Assembly (NCBI GenBank): GCA_017504545.1
Contig: JAFVRA010000074.1
Coordinates: 1 to 41,448, forward strand
Direction of reading: 5' to 3'
Source: Clostridia bacterium
GTDB lineage: Bacteria > Bacillota > Clostridia > Oscillospirales > CAG-272
Length of the DNA: 41,448 nt
In this document: piece by piece, positions 1 through 41,448 of the stretch
Layout of the letters: each line of letters begins with the position of its first letter
Numbering within the stretch: the first letter of the stretch is position 1
Position numbers and translations under genes: made by a program
Notes under the pieces: generated by a model
Told to the model about the DNA's origin: nothing
The model's database searches: none
What the model saw: the letters and a program-made list of their open reading frames with translations, nothing else

Positions 1-39
1 GGGGCGATAGCTTTCGCTAATTATTGAATTTCAGACAAA

Positions 40-1680
40 TTAGTCTTCCTTCTTCTTGAGCACAACTGCGCCAAGAACTACTGCAACTACTACTGCAGAA
101 GCGCCGATGATACCGCCGCATCCACCTTCGTTAGCAGGCTCGGTGGGAGCTGCCGTGGGAGCCTCAGTGGGCTTCTCAGTGGGCTTCTCAGTGGGAGCTG
201 CTGTGGGCTCCTCAGTGGGCTCCTCGGTGGGCTCCTCAGTGGGCTGCTCTTCAACGGGCTTCTCAGGAAGCTCGCCATTGTTGATAACCTTGATAGCCTT
301 CTCAAGAGTGCTTGTTGCACTGTCAAGCTCGCTCTGGAGAGTTGCGTTTGCAAGAACTTCCTGCGCTGCAGCTACTCTCTCTGCGTACTTAGCCCAGTCA
401 TAAGCATTAAAGTCTGCTTCTACGAGAAGAGCTGCGAGCTCGAGCATTTCCTCAAGAGCTGCCTTGTTGAGCTCAACTGTAACGAGAGCATTCTTAGCTG
501 CTACGAGAGCGTCGTAAACAGTCTTGATAGTAGTAACATCGGTTGCGTCAGCATTGTTCTTAGCCTCGTCAAGAGCTGCTGCAAATGCAGTCCATGTATC
601 TGCAGTGTAGTCATCCTTAAGGAGCTTTCTGGATTCCTGAACGAGAGCGTTAAGAGCAGTGGTATCAGCCTTAACAGCCTTAGCAGCGCTCATAAGAGCG
701 GTGAGCTTTCTGTCAGCAACACCCTGTGTGAGTGTTTCATCAGCTACTGCTTCCTTTGCAGCTGCAAGAGCAGTCTGGAGAGCAGCGTAAGAGGTAGCTT
801 CGTAGAGATCAGTCTCAGTAAAGGTAGCCTCTACGTAGATGATGTACTCGTTAAGAGCGGTCTTATCAGCGGGCTTAGCAGCCTCCTGTGTGGGAGTCTT
901 GCAATCGTAAAGAACTGCGTTGTTGATAGTGATGGTTCTCTCACCGCCTACTCCGCCACCTCTGTTGTGTGCACCGAATGCTACGAAAGAGCCTTCGGGA
1001 AGGGTGATGAAGGAGTTGGAACCGCTGTCGTTGGTAAGGTATGCCCAGTCGCCGTCCTTTGCAACGTACTGTACATAAACGTCAAGTCCGTCGTAAATGA
1101 TTCTCCAAGAACCGTAGCCTTCGCCATCAGCGAGGGTAGGAACGGGGAAATGGTCGCCGAAGGTAGAGTTGAAGTTACCACTCCAGCTACCCTTGTAAAG
1201 AACGATGTGGGATGCACGTGTACCGTCTTCGTTGTCATGGTCACCATCGCTTGCAAACGCGCCGCCTGCAAAGTAGTGGTCATTACCGTTAATAGCGAAT
1301 ACAACACCTGCGTAACCGGTATCTCTGTTGAGCTTTGCTCTGAACTAGTATACGTAGTAGGTGTCAGCGGTGATAGCGTACTCAGTCTGAGCAGCATAAC
1401 CAAGGTTGTCAGACTTTTCGGTGCTGGTAGTCGAATTAGCTCTTGTAGAGAAAGTGGTACCGTCGATGGTAACGGTGTACTCTTCATTGAACTTCTTGTT
1501 GCTCTCTGCACCGTCGTAGAGAGACTTGAAGGTCAATTCTTCCCACTTAACGGGAATAGCAAGCGAATCCTCAACTGCATAAACGGGCGATTCTGCCTCT
1601 TCTGCAGCAGCAGGAACTATCGCGAGCACACTTGCAAGCATCATTGCAAGAAGCACGAGAATAGAAACTGTCTTTTTCAT
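40..1680 (-). pseudogene. Secreted surface-protein paralog A (signal peptide, beta-rich module, FIVAR-like helical repeats, PTE linker, Cys-Gly/TM C-terminal anchor) interrupted by one in-frame TAG at 1345-1347
   Basis: One minus-strand frame runs from ATG 1680 (GGAGG 6 nt upstream) to TAA at 40-42. I checked triplets 694-1344 and the only stop is TAG at 1345-1347. The N-terminus MKKTVSILVLLAMMLASVLAIVPAAAEE is a signal peptide like those of the two neighbours. The last ~210 aa (DYT.D.W..F..AL..AK repeats, PTEEPTEKPTE linker, GGCGG-hydrophobic-KKKED) match them. Confidence 0.7.
137..246 (-). repeat. 12-nt periodic coding tandem repeat (P-T-E-x linker) in paralog A
   Basis: Iterated units ggctcggtggg / cagtgggcttct / cagtgggctcct encode PTEEPTEEPTEEPTAAPTEKPTEKPTEAPTAAPTEP. 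Confidence 0.7.
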
Positions 1681-1795
1681 AATTTCCTCCATATTTTCTG
1701 TTTGTTTTTTACATTTTCCACGGAAAATGCATTACAGTACATATATTCTATCACATTACATAAAAAAAAGCAATACCTTTTTTAAAATTTACAAA

Positions 1796-1828
1796 CTAAA
1801 AACTGCCCCGCCTTATTCAAGGCGGGGC
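1796..1828 (-). terminator. Rho-independent terminator of paralog B
   Basis: Minus strand reads GCCCCGCC-ttgaataa-GGCGGGGC followed by a T-run. It lies just downstream of the stop at 1863. The right half of the same hairpin is visible at 1-6 for paralog A. Confidence 0.7.
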
Positions 1829-1862
1829 GATAGCTTTCGCTAATTATTGAATTTCAGACAAA

Positions 1863-4187
1863 TCAGTCTTCCTTCTTCTTGAGCACAACTGCGCCAAGAA
1901 CTACTGCAACTACTACTGCAGAAGCGCCGATGATACCGCCGCATCCGCCTTCATCGTCAGTAGGCTCGGTGGGAGCTGCCGTGGGAGCCTCAGTGGGCTT
2001 CTCAGTGGGCTTCTCAGTGGGAGCTGCTGTGGGCTCCTCAGTGGGCTTCTCAGTGGGCTTCTCCTCTTCGGGAGGAGGAGGAAGCTCGCCACCGTTGATA
2101 GCCTTGATAGCTCTTGCAAGAGCCTTAGCTGCATCTGCGACCTGAGAAACGGTTACGTTATCAGCATCCATTACTGCCTGAGCCTCAGCTACCTTTGCAA
2201 CGTAATCTGCCCAATCGTCAGCCGCATAGTCCTCTTCCTTGAGAACAGCTGCGAGAACGAGAAGGTCTGCAAGCTCGGTCTTGTCAGCGGTAACTACTAC
2301 GAGAGCTGCCTTAGCTGCTACGAGTTCATCGTAGATAGCCTTAACGGTCTCAAAGTTTGTAGACTCGTTAGCCTTTGCCGCGGTGAGAGCTGTGTCAAAT
2401 GCTGCCCAAGAATCTTCGGTGTAGTCAGACTTAGCGAGCTTTCTGCAATCAGAGATGAGAGCATTGAGGTTGGTAAGATCAGCTACGAGGCTGTTGATAG
2501 CGTTTATAAGGGCGGTTGTACGGGATGCAACCTCAGTCTTCGGCTTTACGTCTGCGGAGTAGATCTCCTTAGCTCTGTCGAGAGCTCTTACGAGTCTGCC
2601 CCAAGAGGTCTCTGTGAAGTCCTCAGCGGCATAAGCCTCTGCCTGATCGATGTAGAACTTGAGTCCGTCAAGCTCTTCCTGAGTAGCTTCCTCTACTGCA
2701 GGGGGAATGTACTTGGTGAAATCACCCTTGATGATCTTAGCATCCTTAACGGTGCTGTTTACTGCGAGATAGTAGGAATATACGAAGAAGCCCATATTAC
2801 CTGCTGTGGTAAGCTGTGCCTGCTCTTCGATGAACATCCAAGCGCCGTTAGCGTCAAGAACGTAGCTGGAGATCTTGCCTTCAGGGCCGTTGAATACGAG
2901 AAGCATATCTACGAATCCATCAAGATCCTCTGCAAAAGCTGCAGTAAGAGTATCCCACTTAACGTAGTTGCTGTTGTACTTTGTATCACCGTGAGAGATA
3001 GCGGTACGACGCATAGAAACGTCATCGCCAAACGCGGTATTGTGGTTACCGTAGTTGTTGTAGAACTGAGGACGCTCTGCGGTAAGATCGGTTGCCCAAC
3101 CGCCTACGCCGATGGAGTTGTTCTTCGCATCGTCAGCGCTTGCGGGAGTGCCTTCAGCCTTTACCTTATATCTGAGAGTGTATACATCGGTGAGAGCAGC
3201 AGGAAGACCTGCAACCTCGCTACCCCACATATTAACTGTCTTGTCGGTTCCGTTTGCCTTACCCTTGATGGTAACAGACTTACCATCGTTGCTTACGATG
3301 TACTCCATGTTGCCCTTGCTTGCAGCAAGCTCAGCGGGTGCGAATACGTCGTCGCCCTTGAAGTTGAAGGTATAGAGCACGTCTCCGTCAACTGCGGTTG
3401 CGGGATCCTTAACGAGAGCTGCCTCGTAAAGCTCGAGCTCATAAACCGCGTACTTACCCTTGGATGCACCCTCAACGGTATCAACACCAACGAGGATGTA
3501 GTCAACTGTCATAACGGGGAAATCGCCGCCTGTAACGGCTGCCTTCTGGTCACCCTCGGTAATAACGTTGTACTGAAGGTCGTCGCCGGGTGCCATCTCG
3601 TAAAGGAGTACGGGATCAGCATAGCAATATGTGTTGGCCACATACTTCTTCTCTTCGGTGGAAGCCTTTACTGCCTCGATCTTTGCGGGATCTACAACAG
3701 CACCGTAGATGGTAACTCTTGAGATATCGTCCCTACTGTCAAGACCGCTGGATACCCAGATCTTAAATCCATCAACAGTTACGGATTCCTTGAAGCTATA
3801 GCCGAAGATGTGGTCGTGAGTTACGGAAGTACCGTCAGCAAGGTCCATAGTTGCGCAATCCTGGCCGTACTGGTGGCTCATACCGCCCGAGAACTTAACG
3901 CCGTCGGTTGCACTTGCGGAGCCGCTACCGGAGTTCTGACCACGTCTGAGGGAAGGACCCTTATCAGTTATCGGCCATGTTTCGCCGTTAGCTGCGATGT
4001 AGTAATGATAGTCAAAATAAAATACGTTACCCTTTCCGTCGAACTGATAGTTAGCTGCATCAGCATCAGAAAAGGCTACGTTCTTGCGCTCGGGAGCTGC
4101 AGCTTCTTCAGCCGCTGCGGGAATGATTGCAAGAACGGATGCAAGCATCATAGCGATGAGCACCAGAATAGAAATCGTTCTTTTCAT
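1863..4187 (-). CDS. Secreted surface-protein paralog B (signal peptide, two beta-sandwich-like modules, three FIVAR-like helical repeats, PTE linker, Cys-Gly/TM anchor)
   Basis: ORF 1863..4364 trimmed to ATG 4187, which is preceded by GGAGG. Signal peptide MKRTISILVLIAMMLASVLAIIPAAAEE. Repeated Y/DYTE.SW..F..AL..AK motifs. Ends PTEPTDDEGGCGGIIGASAVVVAVVLGAVVLKKKED. Confidence 0.85.
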   Translation of the reverse strand: MKRTISILVLIAMMLASVLAIIPAAAEEAAAPERKNVAFSDADAANYQFDGKGNVFYFDYHYYIAANGETWPITDKGPSLRRGQNSGSGSASATDGVKFSGGMSHQYGQDCATMDLADGTSVTHDHIFGYSFKESVTVDGFKIWVSSGLDSRDDISRVTIYGAVVDPAKIEAVKASTEEKKYVANTYCYADPVLLYEMAPGDDLQYNVITEGDQKAAVTGGDFPVMTVDYILVGVDTVEGASKGKYAVYELELYEAALVKDPATAVDGDVLYTFNFKGDDVFAPAELAASKGNMEYIVSNDGKSVTIKGKANGTDKTVNMWGSEVAGLPAALTDVYTLRYKVKAEGTPASADDAKNNSIGVGGWATDLTAERPQFYNNYGNHNTAFGDDVSMRRTAISHGDTKYNSNYVKWDTLTAAFAEDLDGFVDMLLVFNGPEGKISSYVLDANGAWMFIEEQAQLTTAGNMGFFVYSYYLAVNSTVKDAKIIKGDFTKYIPPAVEEATQEELDGLKFYIDQAEAYAAEDFTETSWGRLVRALDRAKEIYSADVKPKTEVASRTTALINAINSLVADLTNLNALISDCRKLAKSDYTEDSWAAFDTALTAAKANESTNFETVKAIYDELVAAKAALVVVTADKTELADLLVLAAVLKEEDYAADDWADYVAKVAEAQAVMDADNVTVSQVADAAKALARAIKAINGGELPPPPEEEKPTEKPTEEPTAAPTEKPTEKPTEAPTAAPTEPTDDEGGCGGIIGASAVVVAVVLGAVVLKKKED
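1963..2062 (-). repeat. 12-nt periodic coding tandem repeat (P-T-E-x linker) in paralog B
   Basis: Same cagtgggcttct / ggtgggagctgc units as in A. Encodes EEKPTEKPTEEPTAAPTEKPTEKPTEAPTAAPTEP. Confidence 0.7.
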
Positions 4188-4254
4188 TGTTTTTCCTCCA
4201 AAAAAGTGTGTAAGTTCGGACCGCAAGCGTTGCCTGCGATACCTCCTTGTGTTA

Positions 4255-4283
4255 ATTCTACCACAAAACAAATTCATTTTCAA
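4255..4283 (-). promoter_or_regulatory. SigmaA-type promoter of paralog B
   Basis: Minus strand reads TTGAAA-N17-TAGAAT with a TG-containing extension (tgtggTAGAAT), ~70 nt upstream of ATG 4187. Confidence 0.45.
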
Positions 4284-4349
4284 GACAAAATTACTCTTCG
4301 GATGTAGAAATTCAAGCCTTTCTTTTGTGTATTTTTCACAAAATATATC

Positions 4350-4383
4350 AAAAAATCGCCCCACCTTCGTTTCAAGGTGGGGC
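4350..4383 (-). terminator. Rho-independent terminator of paralog C
   Basis: Minus strand reads GCCCCACCTT-gaaacg-AAGGTGGGGC followed by a T-run, downstream of the stop at 4419. Confidence 0.7.
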
Positions 4384-4418
4384 TATAGCTTTCGCTAATT
4401 ATTCAAATTCAGACTAAA

Positions 4419-6725
4419 TCAGTCTTCCTTCTTCTTGAGCACGACAGCGCCAAGAACTACTGCAACTACTACTGCAGAAGCACCGATGATACCGCCGCAT
4501 CCGCCTTCGTTAGCAGGCTCGGTGGGAGCTGCCGTGGGAGCTTCGGTGGGCTTTTCTGTGGGCTTCTCTGTAGGAGCTGCTGTGGGCTCCTCAGTGGGCT
4601 CCTCGGTGGGATCCTCAACAGGCTTCTTAGGAAGCTCGCCGCCATTGATAGCCTTGATAGCTCTTGTGATATCCTTAACTGCACTTTCAACGTCGGAAGT
4701 CGTTACACCCTCAGCATCAAATACTGCCTTTGCTGCCGCAAGCTTCTCTGTGAAGGTTGCCCAGTCGTCAGCTGCGTAGTCAGCTTCCTCGAGAAGAGCT
4801 GCAAGCTCAAGAAGCTCGCCGAGCTCGCTCTTATCAGCAGGCGCTACTACGAGAGCTGCCTTAGCTGCTACGAGTGCATCATAGAGAGCCTTAACGTCCT
4901 CGTATGCCACAGACTCGTTGTTCTTTGCCGCATTGAGAGCTGCCTCAAAGGTTGCCCAGGAATCAGCGGTATAATCATCCTTGACAAGTCTTCTGCACTC
5001 GGTAACGAGAGTATTGAGTGCAGATGTATCAGCTTCAAGCTTACCAAGGTTATTTATAAGAGCAACCGTGCGTGACTCGACCTCGGTCTTCGGCTTAACG
5101 TCAGCCGTATAGATCTCCTTTGCACGAGTGAGAGCTCTTACGAGACGGCTCCAAGAGGTTGCGGTATAGTTTGCTTCATCGAGAGCCTCTGCCTGATCGA
5201 TATAAAGCTTAAGTGTCTCAAGCTCCTCAGCGGTAGCTTCCTCAATAGCCTCGGGAACATAGGTCGTATAGTCGCCCTTGTAAACTCTTACATTAGTAAT
5301 GGTGGTATTTACCGTGTTGTAGTAAGCGTAGGATGCGAAGCAGATGTTACCTGCCTTTTCAAGCTTTTCAACCTGCTGAATGATCTGCCATACGCCTGCC
5401 TGGTCGAGAACGTAAGCGGTGATCATCTTTGTAGGACCGTCGAATACTACGAGAACGTCCATAAAGCCATCAGCATCTACTGCATACGCATTGAGAGTAT
5501 CCTCCCACATTACGTAATCAGCAAGCTTAGAGCCGTTGCCACCCCAAGAAATTACGGAACGGCGCATATCGATCTTACCGTCAACGTCAGCCGTTGTGTG
5601 GTTACCGTAGTGGTTGTAGAATTCGGGCTTATCGAGTGTAAGATCAACACCCCAACCGCCGATACCTACCGAGTTGTTCTTTGCCTGACCGGAGGTATAT
5701 CCTTCGCTATTAGATCTCGCCTTATATCTGAAGGAGTAGGTTCTGTCAAGGCTTGCAGTAAGTCCTGCAACCTCGCCACCCCAAAGATTGATAGACTGGT
5801 CCTTTGCGCCTTCTTTAGCCTTAATGGTAACTGTCTTACCGTTATCGCTAACGATATATTCCATTTCGTCCGCACTTGCATTAAGCTTTGCAGGAGTAAA
5901 TGCCTCGTCGCCATTGAAATTAAAGGTGTAGAGGAGATCACCCAGAACTGCGCTGTCGTAATCCTTAACGAGAGGAGCCTCGTAAGCCTCGATCTCATAT
6001 ACTCTGTAATCGCCGCTGGTCAGCTCTGTGCCAAAATCAACGCCGATAAGGATGTAGTCGATAGTAATAGCTTCAAAATCAGCAGCTACAACCGCAGCAG
6101 TCTTATCGCCCTCGGTTTCAGTAGTATCCTGAAGATCCTCACCATCTGCCATCTCAAAAAGGAGAGTGGGAGCTGCGTAGCAGTAATTAAGAGCCTTGTA
6201 CTCACCTGCGGTTGCCGCTGCCTCAACCTTTGCGGGATCTACAACAGCGCCGTAAACGGTAACCTTGTTGATAGGTGTCTTCTCAGCGGTAGCGGCCCAG
6301 AGCTTGAAGCCGTCGATAGTTACGGATTCCTTGAAGCTGTAACCGAAAATATGGTTGTGAGTAACGCTTGTTCCGTCGTCAAGCTCAAGAGTAGCACCGT
6401 TAGAGCTGAAATCGTGGTCCATACCGCCGCTGAACTTAACGCCGTCGCTAACGCTTGCAGAGCCGCCGCCGTTGTTATTGCCGTGTCTCATGGATGGGCC
6501 CTTGTCTGTTATCGGCCATGTCTGACCTCTTGCGGCCGTGTAATAGTGATAGTCGAAATAAAATACGTTGCCTTCGCCTGCAAACTGTGTGTCTGCGGCA
6601 GTAGGACTACAATACATTACGTTCTTGCGAGCAGGAGCTGCTTCTTCAGCCGTTGCGGGAAGAATAGCAAGAACAGATGCAAGCATCATTGCGATGAGCA
6701 CCAAAATAGAAATTGTTCTTTTCAT
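4419..6725 (-). CDS. Secreted surface-protein paralog C (colinear with B)
   Basis: ORF 4419..6764 trimmed to ATG 6725 with GGAGG upstream. Signal peptide MKRTISILVLIAMMLASVLAILPATAEE. Colinear with B and roughly two-thirds identical by eye (NVFYFDYHYY, DGTSVTH.HIFGYSFKESVT.DGFK, TVYGAVVDPAK). Same C-terminal GGCGG-TM-KKKED. Confidence 0.85.
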   Translation of the reverse strand: MKRTISILVLIAMMLASVLAILPATAEEAAPARKNVMYCSPTAADTQFAGEGNVFYFDYHYYTAARGQTWPITDKGPSMRHGNNNGGGSASVSDGVKFSGGMDHDFSSNGATLELDDGTSVTHNHIFGYSFKESVTIDGFKLWAATAEKTPINKVTVYGAVVDPAKVEAAATAGEYKALNYCYAAPTLLFEMADGEDLQDTTETEGDKTAAVVAADFEAITIDYILIGVDFGTELTSGDYRVYEIEAYEAPLVKDYDSAVLGDLLYTFNFNGDEAFTPAKLNASADEMEYIVSDNGKTVTIKAKEGAKDQSINLWGGEVAGLTASLDRTYSFRYKARSNSEGYTSGQAKNNSVGIGGWGVDLTLDKPEFYNHYGNHTTADVDGKIDMRRSVISWGGNGSKLADYVMWEDTLNAYAVDADGFMDVLVVFDGPTKMITAYVLDQAGVWQIIQQVEKLEKAGNICFASYAYYNTVNTTITNVRVYKGDYTTYVPEAIEEATAEELETLKLYIDQAEALDEANYTATSWSRLVRALTRAKEIYTADVKPKTEVESRTVALINNLGKLEADTSALNTLVTECRRLVKDDYTADSWATFEAALNAAKNNESVAYEDVKALYDALVAAKAALVVAPADKSELGELLELAALLEEADYAADDWATFTEKLAAAKAVFDAEGVTTSDVESAVKDITRAIKAINGGELPKKPVEDPTEEPTEEPTAAPTEKPTEKPTEAPTAAPTEPANEGGCGGIIGASAVVVAVVLGAVVLKKKED
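4516..4614 (-). repeat. 12-nt periodic coding tandem repeat (P-T-E-x linker) in paralog C
   Basis: ggtgggagc / ggtgggctt / cagtgggctcc units encode PTEEPTEEPTAAPTEKPTEKPTEAPTAAPTEP. Confidence 0.7.
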
Positions 6726-6790
6726 TGTTTTCCTCCAAATAAAAATGTGTCTGCCAGATCGCATGCTATTCTGCGATAAGCTTATACATT

Positions 6791-6819
6791 ATTTTACCAT
6801 ATTCTCAGATCGTTTTCAA
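6791..6819 (-). promoter_or_regulatory. SigmaA-type promoter of paralog C
   Basis: Minus strand reads TTGAAA-N17-TAAAAT, ~65 nt upstream of ATG 6725. Confidence 0.45.
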
Positions 6820-6883
6820 CACCAAAATCACAATGTAACGTAGAAAATCAATCCTCGTTTTTGTGCATTATTAACAAAAAACA

Positions 6884-6924
6884 ACAAAAAAACGGCGCAA
6901 AAGCATATTTTCGCGCCGTTTTTT
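6884..6924. terminator. Bidirectional hairpin terminator downstream of the P-loop ATPase gene
   Basis: CGGCGC...GCGCCG stem flanked by an A-run and a T-run (aaaaaaacggcgc...gcgccgttttttt). Confidence 0.6.
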
Positions 6925-6929
6925 TCTCG

Positions 6930-8024
6930 TTACTTCTCCTCAATCATATCGAGCACTCGTGCCGCAAGGCTCTCGCAGTATCTGCTCTCTGCTTCGAAAT
7001 CCATGCACTCGCCGTATATCCTCTCAAGCTCAAAGTGCGCCTCTCCCGCCTCCGCGAGTCTCTCGCACGCATACTCCAAAAGCCCGTCGTACAAGCGCCT
7101 GTCTGCGCGGAATTCAGCCCTTGCGACACGCGCCTGTGCAGATGAGTGAGAAAAGCTGAAAAATCTCTTCATATTTATTTTGCTCTCTGCCTCACCTACG
7201 CCGACAACGAAGCAGGTACCGCTCTCCTCGAACAAAACAGCATCGGGTACGTCGGTGCTCACAGGGTCAAACGAGACTCGCACGCGGCAGCCCTTGCGCC
7301 TTGCCTCGTCTATGAGCGCAGATATGAAAAGTCCGCCTGCACAGTAGCAGTCACTCACAGATACCAGCCGCTTTGCCTCTTTCTCGTAAGTGTCAAGGCT
7401 GTATCTGCCCTTCATTCCAACAGAGGAACGAATGCCTACCTCCAAGGAATAGCCACTTCCGTCGGGTATCGACGCCACCGCTCTCGCCGCCGCTCTGCGA
7501 AGCTTATCGCTCTTGACGTATCGGCACATAAGCTCCCTGCTCCGTCTGTCGAGTGCCAAGGCGGCTTCAAGATACCTATAAGCACCGCGGTAGCACTCGC
7601 CCTTTCTCGCGCTCAACTCGGCTATCCTATCCTTTTGCGCAGAAAGTGCACGAGAGTCCCAGAAAAGACCCGTATCCACTATCTCGTCTGTCGCCCCCGC
7701 AAGCTCGGGCTCAAGTATATGCGGAGCGGTGGAATCCACCAGCGCTACCCGACCGTCTATGACTATGCCATCAAGCGATGTATAGTCGGACGAGCAATAA
7801 TAATACTCCACGCGATGTCCGTGTTCACTCGCGTACTCCGCTACCCGTCGCATAAGCGTGCTCTTGCCGCTTCCCGCGCCCCCCTTGATAAGATAGCGCC
7901 GCAAAAGCTTCTCTGGGGAGAATATTTCCCTGTAGAAGCTTTTGAAGCCTTCTCCGCTGTTTGCCGCAGCAAAAAACGCCCTCGTTCTCTCGTTTTTTAT
8001 CCTTACGTGCTCATTCTCATCCAT
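6930..8024 (-). CDS. Uncharacterised P-loop NTPase
   Basis: ORF 6930..8147 trimmed to ATG 8024 (GGAGGG 6 nt upstream). Walker A is LIKGGAGSGKSTLMRRV. No other motif I can name. Confidence 0.7.
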   Translation of the reverse strand: MDENEHVRIKNERTRAFFAAANSGEGFKSFYREIFSPEKLLRRYLIKGGAGSGKSTLMRRVAEYASEHGHRVEYYYCSSDYTSLDGIVIDGRVALVDSTAPHILEPELAGATDEIVDTGLFWDSRALSAQKDRIAELSARKGECYRGAYRYLEAALALDRRSRELMCRYVKSDKLRRAAARAVASIPDGSGYSLEVGIRSSVGMKGRYSLDTYEKEAKRLVSVSDCYCAGGLFISALIDEARRKGCRVRVSFDPVSTDVPDAVLFEESGTCFVVGVGEAESKINMKRFFSFSHSSAQARVARAEFRADRRLYDGLLEYACERLAEAGEAHFELERIYGECMDFEAESRYCESLAARVLDMIEEK

Positions 8025-8156
8025 AGTAACCCTCCTATCGCAAGGCGTACCAGCCTCTGCAATAAGAATATGCATCTGCCACCCGTGTGGTGAAAAAAGT
8101 GATGCGGCAAAGCGCAAAAAAGCACGTGGCAAAGCGCTATGCCGCATATATTCCGA

Positions 8157-8726
8157 TCATCTTTCTATTATTTTGACGTTTGTAGGCATAATGCCCGCCT
8201 GCTCGTAGACGATCTCGTTTATCTGCGAGATCTGAGACGCCTGAAGACCGTCGCTCCTTACGACGATGCTTGCGCTCTCTCCGCTGATGACCGCCACGCA
8301 CTCCTCAAAGCCCTTGGCAACGATGAGAGTCTCGATATTTGCCTCTGCCTCCATCACGCGAGCGAGGTTATTGATCTCGGCAAGCGCCTCGTTCTTTGCG
8401 GTCTCTGTCGCTGAATCGTTGTCAACTACCGACTGAAGTACCTCAAGAGCCTCGTCGCGATTTCGCTGACGGCTGAGCTGAACGGTCGAGAAATAGCTGT
8501 CGGTGTTATTTGCATCGGTGCCCGTGGGGGTGCTGTCGGTAGAATCGGGCTTGAGTCCTGTGCCCTGACTATAATCAAAGCCCTTGTCGTCAGCACCGCC
8601 AAATATGCTGATAGCCACGATCAACGCCACCGCAACGACAACGAAGGCGCCTGCTATCATCATATTTTTCTTTCCTACCTTGCGGCAGAATCCCGTGAAT
8701 TTTTCCTTTAGTTTTTCCATTTTCAT
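8157..8726 (-). CDS. spoIIIAH: Stage III sporulation protein AH
   Basis: 189 aa with an N-terminal TM. The C-terminus ...EANIETLIVAKGFEECVAVISGESASIVVRSDGL..QISQINEIVYEQAGI is typical of SpoIIIAH. Last gene in the conserved AA-AH order. Confidence 0.85.
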   Translation of the reverse strand: MKMEKLKEKFTGFCRKVGKKNMMIAGAFVVVAVALIVAISIFGGADDKGFDYSQGTGLKPDSTDSTPTGTDANNTDSYFSTVQLSRQRNRDEALEVLQSVVDNDSATETAKNEALAEINNLARVMEAEANIETLIVAKGFEECVAVISGESASIVVRSDGLQASQISQINEIVYEQAGIMPTNVKIIER

Positions 8727-8801
8727 AAATAAGCTCCTCCAAAAGTTTGTTTGTACTACGCTACACTATATGGACTTTGTCCGTCAAATATGACAGTCGC
8801 T

Positions 8802-9299
8802 TCAGCTTCCCGTCACAAAAATTTTATTGGTGCTGACGTCAAACGCCGATGACACTACCGATATGACGTTTTCACGGCAGAGAGGATCGTCTCCGCCCGA
8901 GCAGACGATACCGATACCCGCGATCTTAGGATTTTCGTAGCCGATAAGCAGGGCGCGCTCGCCCGATCCGCTACCGAGAGTGACTGTCTGCTTTTTTGAC
9001 GCCGAGCCGCCTGCCTGACTGTCTGTCGCGTAGATAGCCCTGTAGCCGCCCTCAAGCGTAACGACCGCATAGGCAGAGCCGACGCCGTCGATCTTATTGC
9101 AAAGCTCCTCCACCTTTTCCTCTATCTCACGGGCATACGCCTCGGGATCGAGCGCTTCAAATCCAACCCCTGAACTTTTCTCAGAGTTATCGTCCCGACA
9201 GTTGCTCATAAATATAAGAAGAACGCCTACGAGCGCGCAGAGGATCGCTGCCGTCACCGCTCGCTTCCCGAAAATGCCGTTAGTTGTATTTTTCTGCAT
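8802..9299 (-). CDS. spoIIIAG: Stage III sporulation protein AG
   Basis: 165 aa with one TM. GVGSAYAVVTLEGG ... KIAGIGIVCSGGDDP..ENVISVVSSAFDVSTNKIFV is typical of SpoIIIAG. Confidence 0.85.
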   Translation of the reverse strand: MQKNTTNGIFGKRAVTAAILCALVGVLLIFMSNCRDDNSEKSSGVGFEALDPEAYAREIEEKVEELCNKIDGVGSAYAVVTLEGGYRAIYATDSQAGGSASKKQTVTLGSGSGERALLIGYENPKIAGIGIVCSGGDDPLCRENVISVVSSAFDVSTNKIFVTGS

Positions 9300-9355
9300 A
9301 CATCTGTACCTACGCTTTCTTTTTAATACACCATTTCTTTGATTTATATATTGTA

Positions 9356-9850
9356 TTATTTATCACTTTTATAAATAACCACACATTCGCACCCAAGGCG
9401 CTCGGAGATATAATTTTCCATGAAATGCGGATCAAGCGCAAGTCCCGATGGGTATATTATTATCTCGGTGCGCTCTATGTATATTTCGCCACTTTTATGA
9501 CCTGCAACTATTTTCAGGTCTATATCCTCACCATCGCCGCCAAGCGCTTGTAATATCTCACTTTTTAATTTATTTTCCGCCTCGCGAGTACCCGCATCAA
9601 CAATCGCATTATTGTAAATTTCCTCATAATTTTGTGTATTTTCCTCGCCCCATGAGAGCATCTCAGATATACCGTCCGCATCCATCTCCCATCCGTCAAG
9701 AAACGAGAAGAGAGGCATTATTATACATCCCGTGACGGCGAGCGAGACGAGAAGCCTTAGATACCTCTGCCCACTTCCCTCGGGGGCGAGCGATACCAGA
9801 GTTCCGCCTATGAAGATAACAGTTATGACTACAGCAAAATATTCCTTCAT
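9356..9850 (-). CDS. spoIIIAF: Stage III sporulation protein AF
   Basis: ORF trimmed to ATG 9850 (MKEYFAVVITVIFIGG..., two N-terminal TM segments). The ATG overlaps the spoIIIAE TGA by 1 nt. Size and position fit SpoIIIAF. Confidence 0.75.
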   Translation of the reverse strand: MKEYFAVVITVIFIGGTLVSLAPEGSGQRYLRLLVSLAVTGCIIMPLFSFLDGWEMDADGISEMLSWGEENTQNYEEIYNNAIVDAGTREAENKLKSEILQALGGDGEDIDLKIVAGHKSGEIYIERTEIIIYPSGLALDPHFMENYISERLGCECVVIYKSDK

Positions 9851-10995
9851 CACGCCACCGCCACCACAGTCTGTGTGAATATACAAAGCGAGAGGACAAA
9901 GGTGACCGCAACTCCGCTTATGACCGCAAGCATACATCCGTAGACCTCGCCGAGATTTTCAAGCAATCTCGCCTCGGCAGGACAGCCGAGGATATCGGCA
10001 AGACCTCCCGTAAGCAAAAAAACGAAGCGGGTGAGCAGCACCGAAAGCCCCACGGGCAAAAGCAGCAGAAGGATCATAATTATCCCACCGACGCCGAGAA
10101 CGCTTTTCAGATACGTGACTCCCCCTGCCACCGTGCGTAATGTCTCTCCTACTCCACCGCCAAGCACGGGAATAACGCTTCCGCTTACGAGACGCGCGGT
10201 GCGCGCCGTGGTACTGTCCGCCGCCGAGCTTATGGCGGTCTGCGCCGACATTGAGGACAGAAGCACGGTCATAATTAGCCCGAGGAAAAATCCGTAGATC
10301 TTTTTTATCGCGGCGAGAAGTCTGCCTGTCCTCATCTCATCTGACAACGCGTCGCAGAGACCGAGAATGCTCATTATCGCGGCTACCGGTATTATGCTTT
10401 TAGCGAAAAGCTTGTTGCATATACCGAGAGCGAGATAAAAAGACGCGCTTCCGCTCGCGGCGGTACTGACGTTGCCCCCCATCGCCCACACGCTCGCGGT
10501 TATCGGTATCATTCCCTCCATAAGCGAGCTCACCGATGAAAAGAAGCGCTCGATAGCCTCAAAATGCGAGTACTGAGCGTATATTACGCTGACGAATAGC
10601 GCGCCCGACGAGCAAAATCGCACTGCCGAGCCGAGCGCACCGTTGCCAATAGACGCGCCCGCCGAGGAAAATACCGCTCCGAGCACGAGTATCGCGCATA
10701 TTCCGCACGCCAGCTTCAGCGCTCCCTCAAGCTCTATCCCGAACACTCTCGCTATCTCCCCGAGAATATATTCAGCACCACTCATCTCCTCCACCGCCTC
10801 ACCAAAGCTCTGGCTGCTGTCAAGCGCGCCGTCGGGCAGGCGCTCTGCAGACTCGGGCGGAATGCTCTCAAAAAAGTCGCTCCAGAGCTTCTCGTCGCTC
10901 TCTATCGCTTGTCCCTCCGCCGATATCTCGAAGATGCAAAAAAGCGCGAGTACCATTGCAAACATTAGGGTACCGAGCGTTTTTAATACTCTCAT
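9850..10995 (-). CDS. spoIIIAE: Stage III sporulation protein AE (polytopic membrane protein)
   Basis: 381 aa with a signal-like N-terminus and many hydrophobic segments. Lies between AD and AF. Confidence 0.85.
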   Translation of the reverse strand: MRVLKTLGTLMFAMVLALFCIFEISAEGQAIESDEKLWSDFFESIPPESAERLPDGALDSSQSFGEAVEEMSGAEYILGEIARVFGIELEGALKLACGICAILVLGAVFSSAGASIGNGALGSAVRFCSSGALFVSVIYAQYSHFEAIERFFSSVSSLMEGMIPITASVWAMGGNVSTAASGSASFYLALGICNKLFAKSIIPVAAIMSILGLCDALSDEMRTGRLLAAIKKIYGFFLGLIMTVLLSSMSAQTAISSAADSTTARTARLVSGSVIPVLGGGVGETLRTVAGGVTYLKSVLGVGGIIMILLLLLPVGLSVLLTRFVFLLTGGLADILGCPAEARLLENLGEVYGCMLAVISGVAVTFVLSLCIFTQTVVAVA

Positions 10996-11033
10996 TTTTC
11001 GCCTTCCCTTCTCTTTTTTCTACCTCTCTTTGC

Positions 11034-11450
11034 CTATCGGCTCATCCCGAGTATCTCACCCGCGAGCGAGAGAATGTCACTGAGCATCGGCAGAGAAAGC
11101 GAGAAGATAACTATCCGTCCCACGCTCTCCACCCCCGACGCCAAGGTCTGCTCGCCGCAGTCTCTGCAGATATCCGCGCAAAATCTTCCGAGCAGAGCAA
11201 CCCCCAAGCCCTTGAGCATCACCCCGAAGGCATCTGCCGCAAAGCCGTTGCCTGAAGCCGTAGTCGCCACCGCGCGAAGCGCGTCCACGCTCTCGCCGAA
11301 TATAAGCAGAAATATTCCAAAAAGCAGTACCGCGCCGCCTATCCTCAGCGCAAATCCGTATCCGCCCGCAACCCTTCCTATCACAGCAAGGCAGAGCGCC
11401 ACAAGGACTCCGACGCCGCAGGCTCGCATCATTATCTCAAAGCTATCCAT
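11034..11450 (-). CDS. spoIIIAD: Stage III sporulation protein AD
   Basis: 138 aa, four hydrophobic segments. Size and order fit. Confidence 0.8.
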   Translation of the reverse strand: MDSFEIMMRACGVGVLVALCLAVIGRVAGGYGFALRIGGAVLLFGIFLLIFGESVDALRAVATTASGNGFAADAFGVMLKGLGVALLGRFCADICRDCGEQTLASGVESVGRIVIFSLSLPMLSDILSLAGEILGMSR

Positions 11451-11455
11451 AACTC

Positions 11456-11662
11456 TCAGAGTCCGAAAACGCTCTGTACCGTCTCAAGCAGCAAGCCTAT
11501 CTCCTCAACGAGCATAAGCATTACCACCACGATACCCCCGACGGTCACGAGCATCGCCTGCTCGTCCTTTCCCGACTTAGTCAGTATCGAGGATATCACC
11601 GACACCAACACCCCTACGCCTGCTATCTTAAGTACAAGTCCGATATCTATATCCATGTCCAC
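11456..11662 (-). CDS. spoIIIAC: Stage III sporulation protein AC
   Basis: 68 aa, two TM segments (LVLKIAGVGVLVSVISSIL, GGIVVVMLMLV). Size and order fit. Confidence 0.8.
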   Translation of the reverse strand: MDMDIDIGLVLKIAGVGVLVSVISSILTKSGKDEQAMLVTVGGIVVVMLMLVEEIGLLLETVQSVFGL

Positions 11663-11683
11663 CCTTCCTTTTCCTTCTCACAC

Positions 11684-12154
11684 TCACAGCGCGAGTATGA
11701 GCACAGCGAGCAACGCAGACGCCGAAAGCACGAGCGTGAGCTTTTTCTCGATCGGCAGGCGCGAGGCTATATCCCGCTCGCGCTCGCTCATCAGTATCAA
11801 AAATTCCTCGCACCGCCGTACCTGCTCGGTGCGGTAGCTGCTCCCGACGTCCTCTGCAAAATCATAAAAGAGCCTCTCTGCCTCGGCATCAGTTATCTCT
11901 ATCGAGCGGCATAGCTCCAAAAAATCGCTCGGCGGCTCATTGCCCTCGTATCCGCAAAGCGTGAGTATCTCGTGCGGACACCTGCTAAGTATCTCCGCGC
12001 ATGGCATCGAGTAGTTCTCTATCTGCCCCTTAACATATCGCAAAAGGGCGCAAAGTCCTCTTACGACCGCAAGCCTTTTACTGATAGCCTTAAGCCTGTG
12101 TGAGCAGAGGTATATTCCGCTCAGAATAAGGATCAGAGCTCCTACCGCCTTCAA
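11684..12154 (-). CDS. spoIIIAB: Stage III sporulation protein AB (start uncertain)
   Basis: The C-terminal ~156 aa of ORF 11684..12361. The best start is TTG 12154, 12 nt after AAGGAGG, giving (M)KAVGALILILSG..., which resembles the canonical SpoIIIAB N-terminal TM. The alternative ATG 12247 would overlap spoIIIAA by 158 nt. Confidence 0.7.
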   Translation of the reverse strand: MKAVGALILILSGIYLCSHRLKAISKRLAVVRGLCALLRYVKGQIENYSMPCAEILSRCPHEILTLCGYEGNEPPSDFLELCRSIEITDAEAERLFYDFAEDVGSSYRTEQVRRCEEFLILMSERERDIASRLPIEKKLTLVLSASALLAVLILAL

Positions 12155-13115
12155 GTATATCCTCAACCTCCTTACGAGAATGTACGGCGCAATCAAATCC
12201 GCCCCTTGAGATACGGACGCCGAGATAAAGTCCGAATGCTCTAACATCGTGCAAGGAGCGCAACGATGGGCGCCGAAGCAATGCCCCCACCGACTCACCG
12301 TGTGCCGAGGCGATGAGCGGAACACCGCAGTTCTGCGCCTCGCAGATGGCAGAAACGTCATCCTCGGAGCCGATCTCGTCGCAAATGATCACCTCAGGGT
12401 TCATAAACGCTGTCGCTATAGCTATCCCCTGCGCCTTGGGATAGCCTATGAGCACGTCCGCGGAAAGCTCGCTTGATACTGCGTGCGGCGCGAGCTCCTC
12501 ACGCGTATCCACTATGACCGTGCGAAGCGGCGAGGCACCGCAGGAAAGAGCTCTGCCAAGATAGCGCAGCACTGTCGTCTTTCCCTCTGCGGGCGGCGAG
12601 TAGACGAGCACGCCTTCTCCAAGTCGTAAGCTCCGCCGTATGCGAGACAGCACTCTCTCATCAAGCGGCACATCGGCGCACGGCAGACGGATGTTCAACG
12701 AGGATACATCGTAAATGCCGAGTATCCTGCCGCTCTCAGTCGCGGCGCGTCCGCAAACTCCTACTCTGATTCCACCGCCGAGTGACACGAAGCCCTTTAT
12801 GATGCTCTCGCTGTAGCTGTAAAGCGAACCGCCGCACATCTGCTTTAGTATCGGGGCAAGCTCACCCGCACCGATAAAGCTCTCGAGTATGATATTTTTC
12901 TTTCCCTCGCGTGCGCCGACCGTCAGATACACTCGCCGCCCGCCGCGAAGCCTTATCTCCTCTATCTGCCGTCCGCTGACCGATGCAAAATCCCGAAGCT
13001 CAGAGGCAAGTCCGACGGGAAGGAACGGGAGAACACGGAAAAGAGCCTCGCCCTCCGCCCTTGACCCTTGCTCCACCGAGCGATTTAGTTTATTCTGCAA
13101 AATAACAGTCGCCAT
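12090..13115 (-). CDS. spoIIIAA: Stage III sporulation protein AA (AAA-type ATPase)
   Basis: 341 aa. P-loop SPPAEGKTTVLRYL, Walker B VIICDEIG, first gene of the operon. RBS GAGGAAG before ATG 13115. Confidence 0.85.
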   Translation of the reverse strand: MATVILQNKLNRSVEQGSRAEGEALFRVLPFLPVGLASELRDFASVSGRQIEEIRLRGGRRVYLTVGAREGKKNIILESFIGAGELAPILKQMCGGSLYSYSESIIKGFVSLGGGIRVGVCGRAATESGRILGIYDVSSLNIRLPCADVPLDERVLSRIRRSLRLGEGVLVYSPPAEGKTTVLRYLGRALSCGASPLRTVIVDTREELAPHAVSSELSADVLIGYPKAQGIAIATAFMNPEVIICDEIGSEDDVSAICEAQNCGVPLIASAHGESVGALLRRPSLRSLHDVRAFGLYLGVRISRGGFDCAVHSRKEVEDILEGGRSSDPYSERNIPLLTQA

Positions 13116-13178
13116 AATCTTCCTCTACGTATTTTCACGGGGTATCCCCATCCTTTTTTCAAAAAATCATCTGTAAAG

Positions 13179-13207
13179 ATTCTATGCGCGACGGGATGTG
13201 TATATTA
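13179..13207 (-). promoter_or_regulatory. SigmaE-type (mother-cell) promoter of the spoIIIA operon
   Basis: Minus strand reads TAATATA-N14-CATAGAAT. Against the sigmaE consensus ZHATAXX-N14-CATACAHT this is one mismatch. It lies 64 nt upstream of the spoIIIAA ATG. Confidence 0.5.
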
Positions 13208-13427
13208 CCTTATTTTTACAGCGACATTTGTGTCGTACCGCAAAATACGGCATTTTTATCAAAATTTTGACACTATATGTTGTGCCGTTCACGGTTTGTT
13301 AATAGTTTTTTAATAATATATTGTTGTAAATTGTATATAAGTATGGTAGAATATTGTATGGTGTATAATGCTGTGCATTTTACAGTTGTATCTATTCACA
13401 TTACATATACTAATTTCGGAGGTATCT

Positions 13428-15287
13428 ATGCTTAAAAACAGTTCTATGCGCCCTGCATACGCGACTGTCGGCTCGCAGAGCAACGGCAGCAAGGTGTCGG
13501 CAAGCGAGTACGTTTCCTTCGCGGCAGGACAGGTAGAGGACGATTTCAACTCCTTTGGAGACACGTCCGCTAAATCAGGCGCATCAGCTCAAAGGCCCAG
13601 ACAGCAGCAGCAAAGAAGACCGCGCCCCTCTAATACCCCCAGAAGAAAAAGCAACCCTCTTTCCAATCTGGATCCTAAGGTAATCATCATCGGCGTGGCG
13701 GCACTCGTTGCGGTTATCCTGCTTATATGTCTTCTCGTTGCGGTGTTCTCCTCTCCCAATAAGGCTATCGAGAAGGAAGACAACGTTTACAAGGTCTATA
13801 TGACCGCGGACGGCGCAAGCTACGGCATCATTTCAAACGGCAAGAAGGTCGAGCACGTATTTGACGGCGAGATCGAGCTTTATCCCGCTAAGGACTACTC
13901 CTTTGCGTACGTATTCGAGGAAGCCATCACCGACGACGGCAACACCGTTACCAGAATGTACATACTCGACGGCAAGGATCTCGATCTCGTTCAGGCTGAC
14001 GCCGACAAGGTCATCGCGTGGGCAGATTACGAGCCCGGTATCGTCTTCAAGGAAGGCGACGTGGTTCAGTTCTACTCCGAGGATGCGTTTGAGGACATCT
14101 CCAGCGACACCTCCGCGTCTAACTTCATAGTATCGGGCGACGCAAGCACGGTAGTATACACCGAGCTTTCGGGCAGAGACCGCGATACCACCACCGTTAA
14201 ATACTTCCGCAACGCAGGATTTAACGACATCGGCGAGACCGAGGGCCTCATTCCCACGGCTATCTCCAACGACGGTACCTACGTTTACGTTTACGACGAG
14301 ACCAATGCACTCTATTACATCGAGGTCTCCAAGCGCGGAGCAAGCTTCGAGCAGAAGCCCATCGTTGCCTCCACCTCTTACACCTACAGCTCTGTCAACG
14401 CGCTCAACGCTGACGGAACCGAGGTAGTATTCAGCTACGTTCACACCAACGGCAAGCTGGTATCTTGGATCTATCAGGTTGGAGACAATAAGCCCGTAGG
14501 CATCGGCGAGGGCGTATTCAAGTACCTCCCCTCCGACAATAAGACCGTATGTCCCGCTTCTCTCATCGACGCTTACTTTACCGCTGAAAAAACGGTAACC
14601 GATGAAGAGGGCAACACCTCTAAGGTAACCTCCACGTACTTCTATGACGGCAAGAGCGCTCGCAAGCTCGCTGACGAGCTCGGTCAGTTCTCCCCCGACG
14701 GTAAGTACTTCTACTACATAGACAAAGAGACGGCTGATTTCGTAAGAGTTCCTCTCGGAAGCAAGAATTTCGAAGAGGACGCTAAGACCGTAGCAAAGGC
14801 TATCGACTCCTTCGTTCTCACCGAGAAGGGCGACCTCTACACCTACAGCAAGCCTACCTCCTCTACAGGCGGCAAGATAGTCTTCAGAAAAGCTTCTGAC
14901 AGCACGTCTAAGGCTGTATCCTCGAGACCCGACTCCGCTTCTATGTTCCTGTGCGGAAGCACGATCTACTTCTCCGAGACCACAAATGGCGAGATCAAGA
15001 TCTACTCCTCTACCGACGGTGCAACCAAGGAAGAGGTAACGTTTAAGAAGGTACTCTTTGAAACTCCTCTCACCATTGAGATGGGCGCAGGTGAAAAGGG
15101 ATATGCTTACTTCGTTGACTCCAACGGAGACACAAAGCTTCTCTACACCTCCAACGGCAAGACCTTTGATATAGTTCTTGACGCTTGCTTCATTCCCGGA
15201 TACGATTCAGGCTTCACTCCTCCCACTACGGACGAGGACGCGACTGAAGGCGCGACAGACGGCGCAACAGACGGCGAGGCTGAATAA
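13428..15287 (+). CDS. Membrane-anchored hypothetical protein (basic Q/R/P-rich cytoplasmic N-terminus, one TM, large beta-rich extracytoplasmic domain)
   Basis: ORF 13368..15287 trimmed to ATG 13428 (GGAGG 7 nt upstream). TM is VIIIGVAALVAVILLICLLVAVF. Recurrent DG..Y.Y / NG...L.Y strands suggest a propeller-like repeat. The acidic tail is DEDATEGATDGATDGEAE. Confidence 0.75.
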   Translation: MLKNSSMRPAYATVGSQSNGSKVSASEYVSFAAGQVEDDFNSFGDTSAKSGASAQRPRQQQQRRPRPSNTPRRKSNPLSNLDPKVIIIGVAALVAVILLICLLVAVFSSPNKAIEKEDNVYKVYMTADGASYGIISNGKKVEHVFDGEIELYPAKDYSFAYVFEEAITDDGNTVTRMYILDGKDLDLVQADADKVIAWADYEPGIVFKEGDVVQFYSEDAFEDISSDTSASNFIVSGDASTVVYTELSGRDRDTTTVKYFRNAGFNDIGETEGLIPTAISNDGTYVYVYDETNALYYIEVSKRGASFEQKPIVASTSYTYSSVNALNADGTEVVFSYVHTNGKLVSWIYQVGDNKPVGIGEGVFKYLPSDNKTVCPASLIDAYFTAEKTVTDEEGNTSKVTSTYFYDGKSARKLADELGQFSPDGKYFYYIDKETADFVRVPLGSKNFEEDAKTVAKAIDSFVLTEKGDLYTYSKPTSSTGGKIVFRKASDSTSKAVSSRPDSASMFLCGSTIYFSETTNGEIKIYSSTDGATKEEVTFKKVLFETPLTIEMGAGEKGYAYFVDSNGDTKLLYTSNGKTFDIVLDACFIPGYDSGFTPPTTDEDATEGATDGATDGEAE

Positions 15288-15300
15288 TTAACATAAAACT

Positions 15301-15337
15301 AAAAGCTCCGAATTCGCAAGGAATTCGGAGCTTTTTT
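15301..15337 (+). terminator. Rho-independent terminator (copy 1 of a duplicated hairpin)
   Basis: GCTCCGAATTC-gcaa-GGAATTCGGAGC followed by TTTTTT, 14 nt after the stop at 15287. Confidence 0.8.
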
Positions 15338-15393
15338 GTCTATAGAAAAATCACCGTAGAATAGCCGGTGCAAAAAGTTGCACAAAAATAAAA

Positions 15394-15505
15394 GGCTCTC
15401 CCTCCGGGAGAGCTGTCTGCGAATGCAGACTGAGAGGGTCTTTTTAATTAAACTGATTTTCCCTCTCCGGCGGCATACGCCGCCACCTCTCCCAAAGGGC
15501 GAGGC
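15394..15505. repeat. Structured four-hairpin intergenic repeat, copy 1 (MITE/REP-like)
   Basis: - Left arm: GCTCTCCC-tcc-GGGAGAGC and GTCTGC-gaat-GCAGAC, then GAGAGGG.
- AT-rich centre.
- Right arm: CCCTCTC, then GGCGGC-atac-GCCGCC and CCTCTCCC-aaa-GGGCGAGG.
- Same architecture as 29872-29994. Confidence 0.7.
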
Positions 15506-15595
15506 TTTATGTTAGCTCCGAATATTACATTTATAACATTCAACTTGTACAAAAAGTAACAAAAACGCATTTTTGATGTACTTTTTCCTATAAAC

Positions 15596-15631
15596 TAAAA
15601 GCTCCGAATTCGCAAGGAATTCGGAGCTTTT
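15596..15631 (-). terminator. Rho-independent terminator of whiA (copy 2 of the duplicated hairpin)
   Basis: Identical GCTCCGAATTC-gcaa-GGAATTCGGAGC hairpin. A T-run follows on the minus strand (plus-strand aaaa at 15597-15600). It lies 4 nt after the whiA stop. Confidence 0.8.
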
Positions 15632-15634
15632 AGT

Positions 15635-16537
15635 TTATTCTTTTTCATCCGCCTCTTCAAGAAGCCTCGTAAGTCGGCGGTTGAGTCCTGATTTTGAGAT
15701 AGGGGGCTCGTGCATATATGCAAGCTCAAAGAGAGTTGCCGAGGGGTTCTCAAGCCTCAGCTCAGCCGTGTAACGAAGCTCCTCGGGAAGAGAGAAAAGC
15801 TTTCCGCTCTCCGCAAGTCGCTCTATGGCTTCTATCTGACGGTTGGACGCCGCCACCGCCTTAGAGATATTCTTAGTCACGCAGTTGGTGGCTCTGTTCT
15901 CGGCGTTTCGTATATCCCTCTCAATAAAGGTATTAGTCAGCACGAAGCGCGACTGTCCTCCGCCCATATAATTGAGCAGATGGAATATCAGCTCGTTGTG
16001 CTTGTAGTACACGCCGAACTTAGACGCGCGAGTTACTCTTTTGGGCGTAGGAACTACCCGTCCGAGTGCTGACATCAGCTTCTCTGCCCTGACCTCGTCG
16101 GGCAGCGAGAACTCAAGGTGATAGCTCTTTTGCGGGTCGTTCATAGAGCCACAGCCGATGAACACTCCGCGAATAAAGCAACCCGCGCACTCGTCGCACC
16201 GATAGCCTACGAGCTCGTGAAAGAGCCGCCCGTCCTCACTATCACCAAGCGCGCGCACGTAAGAATAGAGTGCCTTTGATACGACCGTGAGCGAGAAGTA
16301 CTCTCTGCCCACGCGCACGTATTCCCTGATCTCAGCGGTGGCTGAGAACTGCCTTGCGAGTATCTCAGCGGCAAGGTCTGCCGCTCTTTTGGTCCTCAGC
16401 TCAAGAAATATTCGGTTTTTTACACTCTCATAAGGTCTTGCCGTAAAGAAAAGACCGTAGAGCAGAGCCTTTCTGCAGCAGGTCTTGGCAGTTCCCGCCG
16501 CGATAAGCTCGTCAATCACTTCGTGTGTAAAGGACAT
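15635..16537 (-). CDS. whiA: DNA-binding protein WhiA
   Basis: 300 aa. MSFTHEVIDELI...KTCCRKALLYGLF N-terminus, LAGLIDADG-like middle (FIRGVFIGCGSMNDPQKSYHLEF), C-terminal HTH (ATLFELAYMHEPPISKSGLNRRLTRL). Confidence 0.9.
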   Translation of the reverse strand: MSFTHEVIDELIAAGTAKTCCRKALLYGLFFTARPYESVKNRIFLELRTKRAADLAAEILARQFSATAEIREYVRVGREYFSLTVVSKALYSYVRALGDSEDGRLFHELVGYRCDECAGCFIRGVFIGCGSMNDPQKSYHLEFSLPDEVRAEKLMSALGRVVPTPKRVTRASKFGVYYKHNELIFHLLNYMGGGQSRFVLTNTFIERDIRNAENRATNCVTKNISKAVAASNRQIEAIERLAESGKLFSLPEELRYTAELRLENPSATLFELAYMHEPPISKSGLNRRLTRLLEEADEKE

Positions 16538-16538
16538 A

Positions 16539-17450
16539 CTAATTCATTATAACTCTGACCTCGCGTTCAAGCTCGACGCCGAACTCAGAGAAAACCTTCT
16601 CCTTAATTTTTTCTTCAAGCGCAAGAACGTCGGAATAGGTCGCGCCGCCGCGGTTGATGATAAATCCCGCGTGCTTCTCTGACACCTGAGCGCCGCCCAC
16701 GCTCAAGCCCTTAAGACCGCAATCCTCAATAAGCTTGCCTGCAAAATGCCCCTCGGGGCGCTTAAAATAGCTGCCTGCGCTCGGGTACTCAAGCGGCTGA
16801 TTTGCCTTGCGCGAAGCCATATTCTGCGCCATTTTTTCTTTTATCTCTTCCTCGTTCCCGAAAGGCAGTGCAAAGACCGCGCCAAGACAAACGAGATTGC
16901 TTTTGCGCATATATTTGCTGTATCTATAGGAAAAATCGCCATCATAAAGGCGGAAAGTCCTTTGGCTGACTCTGTCGTACGCGATGCTGTACTCAATTAC
17001 GTCCGAGACCGCGCCGCCGTAAGCGCCCGCGTTCATATAGACCGCACCGCCGACGAGCGCAGGGATACCGTAAGCAAATTCAAGTCCCGTGAGTGAATGC
17101 TCGGCGGCAACAGACGAAAGATGCGTCAGTGAGACGCCCGCGCCGCAGAATATTTTGTTGCCGTCAACCGATATTCCGCCGAGCCCCGAGGTAAATATCA
17201 GCGCCCCGTCAAAGTAGTCAAAGGCAAAGAGCAGATTTGAGGCGTTGCCTATTATCTCGCATCTGACTCCCTCGCCGTCTATCAGCGAAAGCGCATCGAC
17301 AAGCTCGCGCTCGCTCTTTGGAAATAACGCGAGAGCCGCACTACCGCCAATTTTAAAGGACGAGCGTGCCGCCACCGAAGAATCAGCGGCGTATTCTATT
17401 CCCGCCGCCGCGAGTGCCTCGATAATTCTTTCTGTTTTCTGCTTCATCAT
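16539..17450 (-). CDS. murB: UDP-N-acetylenolpyruvoylglucosamine reductase
   Basis: 303 aa. FKIGGSA, GNASNLLF, PSAGSYFKRP and GGAQVSEKHAGFIIN are MurB motifs. Confidence 0.9.
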   Translation of the reverse strand: MMKQKTERIIEALAAAGIEYAADSSVAARSSFKIGGSAALALFPKSERELVDALSLIDGEGVRCEIIGNASNLLFAFDYFDGALIFTSGLGGISVDGNKIFCGAGVSLTHLSSVAAEHSLTGLEFAYGIPALVGGAVYMNAGAYGGAVSDVIEYSIAYDRVSQRTFRLYDGDFSYRYSKYMRKSNLVCLGAVFALPFGNEEEIKEKMAQNMASRKANQPLEYPSAGSYFKRPEGHFAGKLIEDCGLKGLSVGGAQVSEKHAGFIINRGGATYSDVLALEEKIKEKVFSEFGVELEREVRVIMN

Positions 17451-18148
17451 CTCTCCTTGACGCCCATAATGACGTTGTAAACGCCATCAAAATCAGAAAC
17501 GGTGTAAGTGGGCGTTGCGACGTCGGTGCAGGGCTTGCCCTTGGGGTTGTACCAGCAGGAGTCGAGAGCATAGTTGTTCGCGCCCTTGATGTCAGAGGTG
17601 AGCGAGTCGCCCACAACTATCGTCGATGACGCGTCAAAATCGGGGATAGCCGCCTCGACCGCCTCAAAATAGCGCTTATCGGGCTTCTCAAAGCCAAGCT
17701 CGCCCGAGATAAATAGCCCGTCAAAATACTTGTCAAGACCCGAATGAGCATAGCGACGGCGCTGAATGAAATCCACGCCGTTGGTAACGATGTACATTCT
17801 CACCTTGCCGTAGAGCGAGTCAAGAAGCGCGCTCGCACCGTCAAGCATATATCCGCGCTGTGAGAGCTGCTCCATATATTCGCGCGCCATAGCACGCGCG
17901 TCAACGCCGCCATAGCCGTAATGCTCACAGAAAAGCTCAAAGCGGCGATAGAGCAGAACGCTCTTCTCTATCTCTCCACGCTCAAGCATCTTCCAGAGCC
18001 CGTCGTTTATTCTGCTGTAGATCGCGACCTTCTCGTCATCGGGCTGAACTCCTGCAAAAAGCATAGTCGCGCGCACCGCCTCGTCCTCGCTTCGAGAGAA
18101 GTCAAGAAGCGTTCCGTCGGCATCAAAAAGCACGGTAGTGTATGGCAT
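17447..18148 (-). CDS. HAD-family hydrolase, YjjG-like 5'-nucleotidase
   Basis: 233 aa. Motif I LFDADGTLLDF, cap region W..LERGEI......RF, motif IV VGDSLTSDIKGA. The stop overlaps the murB start (ATGA). Confidence 0.8.
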   Translation of the reverse strand: MPYTTVLFDADGTLLDFSRSEDEAVRATMLFAGVQPDDEKVAIYSRINDGLWKMLERGEIEKSVLLYRRFELFCEHYGYGGVDARAMAREYMEQLSQRGYMLDGASALLDSLYGKVRMYIVTNGVDFIQRRRYAHSGLDKYFDGLFISGELGFEKPDKRYFEAVEAAIPDFDASSTIVVGDSLTSDIKGANNYALDSCWYNPKGKPCTDVATPTYTVSDFDGVYNVIMGVKER

Positions 18149-18221
18149 AAAGCACCTCCATATCGTATTAATTATATTATACTATTTTTTCCGCACTTTT
18201 GCAATAACTGTTTTAGAAAAA

Positions 18222-18251
18222 TTAAAAAGAAAACCGCCTGCAAGCAGGCGG
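18222..18251 (-). terminator. Rho-independent terminator of the sigma/subtilase module
   Basis: Minus strand reads CCGCCTGC-tt-GCAGGCGG followed by TTTTCTTTTT, ~40 nt after the stop at 18292. Confidence 0.75.
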
Positions 18252-18291
18252 TAATCTAATACTATATCAAGACAATATATAATAAATGTGG

Positions 18292-20364
18292 TTATTCCTT
18301 TTCGCCGTAGTAAAACTCCAAGGTTCCTGCGAGATACGCCTCAACGTCCTCTTCTACCAATACTATAGTGCCGTTGGGAAGAATATAACTGCCGTTGTCT
18401 GTATGAGCAAGTCCCTCGGGAACGCTCTGCAAGGTTCCCATAAACGCACGGCCGCGACACAGCATACAAATAGCGTAGCCGTCAGGACCAACAAAGCCTC
18501 CGGGGGCAACAACGTGAGATGAAGTTACGTACGAATCGCATCTGCAATAAGACTTATGCTTTCCATCCGATTGCCACGTATAGTGATCTGTATATGAATG
18601 ATCGTGTACAACCTTATAAGCAATAGCTCCAAATTCACCCAGATAGCTTTGCGCATCTTCCGCTAAGACAATATCGATTCTAAATGATGAATTGTTTTCA
18701 TTTTGATTAGTGAAAGTCAAATAATCAACGCTTGAATCAACAGTACTCTCCGCAACGTACGTAGATGTTCCTAAATCAAAGATCTTTATTATATAATCAG
18801 TATATTGGGGCTGTGCTGAAGCATTGGGGTTCTGTATTCCTTCAGTAATATTACTGTAATCGCTCACAGAGTTTATAGTTATATTAGCATTTATCATTAT
18901 GGTATCTAAATATGGAATTGTTACTGACTCTTCAAGCACATCCTCCCCTTGACATTCACCATAAATAACAAAATCCGAATGTTCGCCGTTCAGCATACAA
19001 TTTCTCATATTCTGATAATTTATCAATCCAAAACCTGCCTGCTCGTCAAAATAACTTGTCTGAGTAGGAAGCTTTTCGGCGCTCAAGTGTACCAATGACT
19101 TTACTAACTCCGGATTAACTCTAAGACTGGGAAATTCCTCCATCAACAATGCTATTACTCCTGTAACCATAGGTGTAGCTGCACTTGTGCCACCAAAAGT
19201 CCCTTCTATGTTTTCTATGCCGGAAATTTTTCCACCGGGTGCAACAATATCAGGTTTTAATAAGAATTCATTACCTATCTCAACAATTTCCCAATATGAG
19301 CTACTAGATATGTTCTTGTCATAATCTATTGCCCCAACTGTTATAGCATTAAGAGCACAGCCAGGAGAAGTAACACGACTATAGTAATCATATTCACCTT
19401 CAGTTCCTGAAGATTTCACAAATGTGCAACAAGAATTTGAAACTACACTATCAATATAATCATCATATTTTGAGTAATATCCTAAAGGGTCTATCCCACA
19501 ACTCATATTAATAATGTGTACTCCATACGTGTTTATTAGAGTATTGCAAGCTGAAAGTAGACCACTCTCTAAAGGCATACAATATAAATATACATCTTCT
19601 GCTATTCCGGAATTACCACCAATAATAGAAGTTACTTTAGTAGAATGATCCGTTACATTATTTCCCAGAAAAGTATATAACCCTTCTTTTAAATTGACAG
19701 TACTATGCGGACGTCCTTCCTCAATAACACCTACTTTTATTCCGTCTCCGGTAAACTCAGAATCAGCCGCTCCAATATCCTCAATAGCTTCACTAAACGG
19801 ATAGTTAACAGTAGACGTTTCGCTGTTTTGCGTTGCATCATCGGTACCCTGTGTTGTAATAAAGCTACATATAGAGGCAATAATATCTTCATTAGCTTCT
19901 GCTTTACCTACAAGAGAACTCTCATATATCTCATACTCATATACGTCATCGAATATGACCTCAACGTACGGAGCGAAAAAGCTTACGGTGTAATTGCACT
20001 CGTTCAATGACATTTTGTCAACTAACTGTTGGTTATGCTGAAGATAATGTTCTTTTACATTCGCTCTGTGCTGATATAACGCTTCATCAATTTTATCATC
20101 ATCAGCAACAATTCTTGATGCGCTCAGATCAAGCGAAGGATCTTCTCTTGCTTCAACAAGCAAACATATATCGTATTCGTCAGAACTTTCAGCGCTAATT
20201 TCTTGCGCTTCCAGTTTTTTATAGACATCCGATATACTCATTAAATCAATAGAAATTGAAACGCTTTCTTCGGTTGCATCATTAAAAATCGAACCAGTCT
20301 CCTGAAGCGCATAAAAGGGGAAAATACAACATATCGCCAATACTAAACACAAACTCTTAATCAT
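18292..20364 (-). CDS. Secreted S8 subtilase-like protein with non-canonical active-site residues and a Cys-rich C-terminal tail
   Basis: 690 aa. Signal peptide MIKSLCLVLAICCIFPFYA. S8 blocks are GIKVGVIEEG, DHSTKVTSIIGG, IINMSCG, SSGTEG, ITVGAID, DIVAPG and GGTSAATPMVTG. The tail carries C-x-C ... C-x-x-C. Confidence 0.8.
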   Translation of the reverse strand: MIKSLCLVLAICCIFPFYALQETGSIFNDATEESVSISIDLMSISDVYKKLEAQEISAESSDEYDICLLVEAREDPSLDLSASRIVADDDKIDEALYQHRANVKEHYLQHNQQLVDKMSLNECNYTVSFFAPYVEVIFDDVYEYEIYESSLVGKAEANEDIIASICSFITTQGTDDATQNSETSTVNYPFSEAIEDIGAADSEFTGDGIKVGVIEEGRPHSTVNLKEGLYTFLGNNVTDHSTKVTSIIGGNSGIAEDVYLYCMPLESGLLSACNTLINTYGVHIINMSCGIDPLGYYSKYDDYIDSVVSNSCCTFVKSSGTEGEYDYYSRVTSPGCALNAITVGAIDYDKNISSSSYWEIVEIGNEFLLKPDIVAPGGKISGIENIEGTFGGTSAATPMVTGVIALLMEEFPSLRVNPELVKSLVHLSAEKLPTQTSYFDEQAGFGLINYQNMRNCMLNGEHSDFVIYGECQGEDVLEESVTIPYLDTIMINANITINSVSDYSNITEGIQNPNASAQPQYTDYIIKIFDLGTSTYVAESTVDSSVDYLTFTNQNENNSSFRIDIVLAEDAQSYLGEFGAIAYKVVHDHSYTDHYTWQSDGKHKSYCRCDSYVTSSHVVAPGGFVGPDGYAICMLCRGRAFMGTLQSVPEGLAHTDNGSYILPNGTIVLVEEDVEAYLAGTLEFYYGEKE

Positions 20365-20408
20365 CTTTCTTCTCCTTGTTTTTTAATATTTTTAAAATAA
20401 AAATTCAA

Positions 20409-21848
20409 TTACCCCTCGTAAAAACTATAGCTATATATAACCTCTATCCGAGTTACATATTCCAATTCTGCAAAATTCTTGATGACATCATAATCGGCAT
20501 AAAAGTCTGCCAATGCATTTGATAACGGTTCTTCATCCGTGCAATTTTCATCAGCGTGCGAATAAAAGAAGCGTAGATGAGAGATATAATCTCCCAAGCT
20601 AAGGTGTTCATCGGACAGTTCAGAACTGTATTCATTAAAGAAAGCAGTGTTAAGAGTTATAAGTTTGGTGTCCTCACATGCCTTATACCACTCTTCCTCT
20701 GTGGCAAGATCATAATCACAATAAACAAATATTATAATTTTAGCGGGAACCCAGAATTCATCGTTAAGGTTGCTTTTATCACCTTTACTCTCAGCATAAT
20801 GGCGGAATTGACTCCTTTTATAAAAGCCTACTTTGTCTATTGTTTCTTCTTCATTCTCCATAAAATCAAAGAAGTTCTTCAATTCTTCATCCTTAACAAT
20901 AGCGCTTTCAATAACATCTGCAAACCAATCCACTTTAACCATATCAATATAAGATGTGCCATCATCATGCTCGATAGTCTCATAATGATACGAATCTGTT
21001 ACAAGTTGCATGCCGGTATAATAATCTCCGAGTTCCTTATCGTCATAATCTAAAATAAAGCCGTCTGTAAACCTCTTTTGTGATTTTCTCACATAGTAAT
21101 ACTCGCCGTCCAAGTATCTACAAGGAACCGTCACCCACTCGTGATCATACGCCGTGGTGGAGTAATAAACGGCATTTTCCTCGGACGAATTGAGGTAGAT
21201 AAAGGTCTCGTCAAAGGTATCGGCTGCCTTTGTGTTTACGCCCTCGTTAAACTGAGGCTCATAGGGCTGAAAATGCTCCATAGTCGGCACCGCCGCGTCC
21301 TCTGTCATAATGTCCTTGACGAAGAGCGAGGGATTAATTTGAAAGGCTAACGCCATTTGGAGATCTTCGTACTCTTTTGTAATATCGCCGACGTTTGCAT
21401 ATTTGAGCCAAGTGTATTCGCCGCTCTGCTGACCGTCAGCCGAATACGCGCAAACAAAGTAAGGCTTTGAAGGATCAAACGCGACGTGCAGCGCCTGCTG
21501 TCCGTCTCTTATTGCATCCATTTTGTCTGCCGTTGTGATCGCGGGCATATCGTGGTCAACCTCAAGCTCGTTCAAATATTCAACCAAGGCGATAATAAGC
21601 GCATCCTCGGATTTAAGCTCTGTACCGTTATTGACAACAGGCTCTTCAAAGGGCGGAAGTCCCGACCCCGCCGCGAATGCGGTAGTAACGAGCAAGCTCA
21701 GGCACGCTGCTACGACTATCCATTTTATCAAGCCATGCTTATGCGGCTTTCGCAGATTCTTTTTTCCATTTGCACCTTCCGGTGCTGCCGCAAGGACTAC
21801 GTCGGCGTCAATTCCGCCGAGAGCCTCAAAAATATCTTTATTTTTCAT
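20409..21848 (-). CDS. Single-pass membrane protein co-translated with the sigma factor (putative anti-sigma/sensor)
   Basis: 479 aa. ~40-aa cytoplasmic N-terminus (MKNKDIFEALGGIDADVVLAAA), TM LIKWIVVAACLSLLVTTAFAAG, and a large acidic, Tyr-rich ectodomain with no motif I recognise. ATGA overlap with the sigma gene. Confidence 0.6.
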   Translation of the reverse strand: MKNKDIFEALGGIDADVVLAAAPEGANGKKNLRKPHKHGLIKWIVVAACLSLLVTTAFAAGSGLPPFEEPVVNNGTELKSEDALIIALVEYLNELEVDHDMPAITTADKMDAIRDGQQALHVAFDPSKPYFVCAYSADGQQSGEYTWLKYANVGDITKEYEDLQMALAFQINPSLFVKDIMTEDAAVPTMEHFQPYEPQFNEGVNTKAADTFDETFIYLNSSEENAVYYSTTAYDHEWVTVPCRYLDGEYYYVRKSQKRFTDGFILDYDDKELGDYYTGMQLVTDSYHYETIEHDDGTSYIDMVKVDWFADVIESAIVKDEELKNFFDFMENEEETIDKVGFYKRSQFRHYAESKGDKSNLNDEFWVPAKIIIFVYCDYDLATEEEWYKACEDTKLITLNTAFFNEYSSELSDEHLSLGDYISHLRFFYSHADENCTDEEPLSNALADFYADYDVIKNFAELEYVTRIEVIYSYSFYEG

Positions 21849-22399
21849 ACTGTAAACCCTTCCTTCACTAAAAACTCTTTAAGCTTTTCTCGTGTCCGCA
21901 AGAGAAGAACTGCGGCGTTGCTTTCCTTTATCGAAAGCTCGCTCGCGACCTCGGCTATCGTGCATGCGTACCAATAGCGAAGCAAAAACGCCTTCTGCGT
22001 GCGGCTTGGGAGAGAGCGCACGAATCGGTTGAGCGCGTCGCGCAAAAGCAGGCTGTCAACCATTTCCTCTCCCTCTTTTTCGGGAATACACTCTGCAAGC
22101 TCGTCAAGTATAAGTGACACGTTCCCTTCTCTTTTCTGCCTTTTCTGCGCCTTTCTGCGATTCATGGCGATATTTCGGCAGAGCGCGCCGATATAGTGCT
22201 TGAGCGGCTCGGGGCGCTTGGGGGGAATAGTGTTCCAGGCGGCGAGATAGGTGTCGTTCTTTACCTCGAGTGAGTCCTCTTCGTTCTCAAGAATACGGTC
22301 GGCTATGTATTTGCAATAGCGACCGTACTTTTTGTCGGTCTCCTCGATGGCATCCTCAGAGCGTTCCCAAAAGAGATCTAATATTTTACTGTCATCCAT
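21845..22399 (-). CDS. Sigma-70 family (ECF-like) RNA polymerase sigma factor
   Basis: 184 aa. Region 2 is NDTYLAAWNTIPPKRP. Region 4 HTH is AFLLRYWYACTIAEVASELSIKESNAAVLLLRTREKLKEFL. Confidence 0.85.
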   Translation of the reverse strand: MDDSKILDLFWERSEDAIEETDKKYGRYCKYIADRILENEEDSLEVKNDTYLAAWNTIPPKRPEPLKHYIGALCRNIAMNRRKAQKRQKREGNVSLILDELAECIPEKEGEEMVDSLLLRDALNRFVRSLPSRTQKAFLLRYWYACTIAEVASELSIKESNAAVLLLRTREKLKEFLVKEGFTV

Positions 22400-22576
22400 C
22401 TCAAATCTCCTTTCTTTGAAGGTCCTTCACCCTAATAAACAACAAAAATGCCGTCTACATTACACCAAAAATAAAAATTTTTTAAATTTTTTTAATTTTT
22501 TTGCAATTCAATTATACCACCCTCATCCAAGTCTGTCAATCGCGACCAACAAAATAAAAAATATACGCATTGGTAC

Positions 22577-22605
22577 TTGAAAAAAAAAGAAAAGTGCGGT
22601 ATAAT
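22577..22605 (+). promoter_or_regulatory. SigmaA-type promoter of the coaE operon
   Basis: TTGAAA-N17-TATAAT, 50 nt upstream of ATG 22655. Confidence 0.5.
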
Positions 22606-22654
22606 ATAAATTGATAGATTATATTCAGATGAAGGAAGGAGAGAGGCGCGAATT

Positions 22655-23269
22655 ATGAAGATAATCGGCGTAACGGGCCCGTCGGGTGCGGGCAAGGGCG
22701 CGCTCTGCGAGATGTTCAAAAAGCGCGGGATCGTGTGCATTGATGCTGATGCCGTATATCATTCTCTGCTCGTTCCCCCATCCGAGTGTCTTGACGCTCT
22801 GAAGTCCGCTTTTGGAGAGAGCGTTTTTTGTCCCGACGGCTCGCTTGACCGAGCGGCGCTCGGAAGGATAGTCTTTGCCGAGAGCGACAAGCTTGAGCTG
22901 CTCAACTCGACCGTTCTTTCCTTCGTTCTCGCAAAATTCCGAATTATGATAGCCGAGCTTGCCTCTCAGGGCGAGGCGGCGGTCGTGATAGACGCGCCGA
23001 CGCTTATTGAATCGGGCTTTGACAAGGAGTGCGACGCCGTGATCTCGGTGTTAGCGTCCCCCGACGTGCGCGTGGGCAGAATAATGAGGCGCGACTCTAT
23101 CTCGGAGGAAAAGGCGTGGCTTCGCATCAAGGCGCAAAAGAGCGACGAATTTTATATTTCTCACTCGGATGCAATCCTTTGCAACGACGGCTCGCGCGAT
23201 GAGCTTGAAGCGGCGCTGAACGCGCTTCTTAAAGAAAACGACGTCCTCGGAGGTGCTGACAATGACTAA
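22655..23269 (+). CDS. coaE: Dephospho-CoA kinase
   Basis: 204 aa. MKIIGVTGPSGAGKG P-loop at the N-terminus, IDADAVYH, and VIDAPTLIESG are typical of CoaE. Confidence 0.85.
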   Translation: MKIIGVTGPSGAGKGALCEMFKKRGIVCIDADAVYHSLLVPPSECLDALKSAFGESVFCPDGSLDRAALGRIVFAESDKLELLNSTVLSFVLAKFRIMIAELASQGEAAVVIDAPTLIESGFDKECDAVISVLASPDVRVGRIMRRDSISEEKAWLRIKAQKSDEFYISHSDAILCNDGSRDELEAALNALLKENDVLGGADND

Positions 23270-23846
23270 GCTCAAGCGCCCCGTGGCGATATTGATAATA
23301 ATTGCCGTAGCCTTTCTGATAGCTCTGGGAGCTGACGCGCTCGCCTCTCTTGCAGAGAAGCAGATGCACCCTACGGATTTTGAGGAATACGTAGATAAAT
23401 ATTCAGCCGAATACAACGTGCCGAAATATATTATCTTTGCGGTGATAGACGTTGAGAGCGACTTCAAGCCCTACTACACCTCAGAGGCAGGCGCGCGCGG
23501 GCTTATGCAGATGGTTCCCGACACGTTTGAATGGCTGACCTCTGCCGAGCATCTTGGCGAGGATCTCTCGCCCGACGAGCTTTACGAGCCTGAGGTGAAC
23601 ATAAAATACGGTACTTATTACCTTTCGTATCTCTTTGAAAAATTTCACGATTGGGACACCGTCTTTGCCGCCTATAACGCAGGCGAGGGCAACGTCTCAA
23701 AGTGGCTTAAGGACGACGAGTATTCAAGCGACGGAAAGCTTACTCACATTCCCTTCAAGGAGACGAGGGCTCATGTGAAAAAGATCAACGAAGCTATTGA
23801 TTATTATAAAAATACTTACTATAGAAACGAGGCAAACACAAAATGA
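23262..23846 (+). CDS. Lytic transglycosylase (SLT domain), membrane-anchored
   Basis: ATG 23262 lies 8 nt after GGAGG (the track ORF starts at GTG 23253). N-terminal TM. The catalytic ES (VIDVESDFKP), GARGLMQMVP and AAYNAGEGNV are SLT motifs. Confidence 0.8.
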   Translation: MTKLKRPVAILIIIAVAFLIALGADALASLAEKQMHPTDFEEYVDKYSAEYNVPKYIIFAVIDVESDFKPYYTSEAGARGLMQMVPDTFEWLTSAEHLGEDLSPDELYEPEVNIKYGTYYLSYLFEKFHDWDTVFAAYNAGEGNVSKWLKDDEYSSDGKLTHIPFKETRAHVKKINEAIDYYKNTYYRNEANTK

Positions 23847-25210
23847 ACAAGGACATTCTTTACTCTAAGAAAACAGTTTACGAGCAGCTCGGCAAGGAGA
23901 CTACCGAGGCAGCTTTTGCTTATGCAGAGGGCTACAAGAGCTTTCTTGACGCCGCTAAGACCGAGCGTGAGGCTGTAAAGGTCTCTATCGAAATGCTCGC
24001 GGCAAAGGGCTTTAAGGAGTACACTCTTGGAGACAAGGTTGCGGTAGGCGACAAGCTCTACTACAACAACCGCGGCAAGAACCTTTTCGTTTTCACTATC
24101 GGAAGCGAAAGTATTGCAAACGGCATCCGCATAGTAGCGTCTCACGTTGACGCTCCCAGAATAGACCTCAAGCAGTGCCCTCTCTATGAGGATGCAGGTA
24201 TGGCTTACTTCAAGACTCACTACTACGGCGGCGTTCGCAAGTATCAGTGGGTCGCAACCCCTCTCGCTCTCCACGGTGTCGTTATCACCAAGGACGGCAA
24301 GACTATTGACGTATGCATCGGCGAGGACGACAGCGATCCCGTATTCTACATCTCCGACCTTCTCCCCCACCTCAGCGCAGACCAGAACAAGCTTCCCCTC
24401 GCTGACGGTATCAAGGGCGAGCAGCTCAACGTAATTCTCGGAAACATTCCCGAGGAGGACGAAAAGTCCGTAAAGAACGCGGTCATGACGCTCATCTACG
24501 ACAAGTACGGCGTTGTTGAGGAGGATTTCTTCTCCTCCGAGCTTTGCGTAGTTCCTGCGGCTAAGGCTCGCGACGTAGGCTTTGACCGCTCTCTCATCGG
24601 CTCTTACGGCCACGACGACCGCGTTTGCGCTTACCCCTCTCTCACAGCTCTCCTTGAGTCCGAGGACTCCACCCATACCTTGATGTGCATTCTCGCAGAT
24701 AAGGAAGAGATCGGCAGCGACGGTGCGAGCGGAATGCAGTGCGATCTTATGCTTGATATAATCGACGCTATCGCCGCTTCCTTCGGCGTATCTCCCGCTC
24801 TCGTAAGAGCAAATTCCAAGTGCCTCTCGGCTGACGTTTGCCCCGGCTACGATCCCAATTTCGCAGAGGTATTTGAGAAGAGAAACTCCGCATTCGTCGG
24901 ATGTGGCGCGGTATTCACTAAGTACACGGGCGCTCGCGGCAAGTCCTCTACCAATGACGCGAACCCCGAGTTCATCGCTTGGCTCAGAGCGGCTATGGCA
25001 GAAAACGGCGTTATCTGGCAGGCAGGCGAGCTTGGCAAGGTTGACGTTGGCGGCGGCGGAACTGTTGCTAAGTTCATCGCAAAGCACAACATCGAGACCA
25101 TCGACCTCGGCGTTGCTATCATCGCTATGCACGCTCCCTACGAGCTTGTTGCAAAGGTTGACGTTTACGAAACGCACAAGGCTATAAAGGCATTTTATAA
25201 TTTCGATTGA
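23843..25210 (+). CDS. M18-family aminopeptidase
   Basis: 455 aa. IVASHVDAPRIDLKQ, YYGGVRKYQW, SYGHDDRVC, DKEEIGS and AIIAMHAPYE match M18 aminopeptidase 1-type enzymes. Confidence 0.8.
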   Translation: MNKDILYSKKTVYEQLGKETTEAAFAYAEGYKSFLDAAKTEREAVKVSIEMLAAKGFKEYTLGDKVAVGDKLYYNNRGKNLFVFTIGSESIANGIRIVASHVDAPRIDLKQCPLYEDAGMAYFKTHYYGGVRKYQWVATPLALHGVVITKDGKTIDVCIGEDDSDPVFYISDLLPHLSADQNKLPLADGIKGEQLNVILGNIPEEDEKSVKNAVMTLIYDKYGVVEEDFFSSELCVVPAAKARDVGFDRSLIGSYGHDDRVCAYPSLTALLESEDSTHTLMCILADKEEIGSDGASGMQCDLMLDIIDAIAASFGVSPALVRANSKCLSADVCPGYDPNFAEVFEKRNSAFVGCGAVFTKYTGARGKSSTNDANPEFIAWLRAAMAENGVIWQAGELGKVDVGGGGTVAKFIAKHNIETIDLGVAIIAMHAPYELVAKVDVYETHKAIKAFYNFD

Positions 25211-25231
25211 TCATCTTCTCGCGAGGGTTAT

Positions 25232-26314
25232 ATGTTAGAAAAGCTGAAGGACGCCGAGGTCCGCTACTCTGCCATTGAGGGCGAGCTTGCCTCCCCCGAT
25301 ATATTCTCCGATCAGGAGCGCTTCACCGCGCTTATGAAGGAGTATAAGGCACTGACTCCCATAATTGAAAAATACCGCGAATATAAGTCTGTCTCTGCCG
25401 AGGGCGAGGATCTTCGCTCTATGCTTGAGGACTCGCTCGACCCCGAGATGCGAGAGCTCGTGAACGCGGAATACAAGGAAATAAAGCCGAGGCTTGAGGC
25501 TCTTCTTGAGGAGCTGAAGATACTTCTTCTGCCCCGTGACCCCAACGACGATAAGAACGTTATGGTCGAGATCCGAAGCGGAGCGGGCGGCGAAGAGGCC
25601 GCACTCTTTGCAGGAGTTCTCTACCGTATGTACACTATGTACGCTGAATCCGCAGGCTTTAAGGTCTCGTTGATGAACGCCAACGAGACCGAGCTTGGCG
25701 GTTTCAAGGAAATAACCTTTATGATAGAGGGCGACGGCGCTTATTCAAGATTTAAGTTTGAAAGCGGCGTTCACCGCGTGCAAAGGGTCCCCGAGACAGA
25801 GTCTCAGGGTAGGATACAGACCTCCACCGCAACAGTTGCGGTGCTTCCCGAGGCTGAGGACGTCGAGGTGGAGATAAACCCCACCGATATAATCATCGAG
25901 TCCTGCAAGTCAAGCGGCGCGGGCGGTCAGCACATCAACAAGACCGAATCTGCCGTAAGACTTACACACAAGCCCACGGGAATAGTTATAGAGTGTCAGG
26001 AGGAGCGAAGCCAGTTCAAGAATCGCGACAAGGCACTCAAAATGCTCAAGACCAAGCTTTACGATATGAAGGTCACCGAGCAGAACGAAAAAATAGCGTC
26101 CGACCGCAAGAGCCAGGTTGGAACGGGAGACCGAAGCGAGCGCATACGCACCTACAATTATCCTCAGGGGCGCATTACCGACCATCGCATAGGTCTTACC
26201 CTCTACTCGCTTGAGAGCTTCCTAAACGGAAATATCGGCGGTATGATGGACGCGCTTATAACCGCCGACACGGCGCAAAAGCTGAAGAATTCAGAAGGTA
26301 CTTCAAGAATATGA
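25232..26314 (+). CDS. prfA: Peptide chain release factor 1
   Basis: 360 aa. GGQ motif (SGAGGQHINKTESAVRLTH) and a P-x-T type anticodon-like motif (VPETESQGR) rather than the SPF of RF2. Confidence 0.9.
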   Translation: MLEKLKDAEVRYSAIEGELASPDIFSDQERFTALMKEYKALTPIIEKYREYKSVSAEGEDLRSMLEDSLDPEMRELVNAEYKEIKPRLEALLEELKILLLPRDPNDDKNVMVEIRSGAGGEEAALFAGVLYRMYTMYAESAGFKVSLMNANETELGGFKEITFMIEGDGAYSRFKFESGVHRVQRVPETESQGRIQTSTATVAVLPEAEDVEVEINPTDIIIESCKSSGAGGQHINKTESAVRLTHKPTGIVIECQEERSQFKNRDKALKMLKTKLYDMKVTEQNEKIASDRKSQVGTGDRSERIRTYNYPQGRITDHRIGLTLYSLESFLNGNIGGMMDALITADTAQKLKNSEGTSRI

Positions 26315-27351
26315 ACACCGACATCTTTAAGATATATCCCGACAGCATCGACTCAGAGGCTATCCGCTCAGCCGCAAGCGTGATCAAGGCAGGCGGACTC
26401 GTTGCCTTCCCTACCGAGACGGTCTACGGTCTTGGAGCTGATGCTACCGACAAAAACGCGGCTAAGAAGATATACGCCGCAAAGGGCAGACCGTCGGATA
26501 ATCCCCTGATAATCCACGTAGCCTCTCCCGAGGACGCGCGTATCTACGCCGAGGTCTCCGAGCTTTACGAAAGGCTCGCAAAGGCGTTTATGCCGGGGCC
26601 CTTGACCGTGATAATGCCTAAGAAGCTAATCGTTCCCGACGAGGTCACGGGCGGACTTGACTCTGTGGCTGTCCGCTGCCCCTCGCACCCTATCGCAAGG
26701 GCACTTATCTCTGCCGCAGGCGTGGCTATCGCCGCACCCTCGGCTAATATTTCAGGCTCTCCCTCACCGACCTGCGCGGAGCACGTCATCAAGGATATGC
26801 AAGGGCGCATAGAGACCATCATCGACGGTGGTGAATGCGAGATAGGGCTTGAATCCACGATAGTCAAAATAATCGGCGAGAAGCTCGTGATGCTTCGCCC
26901 CGGTGCAATTACGGCTGACGCGCTTCGTTGCGTGTGTGACGAGGTCGAGATAGCGAGCGCGGTCACCGAGTCTCTTGGCGAGAACGAACGTCCGCTCTCC
27001 CCCGGAATGAAATACAGACATTACGCGCCCTCATCTCCCCTCGTGCTGCTCGACGGAACGCGCGAGGCGGTTGCAAGCTTTCTCTCTGCCGCACAGGCAA
27101 GCGAGAACTGCGCGATCCTCTGCTACAGCGAGGAAAAGGCGCTTCTTAAAAATGAAAACATTATCGATATAGGCAGCGAGAGCGATCTCAAGGCTCAGGC
27201 GCAAAGGCTGTTCGGCGCGCTTAGAAAGGCAGATACCTTCGGGTGCGACATAATCTACGCCCACCTGCCCGTGCAAGAGGGCTTGGGACTTGCGCTCTAC
27301 AACAGACTTATAAGAGCCGCCGCCCATACCGTAAGGAAGGTCAACTCCTAA
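26311..27351 (+). CDS. tsaC: L-threonylcarbamoyladenylate synthase (Sua5/YwlC/TsaC, long form)
   Basis: 346 aa. FPTETVYGLGADA, RPSDNPLIIHV, SANISGSPSP, plus a C-terminal Sua5 domain. ATGA overlap with prfA. Confidence 0.85.
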   Translation: MNTDIFKIYPDSIDSEAIRSAASVIKAGGLVAFPTETVYGLGADATDKNAAKKIYAAKGRPSDNPLIIHVASPEDARIYAEVSELYERLAKAFMPGPLTVIMPKKLIVPDEVTGGLDSVAVRCPSHPIARALISAAGVAIAAPSANISGSPSPTCAEHVIKDMQGRIETIIDGGECEIGLESTIVKIIGEKLVMLRPGAITADALRCVCDEVEIASAVTESLGENERPLSPGMKYRHYAPSSPLVLLDGTREAVASFLSAAQASENCAILCYSEEKALLKNENIIDIGSESDLKAQAQRLFGALRKADTFGCDIIYAHLPVQEGLGLALYNRLIRAAAHTVRKVNS

Positions 27352-27387
27352 GAAACAAACAACTCTAAAGATAAGGACGGTGCCAAA

Positions 27388-29628
27388 ATGGCAAAGAAAA
27401 CATCCAGATCCAAGGAAAACAGCGAAATAATATACGCTCCGGCGCAGGAGCAGCTCATCACAGATACCATTGAAAAAAACTATATGCCCTACGTTATGAG
27501 CGTTATAGTTGCCCGCGCTATCCCCGAGATAGACGGTCTCAAGCCCTCTCACCGCAAGCTGCTTTACACTATGTACAAGATGGGCTTGCTTACGGGTAAC
27601 CGCACCAAAAGCGCGAACGTGGTAGGACAGACGATGAAGCTCAATCCTCACGGAGATATGGCTATATACGAGACTATGGTTCGTCTCACAAGAGGCAACG
27701 AGTCGCTCCTTCACCCATTCGTTGACTCCAAGGGAAGCTTTGGTAAGCAGTACTCCTCTAACATGCGCTTTGCCGCATCGCGTTACACCGAGGTAAAGCT
27801 TGACAGCTTCTGCGCTGAGCTTTTCAAGGGCATTGACAAGGACGCGGTAGATTTTGTTCCCAACTACGATAATACTATGCAGGAGCCCGTTCTCCTCCCC
27901 ACCACCTTCCCGAATATTCTCGTTACTCCAAACAAGGGAATTGCGGTAGGTATGGCGTCTGATATATGCTCCTTCAATCTCTCTGAGGTCTGCGACGGCA
28001 CTATCGCGGTGCTCAAGAACCCCAAAGTCTCCACCGACAGGATAATGGACATAATCAAAGCGCCCGACTTCCCCGGCGGCGGAGCGATACTCTACAACCG
28101 AGAGGATATGCGACAGATCTACGAGACCGGCTCGGGCTCTGTAAAGATCCGCTCGCGCTACAACTATGACAAGGCGCAGAACTGCATAGATATAATTCAG
28201 ATCCCCTACTCTACCAATATTGAGGCGATACTCAACAAGATCTCCGACCTCGTTAAAGAGGGCAAGCTCAAGGAAGTAGTTGACTTCCGCGACGAGATCG
28301 ACCTCAGCGGATTTAAGCTCACGCTCGATCTCCGCAGAGGCGTTGATCCCGACAAGCTGATGCTCAAGCTCTTTAAGATGACTCCCCTTGAGGACAGCTT
28401 CAAGTGCAACTTCAACGTGCTTATCGACTCCAACCCAAGACAGATGGGAGTCGTTGAGATAATCAAGGAATGGATCAAATTCCGTCTCGGATGCCTCAAG
28501 AGAGAGCTTTCGTTTGACCTTAAGAAAAAGAAGGACAAGCTCCATCTGCTTCTCGGTCTTGGAAAGATACTGCTTGACATCGACAAGGCTATCCGCATAA
28601 TAAGACACACCGAAAAGGAAGAGGACGTTATCCCCAACCTTATGGCAGGCTTCGGAATTGACGAGATCCAGGCAGAATACATCGCCGAGATCAAGCTCCG
28701 CAACCTCAACAAGCAGTACATCATCAACCGTATCAACGAGATCGAGGGACTTCAGGCTGAGATTGCGAAGATAGAGGATATACTTGCCGACGAGCTCAAG
28801 CAGAAGGCGCTTATCTCCTCTCAGCTTACCGAGATCAAGAAGAAGTACGGTCAGCCCCGTCGCTCACAGATAATCCACATCGACGACGTAGTCATCTACA
28901 GCGAGGACGACGAGGTCGAGAACTACAACGTTCGTCTGTATATGACGAGCGAGGGCTACTTCAAGAAGATAACGCTTCAGTCGCTCCGCGGAAACGACGA
29001 GCAGAAGTTCAAGGACGGAGATTTCCTTACCTTCACGGCTGACACCGACAACCTCGCCGACCTTGTGTTCGTTACCAACAAGCAGCAGATCTACAGAGCG
29101 AAGGTTGCGGATTTCGAGTGCTGCAAGGCATCGGCAATGGGCGACTTCCTGCCCGCTAAGCTCTCTATGGACGAGGGCGAGCGCCCCGTATTTATGAGAA
29201 TTCAGAAGAGCTATCCCGACAACGAGCACTTCGTTTATATCTTTGAAAACGGTAAGGGCGTAAGAGTGCCCGCAAGCTGCTACGAGACCAAGGGCAACAG
29301 AAAGAAGCTCGTCAACGCCTTCTCCTCTGCTTCGCCTATCTGCGCGGTATTCTACGAGATCGAAAAGGATCCCTACGAGATACTTCTCGTGAGCGATGCT
29401 GAGCGCGCGATCACGATCAAAACCTCGCTTATCCCGATAAAGACCACGCGTACCTCGGGCGGCGTAACGCTGATGACTATGAAGAAGGGCAACAAGCTCA
29501 AATACGCTACCGACAATATCCCCGAGGCATATACGAAGGGATATAAGAAGCTGAAGATCCCCGCCTCGGGAGTTACTATTCCCGACGAAGATCTCTCGGC
29601 GCTTCAACTGAGCATATACACGGAATAA
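27388..29628 (+). CDS. parC: Type IIA topoisomerase subunit A (ParC/GyrA family)
   Basis: 746 aa. DGLKPSHRKLLYTMYKMGL, HPHGDMAIYETMVRL, and the active-site Tyr in FAASRYTEVKL. No B subunit is adjacent, so parC versus a gyrA paralog is unresolved. Confidence 0.75.
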   Translation: MAKKTSRSKENSEIIYAPAQEQLITDTIEKNYMPYVMSVIVARAIPEIDGLKPSHRKLLYTMYKMGLLTGNRTKSANVVGQTMKLNPHGDMAIYETMVRLTRGNESLLHPFVDSKGSFGKQYSSNMRFAASRYTEVKLDSFCAELFKGIDKDAVDFVPNYDNTMQEPVLLPTTFPNILVTPNKGIAVGMASDICSFNLSEVCDGTIAVLKNPKVSTDRIMDIIKAPDFPGGGAILYNREDMRQIYETGSGSVKIRSRYNYDKAQNCIDIIQIPYSTNIEAILNKISDLVKEGKLKEVVDFRDEIDLSGFKLTLDLRRGVDPDKLMLKLFKMTPLEDSFKCNFNVLIDSNPRQMGVVEIIKEWIKFRLGCLKRELSFDLKKKKDKLHLLLGLGKILLDIDKAIRIIRHTEKEEDVIPNLMAGFGIDEIQAEYIAEIKLRNLNKQYIINRINEIEGLQAEIAKIEDILADELKQKALISSQLTEIKKKYGQPRRSQIIHIDDVVIYSEDDEVENYNVRLYMTSEGYFKKITLQSLRGNDEQKFKDGDFLTFTADTDNLADLVFVTNKQQIYRAKVADFECCKASAMGDFLPAKLSMDEGERPVFMRIQKSYPDNEHFVYIFENGKGVRVPASCYETKGNRKKLVNAFSSASPICAVFYEIEKDPYEILLVSDAERAITIKTSLIPIKTTRTSGGVTLMTMKKGNKLKYATDNIPEAYTKGYKKLKIPASGVTIPDEDLSALQLSIYTE

Positions 29629-29658
29629 GCGAAAACTAAGACGAAAGGAAATACCACT

Positions 29659-29763
29659 ATGAACAAGAAAACAAAGCTTTGGGTAAGAGCTCTTTGTTGG
29701 GCTCTCGCTGGTCTGATGGTATCGGGCGGCGTTGCTACTCTCATCTCTTTCCTTGTAAAATAA
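29659..29763 (+). CDS. Possible 34-aa small membrane protein
   Basis: MNKKTKLWVRALCWALAGLMVSGGVATLISFLVK. A weak AGGAAA RBS lies 8 nt upstream. The ORF sits between the topoisomerase stop and its terminator. It is below the ORF-track size cutoff. Confidence 0.3.
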   Translation: MNKKTKLWVRALCWALAGLMVSGGVATLISFLVK

Positions 29764-29816
29764 ACTAAAAAAGAAGCAGTTCATCACCTCTGCATTCTTA
29801 GCGAAGAAAACACAAA

Positions 29817-29849
29817 CACCACCAAGGAAATCTCTTTGGTGGTGTTTTT
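29817..29849 (+). terminator. Rho-independent terminator
   Basis: CACCACCAA-ggaaatctct-TTGGTGGTG followed by TTTTT. Confidence 0.75.
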
Positions 29850-29871
29850 CTATTGGCGGTAGCTTTCCAAA

Positions 29872-29994
29872 GCCTCCCTTGTGTAAAGGGAGGTGGCTCG
29901 CGTAAGCGAGACGGAGGGATTGTAAAAGCAAGATTATACCACAAAACAATCCCTCAGTCACCTCCGGTGACAGCTCCCTTTACACAAGGGAGCC
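29872..29994. repeat. Structured four-hairpin intergenic repeat, copy 2 (MITE/REP-like)
   Basis: - Left arm: CCTCCCTT-gtgta-AAGGGAGG and CTCGC-gtaa-GCGAG, then GAGGGATTGT.
- AT-rich centre.
- Right arm: ACAATCCCTC, then GTCACC-tcc-GGTGAC and GCTCCCTT-tacac-AAGGGAGC.
- The arms are imperfect inverted repeats of ~50 nt. Confidence 0.75.
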
Positions 29995-30139
29995 TTATAT
30001 GCGCCGTTCTTCTGCGGATAGTGGGTTCGGGCTTCTGCCCGATTATGCGCGGACTGCCACGCGCTATGCTTGCCCCAGACGCGAGCGTCGGGAAAAGCAA
30101 AAACAAACATTGGTTGAGTCGTAAACAACTATTTGATAA

Positions 30140-30167
30140 TTGTTTTTTCACAAATATATGCTATAAT
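30140..30167 (+). promoter_or_regulatory. SigmaA-type promoter with extended -10
   Basis: TTGTTT-N16-(TGc)TATAAT, 40 nt upstream of ATG 30208. Confidence 0.4.
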
Positions 30168-30207
30168 ATAATCACACCGGTGATAACTATTTCAAGGAGG
30201 AGTTTTT

Positions 30208-31368
30208 ATGCAACTTAATTTAGGTACTAAAATTAGAGAACTGCGCAGACGTGATGGACGCACACAAGATAATCTTGCAGAAGCTCTCGGCGTAACTGCG
30301 CAGGCTGTTTCTCGTTGGGAGTCGAGTGGTAGTTATCCCGATATGGAAATGATCCCTGCTATCGCGAATTATTTCCATGTATCCATAGATGAACTGTTCG
30401 GGTACCAGAACGATCGGGAAGAGCGGATCAAGCGAATTCTGGAGGAGGCAAAGAACCAAATAAATGCTCAAGGCTACCTTTTGGGAAGGGGCCACGGAGA
30501 CTATGAGAGATGTGTGCAAATGCTCCGCGAAGCTGTTGCGGAATTTCCTAACGAGCCCGAGATTCTTTTCCAGCTCGCAGAAGCGTTGCATCGGCTTGGA
30601 TGGCAAAAGCACGGTCGTGCCATACGCATGAAAGATGACGACAAAGAGCATTTTTATGAAAATGTGGAATACAACACGCAAAACACCTATTGGTGGGAGG
30701 CATTACAGGTATATGAAAAACTGTTAAAAATGGATATTTCATCCGAACGCCACGGAGAAATCGTACTAACGACCGTGATGATCTACAGAAGCATGGGTGA
30801 ATACGAAAAAGCCAAGGCACTTGCCTGCGCACAAGACTCTATGCATTATTCCAAAGAAGCACTTTTGCCGCGAGCCGTGGTTGGCGAGGAAATAGATAAA
30901 ACCCAAGGGGAAAGCGTTATTGCGTGTCTGCACGTGCTGAATTGGGTACTGTCCTATGCGGTGACACACAAGCCAGACGCTCAGATCAGCGAGTACGACA
31001 GAAGCGTTCTTTTGACCATCGCCCATATGTATGAGTTGGTGTTCAACGACGGAAGATGTGGGTGTGAGCACTGGACACTCGGACGTTTGTATCTCATTTT
31101 GTCCCGACAGGAGTTCATCAATGGGGGAAATGTGCAAAAAGCCATTGCCAATTTTGATAAGAGTTTTGCCCACTACAAAGCATACAAGGATATCTGCGGG
31201 CAGGGTGATTACCAGTATTCAGCCCCACTTGTATCCAAGGTGACAGTTTCAGGCGACAGACTTCCTGCCGTATGGGATGACTATTGGAAAGGAATTCTGA
31301 ACGGTATGCCCGACTCCCTTCTCGCCGAGCTCCGCCAAATCCCCAAATATGCCGAATGCTTTGAATAA
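30208..31368 (+). CDS. XRE-family HTH transcriptional regulator with a TPR-like C-terminal domain
   Basis: 386 aa. N-terminal Cro/C1 HTH (LGTKIRELRRRDGRTQDNLAEALGVTAQAVSRWESSGSYPDMEMIPAIANYFHVSIDELF). The remainder is helical repeats (ALQVYEKLLKMD, MIYRSMGEYEKAKALA). GGAGG RBS. Confidence 0.8.
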   Translation: MQLNLGTKIRELRRRDGRTQDNLAEALGVTAQAVSRWESSGSYPDMEMIPAIANYFHVSIDELFGYQNDREERIKRILEEAKNQINAQGYLLGRGHGDYERCVQMLREAVAEFPNEPEILFQLAEALHRLGWQKHGRAIRMKDDDKEHFYENVEYNTQNTYWWEALQVYEKLLKMDISSERHGEIVLTTVMIYRSMGEYEKAKALACAQDSMHYSKEALLPRAVVGEEIDKTQGESVIACLHVLNWVLSYAVTHKPDAQISEYDRSVLLTIAHMYELVFNDGRCGCEHWTLGRLYLILSRQEFINGGNVQKAIANFDKSFAHYKAYKDICGQGDYQYSAPLVSKVTVSGDRLPAVWDDYWKGILNGMPDSLLAELRQIPKYAECFE

Positions 31369-31414
31369 TCTCTCGCCCCGCCTCGTGTGGGGCATTTCTT
31401 TGCTTTCTGCATAT

Positions 31415-31444
31415 CAAAAAGCCACCACGAAAAAACATGGTGGC
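31415..31444 (-). terminator. Rho-independent terminator of the CHAP hydrolase gene
   Basis: Minus strand reads GCCACCA-tgttttttcg-TGGTGGC followed by TTTTT. Confidence 0.65.
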
Positions 31445-31508
31445 TCATTTCAATTTTACCGCTATTTTTGCAGACGCTCTGAACTGCTTCTTTTTTATAT
31501 TCTAACAA

Positions 31509-33188
31509 TTATTCCTCTCTTTTTCTGCCTGCGAGTGTGCAGCAAGCCGTAGCGCAGAGCGCTACTATTACTACCGTCGTGCCAAGGCTCGACGAGCAGC
31601 CGCTCGTTTCGTTATGCTCGGTCTCGTCGCCGCTCTCCGACTCACTTGCGTCGGGGTCTGTGGCGCTATCGATCTCGGTAGGCTTTTCGGTAGGCTCCTC
31701 AGTAGGCTTTTCAACCGGAGGCTTACGCTTTGCTACGACTGTAAAGTCAAGCGTATCAAGAATGGTAATAACGCCGTTATCAAGCTTGAGCAGGAAGGTT
31801 ATCTGATGCTTTCCTCGCATAAGGTCAAGCAGCTCGGCGTCTATCTTGCAAAGCACGGTGTTCTCTCCACCGATACTTATCTGATCTTCACTCAGCTCGT
31901 CCTCAAGAAGCGCATCCGAAACCCATCTTATATTCTCTCTGTTGCCGTCAAGGTAATATCCTGCCTCAACTACGTTATATTCAAATCCAAACCAACCGCA
32001 GAGCGACACAGAGCCGCCCTCCTCGACCTTCATATCCACGCCGTCGTGTGCTTCTTCGGAGTTAAGATAATCGGTGATCCTTCCGCCGATATATCCTTCG
32101 GTCTTATCGAAAGGAAGGAATGAGATCGGGGGAGCGATAGGTGTTGAAGTGCTTATTTGGATAACGCGATCGGTATCATTGTTGACCACATATCCCTCAA
32201 GCACCTCGCCGTCTATTTCGCATACTGCCTTAAGCATACCGCCAAGACCGTTCTCCACAACCTCGGTTACCTCTAAGAGAGTGCCTGCAGGGATAAGCGC
32301 GTAGTCGCCCTCAAGCGAGCTGTCTGCATAGAGATATTTGCCCGTAGCCGCAACGTAGAGTCCGGGAGTCACCTTTCTTCCGCTGTAATCTATCTTCGAT
32401 ACCTCATCGTCCGTCTTGTAAGGGGGCGTTCCGTAGCCCTCTATGCAGGAGTAATCAAGCGCGTAGCTCTTGAAATGCACACCACCGCCGTTGGAGACCA
32501 TAGTAGAGCCGCCGTTGGTGTTACCTTCAACGGTATATACTCTCTCACCGTCGGAATAAAGCACTATACCGATGTGTCCGATAGCCTTCTCGGGCGACCA
32601 ACGGAAGAAGATAAGGTCGCCGCTCTTAGGCGTATAATTGCCGCCGTTTGCGAGTGATTTTTGGAAATAACCCGTCTCTGTAAGGTTCTGCGCCCACTTG
32701 GGACATCCTACCTCACGCCAGATGTAATCGGGGTCTCCCATGTGATTTCTGCACCAATCGCTGATCTTATTAAGCTCGGTAGAACGCGACTGAAGCAGGC
32801 AGAAGGAAACGAAGGAAGCGCACCAATCGTAGTTGCCCGTGCCGTATCCCGAGCCGAAATCGCCCATATTCCAGTTATACTCGGTGAAATTGTCTCCGCC
32901 GCCAAGCGTACCGCTGATATCGTCAAGCGTGTCGCTTTCCATATAGCCGATCTGAGAAAGCGCTACTGCCAGAAGGTCGGTAACGTTATCTCCCGTAAGC
33001 GGAAGCGAGGTAAGATTTCTATAATACTTCCCTGCTATGTAAGAGTCGGACGCGTAATTTGCGCCCTTTACGTAAGTGATAGTATCTTTCTCCTCATCCT
33101 CTGCGGCAAAGGTAGTAAAACTCAAGCAAGAGATCGCCATAATTGCCACGAGAGCGAGAGAAATTCCTCTCAAAGCGTATTTTTTCAT
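31509..33188 (-). CDS. Secreted CHAP-domain cell-wall hydrolase with PTE linker and Cys/TM C-terminal anchor
   Basis: 559 aa with a signal peptide. CHAP Cys/His blocks are YDWCASFVSFCLLQ and GHIGIVLYSDGERVYTVEGNT. The C-terminus is PVEKPTEEPTEKPTE...NETSGCSSSLGTTVVIVALCATACCTLAGRKREE. Confidence 0.8.
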   Translation of the reverse strand: MKKYALRGISLALVAIMAISCLSFTTFAAEDEEKDTITYVKGANYASDSYIAGKYYRNLTSLPLTGDNVTDLLAVALSQIGYMESDTLDDISGTLGGGDNFTEYNWNMGDFGSGYGTGNYDWCASFVSFCLLQSRSTELNKISDWCRNHMGDPDYIWREVGCPKWAQNLTETGYFQKSLANGGNYTPKSGDLIFFRWSPEKAIGHIGIVLYSDGERVYTVEGNTNGGSTMVSNGGGVHFKSYALDYSCIEGYGTPPYKTDDEVSKIDYSGRKVTPGLYVAATGKYLYADSSLEGDYALIPAGTLLEVTEVVENGLGGMLKAVCEIDGEVLEGYVVNNDTDRVIQISTSTPIAPPISFLPFDKTEGYIGGRITDYLNSEEAHDGVDMKVEEGGSVSLCGWFGFEYNVVEAGYYLDGNRENIRWVSDALLEDELSEDQISIGGENTVLCKIDAELLDLMRGKHQITFLLKLDNGVITILDTLDFTVVAKRKPPVEKPTEEPTEKPTEIDSATDPDASESESGDETEHNETSGCSSSLGTTVVIVALCATACCTLAGRKREE

Positions 33189-33254
33189 ATTAACCGTTCC
33201 AAAAAATTATTTGCCGTGTCAGCATCCCAAGGATAGCAATTCCACAACAAGATA

Positions 33255-33283
33255 ATTATACCATGATAACGAAAATTTGTAAA
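33255..33283 (-). promoter_or_regulatory. SigmaA-type promoter of the CHAP hydrolase gene
   Basis: Minus strand reads TTTACA-N17-TATAAT, ~65 nt upstream of ATG 33188. Confidence 0.45.
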
Positions 33284-33312
33284 GAGCTTTAGCGCAAATA
33301 TTCCCATATCAA

Positions 33313-33344
33313 GCAAAAAGCAGCTCCGATCACTCGGAGCTGCT
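33313..33344 (-). terminator. Rho-independent terminator of the decarboxylase operon
   Basis: Minus strand reads AGCAGCTCCGA-gtga-TCGGAGCTGCT followed by TTTTT, 10 nt after the stop at 33354. Confidence 0.8.
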
Positions 33345-33353
33345 TTTATTCAA

Positions 33354-34751
33354 TTACGCGTTGTGAATACCGAGAGCCGCATCAGCGTTGTCGGCATCAA
33401 GTCCGTACTTCTTTGCCTTTCTGTACTCAAAGAACTTGAGTGCTACCTGCTCGAAGAGAGCGTAGGAGAGGACGTCCTCGTCCTGCTCCATATAGGGCTT
33501 GATCTTCTCGCGGAGAGCGTCGAGCTCGGGAGCGAGCTTATCTGCGGGACGGCAGTCGATTCTTGGAGTGTCCCCGATGATCTTCTTTACGAATGCAGGG
33601 TCGATGTCAACGGGAGTCTTACCGTACTGACCCTCAACGAGTCCCTTGAACTCCTTGGTCACCATCTTGTATCTCTCGCCGCCGATAACGTTGAATACTG
33701 CCTGAGTACCAACGATCTGCGAGGAAGGAGTAACGAGAGGCGGATAACCCGCGTCGGCTCTTACTCTCGGAACCTCCTCAAGAACCTCGGTAAGCTTATC
33801 AGACTTGCCAGCCTGCTTGAGCTGAGAAACGAGGTTAGAGAGCATTCCGCCGGGAACCTGATAGATAAGCGCGTTTACGTCAACCTTAAGCATCTTGGGA
33901 TCAAGCAGACCGCTTGCAAGATACTTCTCGCGGATAGGCGCGAAATACTTTGTGATCTGGTCAAGCTGCTCGAGGCTGATGCCGGTATCGTACTCAGTGC
34001 CGCTGAGAGTTGCAACGAGCGACTCCGTGGGAGGCTGAGAAGTACCCATAGCCATGGGGGAGATCGCGGTGTCAACTATATCAGCGCCTGCCTCGATAGA
34101 CTTAAGGAGCGTCATAGAAGCAAGGCCCGAGGTGTAGTGGGTGTGTACCTGAATAGGAAGTTTTACGGTCTCCTTGAGTGCCTTTACGAGCTCGTACGCG
34201 TCGTAAGGCTTGAGCAGACCTGCCATATCCTTGATACAGATAGAGTTTGCACCCATATTCTCAAGGCGCTTTGCGTAGTCGGTAAAATACTCGAGAGTAT
34301 AAACGGGACCCGTGGTGTAGCTGATAGCCGCCTGAACGTGTCCGCCCTCCTTCTGAGTTGCCTTGATGGCAGTCTCGAGGTTACGCGCGTCGTTGAGAGC
34401 GTCAAAAATTCTGAGAATATCGATACCGTTAGCGATAGACTTCTGAACGAAGTATTCAACTACGTCGTCAGAGTAATGACGGTATCCGAGGATGTTCTGT
34501 CCTCTGAAGAGCATCTGAAGCTTTGTGTTCTTGACTTCTGCGCGGATCTTGCGGAGTCTCTCCCAGGGATCCTCGTTAAGAAAACGAAGGCAGGAATCAA
34601 AGGTTGCGCCACCCCACGCCTCAAGAGAGTGGTAGCCTACTTTATCGAGAGCTGCGAGAATAGGCAGCATCTCCTCTGTTTTCATTCTCGTAGCGACGAG
34701 CGACTGATGCGAGTCGCGGAGAACTGTTTCTGTTATTTTTACCTGTGCCAT
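33354..34751 (-). CDS. oadA: Oxaloacetate decarboxylase alpha / transcarboxylase 5S-type carboxyltransferase (no biotinyl domain)
   Basis: 465 aa. ITETVLRDSHQSLVATRM, ...LEAWGGATFD..., and HTHYTSGLA (HMGL-like/PYC-OADA fold). It ends before any AMKM biotin motif. Confidence 0.8.
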   Translation of the reverse strand: MAQVKITETVLRDSHQSLVATRMKTEEMLPILAALDKVGYHSLEAWGGATFDSCLRFLNEDPWERLRKIRAEVKNTKLQMLFRGQNILGYRHYSDDVVEYFVQKSIANGIDILRIFDALNDARNLETAIKATQKEGGHVQAAISYTTGPVYTLEYFTDYAKRLENMGANSICIKDMAGLLKPYDAYELVKALKETVKLPIQVHTHYTSGLASMTLLKSIEAGADIVDTAISPMAMGTSQPPTESLVATLSGTEYDTGISLEQLDQITKYFAPIREKYLASGLLDPKMLKVDVNALIYQVPGGMLSNLVSQLKQAGKSDKLTEVLEEVPRVRADAGYPPLVTPSSQIVGTQAVFNVIGGERYKMVTKEFKGLVEGQYGKTPVDIDPAFVKKIIGDTPRIDCRPADKLAPELDALREKIKPYMEQDEDVLSYALFEQVALKFFEYRKAKKYGLDADNADAALGIHNA

Positions 34752-34770
34752 TATACTAACCTCCGTTCAA

Positions 34771-36111
34771 TTAAAATCTGGACAGGAACACGCCTGCCGC
34801 TACTGCAGAACCGATAACGCCCGCAACGTTGGGGCCCATCGCGTGCATAAGGAGGAAGTTCGAGGGATCCTCCTTCTGACCAACAGTCTGTGAAACTCTT
34901 GCCGCCATAGGAACTGCGGAAACGCCCGCAGAGCCGATAAGGGGATTGATCTTGCCGCCCGAAAGCCAGTTCATTATCTTCGCGGTGATAAGTCCGCCGC
35001 AGGTAGAAATGCTGAAGGCTACGAGTCCAAGGCAGATGATAAAGATGGTTTCAAGACGCAGGAAGTTTGCCGCACTTGCAGTAGCACCTACAGAGATGCC
35101 GAGGAATATGGTAACGATATTCATAAGCTCGTTCTGAGCGGTCTTGGAAAGTCTGTCGGTCACGCCGCAAACGTTGAGCAGGTTACCGAGCATAAGACAA
35201 CCTACGAGCGTAGCTGCATCGGGAAGAATAAGTCCTACAACGAAGGTAACGATCAAGGGGAAAAGTATCTTCTCGGTCTTGGATACCTGACGAAGTGCGC
35301 TCATCTTGATCATGCGCTCCTTCTTGGTGGTGAACAGCTTCATGAAGGGAGGCTGTATCATAGGAATAAGAGCCATATAGCTGTACGCCGCGATAGCTAT
35401 CGCGCCAAGCAGGTGAGGAGCGAGAGTTTTGGTAACGAGTATTGCCGTAGGTCCGTCCGCACCGCCGATAATACCGATCGAAGCCGCCTCCTCGGGAGTA
35501 AATCCGAGAAGAAGAGCGCCTGCAAAGGCTATAAATACGCCAAGCTGTGCGCCTGCACCGATAAAGAGGCTCTTGGGGTTGGAAATAAGGGGGGAGAAGT
35601 CGGTCATAGCGCCGATACCTATAAAGATAAGGCAAGGATAGATTCCAAACTTTACGCCAAGGTAAAGGAGATCGAGAAGACCGCCGTTCTTGAGCACCGC
35701 ACCGTAGTTTATCTCGGTAAGCGAGTGCATCAGGCTGTCGTACGCTTCCTGGGTGAATACCACGTCAGAGGTACCCGAGAAGATCGCATCTACGCCTACA
35801 CCGTGCTCGAGAAGCTGAGTGTATTCAGCTACCGAGAGAATTCCGTCCTTAAAGGCGAGTTCAAGCGCGTCAACCGCCTCCTGAGGAGGAATAAAGAAAT
35901 CAAGATGGAACATTCCACTACCGGGAAGATTGGTAAGAAGCATACCTATCGCGATAGGCAAAAGCAACAGCGGCTCGAACTTCTTGACTATTGCAAAATA
36001 GACAAGAACGAACGCGATGATAAACATAACTAAGGTCTGCCACCAATCGCTGCTTGCAAACATTCGCGCTATTCCCGTAGTGTTCAAGAAATTTTGTATC
36101 GTTTCAAGCAT
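34771..36111 (-). CDS. Sodium ion-translocating decarboxylase beta subunit
   Basis: 446 aa polytopic membrane protein. LLLPIAIGMLLTN, GAGAQLGVF and GIIGGADGPT are typical of OadB/MmdB/GcdB. Confidence 0.85.
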   Translation of the reverse strand: MLETIQNFLNTTGIARMFASSDWWQTLVMFIIAFVLVYFAIVKKFEPLLLLPIAIGMLLTNLPGSGMFHLDFFIPPQEAVDALELAFKDGILSVAEYTQLLEHGVGVDAIFSGTSDVVFTQEAYDSLMHSLTEINYGAVLKNGGLLDLLYLGVKFGIYPCLIFIGIGAMTDFSPLISNPKSLFIGAGAQLGVFIAFAGALLLGFTPEEAASIGIIGGADGPTAILVTKTLAPHLLGAIAIAAYSYMALIPMIQPPFMKLFTTKKERMIKMSALRQVSKTEKILFPLIVTFVVGLILPDAATLVGCLMLGNLLNVCGVTDRLSKTAQNELMNIVTIFLGISVGATASAANFLRLETIFIICLGLVAFSISTCGGLITAKIMNWLSGGKINPLIGSAGVSAVPMAARVSQTVGQKEDPSNFLLMHAMGPNVAGVIGSAVAAGVFLSRF

Positions 36112-36153
36112 ACAACTGTTTTCCTTTCATTAAATTTGGCAAATGAGAGAAAA

Positions 36154-36549
36154 TCAGTTGAGAGTTACGAGAAGAGCATCGGTCTCAACGCTTGCGCCCT
36201 GAGCAACCTCAACGCTTGCAACTACGCCATCCTGGGGAGCGCAGATGTCATTCTCCATCTTCATAGCCTCGAGAACTATGAGAACGTCGCCCTTCTTTAC
36301 AGAAGCACCAACCTTGCAGTTGACCTTCATAATGTTGCCGGGCATAGGAGCCTTAACGCTTACTGCGCCTGCTGCTCCGCTTGCCTTAGGAGCTGCGGGA
36401 GCTGCCTTGGGTGCTGCGGCAGGAGCTGCTACGGGAGCTGCAGGAGCTGCTACGGGAGCTGCTGCTACGGGCGCGGAAGCGGTTGCGCCTACTTCTTCAA
36501 CTTCAACAGTATAGGTAACACCGTTAACGGTAATGTTATAAGTTTTCAT
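36154..36549 (-). CDS. Biotin carboxyl carrier subunit (biotin/lipoyl attachment domain)
   Basis: 131 aa. Ala/Pro-rich linker, then VLEAMKMEN, the biotinyl-lysine motif. Confidence 0.85.
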   Translation of the reverse strand: MKTYNITVNGVTYTVEVEEVGATASAPVAAAPVAAPAAPVAAPAAAPKAAPAAPKASGAAGAVSVKAPMPGNIMKVNCKVGASVKKGDVLIVLEAMKMENDICAPQDGVVASVEVAQGASVETDALLVTLN

Positions 36550-36582
36550 AATTAATACCTCAAACCTTTCAAATAAGTTAAA

Positions 36583-36969
36583 TTATTTAGAATTCCACGC
36601 CTTGCCGCCGTTAGTTCTGCGGAAGGACACTACTCTGAAGCCCTCGGGGGCGACTTCATTACCCTGACTTGCCTCGTAAGCAACGATAGCAGCAGTAAGA
36701 ACTGCGATAAGCTCTGCGTCGTTATTCGCCGCAGGTGCTACCACCGGCTCGGGAACTGCTACGGGCTCTGCCTTGGGAGCGGCAGGCTCGCTCTTTTTCT
36801 TGGGCTCGGGCTTTGCGAAGATAAACTTAAAGAGCACAAGCACTGCCCAAAGGATAGCGAGAACGGCAAATATCATTCCCATACCGAGAAGCGGCATCTG
36901 CCACATCATTTCTAAGGTCTCAGCCGAGATAGCTGCCGCTGTCGGCTGAATAAATCCGTTTATAAACAT
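36583..36969 (-). CDS. OadG/MmdD-family small membrane subunit
   Basis: 128 aa. TM LLGMGMIFAVLAILWAVLVLF, Pro/Ala/Lys linker, and C-terminal ELIAVLTAAIVAYE typical of OadG-family proteins. Confidence 0.7.
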   Translation of the reverse strand: MFINGFIQPTAAAISAETLEMMWQMPLLGMGMIFAVLAILWAVLVLFKFIFAKPEPKKKSEPAAPKAEPVAVPEPVVAPAANNDAELIAVLTAAIVAYEASQGNEVAPEGFRVVSFRRTNGGKAWNSK

Positions 36970-36984
36970 TTGCTACCTCCGAAA

Positions 36985-38364
36985 TCAGAGAGGCATATTC
37001 GCATGTCTGCGAGTGGGGTTGCCCTCTGCCTTGGATGCGAGCATTGCAAACGAAGCGCAAATTCTCGCGCGAAGCTCCTCGGGAGCAACTACGTCGTCTA
37101 TCTCGCCGCAGTCGCAAGCCTCAGATGCCGACGCGCACTTCTCTTTCCACTCGTTCTCAAGCTCCTCGCGGCTCTGCTCGCCAACCTTGGAGTTCCAAAC
37201 GAATGCAACAGACGCCTCAGGCGAGAGAACGCTGATGCAAGCGGTGGGGAGTGCGAGAGCCATATCAGCGCCTACCGACTTAGAGCCGAGAAGCGTGAAC
37301 GCCGCGCCGTACGCCTTGCCTACGACTACCGTAAGCTTTGCGTTCTCAGAAGAGGTGTAAGCGTAAGCAAGTCTTGCAAGCTCAGACGCGTAAGCCGCGC
37401 TTTCAGCCTCAAGGCTTACCTCAAGTCCCTCGCTGTCAACGAGAGTGAGCACGGGGATCGAGAAGCTGTCGCACAGACCGACGAGCTTCGAGATAGCTCT
37501 TGCGGACTTGATATCAAGAATTCCCTTATTTTCGGGGTTAGAAGCAACTACGCCTGCGGTGATGCCGCCAAAGGAAGCAAATCCGAGAACGAAGTTATTG
37601 GTGTAATCAGCATAAATGCGAGTGAACGCGCCGTTATCAGCGAGAGTAGCAACGAGTTCCTCTGCCTTGTAGTTATCTGCATCAACTGCAACCGCTCTGT
37701 TCATATCGTCAGCGCACTCGGTGTAAGCGCCGCTCGCGTTGTTAGCGGGAAGAAGAGCGATGAGCTTTCTCGCGTAAGCAAAAGCGTCTGCCTCGTCCTT
37801 CGCGTTGTATGCGGAGAGACCGTGCTCAGCCGCGAAATCAGCCTTGCCTGCCTCAGCTCCTACAACGAAGGGAGAATTTACGTAAAGCTTGGAAGCATCC
37901 TTAACGGTCACTACGAAATCAAACATAGAAGCCGCAACAGCAGAGGATCCTCCGCAAACGCCGTCTATAACTGCTATCTGAGGAACTATTCCCGAAGCAT
38001 CTGAGATGCACTTCATAAATCTTCCGTAAGCCGCCATAGCCGCCGCGCCGTCGTAGATAACTGCGCCCGCGCTGTCAAACACGCCTATGATGGGTGCGCC
38101 GTTCTTAATTGCAAGAGAGTAGAGATTTGCTATCTTTCTTGCATGGCGCTCGCCAAACGCGCCCTTGGTTCTGCCGCTGTCCTGAACGAATGCGAAGGCA
38201 AGCTCGCCGCTCACCGCTCCGTAGCCGCAAAGGACACCCTCAAAATCAGCCTCACTGCCCTGACGCTTCGTATATGCGCCAAGCTCGACAAAGGTTCCGG
38301 CGTCAAATATCGCCTCAAGCTTTGCCTTGGACTGACCGTACATTTTTTCGTCAATCTGTACCAT
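36985..38364 (-). CDS. Acyl-CoA carboxyltransferase (MmdA/GcdA/PccB family), divergent and short
   Basis: ORF trimmed to ATG 38364 (GGAGG 6 nt upstream). Carboxyl-transferase blocks are GTFVELGAY, CGYGAVSG..AFAFVQD, PIIGVFDSAGAVIYDG and PQIAVIDGVCGGSSA. Confidence 0.75.
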   Translation of the reverse strand: MVQIDEKMYGQSKAKLEAIFDAGTFVELGAYTKRQGSEADFEGVLCGYGAVSGELAFAFVQDSGRTKGAFGERHARKIANLYSLAIKNGAPIIGVFDSAGAVIYDGAAAMAAYGRFMKCISDASGIVPQIAVIDGVCGGSSAVAASMFDFVVTVKDASKLYVNSPFVVGAEAGKADFAAEHGLSAYNAKDEADAFAYARKLIALLPANNASGAYTECADDMNRAVAVDADNYKAEELVATLADNGAFTRIYADYTNNFVLGFASFGGITAGVVASNPENKGILDIKSARAISKLVGLCDSFSIPVLTLVDSEGLEVSLEAESAAYASELARLAYAYTSSENAKLTVVVGKAYGAAFTLLGSKSVGADMALALPTACISVLSPEASVAFVWNSKVGEQSREELENEWKEKCASASEACDCGEIDDVVAPEELRARICASFAMLASKAEGNPTRRHANMPL

Positions 38365-38444
38365 AATGTGCCTCCGTTTCATCTTTTGAGAGTATTTTTT
38401 GTCAGTGGTTTTTCAATCTACCACATTACCCCAATTTTAATGTA

Positions 38445-38473
38445 ATTCTACCACAATTCGTACACTTTTTCAA
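38445..38473 (-). promoter_or_regulatory. SigmaA-type promoter of the decarboxylase operon
   Basis: Minus strand reads TTGAAA-N17-TAGAAT (tgtggTAGAAT, the same extended -10 as paralog B), ~80 nt upstream of ATG 38364. Confidence 0.45.
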
Positions 38474-38605
38474 GCAAAGTGGCAAAATATATTTGTTAAT
38501 TTTATGTGAACTTTGGTATATACAGATATTATTCCCTCATATACGCCTTATAAACCAAATATATATGTCTTAAACCAACATTCAGAACAAAAAAAGGAGA
38601 ACGGT

Positions 38606-39067
38606 ATGAAAAATACGAGCTCTTCACACAAAGCACCAAAAAATCCCCATAGCTCACGCGAGAGAAGCCGCATCGGTGGGCTGATCGTCAGCATTGCGAC
38701 AGGCGCAGGGCTTGGTCTGATCTGCTTTTTTCTTTTAATACTTATTTTCTCAGGTCTTTGCCTTGCACTTGAGAACCCCCACTCACTCACATTTGCGCTC
38801 AGCCTTGCCGCTATATATCTCTCAGCCCTCGCGGCAGGCTTTGCATCGGTCAGAAAGAATCACAAGTGCGACGCGCTTCTGTGCGGCGCTCTGACGGGCT
38901 TGACGTTTATGCTCGCCCTTTGCGCGCTTCTTTTATTGATCCCGACGGGCGCAGAGAGCGCGCCGAGCAACGCTTTTGTCCTCCGAATACTCGTTTTGCC
39001 TCTCTCTATTGCGGGTTCATTTCTCGGAAGGGTGCAAAAGAAGGTCAAAAGGTACAAAAAGTTTTAA
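38606..39067 (+). CDS. Small polytopic membrane protein (4 TM), unknown function
   Basis: ORF 38513..39067 trimmed to ATG 38606 (AAGGAGAA RBS). Basic N-terminus, four hydrophobic segments, and a KKVKRYKKF tail. Confidence 0.65.
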   Translation: MKNTSSSHKAPKNPHSSRERSRIGGLIVSIATGAGLGLICFFLLILIFSGLCLALENPHSLTFALSLAAIYLSALAAGFASVRKNHKCDALLCGALTGLTFMLALCALLLLIPTGAESAPSNAFVLRILVLPLSIAGSFLGRVQKKVKRYKKF

Positions 39068-39147
39068 AAATTCAAATATTTTTTAAAAAAAGTTAAAAAT
39101 TCTATTGATTTTTGTCGAACTATATGATAACATATAATTAACTTAAT

Positions 39148-39302
39148 GATAGAGGTGCGGGAAGGATAAGTACGCCGAGCAAACGGGCGGCTCCGTCGGG
39201 TGAAAGGTCTTCTTGCCGAAGCTTTATGTAAAAGCCGTTTTGCATATCGCTGGTGCAATCGCAGAATATGCCTTGCACTGTCACATTTTGTGGAGCGCTA
39301 TC
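39148..39302 (+). promoter_or_regulatory. Lysine riboswitch (L-box) aptamer
   Basis: Conserved L-box blocks are GATAGAGGTGC at the 5' end, internal GCCGAAG, and CACTGTCA...TGGAGCGCTATC at the 3' end. P1 pairs GATAG with CTATC. A terminator and a transporter gene follow. Confidence 0.8.
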
Positions 39303-39323
39303 TTAACTTGCATCGGTAATTTT

Positions 39324-39353
39324 ACCGCAAGAGCTCCGCTCTTGCGGTTTTTT
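39324..39353 (+). terminator. Riboswitch expression-platform terminator
   Basis: ACCGCAAGAG-ctcc-GCTCTTGCGGT followed by TTTTTT, 35 nt upstream of ATG 39388. Confidence 0.8.
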
Positions 39354-39387
39354 ATTTACAAAAATCAAAAAACAAAGGAGAGTTAAA

Positions 39388-40938
39388 ATGGACGGTACCT
39401 TATGGGCTTTCTTGCCGGCGGTCATTGCTATCGTGCTTGCGCTGGTAACGAAGCAGGTTTACGTTTCTCTGTTCTTGGGAATATTCGTCGGCGCGATGAT
39501 GTACGCAGGCGGCAATCCCCTCAACGCGATGTTCACACTCTTCCAGGTAATGAGCGAGAAGGTCGGCTCTAACACCCCGATCATCGTTTTCCTCGTCGTG
39601 CTTGGAATTCTTGTAGTTCTTTTGCAGAAGTCGGGCGGCGCTAAGGCGTACGGCGACTGGGCAGGCAAGAAGATAAAGTCCAAGGGCGGCGCTCTTGCGG
39701 CTACCGCGGCACTCGGTTGCCTTATCTTCGTTGACGACTATTTCAACTGCCTTACAGTCGGCTCTGTAATGCGTCCCGTTACCGATAAGTTCAAGATCTC
39801 GAGAGCAAAGCTCGCTTATATCATCGACTCCACCGCAGCGCCCGTCTGCATCATCGCTCCTATCTCGAGCTGGGCGGCAGCAGTTGCAGGTGAGCTTGAG
39901 GGCGACGGTCTGATGGTATTTATCAGCACCATCCCCTTCAACGTATATGCGATACTCACTCTCATTATGGTATTTGCACTCTGCATCTTTAAGTTTGACT
40001 TCGGCAAGATGAAGAAGAACGAGCTTATCGCAGAGACCACGGGCGATCTCCACGCAGGTGCTGAGGAAAACTCCGAGAGCAGCGCTGAGATAATTGCCAA
40101 CCCCAAGGGTAAGGTACACCACCTCGTTATCCCCGTTATCATTCTTATCATCTGCTGTATCGGCGGAATGCTCTTCACGGGCTTCTTCTACAACTGGGAT
40201 ACAGGCCTTATCGGCTCCGAGCTTCAGTCTGCTAACGTCATCGAGGCGTTCTCCAACTGTGATGCAGGTATGTCGCTCGCTATCGGCTCTACATTCGCGC
40301 TTATCATTATCGCTATCTACTACATGATCGCTCGCGTAGTCTCCTTCAAGGAGATCACGGGAAGCTTCACAGAGGGCTTCAAGGCAATGGTTCCCGCGAT
40401 ACTTATTCTTACTTTCGCATGGTCTATCTCGGGCATTATGGGCGCTAAGGGCGGATACCTTGACGCGCAGTCCTTCGTTGCAGAGAATCTCGCCAACAGC
40501 GCATTCCCGCAGTTCCTCTTCCCTGCTATCTTCTTTGTTCTCGCAGGCGCTATCGCGTTTGCAACAGGAACGTCCTGGGGAACCTTCGGCGTGCTCGTTC
40601 CGATCGCAGTAACCATTCTCGGAAGCAGCGGAACTATGGTTCTTCTCACAGTTTCCGCAACCCTTGGCGGCGCGGTATTCGGCGACCACATTTCTCCCAT
40701 TTCGGACACCACCATTCTCGCCTCTGCGGGCGCTGAGTGCAACCACGTTGACCACGTAAACACCCAGCTACCGTATGCTATGTCGGTAGCCGCAATAGCT
40801 GCGGTCTCCTACGTTATAGCAGGACTTTGCGCGAGCCTCGGCGGCGTTCTCTGCGGCGTGATCATGTGGGCATCTGCTCTCGTTTTCTTCGCAGGATTAG
40901 TCCTCATAGTCAAAATGGCAGGCAAAAAGAAAGCGTAA
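39388..40938 (+). CDS. NhaC-family Na+/H+ antiporter-type transporter (lysine-riboswitch controlled)
   Basis: 516 aa, ~11-12 TM. FVDDYFNCLTVGSVMRP, IIDSTAAPVC and FGDHISPISDTT blocks are typical of the NhaC family. GGAGAG RBS. Confidence 0.8.
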   Translation: MDGTLWAFLPAVIAIVLALVTKQVYVSLFLGIFVGAMMYAGGNPLNAMFTLFQVMSEKVGSNTPIIVFLVVLGILVVLLQKSGGAKAYGDWAGKKIKSKGGALAATAALGCLIFVDDYFNCLTVGSVMRPVTDKFKISRAKLAYIIDSTAAPVCIIAPISSWAAAVAGELEGDGLMVFISTIPFNVYAILTLIMVFALCIFKFDFGKMKKNELIAETTGDLHAGAEENSESSAEIIANPKGKVHHLVIPVIILIICCIGGMLFTGFFYNWDTGLIGSELQSANVIEAFSNCDAGMSLAIGSTFALIIIAIYYMIARVVSFKEITGSFTEGFKAMVPAILILTFAWSISGIMGAKGGYLDAQSFVAENLANSAFPQFLFPAIFFVLAGAIAFATGTSWGTFGVLVPIAVTILGSSGTMVLLTVSATLGGAVFGDHISPISDTTILASAGAECNHVDHVNTQLPYAMSVAAIAAVSYVIAGLCASLGGVLCGVIMWASALVFFAGLVLIVKMAGKKKA

Positions 40939-40950
40939 CGCATAAAAACC

Positions 40951-40982
40951 ACGAGCCCCGACACCGTCGGGGCTCGTTTTTT
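40951..40982 (+). terminator. Rho-independent terminator
   Basis: ACGAGCCCCGAC-acc-GTCGGGGCTCGT followed by TTTTTT. Confidence 0.85.
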
Positions 40983-41017
40983 GTCCTCGCCTTATTATTT
41001 GGTGTCATCTTTATGAT

Positions 41018-41370
41018 TTTAGGAGACGATATCCTTGGCAGTCCTAAAATTCGTTTGTAGGGGAGGATATTATCCTCCCGCCATTTATAAAAATATCATT
41101 GCGATTTGCACGGGCAGTCGGGGACGCCTGCCCCTACGGGTTTGTGCGCGTTTGATATTTTTGATTGTAGGGACCGACGTCCTCGGCGGTCCTAAAAATC
41201 GGACGTGCAATGCACGCCCCTACGGGTTTAATAGTTGTTCTCATATTTGCCTGTAGGGGAGCATTCAATATGCTCCCGAAGAAGAAAGGGCGGATATGGA
41301 ATCCGCCCCTACGGACAAAACATAAAAATTCGCACCCATTTTGTAGGAGACGCCATCCTTGGCAGTCCCG
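41018..41370. repeat. Cluster of eight REP/BIME-like palindromic units with GTAGG heads in alternating orientation
   Basis: - Forward units start at 41020, 41058, 41167, 41253 and 41343 (t/gTAGG + stem-loop).
- Reverse units end in CCCCTACGG at 41112-41140, 41201-41226 and 41288-41314.
- Example stems: GGGAGGATA/TATCCTCCC, GGGCAG/CTGCCC, GGGAGCAT/ATGCTCCC, GGGCGGAT/ATCCGCCC. Confidence 0.7.
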
Positions 41371-41395
41371 TTTGCTCGGCGTAGTCTTACCAAAA

Positions 41396-41448
41396 GCCTT
41401 CTCCAGTGGGAGAAGGTGCCGAGGAACGAGGCGGATGAGGTGTCATTA
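41396..41448. repeat. Structured four-hairpin intergenic repeat, copy 3 (left arm only, cut by window end)
   Basis: CCTTCTCC-agtg-GGAGAAGG, then tgccgaggaacgaggcgg, then aTGAGGTGTCA. The order parallels the left arms at 15394 and 29872. Confidence 0.5.

Follow-up and report, generated by a model that had tools for sequence, protein, structure and literature searches.

The DNA analyzed here, called the window, is a stretch of 41,448 nt from Clostridia bacterium (Oscillospirales; CAG-272; assembly GCA_017504545.1, contig JAFVRA010000074.1), an uncultured, spore-forming gut bacterium. Three co-oriented paralogous genes, all on the minus strand, were found at its start, namely gene C (4419–6725, 768 aa), gene B (1863–4187, 774 aa), and gene A (40–1680, 546 codons, whose reading frame contains an amber codon in this strain). 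ORFs and translations for B and C, and the coordinates of all three genes, agree with the initial annotation. The genes belong to a four-gene tandem array (C, B, A, and a fourth gene beyond the window start) located between the spoIIIA operon and ribF; the window start cuts the array, and a 98.3%-identical strain (L020) has the fourth paralog followed by ribF.

B and C are colinear and share 63% aa identity, close to the two-thirds that had been estimated by eye. Gene C encodes a signal peptide, an X' module (~aa 28–250), a Y module (~251–515), three FIVAR-like helical repeats, a PT linker, GGCGG, a TM helix, and KKKED, and gene B encodes a signal peptide, X (~aa 28–254), Y (~255–520), a FIVAR stalk (~521–700), a PT linker (701–745), GGCGG with Cys749 at nt 1941–1943, a TM helix (752–769), and KKKED. 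In gene A, a signal peptide is followed by a Z module (~aa 29–290), a FIVAR-like stalk, a PT linker, and the same anchor as in B and C. As had been described, A has a different center, which is unrelated to B and C (about 35–45% nt identity), and has in common with them only the signal peptide and the C-terminal end, measured here at about the last 250 aa. Each gene would be a separate transcription unit encoding a secreted, C-terminally anchored surface protein on a common chassis, which would run from a Sec signal peptide through one or two beta-sandwich heads and three FIVAR-type helical bundles to the linker and the G-C-G/TM/KKKED tail.

A consensus scan recovered the promoters of B (4255–4283, minus strand, TTGAAA-17-TAGAAT) and C (6791–6819, minus strand, TTGAAA-17-TAAAAT), both with an extended -10 (TG before the -10), as initially annotated. 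The candidate for A, already called tentative (1745–1773, minus strand, TTGCTT-17-TGaTAGAAT, read from the sequence), fell below the threshold of the same scan, its -35 matching at 3/6 positions. An intrinsic terminator with a 10-bp stem (8 GC pairs) and a T-run follows B at 1805–1828, and a hairpin terminator follows C at 4358–4383 (both minus strand), the latter differing from that of B by a compensatory G-C to A-U change. The terminator of A is truncated by the window start, so that the expectation of one hairpin per gene was borne out where it could be read. The palindrome TTTGTGAAAAATACACAAA, of the form TTTGTG-N7-CACAAA and with 0 occurrences expected by chance, lies 41 nt upstream of the -35 of B (4324–4342, minus strand); with 2 mismatches, it lies again 41 nt upstream of the -35 of C (6860–6878, minus strand), and it is kept upstream of paralogs in three related assemblies (L001, L019, and L020). 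It is a candidate for an operator shared by B and C.

Codon bias is strong in the array genes, with Nc values of 33–39 compared with 41–60 for most neighbors and with GTG making up 5–7% of Val codons compared with 20%. The extreme codon use reported previously, with no GTG or TTG over 650 nt of A, was thus found again: between 1344 and 694, neither these codons nor ATG occurs in frame. This bias suggests that the array genes are highly expressed.

Nonsense Allele of Gene A

An in-frame TAG at codon 112 of A (1345–1347, minus strand) replaces the Glu of YVYEF, a residue (E83) that is invariant in 8/8 aligned Z modules. Gene A is intact, with GAG (Glu), in L014 and L020, and the assembly that carries the GAG allele of the former departs from the window at 3 positions over 14 kb. 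Since these sister assemblies have GAG, the TAG is a strain-level nonsense SNP. The initial annotation had missed the in-frame TAG, and A is not an intact ORF in the window.

An alternative is that the TAG is decoded, by pyrrolysine insertion or programmed read-through, and that A is functional in this strain. In favor of this, the remainder of A shows no damage and agrees fully with the intact alleles, but a recent nonsense SNP accounts for this. The sister alleles specify the invariant Glu by GAG, TAG serves here as an ordinary stop, terminating murB in the window, and no tRNA gene was found in the window; decoding was therefore rejected as highly improbable. Judged from its sequence, gene A is knocked out in this strain by a fresh GAG-to-TAG nonsense mutation.

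Domain Composition of the Encoded Proteins

The proposed FIVAR-like helices passed the Pfam threshold (PF07554, 29.2 bits) in B (37.1 bits) and C (32.3 bits), and the isolated stalk of B reached 42.5 bits in 3 stretches. Gene A gave no Pfam FIVAR match; its stalk is colinear with the B and C stalks, encoding identical amino acids at 78/182 and 83/182 codons, respectively. The PT repeat (PF04886, threshold 26.2 bits) was found in A (31.4 bits), B (27.1 bits), and C (28.6 bits), and this Pro/Thr/Glu linker of roughly 35–45 aa would span the cell wall. FIVAR and PT were the only whole-protein Pfam matches, and no NCBIfam model scored above its cut-off. Among known proteins, the FIVAR regions of ZmpB, lacto-N-biosidase LnbX, and HypBA2 align with the array stalk (NCBIfam models, E 1e-8 to 1e-14), and in ZmpB, CBM32-type modules adjoin FIVAR. 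Unlike these enzymes, the array proteins have no catalytic domain, and they score 44–51 bits compared with family cut-offs of 2500–3000.

The separate X, Y, and Z modules had no Pfam match even at E<=10, and no NCBIfam or PDB sequence match; the assignment of the heads therefore relies on predicted folds. In the AlphaFold model of B aa 28–545 (X+Y; mean pLDDT 82.8), Y exceeds 90 and X lies at 75–90, with its first ~60 residues below 50. Foldseek matched this model to the CBM32-containing AlyQ (3e-8), galactose oxidase (9e-6), and the CBM32 pair of ZmpB (5e-5), the CBM32-type matches being two-domain alignments with TM scores of 0.16–0.28. The Y region resembled legume lectins (E about 1e-5, target TM 0.5–0.55, about 10% identity). 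The Z module was modeled on the 64%-identical homologous module of a relative (P0025; pLDDT 82.5), with the two halves of A included in the alignment, and this model matched legume lectins, 3mep/3o12, and the C-terminal domain of GH43 (E 4e-7 to 5e-5, TM 0.5–0.6, about 10% identity).

Based on these models, X is probably a CBM32-like module, and Y and Z are probably ConA/legume-lectin-like jelly rolls, a faint resemblance at the fold level only. The LamG-like modules initially proposed were therefore recovered for Y and Z as folds but not as a family, since no ConA-like lectin/glucanase family was matched in Pfam at E<=10. The discoidin proposal for X fared less well: the CBM32-containing matches of the two-domain model favor it, and at the family level neither CBM32 nor F5/8 type C was matched in Pfam at E<=10 or by a relevant PDB sequence. 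We would guess that binding of glycans, or of other surface ligands, is the role of the heads. The protein families defined by X, Y, and Z lack a Pfam model; roughly 25 to 100 sequence clusters were counted for X and Y, whereas no more than a handful of relatives is known for Z. A word-indexed homolog search returned only 2–3 fragments for Z, and its relatives were taken from the loci and an exhaustive search.

Homogenized 3' Ends and Exchanged Heads

The genes end in homogenized blocks on the minus strand: that of A (1–268) starts at NGGELP, takes in the PT linker, GGCGG-TM-KKKED, and the stop, and extends over 39 nt of 3' UTR, and those of B (1816–2091) and C (4358–4644) include the 3' UTR and terminator. 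The last ~240 nt and the 3' UTR of the paralogs are 93–96% identical, compared with ~45–75% elsewhere. By blastn, the A–B block shows 95.8% identity over 240 nt and the A–C block 93.3% over 239 nt; the 3' UTRs of A and B match at 39/39 positions, and that of C at 35/39. The B and C blocks are 89–95% identical compared with 45–89% for windows along the remaining gene. The near nucleotide identity of the 3' ends and their flanks that had been noticed initially was thus quantified, and the identity profile is not uniform along the paralogs, since it steps up at the 3' end.

Concerted evolution was examined by comparing the paralogs of the window with those of a second genome (L001), separately for the stalk and the 3' block. 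In the FIVAR region, orthologs are closest (81% for wB–g1 and 85% for wA–g3, compared with 63–70% between paralogs). In the PT linker, same-genome paralogs are closest (88–95% and 86–90%, compared with 70–82% across genomes), with some noise from alignment and slippage because the PT repeats are of low complexity. Aligned codons 0–180 contain 96 orthogroup-specific and 0 genome-specific sites, while those from codon 180 (NGGELP) to the stop contain 5 and 8, respectively (Fisher p=3e-9), with NGGELP versus NGGV(I/L)P as a signature of the genome. Among codons for the same amino acid, synonymous differences fall in the 3' block from 28% to 4.5% for A–B (p=1e-4) and from 41% to 17% for A–C (p=0.001); the drop for B–C is not significant (p=0.16). 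Over a bounded tract, therefore, paralogs of one genome resemble each other more than their orthologs, silent and non-coding sites included, as concerted evolution predicts. The last ~105 nt (GCG-TM-KKKED) are 90–95% identical between genomes and 95–96% within them, and conversion and selection are inseparable there because conservation is equal between and within genomes.

In the 98.3%-identical strain, the 3' blocks are where coding differences accumulate, at 19 and 11 per 200 nt compared with 1–3 in most other coding 200-nt bins, and the largest clusters of differences are intergenic. What separates near-identical strains is mainly patches that were copied over from another paralog, and B of P0001 and of L020 carries the 'VEEQPTEEPTEEPT' and 'NEGG' of A, a mosaic of linker patches. 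The number of genes between spoIIIA and ribF is 1 in L018, 4 in L020, and 5 in L001, and the arrays of relatives combine heads as X-Y, Y-Y, Z, X-Z, and Y-Z. The gene adjoining the ATPase gene has X'-Y in the window and Y'-Y in L019 and L001, an exchange of heads in line with the swapped N-terminal modules that had been suggested.

These comparisons demonstrate, at the level of sequence, that recurrent gene conversion between paralogs keeps the 3' ~270 nt (linker, anchor, and 3' UTR) homogeneous within a genome, and they bear out the earlier preference for gene conversion or cassette exchange over plain divergence, since the stalk groups by orthology and the 3' block by genome. They also show that the heads diverge and are duplicated, replaced, and re-ordered between strains. 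We give a probability of about 75% to the whole account, namely a tandem array in which a gene-converted 3' anchor cassette is combined with diverging and exchanged heads on one chassis. Such an array would combine a single constant unit for anchoring and display with several specificities of binding.

Alternative Explanations

The 3' identity could be attributed to purifying selection on the anchor combined with extreme codon bias, in the absence of DNA exchange. The codon bias described above, the functional terminator contained in the 3' UTR, and the TM/KKKED tail, which is identical in protein and 90–95% identical in DNA between genomes, would all fit such an explanation. Selection, however, cannot give same-genome paralogs shared changes that their orthologs lack, and the 8 genome-specific fixed differences in the block, compared with 0 upstream, are of this kind, including ELP versus V(I/L)P and a differing PT repeat pattern. 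The mosaic patches, moreover, differ between strains that are 98–99% identical. We therefore consider selection without exchange unlikely. All data are short-read metagenome assemblies with contigs that break at the array repeat, and collapsed or chimeric repeats might also yield near-identical ends; three contigs, that of the window included, terminate within the 3' block of A or immediately past it, so that the repeat does disturb assembly. Against an artefact, L015 matches the window at 100% identity, L014 comes from another sample, shows 3 differences in 14,021 positions, and reproduces the paralog-specific differences in the B and C blocks, the L020 assembly reads through all four genes, and L001 has the same design with its own linker variant. 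Since assemblies from at least one other sample agree, this explanation was rejected as highly improbable.

Programmed antigenic or phase variation, with an expression site and silent cassettes or with promoters inverted by a recombinase, is suggested by the variable heads, the constant end, the strain-to-strain chimeras, and the nonsense allele silencing one member, but we regard it as very unlikely. Promoter, start codon, signal peptide, and terminator are present separately for each gene, the window was found to contain neither a recombinase nor cassettes that are silent or truncated, and the TAG is a plain SNP instead of the product of repeat-tract slippage. An invertible C–B promoter was rejected, since the C–B spacer of L020, which has strongly diverged, aligns forward and not inverted (score 174 forward and 6 reversed). 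Finally, a host among gut Clostridia and modular beta-rich proteins with PT linkers might point to S-layer (SLH) components or a cellulosome scaffold. The Pfam and NCBIfam matches of A, B, C, and their modules, however, include no SLH, cohesin, or dockerin domain, and the FIVAR and PT matches with the silent X, Y, and Z leave this assignment, which had been named among the outcomes that would refute the initial reading, scarcely credible. Gene conversion of a 3' anchor cassette beneath exchanged heads thus remains our preferred account.

The Cysteine-Containing Tail

The tail, which consists of the PT linker, an invariant G-C-G, the TM helix, and KKKED, has the tripartite shape of a sorting signal, and the residues before the TM helix are (N/D)EGGCGG. 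Across 13 relatives, G748, C749, and G750 do not vary; in a set of 40 tails chosen because they have a Cys motif, the Cys is invariant and the flanking Gly at least 90% conserved. GC[GS] occurs in 52/106 TM-tailed relatives, some relatives carry a doubled GCGGCG, and in relatives with a Y module this position is taken instead by a sortase-type xPxTG(D) tail. The Cys-containing kind of tail also ends a CHAP protein of the window, which is unrelated to the array proteins, and further proteins encoded in MAG loci. An invariant-Cys motif, a TM helix, and a terminal basic cluster are thus joined on many passengers, as in tripartite Cys signals.

No sortase LPXTG/NPXTG-like pentapeptide was found directly before the TM helix. 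No NCBIfam model reached its cut-off on the 40 tails: Rumino_NPXTG (NF033846) matched 19/40 at 13–19 bits (best 19.1, cut-off 23.5 bits), only over model positions 7–30 of 30, LPXTG_anchor (sortase class, TIGR01167) reached E>=0.016 in 4/40, and the MYXO, Synerg, JDVT, and CGP CTERM models matched none at E<=10. Stray matches linked the tails to the C-termini of MXAN (MYXO-CTERM-anchored) families at E about 0.03–0.06. Compared with the Ruminococcus NPXTG anchor, the TM helix and basic tail are alike, and G-C-G replaces NPXTG (positions 1–6).

MYXO-, Synerg-, JDVT-, and CGP-CTERM are Cys-containing tripartite signals cleaved by CPBP-family myxosortases, and none has been reported from Clostridia (bioRxiv 10.1101/2023.06.07.544157; PMC11980579). 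The array tail is like the MYXO-CTERM class in its Gly-flanked invariant Cys, TM helix, terminal basic cluster, preceding Thr/Pro-rich stretch, and many unrelated passengers, and unlike it in that its basic cluster is Lys-rich and ends in Glu-Asp and in that the host is a monoderm without an outer membrane or T2SS. The literature held nothing relevant on a Clostridia Cys-CTERM signal or on the protein family of the array, and no CPBP, sortase, or rhomboid gene was found in the window.

The invariant Cys before the TM helix may be a processing or lipid-attachment site. We tentatively suggest, as a possibility that we still consider rather doubtful, that the G-C-G + TM + KKK(E)D tail is an undescribed Cys-dependent C-terminal sorting signal of gut Clostridia, a monoderm counterpart of MYXO-/Synerg-CTERM. 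An intramembrane enzyme would cleave the tail at the Cys and perhaps attach a lipid there, and the tail would replace the sortase NPXTG signal, since it occupies the exact position of that motif on homologous passengers. If so, 3' homogenization may be selected so that every paralog stays a good substrate of the sorting machinery. The Cys-containing tail, a possible new sorting signal of Clostridia covered by no curated model, is the most novel lead of this analysis.

Comparison with Known Systems

The array illustrates cleanly, in nature, a way in which a gut anaerobe may diversify its surface: heads that are putatively lectin-like undergo duplication, exchange, and occasional inactivation, and gene conversion keeps the display and anchoring unit uniform. 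The mechanism is real and ordinary in kind, and the Clostridia surface-protein family is uncharacterized. MAGs will under-represent this family because the repeat breaks short-read assemblies exactly at the array locus.

The Sdr proteins of the Staphylococcus aureus sdrC-sdrD-sdrE locus combine IgG-like A domains with SD repeats and a sortase signal of the LPXTG type. The array is like these and other tandem Gram-positive adhesins in its co-oriented tandem paralogs with their own signal peptides, in divergent N-terminal domains (ligand-binding in the adhesins and putatively so in the array), in a low-complexity, repetitive region that would span the wall, and in a near-identical C-terminal anchor. 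It differs from the Sdr proteins in having X (probably CBM32-like) and ConA-like heads without Pfam models, a FIVAR stalk, a PT(E/K) linker, and the G-C-G tail.

Strains of Listeria differ in their internalin clusters (inlGHE / inlC2DE) through chimeras formed by recombination of neighboring paralogs. A gene number that varies between strains and chimeric genes in a tandem surface cluster at a fixed chromosomal slot are shared with the array; we know of no homogenized 3' cassette of this kind described in these clusters, and internalins, unlike the array proteins, have LRR folds and LPXTG anchors. Varying the surface by swapping heads on a constant tail is a familiar mechanism, while the protein family that carries it here is uncharacterized and its Cys anchor is unusual.

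Results

Three paralogous surface-protein genes occupy the start of the window, co-oriented as the initial annotation had proposed and all on the minus strand: C (4419-6725, 768 aa), B (1863-4187, 774 aa) and A (40-1680, interrupted by an in-frame TAG). B and C are colinear with 63% protein identity, close to the two-thirds judged by eye, and A shares with them only the signal peptide and roughly the last 250 residues (~210 had been described), its centre being unrelated. The promoters and hairpin terminators described for B and C were confirmed: both genes have strong extended -10 promoters (4283-4255 and 6819-6791, minus strand) and G+C-rich hairpin terminators (1828-1805 and 4383-4358, minus strand); A has a weak candidate promoter only (1773-1745, minus strand), and its terminator is truncated by the window start. 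A, B and C are independent transcription units built on a shared chassis of FIVAR stalk, PT linker and anchor.

The TAG of A (1345-1347, minus strand; TYYVY*FRAKLNR), unnoticed in the initial annotation, splits the gene in two in the ORF list. It stands where Glu is invariant in 8/8 aligned homologous modules, and no in-frame start follows within 650 nt. An assembly 100% identical to window positions 136-8432 (L015) also carries the TAG; another sample (L014), with 3 differences in 14,021 positions, has GAG instead, and a 98.3%-identical strain (L020) has an intact A of 546 aa. Decoding of the TAG as an amino acid was rejected because of the GAG in L014, the invariant Glu and the TAG that terminates murB in the window. 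Therefore, the population carries a nonsense allele of A that arose very recently and is still segregating, a knock-out.

The 3' block (PT linker, GCG-TM-KKKED and stop codon) takes in the final ~200 nt of every CDS together with 39 nt of 3' UTR. Its near-identity among the paralogs was confirmed (A-B 95.8%, A-C 93.3%; longest exact A-B run 86 nt), and the identity profile was not uniform, with B-C at 89-95% in the block and 45% to 89% in windows over the remaining gene. Comparison with the array of a related genome, L001, gave opposite groupings in the two regions. In the FIVAR stalk, orthologs were closest (81% between B and L001 gene g1, 85% between A and g3; paralogs 63-70%); in the PT linker, same-genome paralogs were closest (88-95% in the window, 86-90% in L001; cross-genome 70-82%). 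Aligned codons 0-180 contained 96 orthogroup-separating and 0 genome-separating sites, and the segment from NGGELP to stop contained 5 and 8, respectively (p=3e-9). A, B and C all have NGGELP and ...AAPTEKPTEKPTEAPTAAPTEP, and the three L001 genes all have NGGV(I/L)P and ...EQPTEKPTEQPTEKPTEQATATEP.

Silent differences at same-amino-acid codons fell at the 3' block from 28% to 4.5% for A-B (p=1e-4) and from 41% to 17% for A-C (p=0.001), the fall for B-C (27.5% to 18%) not being significant. Strains 98-99% identical to the window have a B with the linker variant of A (VEEQPTEEPTEEPT, NEGG), and their coding differences concentrate in the 3' blocks; the largest difference clusters lie in two intergenic spacers. 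The last ~105 nt (GCG-TM-KKKED) are conserved between genomes as much as within them; there, selection and conversion are indistinguishable. Taken together, these patterns are the signature of concerted evolution through repeated short conversion tracts. The comparison shows that the 3' cassette has undergone gene conversion rather than plain divergence, as had been suspected.

The slot of the array is bordered by spoIIIAH and a STAND-like NTPase gene on one side and by ribF on the other, and its content varies among relatives, with one, four or five copies and differing heads in the cross-strain comparison. In L020, C, B and A are joined by a fourth paralog (647 aa, FIVAR-Z''-FIVAR); L001, whose B ortholog is 86% identical, has five genes (one B-like, one Y'-Y and three Z-type); the close relative L019 has a Y'-Y gene first and a B-like gene second; and the more distant L018 has one gene. 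The swapping of N-terminal modules proposed earlier is evident at gene C, which carries X'-Y in the window and Y'-Y in L019 and L001, with 73% identity from the Y module to the end and an unrelated first module. Further designs (X-Z, Y-Z, X-only) were found in other relatives. Therefore, module exchange and copy-number change in the array are real.

More distant Clostridia MAGs (L013 9938-12682, L007, L008, L012) encode 900-1500-aa proteins in which quite different repeated heads are combined with the signal peptide and FIVAR stalk of the family and with a tail of GCG or GCGGCG type; the doubled GCGGCG recalls the GCGC of MYXO-CTERM. The window (at 1-40), L014 and L015 all end inside or right after the 3' repeat block of A; this repeat breaks short-read assemblies, so MAGs will tend to lose the distal paralogs of the array.

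Codon use of A, B and C is, as first reported, extreme: the most biased in the window except for an M18 peptidase gene (Nc 33-39; the peptidase gene, at 35.3, falls inside this range), with GTG making up 5-7% of Val codons and TTG plus CTG 2-5% of Leu codons. The palindrome TTTGTnAAnAATnCACAAA (TTTGTG-N7-CACAAA; 4324-4342 and 6860-6878, minus strand), with 0 occurrences expected by chance, precedes the -35 of B and that of C by the same distance, exactly 41 nt, and is followed by the conserved TTGAWTTTCTAC. It also precedes paralogs in L001, L019 and L020, and is absent upstream of A and elsewhere in the window. A regulator common to these genes may use it as an operator. A conserved 5' UTR hairpin, UAUCGCA-loop-UGCGAU (~4205-4240 for B, 6745-6775 for C, minus strand), near the predicted 5' transcript end of B, C and their orthologs, could stabilise the mRNA; its folding z-scores are modest (-0.04 to -2.2). 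Since both elements are shared, common regulation of B and C is suggested.

The flanks are ordinary chromosome, including the spoIIIA operon, whiA, murB, prfA, a gyrase/topoisomerase IV A-subunit homolog and an oxaloacetate-decarboxylase-type operon. A lysine riboswitch (Rfam RF00168, 83.7 bits; 39142-39308, plus strand) precedes a transporter gene of the Na+/H+ antiporter family (NhaC-type, 39388-40938). A 405-aa P-loop NTPase (6930-8147, minus strand) with weak NPHP3_N/nSTAND matches is conserved in all related loci, where it immediately precedes the array and follows spoIIIAH. A 639-aa protein (13368-15287, plus strand) with no Pfam match and fairly strong codon bias (Nc 41) is conserved between whiA and spoIIIAA in all related loci. 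A low-GC stretch (18292-21848; 35-41% vs ~50-55% around) encodes an S8 peptidase of 690 aa and a protein of 479 aa that has no Pfam match. An ECF sigma factor gene (21845-22399) is immediately upstream of this stretch, which could have been acquired or could form an ECF/anti-sigma/protease module.

Window proteins have exact copies in NCBI 'Clostridia bacterium' MAGs, and at species level the closest genomes comprise MAGs recovered from the colon of goat, the caecum of roe deer and the rectum of water deer, together with Eubacteriales and Oscillospiraceae MAGs. Over their whole length the proteins form a tiny family: a search of 5.8 billion clusters gave 16 relatives below E=1e-30, and no informative name is attached to any of them.

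Discussion

The earlier suggestion of FIVAR-like helices and discoidin/LamG-like modules was upheld in part. The PT repeat and FIVAR, the latter passing the threshold in B and C, were all that Pfam recognised; in NCBIfam, the stalk aligned to FIVAR regions of ZmpB and lacto-N-biosidase, far below cut-offs. For X, Y and Z, sequence searches of Pfam and PDB gave no relevant match up to E<=10, and the guess is not supported for them at the family level. An exhaustive HMMER search retrieved ~100 clusters with Y, many of them short proteins (signal peptide, Y, linker, anchor), and ~25 with X. In the AlphaFold model of B residues 28-545 (105 aligned sequences; mean pLDDT 82.8, Y >90), Foldseek found ConA-like jelly rolls, legume lectins among them, as matches of Y (target TM ~0.5). 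The Z model, built on the Z module of a homologous protein (P0025; 64% identity to the Z of A; pLDDT 82.5), matched the C-terminal jelly roll of GH43 xylosidases, legume lectins and LamG-like proteins (TM 0.5-0.6), and profile comparison connected Y and Z over their C-terminal thirds (80% probability). For Y and Z, LamG likeness is a fold-level resemblance at ~10% identity. The one indication of a discoidin-type X, which may be CBM32-like, is the match of CBM32-containing two-domain proteins across X+Y. These models fit, and do not prove, lectin or adhesin heads.

At the C-terminus of every member, a Pro/Thr/Glu/Lys linker and G-C-G precede a hydrophobic helix of 18 residues and KKKED. All of 13 relatives, the most distant at 28% identity, retain G-C-G, and the Cys is invariant in 40 tails, all selected for having a Cys motif. 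GC[GS] occurs in 52/106 relatives with a TM-plus-basic tail; in others this position is taken by a sortase-like motif, xPxTG(D), xTFD or LPTTG. The Cys-TM-basic tail type (here SGCSSS, TM, RKREE) also ends a CHAP-domain, peptidoglycan amidase-type protein (31509-33188, minus strand), an unrelated passenger, and tails with GCG or GCGGCG occur on several further unrelated proteins encoded in the MAG loci. The known Cys-containing signals MYXO-, Synerg-, JDVT- and CGP-CTERM are cleaved by CPBP-family myxosortases, a mechanism described in PMC11980579, and are not reported from Clostridia. None of these four domain models matched the tails, no NCBIfam model reached cut-off on A/B/C or the 40 Cys tails (Rumino_NPXTG weakly matched the TM and basic part only in 19/40, at <=19.1 bits vs 23.5), and no sorting enzyme gene was found in the window. 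The tail thus has the form of a sorting signal and belongs to no curated one. A plain C-terminal membrane anchor is the simpler reading; a new Clostridia sorting signal is a tentative proposal that we consider rather unlikely.

The proteins would be exported by Sec, and either the C-terminal helix or a modification linked to the Cys would retain them; the PT linker would cross the wall and the FIVAR stalk hold the lectin-like heads outward. The array may be highly expressed and offer several binding specificities simultaneously.

Variable heads, conserved anchors and recombinant chimeras also occur together in tandem adhesin families of Gram-positive bacteria, sdrCDE and the internalin clusters among them, and the present array is alike in kind. 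New here are a protein family with three head modules outside any curated model, the Cys-containing tail, and a bounded conversion tract clearly demonstrated across genomes.

Follow-up and report, generated by a model that had tools for sequence, protein, structure and literature searches.

A Cys-bearing C-terminal tail of secreted proteins in gut Clostridia is probably a new surface-anchoring signal

Results

Carrier genes and their tails

The window, by which we mean the whole stretch of 41,448 nucleotides that was analysed, encodes four proteins with a common C-terminal ending (Table 1). Three of them are tandem lectin-like/FIVAR surface proteins (paralogs A, B and C), one with an in-frame stop, and the fourth carries a CHAP domain. 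The latter is, by its sequence, a hydrolase of the peptidoglycan amidase/peptidase type that is unrelated to the paralogs. The reading frame of paralog A is broken by an in-frame TAG at 1345..1347, because of which the list of open reading frames shows only 40..693 for this gene. The stop probably reflects a pseudogene or a sequencing error, and the signal peptide lies within the segment 1345..1692. The true start of paralog B is likely to be MKRTISILVLIAMM, which matches its homologues, and that of paralog C is likely to be the codon 6723..6725. Paralog C is predicted to comprise a signal peptide followed by two beta-sandwich domains (CBM32-like/L-type-lectin-like), then three FIVAR helical bundles, a disordered PT linker and a terminal helix.

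Table 1. Coordinates of the carrier genes, tails and linkers in the window
Feature	Position	Strand	Remarks
Paralog A, lectin-like/FIVAR surface protein gene	40..1692	-	550 codons
Paralog A tail GGCGGIIGASAVVVAVVLGAVVLKKKED	43..126	-	Cys codon 118..120; KKKED 43..57; stop codon 40..42
Paralog A linker KPVEEQPTEEPTEEPTEEPTAAPTEKPTEKPTEAPTAAPTEPANE	127..261	-	P/T/E-rich; Pfam PT repeat
Paralog B CDS	1863..4187	-	Frame open to 4364; likely start codon 4185..4187
Paralog B tail GGCGGIIGASAVVVAVVLGAVVLKKKED	1866..1949	-	Cys codon 1941..1943
Paralog B linker	1950..2075	-	P/T/E-rich; Pfam PT repeat
Paralog C CDS	4419..6725	-	Frame open to 6764
Paralog C tail GGCGGIIGASAVVVAVVLGAVVLKKKED	4422..4505	-	Cys codon 4497..4499
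Paralog C linker	4506..4622	-	P/T/E-rich; Pfam PT repeat
CHAP-domain secreted protein	31509..33188	-	559 aa; PF05257 CHAP, 6.2e-11
CHAP protein tail SGCSSSLGTTVVIVALCATACCTLAGRKREE	31512..31604	-	Signature Cys codon 31596..31598
CHAP protein linker PPVEKPTEEPTEKPTEIDSATDPDASESESGDETEHNET	31605..31721	-	PTE repeats, then acidic/Ser-rich stretch

In all four proteins, a T/E/P-rich linker is followed by the motif [GS]-C-x-[SG], which lies directly against a hydrophobic segment. The basic cluster comes 20–25 residues after the Cys, and the proteins end in KKKED or RKREE before the stop codon. The helix of the CHAP protein holds three Cys besides the signature one. The sequence-only reading had described a common Cys-containing tail on four secreted proteins, and all four proteins and tails are indeed present. 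Their independence was overstated: the DNA of the three paralog tails is almost identical, so the window gives two independent observations, not four. Judging from this near-identity, paralogs A–C arose recently and their 3' ends have been homogenised. The PTE spacer also described there stands for the window, where a P/T/E-rich linker precedes each tail, but it varies elsewhere (T/E/A/D/P-rich). The PTE linker is no fixed part of the signal.

The likeness between the CHAP and paralog tails is, on their profile scores, not due to chance. The CHAP tail reaches 24.7 bits against an HMM made only from the tails of other carriers, the paralog tails reach 39.6 bits against one made only from CHAP-family tails, and the paralog A tail reaches 46.2 bits when the paralog tails of the window are left out of the tail HMM. 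Shuffled tails (300 per tail) score at most 10.3 bits, and the C-termini of true non-carriers about 10 bits or less.

Distribution of the tail

Counting carriers with an HMM of the tail had been proposed from the sequence alone. We searched a profile of 37 positions against 1.84 billion cluster representatives and obtained matches in 596 protein clusters at E<=1e-3, of which 15 at E<=1e-10. Among the matches listed, 142 of 147 newly listed proteins match exactly at the extreme C-terminus. The full-length carriers (n=69) fall into 19 passenger similarity groups, and there are at least 19 unrelated groups in all. They carry ordinary N-terminal Sec signal peptides, and their Pfam domains include FIVAR, Flg_new, GDPD, BspA-LRR, Metallophos, LTD and Big_3, among others; further passengers are CHAP (in the window) and a GH25 lysozyme (locus L002). 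All 43 genome loci with the tail (43/43) belong to metagenome-assembled genomes (MAGs) of uncultured gut Clostridia/Eubacteriales/Oscillospiraceae. The host group is one of Oscillospiraceae-like uncultured gut Clostridia, which are monoderm and spore-forming. The tail occurs in 32 different MAGs, which hold several carriers each, and tandem arrays comprise 8 (L047), 5 (L080), 4 (L030) or 3 (L052) carriers. By the sequence-only reading, a motif confined to a few paralogs with no co-occurring enzyme would have spoken against a sorting signal; the 596 clusters, the unrelated passengers and the 32 MAGs show that it is not so confined.

Conservation of the Cys

The consensus begins with a T/E/A/D/P-rich stalk and [KE][KG]-G-C-[G/x]-[SGA]-[STA], and continues without a spacer into a hydrophobic segment, KKK/KKR with one or two acidic residues, and the stop codon. 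In most carriers, 20–23 residues separate the Cys from the basic cluster. This segment contains 0.4% charged residues and, in canonical tails, also 0.4% Pro. Even where the helix sequence varies, the Cys stays conserved, as do the Gly ahead of it and its distance from the basic cluster.

Conservation figures for the top 150 profile matches are partly circular, because the profile itself selected those matches. The CHAP homologues (n=120) were retrieved by the full-length protein, hence this set was not picked by its tail. Among the 102 homologues with a C-terminal TM helix and basic tail, 100 have a Cys 19–26 residues before the basic cluster, where about 0.17 would be expected by chance. Of these tails, 83 have G and 13 have S at position -1, and 97 have S, A or G at +2; the helix sequence diverges freely. 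The FIVAR family gives a similar picture (Cys in place in 29 of 31 tails, against 0.06 by chance). The tail is absent from 18 CHAP homologues, some of which have precomputed dockerin, SLH, Big_3 or fn3 domains. At the sequence level, this shows that the tail module takes the position of dockerin or SLH anchoring modules. A plain TM tail that lacks the Cys is seen in a few homologues (P0014, P0016, P0246 and P0259), and therefore a bare anchor can substitute.

Comparison with known signals

No Pfam or NCBIfam release 20 model reaches its cut-off on the tails (searched to E<=10), no LPXTG motif occurs in them, and we found no paper that describes the tail. This bears out the earlier view that they fit none of the known signals and lack LPXTG. 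Sub-threshold scores come from sortase signals, namely NF033846 Rumino_NPXTG (up to 19.7 bits, cut-off 23.5), TIGR01167 LPXTG (14.8 bits, cut-off 15.9) and PF00746 (15.9 bits, cut-off 20), and these matches span the helix and basic part (model positions 5–30), with the motif outside. The MYXO-CTERM HMM matches weakly (12.8 bits, cut-off 15.85), and the GlyGly-CTERM, Synerg-, JDVT- and CGP-CTERM models give no match at E<=10.

Most similar to the tail are the Cys-bearing MYXO-, JDVT-, Synerg- and CGP-CTERM signals. MYXO-CTERM (TIGR03901/TIGR03382 "GC_trans_RRR"; processed by MrtX of the CPBP family) shares the tripartite layout at the extreme C-terminus, the Gly-Cys signature with its invariant Cys, a single TM helix nearly without charged residues or Pro before a basic cluster, the many unrelated surface proteins per genome, and an enzyme gene that is not beside the substrate genes. 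It differs in being restricted to the diderm Myxococcota, in needing the T2SS to reach the outer membrane, and in its Arg-rich end and frequent GCGC doublet; in the Clostridia tail the end is Lys-rich, E/D precedes the stop, and G-S usually follows a lone Cys. In Synerg-CTERM (TIGR04564; MrtS), JDVT-CTERM (MrtJ) and CGP-CTERM (TIGR04288; MrtA), too, one invariant Cys lies in a motif of small residues that meets the TM helix without a spacer, and all three are lineage-restricted; CGP-CTERM, moreover, has a Thr/Ser-rich stretch ahead of the signal. They differ in detail: Synerg-CTERM (Synergistota) has a Ser/Gly cluster ending in Cys and an invariant Pro in the helix, JDVT-CTERM (various diderms) a DP motif, and CGP-CTERM (Thermococcales) a Cys-Gly-Pro motif.

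The LPXTG/NPXTG signals (TIGR01167, PF00746, NF033846) occur in the same phylum, Firmicutes, and have the same succession of stalk, motif, helix and K/R-rich end with acidic residues, but the Clostridia tail has the Cys in the motif's place and no spacer before the helix. GlyGly-CTERM, the rhombosortase signal, likewise has a Gly/Ser-rich motif against a TM helix, followed by a basic cluster, and is carried by many unrelated secreted enzymes, but it lacks an invariant Cys, is found in Gram-negative hosts and needs the T2SS. The N-terminal lipobox (Lgt/Lsp) also places a Gly-Cys where a membrane helix meets the outer leaflet, beside a K-rich segment, a position where lipidation of the thiol is chemically plausible. 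It is a mirrored arrangement, since the lipobox Cys follows an N-terminal helix whereas the Clostridia Cys precedes a C-terminal one. Positions -3/-2 are K/E/G instead of L-[AS], and the cut would need to fall on the C-terminal side of the Cys, whereas Lsp does not cleave there.

Search for a processing enzyme

Genes for a sortase, exosortase, rhomboid (rhombosortase) or CPBP protease are absent from the window, as had been noted from the sequence alone. None of these enzymes was found either among the multi-TM neighbours in 80 sequences fetched around carriers (0.91 Mb, 81 HMM-called carriers). This screen was limited to ORFs predicted to have 4 or more TM helices. Newly found multi-TM ORFs were scanned with Pfam, the first 48 sequences were screened by regular expressions, and precomputed Pfam labels were used for L001–L003, L049, L050 and L052. 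Since neither the window nor these 0.91 Mb holds a candidate enzyme, processing of the tail is something that we infer.

Discussion

We propose, with a probability of about 0.5, that the tails are a conserved, modular, tripartite anchoring/sorting signal whose Cys is modified and whose helix is removed after export. The 596 clusters, unrelated passengers, 32 MAGs and near-invariant Cys favour a sorting/anchoring signal over a mere TM anchor, and so favour the sorting side of the earlier suggestion of an undescribed Firmicute sorting or C-terminal lipidation signal. By analogy with MYXO-, JDVT-, Synerg- and CGP-CTERM, after Sec export the terminal helix would hold the protein with its KKKED end in the cytoplasm, which would place the Cys at the outer membrane face. 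There it would be modified, most likely lipidated, and the helix and charged end would then be cut off by an unlinked housekeeping intramembrane protease, with a CPBP/Rce1-like enzyme as first candidate and a rhomboid as second. The mature protein would stay attached to the cell surface by its C-terminus, and the PT-rich stalk would span the wall. According to Haft, signals cleaved by membrane-embedded enzymes typically lack a spacer, unlike LPXTG. CPBP proteases ("myxosortases") pair with the four Cys-bearing tripartite signals named above, and both the cleavage of MYXO-CTERM by MrtX and its dependence on the Cys are experimental results (PMC11980579). Several points speak against such a signal: the known Cys-signal systems belong to diderms or archaea, those of diderms feed a T2SS that has no counterpart in the gut Clostridia carriers, and the charged end is rich in Lys, not Arg, and closes with acidic residues, as in Firmicute LPXTG tails.

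The tail might instead be a plain type-I membrane anchor that keeps its helix and KKKED end, with the juxtamembrane Gly-Cys serving in disulfide-linked dimerisation, metal/cofactor contact, S-acylation without cleavage or small-residue helix packing. We regard this as unlikely, though a possibility to be taken seriously. It would account for the missing cognate enzyme, for the Cys-less TM and basic tails at the same position in the four homologues, for the further Cys within the helix or at its inner end in some subfamilies, and for the strongly conserved small-residue pattern in the helix of the canonical subfamily (S+7, A+8, later G..GTA), as expected for helix–helix packing. Simple anchors, however, normally keep hydrophobicity only, whereas 100 of 102 CHAP homologues retain Cys, Gly, small residues and basic-cluster distance while the helix drifts. 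A motif against the TM helix, a basic cluster, the extreme C-terminus, unrelated passengers and many carriers per genome together define processed sorting signals. Strict gut anaerobes, moreover, are unlikely to build on extracellular disulfides as a design principle.

Rhomboids occur widely in Firmicutes, and one of these, acting like a rhombosortase, or another intramembrane protease might cut a Gly/Ser-rich signal in which the Cys is just a preferred, unlipidated small residue at the cleavage site, the product being released or re-attached by another route. The small-residue motifs (GGCGG, SGCSSS, KGCGSS), which resemble the Gly/Ser-rich motif of GlyGly-CTERM (PMC6219818), and their position against the helix agree with this. 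It is nevertheless improbable: Gly, Ser or Ala would do equally well, so that a mere need for small residues would not keep the Cys in 100/102 and 29/31 tails, the GlyGly-CTERM model does not match, and the screened neighbourhood of carriers yielded no rhomboid gene.

We give even less credence to a divergent sortase that reads the G-C-G-S region instead of LPXTG/NPXTG and links the protein to peptidoglycan. The helix and KKKED/RKREE end do produce the sub-threshold sortase-signal matches, and one carrier MAG locus (L034) has, as a separate signal, an LPXTG-like tail (GPATGD, TM helix, KRREN), so that a sortase pathway may be present. These matches leave out the motif, the Pro-x-Thr-Gly element is absent, LPXTG signals have the spacer that is missing here, and no sortase gene adjoins any carrier in the screened sequences. 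Finally, recent paralogy explains much of the likeness within the window, but paralogy or chance likeness of low-complexity hydrophobic tails is rejected as a negligible prospect by the cross-validated scores (24.7–46.2 bits), the spread over clusters with C-terminal placement, the retention of the Cys in homologues, and passengers as different as GH25, CHAP, LRR and GDPD.

The Cys-bearing C-terminal signal of monoderm gut Clostridia is real and apparently uncatalogued, and the tail is probably a new surface-anchoring signal.

The same tail ends four genes of the window

The sequence-only reading had reported a shared cysteine-containing C-terminal signal on three tandem paralogs and an unrelated CHAP protein. 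These tails are real, and they are spread far more widely than could be seen from the window. Paralogs A, B, and C, lectin-like/FIVAR surface protein genes, end in an identical peptide, GGCGGIIGASAVVVAVVLGAVVLKKKED, followed directly by the stop codon. In all four genes a P/T/E-rich linker (Pfam PT repeat) stands in front of the tail, i.e., the Gly-Cys motif, the hydrophobic helix, and the Lys-rich charged end. The premature stop in paralog A separates a 115-aa signal-peptide fragment from an open frame of 434 codons, which is why the ORF listing gave only 217 aa for this gene. It is a nonsense pseudogene or carries a sequencing error; there is no frameshift.

Coordinates of the tail-bearing genes and of other features of the window
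Feature	Coordinates	Strand	Remarks
Paralog A	40..1692	minus	Frame broken by an in-frame TAG at 1345..1347
Paralog B	ORF 1863..4364	minus	Start probably at the conserved MKRTISILVLIAMM signal peptide, 4187 (4185..4187)
Paralog C	ORF 4419..6764	minus	Start probably at the conserved MKRTISILVLIAMM signal peptide, 6725 (6723..6725)
STAND/NPHP3-like P-loop NTPase gene	6930..8147	minus	Flanked by the spoIIIA operon and the first paralog with a tail
639-aa ORF	13368..15287	plus	Between whiA and spoIIIAA; no Pfam match
S8 subtilase (690 aa), 479-aa ORF, ECF-type sigma factor	18292..22399	minus	Adjoining genes; the 479-aa ORF has no significant domain
CHAP protein	31509..33188	minus	Unrelated to the paralogs; C-terminus SGCSSSLGTTVVIVALCATACCTLAGRKREE
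Na+/H+ antiporter	39388..40938		Polytopic; helix and KKKA end

In the AlphaFold model of paralog C (4419..6725, mean pLDDT 70), a predicted signal peptide is followed by two beta-sandwich domains and three FIVAR bundles, and a disordered linker then leads to a terminal helix. In Foldseek, the sandwiches gave matches to CBM32-type and L-type-lectin folds, among them the lectin modules of two adhesins, SraP and Aap, so the paralogs are probably glycan-binding surface adhesins. A search of the PDB by sequence with paralog C and the CHAP protein gave no match. The N-terminal signal peptides of the carriers, as we call proteins ending in the tail, have no lipobox cysteine. Among otherwise distant carriers of the FIVAR family, the signal peptide (MK[KR].IS[IL]L[VI]..AM[LM]LASVLA[IM][IL]PA) is strikingly conserved, more than most of the mature protein; it was seen in paralogs B and C, in the proteins P0001-P0034, P0042, P0044, P0046, P0052, P0056, and P0061, and in others.

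Outside these genes, the window has the content of an ordinary chromosomal region in a spore-forming Clostridium-class bacterium: the spoIIIA operon, whiA, murB, prfA, a topoisomerase subunit, oxaloacetate decarboxylase genes, and genes for an S8 protease and an ECF sigma factor. The S8 protease, the 479-aa ORF beside it, and the sigma factor may form a regulated secreted-protease module, which has no evident tie to the tails. The loci L001 and L080, from two syntenic relatives, have an ORF of similar size at the position of the STAND NTPase gene (8649..9746, unlabelled, and 8736..9842, with a weak NPHP3_N label, respectively) and unlabelled counterparts of the 639-aa ORF, again at the same position (1316..3286, 656 aa, and 1502..3346, 614 aa). 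The antiporter ORF was considered as a further carrier because of its C-terminal helix and basic end, and rejected as a polytopic membrane protein.

The tails of the window amount to two independent observations

The last ~200 nt of paralogs A, B, and C, encoding the linker and the tail, are nearly identical in DNA (compared over 40..340, 1863..2163, and 4419..4719), while the B-type homologues P0004-P0006 have only about 61-62% protein identity to paralog C. The 3' module has therefore been homogenised, which points to concerted evolution of the linker and tail of the paralogs. Hence, the window provides two independent observations, one from the paralog family and one from the CHAP protein. 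In the syntenic L080 (10001..21336), five paralogs with the tail lie between the spoIIIA operon and ribF, and so the window begins inside an array of this kind.

Cross-validated HMMs show that the tails of the two families belong together. The CHAP tail scored 24.7 bits against a model built from the tails of other carriers, and the paralog tails scored 39.6 bits against a model built from CHAP-family tails alone. Shuffled tails reached at most 10.3 bits against these models, and true non-carrier C-termini from 0.9 Mb of related DNA at most about 10 bits.

The tail is widespread and has a compact consensus

Distant homologues of paralog C that are similar over the N-terminal third only (38-40% identity) still end in KKGCGS[SA]VA.SALAIV...GTALVIKK[KR]D. 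We searched a tail profile of 37 positions, made from 16 tails, against 1.84 billion cluster representatives and obtained 596 proteins at E<=1e-3, 15 of them at E<=1e-10. Among the matches listed, 142 of 147 new proteins carry the match at the extreme C-terminus; the five exceptions are internal Cys-rich repeats. Glycine precedes the cysteine in 152 of 156 listed matches and follows it in 138, after which come [SG], any residue, [IV], and [AG], counts that are partly circular because the profile itself selected these proteins. The basic cluster lies 20-23 residues from the cysteine in all but four matches (mode 21), and the ends among those listed are KKKED (63), KKKD (31), or KKRD (20).

A tail-only query of a word index of 5.8 billion proteins returned no candidate sharing three 5-mers, possibly owing to the low complexity of the tail. 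The CHAP protein of the window has no exact entry in the protein collection, where its nearest relatives are ENA metagenome proteins with 95-99% identity.

Some tails have additional features. In one subfamily (L025, L027, L030, L031, and L047; ...LGTCTAFVAKKKED) there is a second conserved cysteine at the cytoplasmic end of the helix, and the CHAP tail of the window (31512..31604) has three extra cysteines within the helix (ALCATACCTLAG). Another subtype, found in several CHAP homologues, has the motif G-C-N-A-T, with an N-x-T sequon directly behind the cysteine (L052 9776..12172 and 13331..14812, P0220, P0221, and P0224); P0223 has GCSAT at this position.

The cysteine is nearly invariant in the CHAP family

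The CHAP family allows a fairer test of the cysteine: the search that yielded its 120 homologues (36-95% identity) used the whole protein as query, and only ~30 of the 559 residues of this protein belong to the tail. A C-terminal helix with a basic end is present in 102 of them, and in 100 of these 102 a cysteine lies 19-26 residues ahead of the basic cluster, against 0.17 expected at the cysteine frequency of the passenger regions (the parts in front of the tail), which is 1.5%. Of the tailed homologues, 96 have G or S at position -1, 97 have S, A, or G at +2, and 84 have S, T, or A at +3; the sequence of the helix itself is unconserved. The FIVAR family has the cysteine in the motif in 29 of 31 tails. 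Homologues with the helix and no cysteine are P0014, P0016, P0246, and P0259. The remaining 18 CHAP homologues have no tail, and some of them have precomputed dockerin, SLH, Big_3, or fn3 domains. The tail thus sits in the slot of known surface-anchoring modules.

Passengers are diverse and hosts are uncultured gut Clostridia

The 69 full-length carriers fall into 19 groups by passenger similarity. Pfam found FIVAR in 25 of 59 carriers, and also Flg_new, GDPD, BspA-type LRR, Cthe_2159, Metallophos, LTD, Big_3, and Glug; a GH25 lysozyme (L002) ends in ...SGCRSSIGVGATLIALAGISGAAVVIKRKKED. Where the source gives a name, it is "hypothetical", "FIVAR domain-containing", "CHAP domain-containing", or, once, "tetratricopeptide (TPR) repeat protein".

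The more diverse alignment of tails (A2) varied too much for the locus scans, and the narrower A3 took its place. The scans of genomes and metagenomes understate the spread, because A3 sees only the canonical KKGCGSS...KKKED subtype. With one genome per GTDB species, we found 43 loci, all in uncultured gut MAGs labelled Clostridia, Eubacteriales, Oscillospiraceae, "Anaerotruncus sp.", or, in one case, Lachnospiraceae, with goat, deer, yak, sheep, and human gut among the sources. Metagenomes added 27 loci, some from human gut. The scan of viral contigs gave no relatives, hence the tag is not a phage feature, despite its lysin-like passengers. Carriers are clustered (8 in L047, 5 in L080, 4-5 in L029, 4 in L030, and 3 in L052, the last within 8 kb), and up to 6-8 per MAG were seen in these partial data. 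One MAG locus with a Gly-Cys tail (L034) also encodes a protein ending in an LPXTG-like GPATGDSF, a helix, and KRREN (181..1929), so sortase-type signals may coexist with the tail.

The tail resembles cysteine-bearing signals and matches no curated model

NCBIfam release 20 was searched with 13 tails and Pfam with ten of these, at E<=10. No tail reached the cut-off of any model, in agreement with the earlier statement that the motif matches none of the known sorting signals. The sub-threshold matches are confined to the helix and the basic part: the best scores were 19.7 bits for Rumino_NPXTG (NF033846, cut-off 23.5), 14.8 for LPXTG (TIGR01167, cut-off 15.9), 15.9 for PF00746 (cut-off 20), and, in one tail of 13 only, 12.8 for the MYXO-CTERM model GC_trans_RRR (TIGR03382, cut-off 15.85). 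PEF-CTERM, Loki-CTERM, and Heimdall-CTERM gave weak sub-threshold matches over the helix, and the GlyGly-, Synerg-, JDVT-, CGP-, PEP-, and PGF-CTERM models had no match at E<=10 among the 13 tails.

The tail has the layout of a tripartite sorting signal as defined by Haft, with a G-C-G/x-S motif at the C-terminus, mostly 20-23 residues from the cysteine to the basic cluster, and a KKK(E)D end. It also occurs on many unrelated passengers (19 groups, with FIVAR, GDPD, LRR, and others; GH25 and CHAP besides) and several times per genome, in arrays of 3 to 8. It shares with MYXO-CTERM the invariant cysteine of the signature (100/102 and 29/31 tails here), but MYXO-CTERM is restricted to Myxococcota and has an Arg-rich cytoplasmic end, whereas the tail occurs in Clostridia MAGs and ends in KKKED, KKKD, or KKRD. 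Unlike the sortase substrates described by TIGR01167, PF00746, and NF033846, it has no LPXTG-type motif and scores under their cut-offs. A lipobox, [LVI][ASTVI][GAS]C, ends the N-terminal signal peptide of Lgt/Lsp-processed lipoproteins, whereas the cysteine of the tail precedes a C-terminal helix and has K, E, or G at -3/-2. The segment between the cysteine and the basic cluster has 0.4% charged residues, and the motif abuts the helix without a spacer. The near-invariant cysteine and the missing spacer fit the Cys-bearing class of signals rather than the sortase class.

For the known Cys-bearing CTERM signals, cleavage by CPBP/Rce1-like "myxosortases" after modification of the cysteine has been predicted; in MYXO-CTERM, cleavage by MrtX and dependence on the cysteine have been demonstrated experimentally (PMC11980579). 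The survey of Cys signals by Haft (2023) makes no mention of Firmicutes, Clostridia, or Bacillota, and our literature searches found no description of a Gly-Cys C-terminal signal in Firmicutes. Neither the curated libraries nor the literature searched contain the tag. It is best classed with the tripartite C-terminal sorting signals that bear a cysteine, as their first candidate in monoderm Bacillota and as an orphan signal.

No processing enzyme is detected beside the carriers

The window had been said to hold no sortase, exosortase, rhombosortase, or CPBP protease gene, and we detected no sortase, exosortase, rhomboid, or CPBP gene in it. The same four kinds of enzyme went undetected among the neighbours in 80 sequences (the window and 79 loci, 0.91 Mb, 81 HMM-called carriers), in a screen that covered ORFs predicted to have 4 or more TM helices, together with motif regexes, and may have missed an enzyme. 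No membrane enzyme recurs near carriers by all-vs-all clustering of 503 neighbour ORFs, CPBP and sortase regexes, and Pfam on 34 multi-TM neighbours; the latter include ZIP, HlyIII, TauE, ECF-S, prepilin peptidase, CDF, MatE, and YidC proteins, a single MBOAT, and a single Acyl_transf_3. According to Haft, housekeeping sorting enzymes that serve many substrates are not encoded beside them, as is the rule for MYXO-CTERM. Hence, the negative screen speaks neither for nor against processing and is compatible with an unlinked housekeeping enzyme.

A proposed model for anchoring and processing

Established for the tail are its architecture, pattern of conservation, modularity, restriction to a lineage, and substitution by dockerin or SLH domains in homologues, with no linked enzyme found. 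We consider it a genuine conserved anchoring or sorting module with a functionally required cysteine, with a probability of about 0.85. How such a module would work can be outlined by a model in which the carrier is exported by Sec and held by its terminal helix, with KKKED on the cytoplasmic side. The cysteine, at the outer face of the membrane, would then be modified, most plausibly by lipidation, and an unlinked intramembrane protease, with a CPBP enzyme as the foremost candidate ahead of a rhomboid, would cut off the helix. The T/E/P-rich stalk would cross the wall. The odds that this whole course of Sec export, cysteine modification, and helix removal takes place seem to us about even.

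The main alternative, which we judge less likely than the processing model, is a type-I anchor that is retained, its juxtamembrane cysteine having another role. If the tail is instead processed, one may tentatively propose a Cys-dependent C-terminal sorting pathway, the first of its kind in monoderm Bacillota, in which a pair of membrane enzymes would modify the cysteine and cut the helix to give surface proteins tethered at their C-terminus to lipid or wall. It would serve hundreds of adhesins and wall hydrolases in uncultured gut Oscillospirales, in parallel to sortase and independently of an outer membrane and the T2SS.

Significance

A processed tail would bring the number of Cys-bearing C-terminal sorting systems to five and be the first of them in monoderm Firmicutes. 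In diderms, lipidation is followed by transfer to the outer membrane through the T2SS, a logic that cannot hold in monoderms, and the biochemistry of the anchor would therefore be new. As an orphan signal, the tail could be used in partial phylogenetic profiling to assign a function to a CPBP or rhomboid paralog, many of which are uncharacterised in Firmicutes. An HMM of the tail would re-annotate hundreds of proteins now named "hypothetical" or "FIVAR domain-containing". The carriers include lectin-like adhesins, BspA-type LRR proteins, and CHAP and GH25 wall hydrolases, and the tail, if it is a processed signal, would provide a simple sequence rule to predict the surface proteome of abundant uncultured Clostridia of the gut and rumen.

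Follow-up and report, generated by a model that had tools for sequence, protein, structure and literature searches.

Why should a secreted subtilase with a non-canonical active site be encoded in line with a sigma factor? In the stretch of DNA analysed here (41,448 nt in full, from an uncultured gut Clostridia bacterium; hereafter the window) a sigma factor, a single-pass membrane protein and an S8 subtilase homolog are encoded by three co-oriented genes, all on the minus strand. The gene of the 479-aa membrane protein (21848..20409) overlaps the sigma gene (22399..21845) by ATGA, and the S8 gene (20364..18292) starts 44 nt after it, behind an AT-rich spacer with an AAGGAG ribosome-binding site, as read directly from the sequence. 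Gene order, overlap, gap and terminator are as reported in the preliminary description, and the open reading frames agree with it exactly; the assignment of the three genes to one operon-like unit is supported. Its regulatory signals and proximal part are as follows:

22511..22539, minus strand: sigma-A-type promoter 5' of the sigma gene, TTGACA-17-(TG)TATAAT (12 of 12 positions match the consensus; extended -10)
22436..22464, minus strand: candidate autoregulated ECF-type promoter, TGTAAT-N17-TGTTTA (motif kept upstream of related sigma genes)
21845..22399, minus strand: ECF-type sigma-70 family sigma factor, 184 aa (TIGR02937, Sigma70_r4_2, Sigma70_ECF)
21669..21848, minus strand: anti-sigma-like N-terminus of the 479-aa protein (motif common to sigma-adjacent proteins; switches with sigma type)
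18233..18252, minus strand: intrinsic terminator at the operon end (8-bp stem with 6 GC, then a T-run)

The sigma factor scores 64.4 bits against TIGR02937 (cut-off 42.9) and matches Sigma70_r4_2 at 5.8e-11 and Sigma70_ECF at 1.6e-5. Its sigma-A-type promoter is kept in the same-species allele L017 and in L026, and the terminator reads ACCGCCTGC-TTGC-AGGCGGT before the T-run. An autoregulated ECF-type promoter had been envisaged upstream of the operon, and a candidate is indeed present: the motif occurs at an equal position 5' of the related sigma genes of L017, L026, L024 (position 813) and L019 (position 644, TGTAAC-N17-CGTCTT), it is followed by a conserved leader, GGGTGAAGGAC, and it is matched three times in the window vs ~0.5 times expected by chance. 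Judged by this motif, the sigma factor may well control its own operon. The N-terminus of the 479-aa protein consists of a cytoplasmic motif (residues 1–30), a basic linker and a transmembrane helix (residues 43–60, WIVVAACLSLLVTTAFAA). The cytoplasmic motif is also found in proteins encoded directly after related sigmas (L024, 1432-2478; L019, 1265-3196), and the N-terminus changes type along with the sigma type (P0118/P0127 vs the window). This supports its membership in a family of sigma-adjacent single-pass proteins; Pfam and NCBIfam revealed no recognised anti-sigma domain in the ~40-residue cytoplasmic segment, and we infer that the protein binds the sigma factor.

Ectodomain modules and the two-gene cassette

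The preliminary description saw no recognisable domain in the membrane protein (20409..21848, minus strand). As far as databases are concerned this holds, as neither Pfam nor NCBIfam contains a family for it; its ectodomain, however, is made up of two recurring modules, fused in frame behind the anti-sigma-like N-terminus and the transmembrane helix:

20904..21626, minus strand: module A, residues ~75–315 (P0130-P0164 align to this region only)
20412..20897, minus strand: module B, residues ~318–479 (phmmer/hmmsearch matches to lipoproteins encoded 5' of S8 genes)

Elsewhere module A is a free-standing lipoprotein of ~300 aa, and in L027 it has a gene of its own after those of a sigma factor and a TM protein. 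Residues 81–240 are 90–99% identical across 19 alleles; the module is modelled by AF2 with a pLDDT of ~85–93, and a PDB fold search gave no match. Module B, of roughly 150 aa, is elsewhere usually a lipoprotein encoded directly 5' of an S8 gene, and it matches the upstream lipoproteins of L019, L002, L021, L003, L111, L113, L022 and L004 with E-values of 1e-10 to 1e-65 (phmmer/hmmsearch). It is hypervariable (32–76% pairwise identity among alleles), has no Pfam or PDB relative and none of known function by structure or sequence, and shows no similarity to PPIases or LanI. Its resemblance to the S8 propeptide is weak (hhalign P 0.003–0.008, probability 5–9%), with homology unproven. The fused A+B form is represented by 19 clusters of 475–481-aa alleles, found at two loci whose sigmas differ.

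The basic unit is an AT-rich cassette of two genes, for domain B and S8: in each of the 10 loci that have at least 37% identity and for which the DNA 5' of the S8 gene was available, the gene immediately preceding it encodes domain B. In its usual form, found in gut Clostridia and Bacilli/Mollicutes, a B lipoprotein is followed by a secreted pre-pro-subtilase of ~690 aa. The G/C content of the cassette is 36–39% vs roughly 41–54% in the flanks (six Clostridia loci), and in the window the switch falls within the membrane-protein gene, at ~21050-21100. In two cases, L115 and (as the fused type) L024, a gene containing B is maintained with no S8 gene, so that B does not depend on the pairing. At one locus the content behind a shared lipoprotein leader has been swapped, with B+S8 in L003 and module A in L029. 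Within the species, the sigma gene is 99–100% identical (as for window and L017 at the nucleotide level) and the flanks ~98%, whereas the distal ectodomain and S8 gene form a hypervariable mosaic (blocks of 50–70% identity, saturated dS).

Whether the triad of sigma factor, membrane protein and S8 homolog is conserved across genomes had been raised as a check. It recurs in three settings, namely the allele L017, a second locus with a sigma that is 35% identical (L025), and Paracholeplasma vituli (L011); in most genomes, however, the S8 gene has no adjacent sigma gene, and the small lipoprotein is the constant neighbour. In P. vituli, where the sigma linkage arose independently, sigma factor, TM protein, lipoprotein and a Glu-type S8 are encoded by four separate genes. 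This lipoprotein is homologous to the S8 propeptide region (phmmer 7e-4; hhalign probability 83%, P 9e-6), and would thus set a precedent for a propeptide acting in trans.

A proposed link between protease and sigma factor

We propose, with roughly even chances of being right, that the locus is a sigma/anti-sigma/protease operon built by capture of the mobile two-gene cassette. In this species, domain B and lipoprotein module A sit as a fusion after the short, putatively sigma-binding segment and the transmembrane helix of what would be an ECF anti-sigma-type protein, and the S8 gene would thereby have come to be co-transcribed with the sigma gene. Transcription would start from the consensus housekeeping promoter and probably also from the autoregulated ECF-type promoter, which would make the protease at least an output of the sigma factor; most likely it is a sigma-controlled, tethered and active subtilase. 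Domain B may be its cognate binding partner, i.e. a tether, chaperone or propeptide-like inhibitor, and with B fused to the anti-sigma the state of the protease could feed back on the sigma factor. In the most economical version mature S8 would trim the B/A ectodomain, and this site-1 cut would lead to intramembrane proteolysis and sigma release. Such feedback via putative cleavage of the anti-sigma is plausible. Against the proposal speak the small cytoplasmic segment that lacks a recognised anti-sigma domain, the unproven kinship of B with the propeptide and its lack of relatives of known function, the many S8+B cassettes far from any sigma gene, the B genes that have no S8 partner, and the possibly low activity of an S8 with Thr in the oxyanion hole.

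The proximity could also be free of any signalling meaning, with a mobile B+S8 cassette that by chance recombined into an anti-sigma gene at its 3' end. In that case S8 would have no tie to the sigma factor beyond co-transcription and would be a common protease, secreted or at the surface, that serves nutrition or the turnover of surface proteins; the part of B, like that of PrtM for PrtP, would be limited to anchoring or maturation. Occurrence of the AT-rich cassette in unrelated genomic contexts without sigma genes, the cassette swapping behind a common lipoprotein leader, a perfect sigma-A promoter able to drive the operon constitutively, and the L024 fused locus, otherwise intact but missing S8, would all fit. 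But the in-frame A+B fusion has been kept in all these allele clusters and beside two different sigmas, and Paracholeplasma acquired its sigma linkage independently, as did module A in L027. Repeated fusion and sigma linkage would not be expected from an accident, and we consider this explanation unlikely.

Still more doubtful is a polymorphic effector/immunity-like or specificity-group system, in which S8 is a secreted protease, specific to its allele, that attacks neighbouring cells or is sensed when coming from them, and B the tethered cognate inhibitor (immunity), turned into a sensor of kin or foreign proteases when fused to the anti-sigma. The sharp border, within one species, between conserved sigma and flanks and the mosaic distal ectodomain and S8 would match this, as would an AT-rich, horizontally transferred cassette and the asymmetric linkage, with S8 accompanied by B at 10 of 10 loci and B alone in L024 and L115, like orphan immunity genes. 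Against it, there is no known target, export system or killing phenotype, the inhibitor function of B is putative, and the hypervariability could equally stem from host-immune or phage pressure on surface proteins. Moreover, dN/dS is <0.45 throughout and thus gives no sign of positive selection.

The active site of the subtilase

The S8 gene (18292..20364, minus strand) encodes 690 aa and matches PF00082 at 2e-24 (residues 206–446); the AF2 model has a pLDDT of 85.5 and shows the following parts:

20305..20364, minus strand: signal peptide, MIKSLCLVLAICCIFPFYA (sequence reading; AF2 N-terminal helix, residues 2–19)
19852..20253, minus strand: N-terminal propeptide-like domain, residues ~38–171, beta-alpha-beta-beta-alpha-beta (AF2 secondary structure; fold match to ProN-Tk-SP, 3afg)
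18991..19797, minus strand: catalytic domain, residues ~190–458 (PF00082, 2e-24), with codons for Glu215 (19720-19722), His240 (19645-19647), Thr321 (19402-19404) and Ser394 (19183-19185)
18595..18981, minus strand: beta-sandwich domain, residues ~462–590 (AF2 all-beta, pLDDT ~85–95; matches to Tk-SP, 3afg, and KP-43, 1wmd)
18295..18594, minus strand: C-terminal Cys/His tail domain, ~100 aa (H603, C607, C609, H617, C633, C636, then an NGSYILPNG..VL..ED..AY..GTL.F block)

The C-x-C ... C-x-x-C tail noticed earlier is present, and C607-x-C609, C633-x-x-C636, H603 and H617 do not vary among 61 family members or among 136 representatives taken from other proteins. The tail domain was found in 532 representative proteins (E<=1e-3), at or near the C-terminus among the 150 matches listed; a sample of 10 carriers includes BspA-LRR proteins, alpha/beta-hydrolase-LRR proteins and another S8.

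Aligned to subtilisin BPN' with HMMER, E215 lies opposite Asp32, T321 opposite Asn155 and S394 opposite Ser221. In this pairwise alignment the His block is displaced by 3 residues, with K243 facing His64, but the earlier assignment of His240 is correct, since H240 is invariant (61/61 in the family alignment) and sits at the N-terminus of helix 239–248 in the AF2 model. The substitutions Asp32 to Glu215 and Asn155 to Thr321, together with His240 and Ser394, are therefore as the preliminary description had them. Its reading of Glu and Thr as marks of a degenerate, CspC-like pseudo-protease is not supported. Of the 61 family members, 28 have Glu and 33 Asp at position 215; the residue has switched at least 3 times, and the basal branches carry Glu. 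Glu is thus a common acid of this S8 clade, and apparently the ancestral one. In 25 members it co-occurs with the invariant His and Ser and with Asn. S394 and G392-T393 are invariant in the family, and the window protein keeps the GTSxAxP motif. It departs from 2 of 83 columns conserved at >=90%, which is the family median, and the dN/dS between window and L017 (0.15 for residues 277–460, 0.26 for residues 77–276) indicates purifying selection. These family-wide patterns suggest that the enzyme is most likely competent through a Glu-His-Ser triad.

Position 321 is Asn in 58/61 members; Thr (3/61) is a lineage-specific change, found only in the sigma-linked allele group P0001-P0003. Judging from mutants of subtilisin N155, a Thr in the oxyanion hole lowers kcat by 2–3 orders of magnitude, and the activity of this allele group could therefore be low; probably the rate is lowered and activity not abolished. 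That S8 is a dead pseudo-subtilase like CspC/CspA, with a receptor or regulatory part in an extracytoplasmic signalling module of three components, might be argued from two truly non-canonical residues, from the confinement of Thr321 to sigma-linked alleles and from a similarity to CspBA of NCBIfam that is weak (3e-12, far under the cut-off), but is highly improbable given the normality of Glu in the clade, the intact conserved positions, the purifying selection, the ability of Thr to still donate a hydrogen bond and the retention of a propeptide, which in subtilases normally needs autoprocessing.

Comparison with known systems

Like the ECF sigma/anti-sigma pairs sigmaW-RsiW/PrsW/RasP, sigmaV-RsiV and sigmaE-RseA/DegS, in which regulated proteolysis frees the sigma factor, the sigma gene translationally overlaps the gene of a single-pass protein with a cytoplasmic N-terminus and an extracytoplasmic sensor, and its sigma-A and candidate ECF-type promoters resemble the pair 5' of Bacillus subtilis sigM/sigX. 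In contrast to these pairs, the short cytoplasmic segment lacks a recognised anti-sigma domain, the ectodomain consists of two novel modules and a subtilase is encoded in the operon. The known bacterial site-1 proteases are PrsW, DegS (S1), signal peptidase and Prc/CtpA, none of them S8, and a search of the literature yielded no example of an S8 enzyme that makes the site-1 cut in a bacterial anti-sigma. The best PDB sequence match of the window S8 (8uwc, E 8e-9, catalytic domain only) is to the eukaryotic site-1 protease MBTPS1/SKI-1, likewise an S8 subtilase, which makes the luminal first cut in the membrane-bound transcription regulator SREBP, as proposed here for the extracytoplasmic side; this similarity is generic to S8, and with a putative cut the parallel is a mechanistic analogy rather than membership.

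By fold, the S8 model is closest to Tk-SP (3afg, E 4e-26) and KP-43 (1wmd, E 1e-21), active subtilases with the same order of N-propeptide, catalytic domain and C-terminal beta-sandwich, but with an Asp-His-Ser triad and Asn, and without the Cys/His tail domain or a partner lipoprotein. CspC and CspA of Clostridioides difficile are also S8-fold proteins of Clostridia with non-canonical active-site residues; they have lost catalytic triad residues, whereas in the present, otherwise canonical family His and Ser never vary, and the Glu of the window protein is a conservative choice of acid, carried by about half of the members. A small tethered extracytoplasmic protein encoded beside a large S8 protease recalls free-standing propeptide-like (I9) inhibitors, PrtM-PrtP and the adjacency of nisI and nisP. 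Among such partners, the P. vituli lipoprotein is a propeptide homolog while domain B of the window bears only the weak resemblance noted above, and no lantibiotic genes are nearby. Finally, ECF54-group sigmas have subtilase genes in their conserved context (PMC8999054) and share with our locus a predicted regulatory tie of an ECF sigma to a neighbouring subtilase. For this group, control through breakdown of the sigma factor, with no anti-sigma involved, is proposed, a mainly actinobacterial mode of regulation (PMC8999054), whereas here a membrane-bound anti-sigma-like protein is present and the protease is secreted.

Operon layout and the sigma-adjacent membrane protein

The preliminary description had placed the genes for a sigma factor, a membrane protein and a subtilase of family S8 next to each other, and this is borne out by three co-oriented open reading frames, the overlap of the first two genes, the 44-nt spacer and the terminator. 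The operon and the signals around it are:

22539..22511, minus strand: perfect TTGACA-17-TGgTATAAT promoter upstream of the sigma gene
22464..22436, minus strand: TGTAAT-N17-TGTTTA motif, downstream of the TTGACA/TATAAT promoter
22399..21845, minus strand: sigma gene, 184 aa
21848..20409, minus strand: gene of the 479-aa membrane protein, its ATG overlapping the sigma stop as ATGA
20364..18292, minus strand: S8 gene, 690 aa, preceded by a 44-nt AT-rich spacer with an AAGGAG ribosome-binding site
18252..18233, minus strand: strong intrinsic terminator after the S8 gene

Between the three genes no terminator-like sites were found on the coding strand, the spacer before the S8 gene contains no promoter-like matches, and those within genes on the minus strand are weak (9/12). 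The search for an ECF-type autoregulated promoter upstream of the operon was positive at the level of motifs only: a TGTAAT-N17-TGTTTA-type motif lies at the same place before five related sigma genes, those of the window, of its same-species allele L017 and of the homologous loci L026, L024 and L019 in other genomes, and the L019 version (TGTAAC-N17-CGTCTT) is the best of the five and near classical ECF promoters. Upstream of the sigma-less cassettes described below the ECF motif was not found. Two other matches in the window (6834-6861, plus strand; 30707-30680, minus strand) were discarded as chance occurrences, since no co-oriented gene lies downstream of them. Elsewhere in the window we noted a lysine riboswitch (RF00168; 39142-39308, plus strand; 83.7 bits, E 1e-20) upstream of a 516-aa ORF (39388-40938).

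Judging by its profile matches (TIGR02937, 64 bits with the cut-off at 42.9; Sigma70_r4_2, 6e-11; Sigma70_ECF, 1.6e-5), the 184-aa sigma factor is of the small ECF (group 4) type with sigma2 and sigma4 regions only, the region 2 match being weak (0.014). The 479-aa protein had been described as a membrane protein without recognisable domain, which holds for both Pfam and NCBIfam, as neither gave a match. From comparison with its homologs it is a fusion of four parts:

Residues 1-42: short cytoplasmic segment, MKNKDIFEALGGIDADVVLAAAPEG, then a basic linker
Residues 43-60: transmembrane helix
Residues ~75-315: module A
Residues ~318-479: domain B

Its AlphaFold2 (AF2) model matched no PDB fold at E<0.001, though the ectodomain is modelled confidently; residues 1-73 have a pLDDT <50. 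Anti-sigma factors of the class I ASD/ZAS kind have a cytoplasmic domain of ~80-90 aa, which forms a helical bundle and often carries a zinc motif. Such a classical domain is absent from the 479-aa protein, where ~42 residues without Pfam or NCBIfam match precede the membrane. The N-terminal motif and the transmembrane helix are common to other proteins encoded directly after related sigma factors, the ectodomains of which are unrelated (e.g. L024 1432-2478; L019 1265-3196, with a Beta_propel ectodomain). In alleles with another sigma factor (196 aa, 35% identical) the N-terminal segment differs, and the transmembrane helix and module A are nearly identical. The type of N-terminus thus changes with the type of sigma factor, which is the behaviour expected of a sigma-binding segment, and residues 1-42 would be a putative segment of this kind, although anti-sigma domains of the classical sort are far longer.

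Several paralogous pairs of a sigma factor of this type and a single-pass protein are present in these Clostridia (L024 878-2478 and 5414-7431; L019 717-3196). Common to the single-pass proteins are the N-terminal motif (..A...(I/V/L)D.D....A.P) and an 'AAC' transmembrane helix; their ectodomains are unrelated (e.g. Beta_propel or unknown folds). These pairs are a family of modular sigma-coupled sensors, the cytoplasmic part of which leaves no room for a classical anti-sigma domain.

Domain B, the cassette and its variability

Ten loci with at least 37% identity had upstream DNA available (the window, L017, L019, L111, L113, L021, L002, L022, L003 and L004), and in 10/10 a gene containing the ~150-aa domain B lies directly upstream of the S8 gene (hmmsearch E 1e-10 to 1e-65). 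In eight of them domain B is the body of a 160-265-aa lipoprotein (signal peptide, lipobox Cys, low-complexity linker, domain B) with no adjoining sigma gene. As far as gene neighbourhoods tell, the conserved unit is therefore the two-gene cassette of domain B and S8 and not the sigma trio. From the side of domain B the link is looser: it occurs without S8, followed by a terminator, in L024 (fused form) and L115 (lipoprotein). Module A is found elsewhere as a free lipoprotein of ~300 aa (homologs P0130-P0164), and in tandem in P0131.

The fused architecture of 475-481 aa comprises 19 clusters at 90% identity and is present at two loci, CoaE/SLT (window, L017, L026) and M20/MreB with the other sigma factor (L024, L025); in L025 the start of an S8 gene is visible. 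Independently, cultured Paracholeplasma vituli 92-19 (L011) has a sigma factor, a single-pass protein, a lipoprotein and a Glu-type S8 protein encoded by four consecutive genes, and L027 combines sigma factor, single-pass protein and a module-A lipoprotein. Conservation of the triad, put forward as a check on the signalling module, is thus partial: it recurs at two loci and in Paracholeplasma, but most cassettes come without a sigma gene. That S8 is an ordinary surface protease, merely co-transcribed with the sigma gene, is in our estimate unlikely; the repeated assembly of sigma, single-pass and cassette parts speaks for a functional connection in regulation between sigma factor and S8, in spite of the many sigma-less cassettes.

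Searching PDB sequences and Pfam with the domain B profile returned noise only (best 6xtd_B, E 0.41), and the members of its alignment had no credible match in Pfam, Inhibitor_I9 not being among the weak matches listed. Compared with the S8 propeptide profile by hhalign, domain B gave a collinear, weak alignment (P 0.003-0.008, probability 5-9%; control P 0.23-0.92), so that homology of the two may be taken as a lead. The L011 lipoprotein, the equivalent of the domain B protein there, is recognisable as a homolog of the S8 propeptide (7e-4 by phmmer; P 9e-6 and probability 83% by hhalign), which indicates that a membrane-tethered propeptide copy exists in this system.

Seven stand-alone cassettes have a conserved leader of ~160 nt directly upstream of the lipoprotein gene, which is absent from the window:

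L019 5060-5225, also in L002, L003, L021, L029/L030, L111/L112 and L113/L114: leader of the stand-alone cassettes

It takes the position held by the sigma and anti-sigma genes in the window lineage and consists of a Shine-Dalgarno site, a small ORF with a fixed length of 31 codons (example peptide MNFIQKQQFYLSQNVFRCRFQCERGQLKIVI) and an intrinsic terminator. RNAalifold pairs ORF codons 7-11 with the 5' arm of the terminator in a 13-bp helix, with some compensatory changes, an arrangement that resembles an attenuator. None of the Rfam families matched the leader at gathering score. About 2 kb upstream of the S8 cassette in L002 we also noted an ORF (1500-2789, start MRFFNINLQLFGAGE..) with a phage-capsid-like look.

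The cassette has a G/C content of 36-39% compared to ~41-54% in the flanks at six Clostridia loci, and is equal to its flanks in low-GC Bacilli/Mollicutes MAGs; in the window the G/C content falls within the membrane-protein gene at ~21050-21100. Within the species, L017 and the window are ~98% identical in the flanks and 99-100% in the sigma gene; identity drops to 50-70% at ~21170-20135 and again in blocks of 19534-18215, with 93-99% at 20134-19535. The same boundary is seen in 19 alleles of the 479-aa-type protein, which are 90-99% identical at residues 81-240 and 32-76% at residues 241-479. Over the variable blocks dS has reached saturation, with dN/dS at 0.12-0.43, a pattern indicative of old alleles that have been shuffled by recombination under purifying selection; for the same reason we judged a diversity-generating or hypermutation origin unlikely. 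So sharp a boundary between conserved and hypervariable sequence within one species marks the locus as one on which gut communities probably exert strong ecological selection. The hypervariability and the orphan domain B genes would suit an effector/immunity-like or specificity-group system, a reading that we nevertheless hold to be distinctly unlikely. Exchange of whole cassettes and a repeated element are located as follows:

L003 5233-8103: domain B and S8, at the position where L029 has module A (cassette swap)
L029 5001-5984: module A, the counterpart in the swap
Window 41250-41448 (contig end), L017 10140-10428, L024 7500-8100: repeated intergenic element (..AGCCTTCCCTTGTGAGGGAAGGGGGACCGCTTGCGGTGGATGAGTAG..CTTCTCCCACTGGAGAAGGC..)

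The related genomes L003 and L029 share the chromosomal locus (LeuRS / Trans_reg_C ... dCMP deaminase / AsnA) as well as lipoprotein signal peptide and linker, and intergenic DNA of L029 aligns with the final ~50 nt of the S8 gene. Shared flanks and leader with different contents indicate that the cassette was replaced by recombination. The intergenic element is present in two copies after the S8 terminator in L017, and after the membrane-protein gene in L024, which lacks S8. The contig breaks are probably due to this element, which may also bring about the gain or loss of S8. The apparent rearrangement after S8 in L017 (10201-10282, matching the window end) was traced to this element and is not a structural link.

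Active site and domains of the S8 protein

The S8 protein matches the full PF00082 profile (1-288; 2e-24, 86.9 bits with the cut-off at 21.8), and its AF2 model (pLDDT 85.5) matches subtilase structures, the best E being 4e-26. Aligned with subtilisin BPN' by HMMER, E215 falls on Asp32, T321 on Asn155 and S394 on Ser221; the pairwise alignment of the His block was dropped for a three-residue slip, and an alignment of 61 full-length homologs was used instead. There H240 and S394 are invariant (61/61) and the G392-T393-S394 and P398 motifs conserved. In the model E215 ends strand 210-215, and H240 and S394 begin helices 239-248 and 393-410, positions as expected for the subtilisin triad. Family alignment and model thus agree with the assignment of Glu, His, Thr and Ser to the four subtilisin blocks made by eye in the preliminary description, and both substitutions, Glu215 and Thr321, are confirmed.

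In place of the canonical Asp32 there is Glu215 (codon GAG, 19720-19722), a conservative substitution by which the acid is exchanged rather than lost. In the family this position is Asp in 33 and Glu in 28 of the 61 members, and Glu lies on basal branches of a neighbour-joining tree that requires a minimum of three D/E switches. The Glu-type members retain His, Ser and the GTS motif, and 25/28 the oxyanion Asn; the distant Paracholeplasma homolog is Glu-type as well (VGILEDG, AAAGNFG). Family counts, tree, retained motifs and the Paracholeplasma homolog together indicate that Glu is a normal, selected state of this S8 clade and not decay. The canonical oxyanion Asn155, replaced by Thr321 (codon ACT, one transversion from AAT), is a different case: Asn is present in 58/61 members and Thr only in P0001-P0003, which are the window protein and the two members nearest to it, and by this distribution the change is a single event. 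From what is known of N155 mutants of subtilisin, a Thr in the oxyanion hole is likely to slow turnover. The window protein differs at two of the 83 columns with a conservation of 90% or more, equal to the family median, and its dN/dS relative to the allele of the same species is 0.12-0.38 over the computable S8 segments (dS is saturated at residues 1-76). A metagenome scan with the S8 alignment, based on generic S8 peptide patterns, yielded almost exclusively distant, unrelated subtilases; L031 and L032 were the only usable loci. Outside the catalytic domain two regions stand out:

Residues ~38-171: full N-terminal propeptide, in the AF2 model
18295-18594, minus strand (residues 591-690): C-terminal Cys/His tail, for which Pfam has no annotation

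The layout of propeptide, catalytic domain and beta-sandwich is the same as in the active enzymes Tk-SP (3afg) and KP-43 (1wmd). Conservation, dN/dS and the retained propeptide lend indirect support to proteolysis and autoprocessing of the propeptide, and from sequence and model S8 is most likely an active Glu-His-Ser subtilase. Csp-type pseudo-subtilases keep the fold but have lost at least one of the triad residues, whereas here the triad is filled and the sole non-conservative change is oxyanion Asn to Thr. A pseudoenzyme acting as receptor, the CspC-like role envisaged at first, is accordingly highly improbable, as the triad is occupied, Glu is normal for the family and the conserved columns are undecayed. 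That Asp and Glu interchange naturally in the triad of one S8 clade is useful to enzymology and guards against false "pseudoenzyme" calls.

The Cys pairs already seen in the tail (C-x-C ... C-x-x-C) are present and invariant: H603, C607, C609, H617, C633 and C636 are followed by a conserved NGSY.LPNG..VL..ED..AY..GTL.F block. Searching 1.84 billion representatives with the tail found 532 proteins (E<=1e-3); in the 150 matches listed it lies at or near the C-terminus of host proteins of 49-1472 aa, and a Pfam scan of 10 tail proteins gave BspA-type LRR (LRR_5), alpha/beta-hydrolase-LRR and another S8. The tail is a widespread unannotated Cys/His C-terminal domain of secreted gut-Firmicutes proteins, with a possible role in surface anchoring, sorting or the binding of metal.

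A proposed model of a possible coupling and comparison with known systems

Starting from the observed operon structure, fusion, S8-domain B linkage and residue patterns, we propose that the 479-aa protein would bind and retain the sigma factor through its N-terminus, that S8 would be at least an output of the sigma factor, via co-transcription and the putative autoregulated promoter, and that domain B would bind its cognate S8. Propeptides chaperone and inhibit their own subtilase and then get degraded by it. If domain B acts as bait in this manner, mature S8 could trim the anti-sigma ectodomain and so trigger intramembrane proteolysis, a feedback loop that would be a bacterial analogue of S1P/SREBP. 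In its complete form, with S8 as dedicated site-1 protease of its own anti-sigma, domain B as bait and the alleles of both as specificity groups, this analogy is speculative and we give it little credence. A secreted Glu-His-Ser subtilase would then recognise a propeptide-like domain B fused to the anti-sigma ectodomain, and co-diversifying B/S8 alleles would set groups within the species, comparable to agr or comQXP pherotypes, by which cells might sense their own protease or discriminate foreign ones. The system would gain greatly in interest if feedback or specificity were to be confirmed, and a true coupling would offer a directly testable model of protease-activity sensing at the Gram-positive surface.

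Searching the literature, we did not find an S8 site-1 protease of a bacterial anti-sigma factor or an account of this S8 family. The only subtilase context that these searches yielded is a predicted one for ECF54 sigma factors, which are proposed to lack an anti-sigma factor (PMC8999054), whereas an anti-sigma-like membrane protein is present in the window. Taken together, ECF sigma factor, single-pass anti-sigma-like protein and S8 subtilase are each of known kinds; new are the natural S8 clade interchanging Asp and Glu, the obligate unannotated partner domain of S8, the fusion of this domain into an anti-sigma protein and the intraspecific mosaic. If the coupling is true, the system would be the first case of a bacterial ECF pathway with a subtilase and a tethered partner domain built into the anti-sigma factor.
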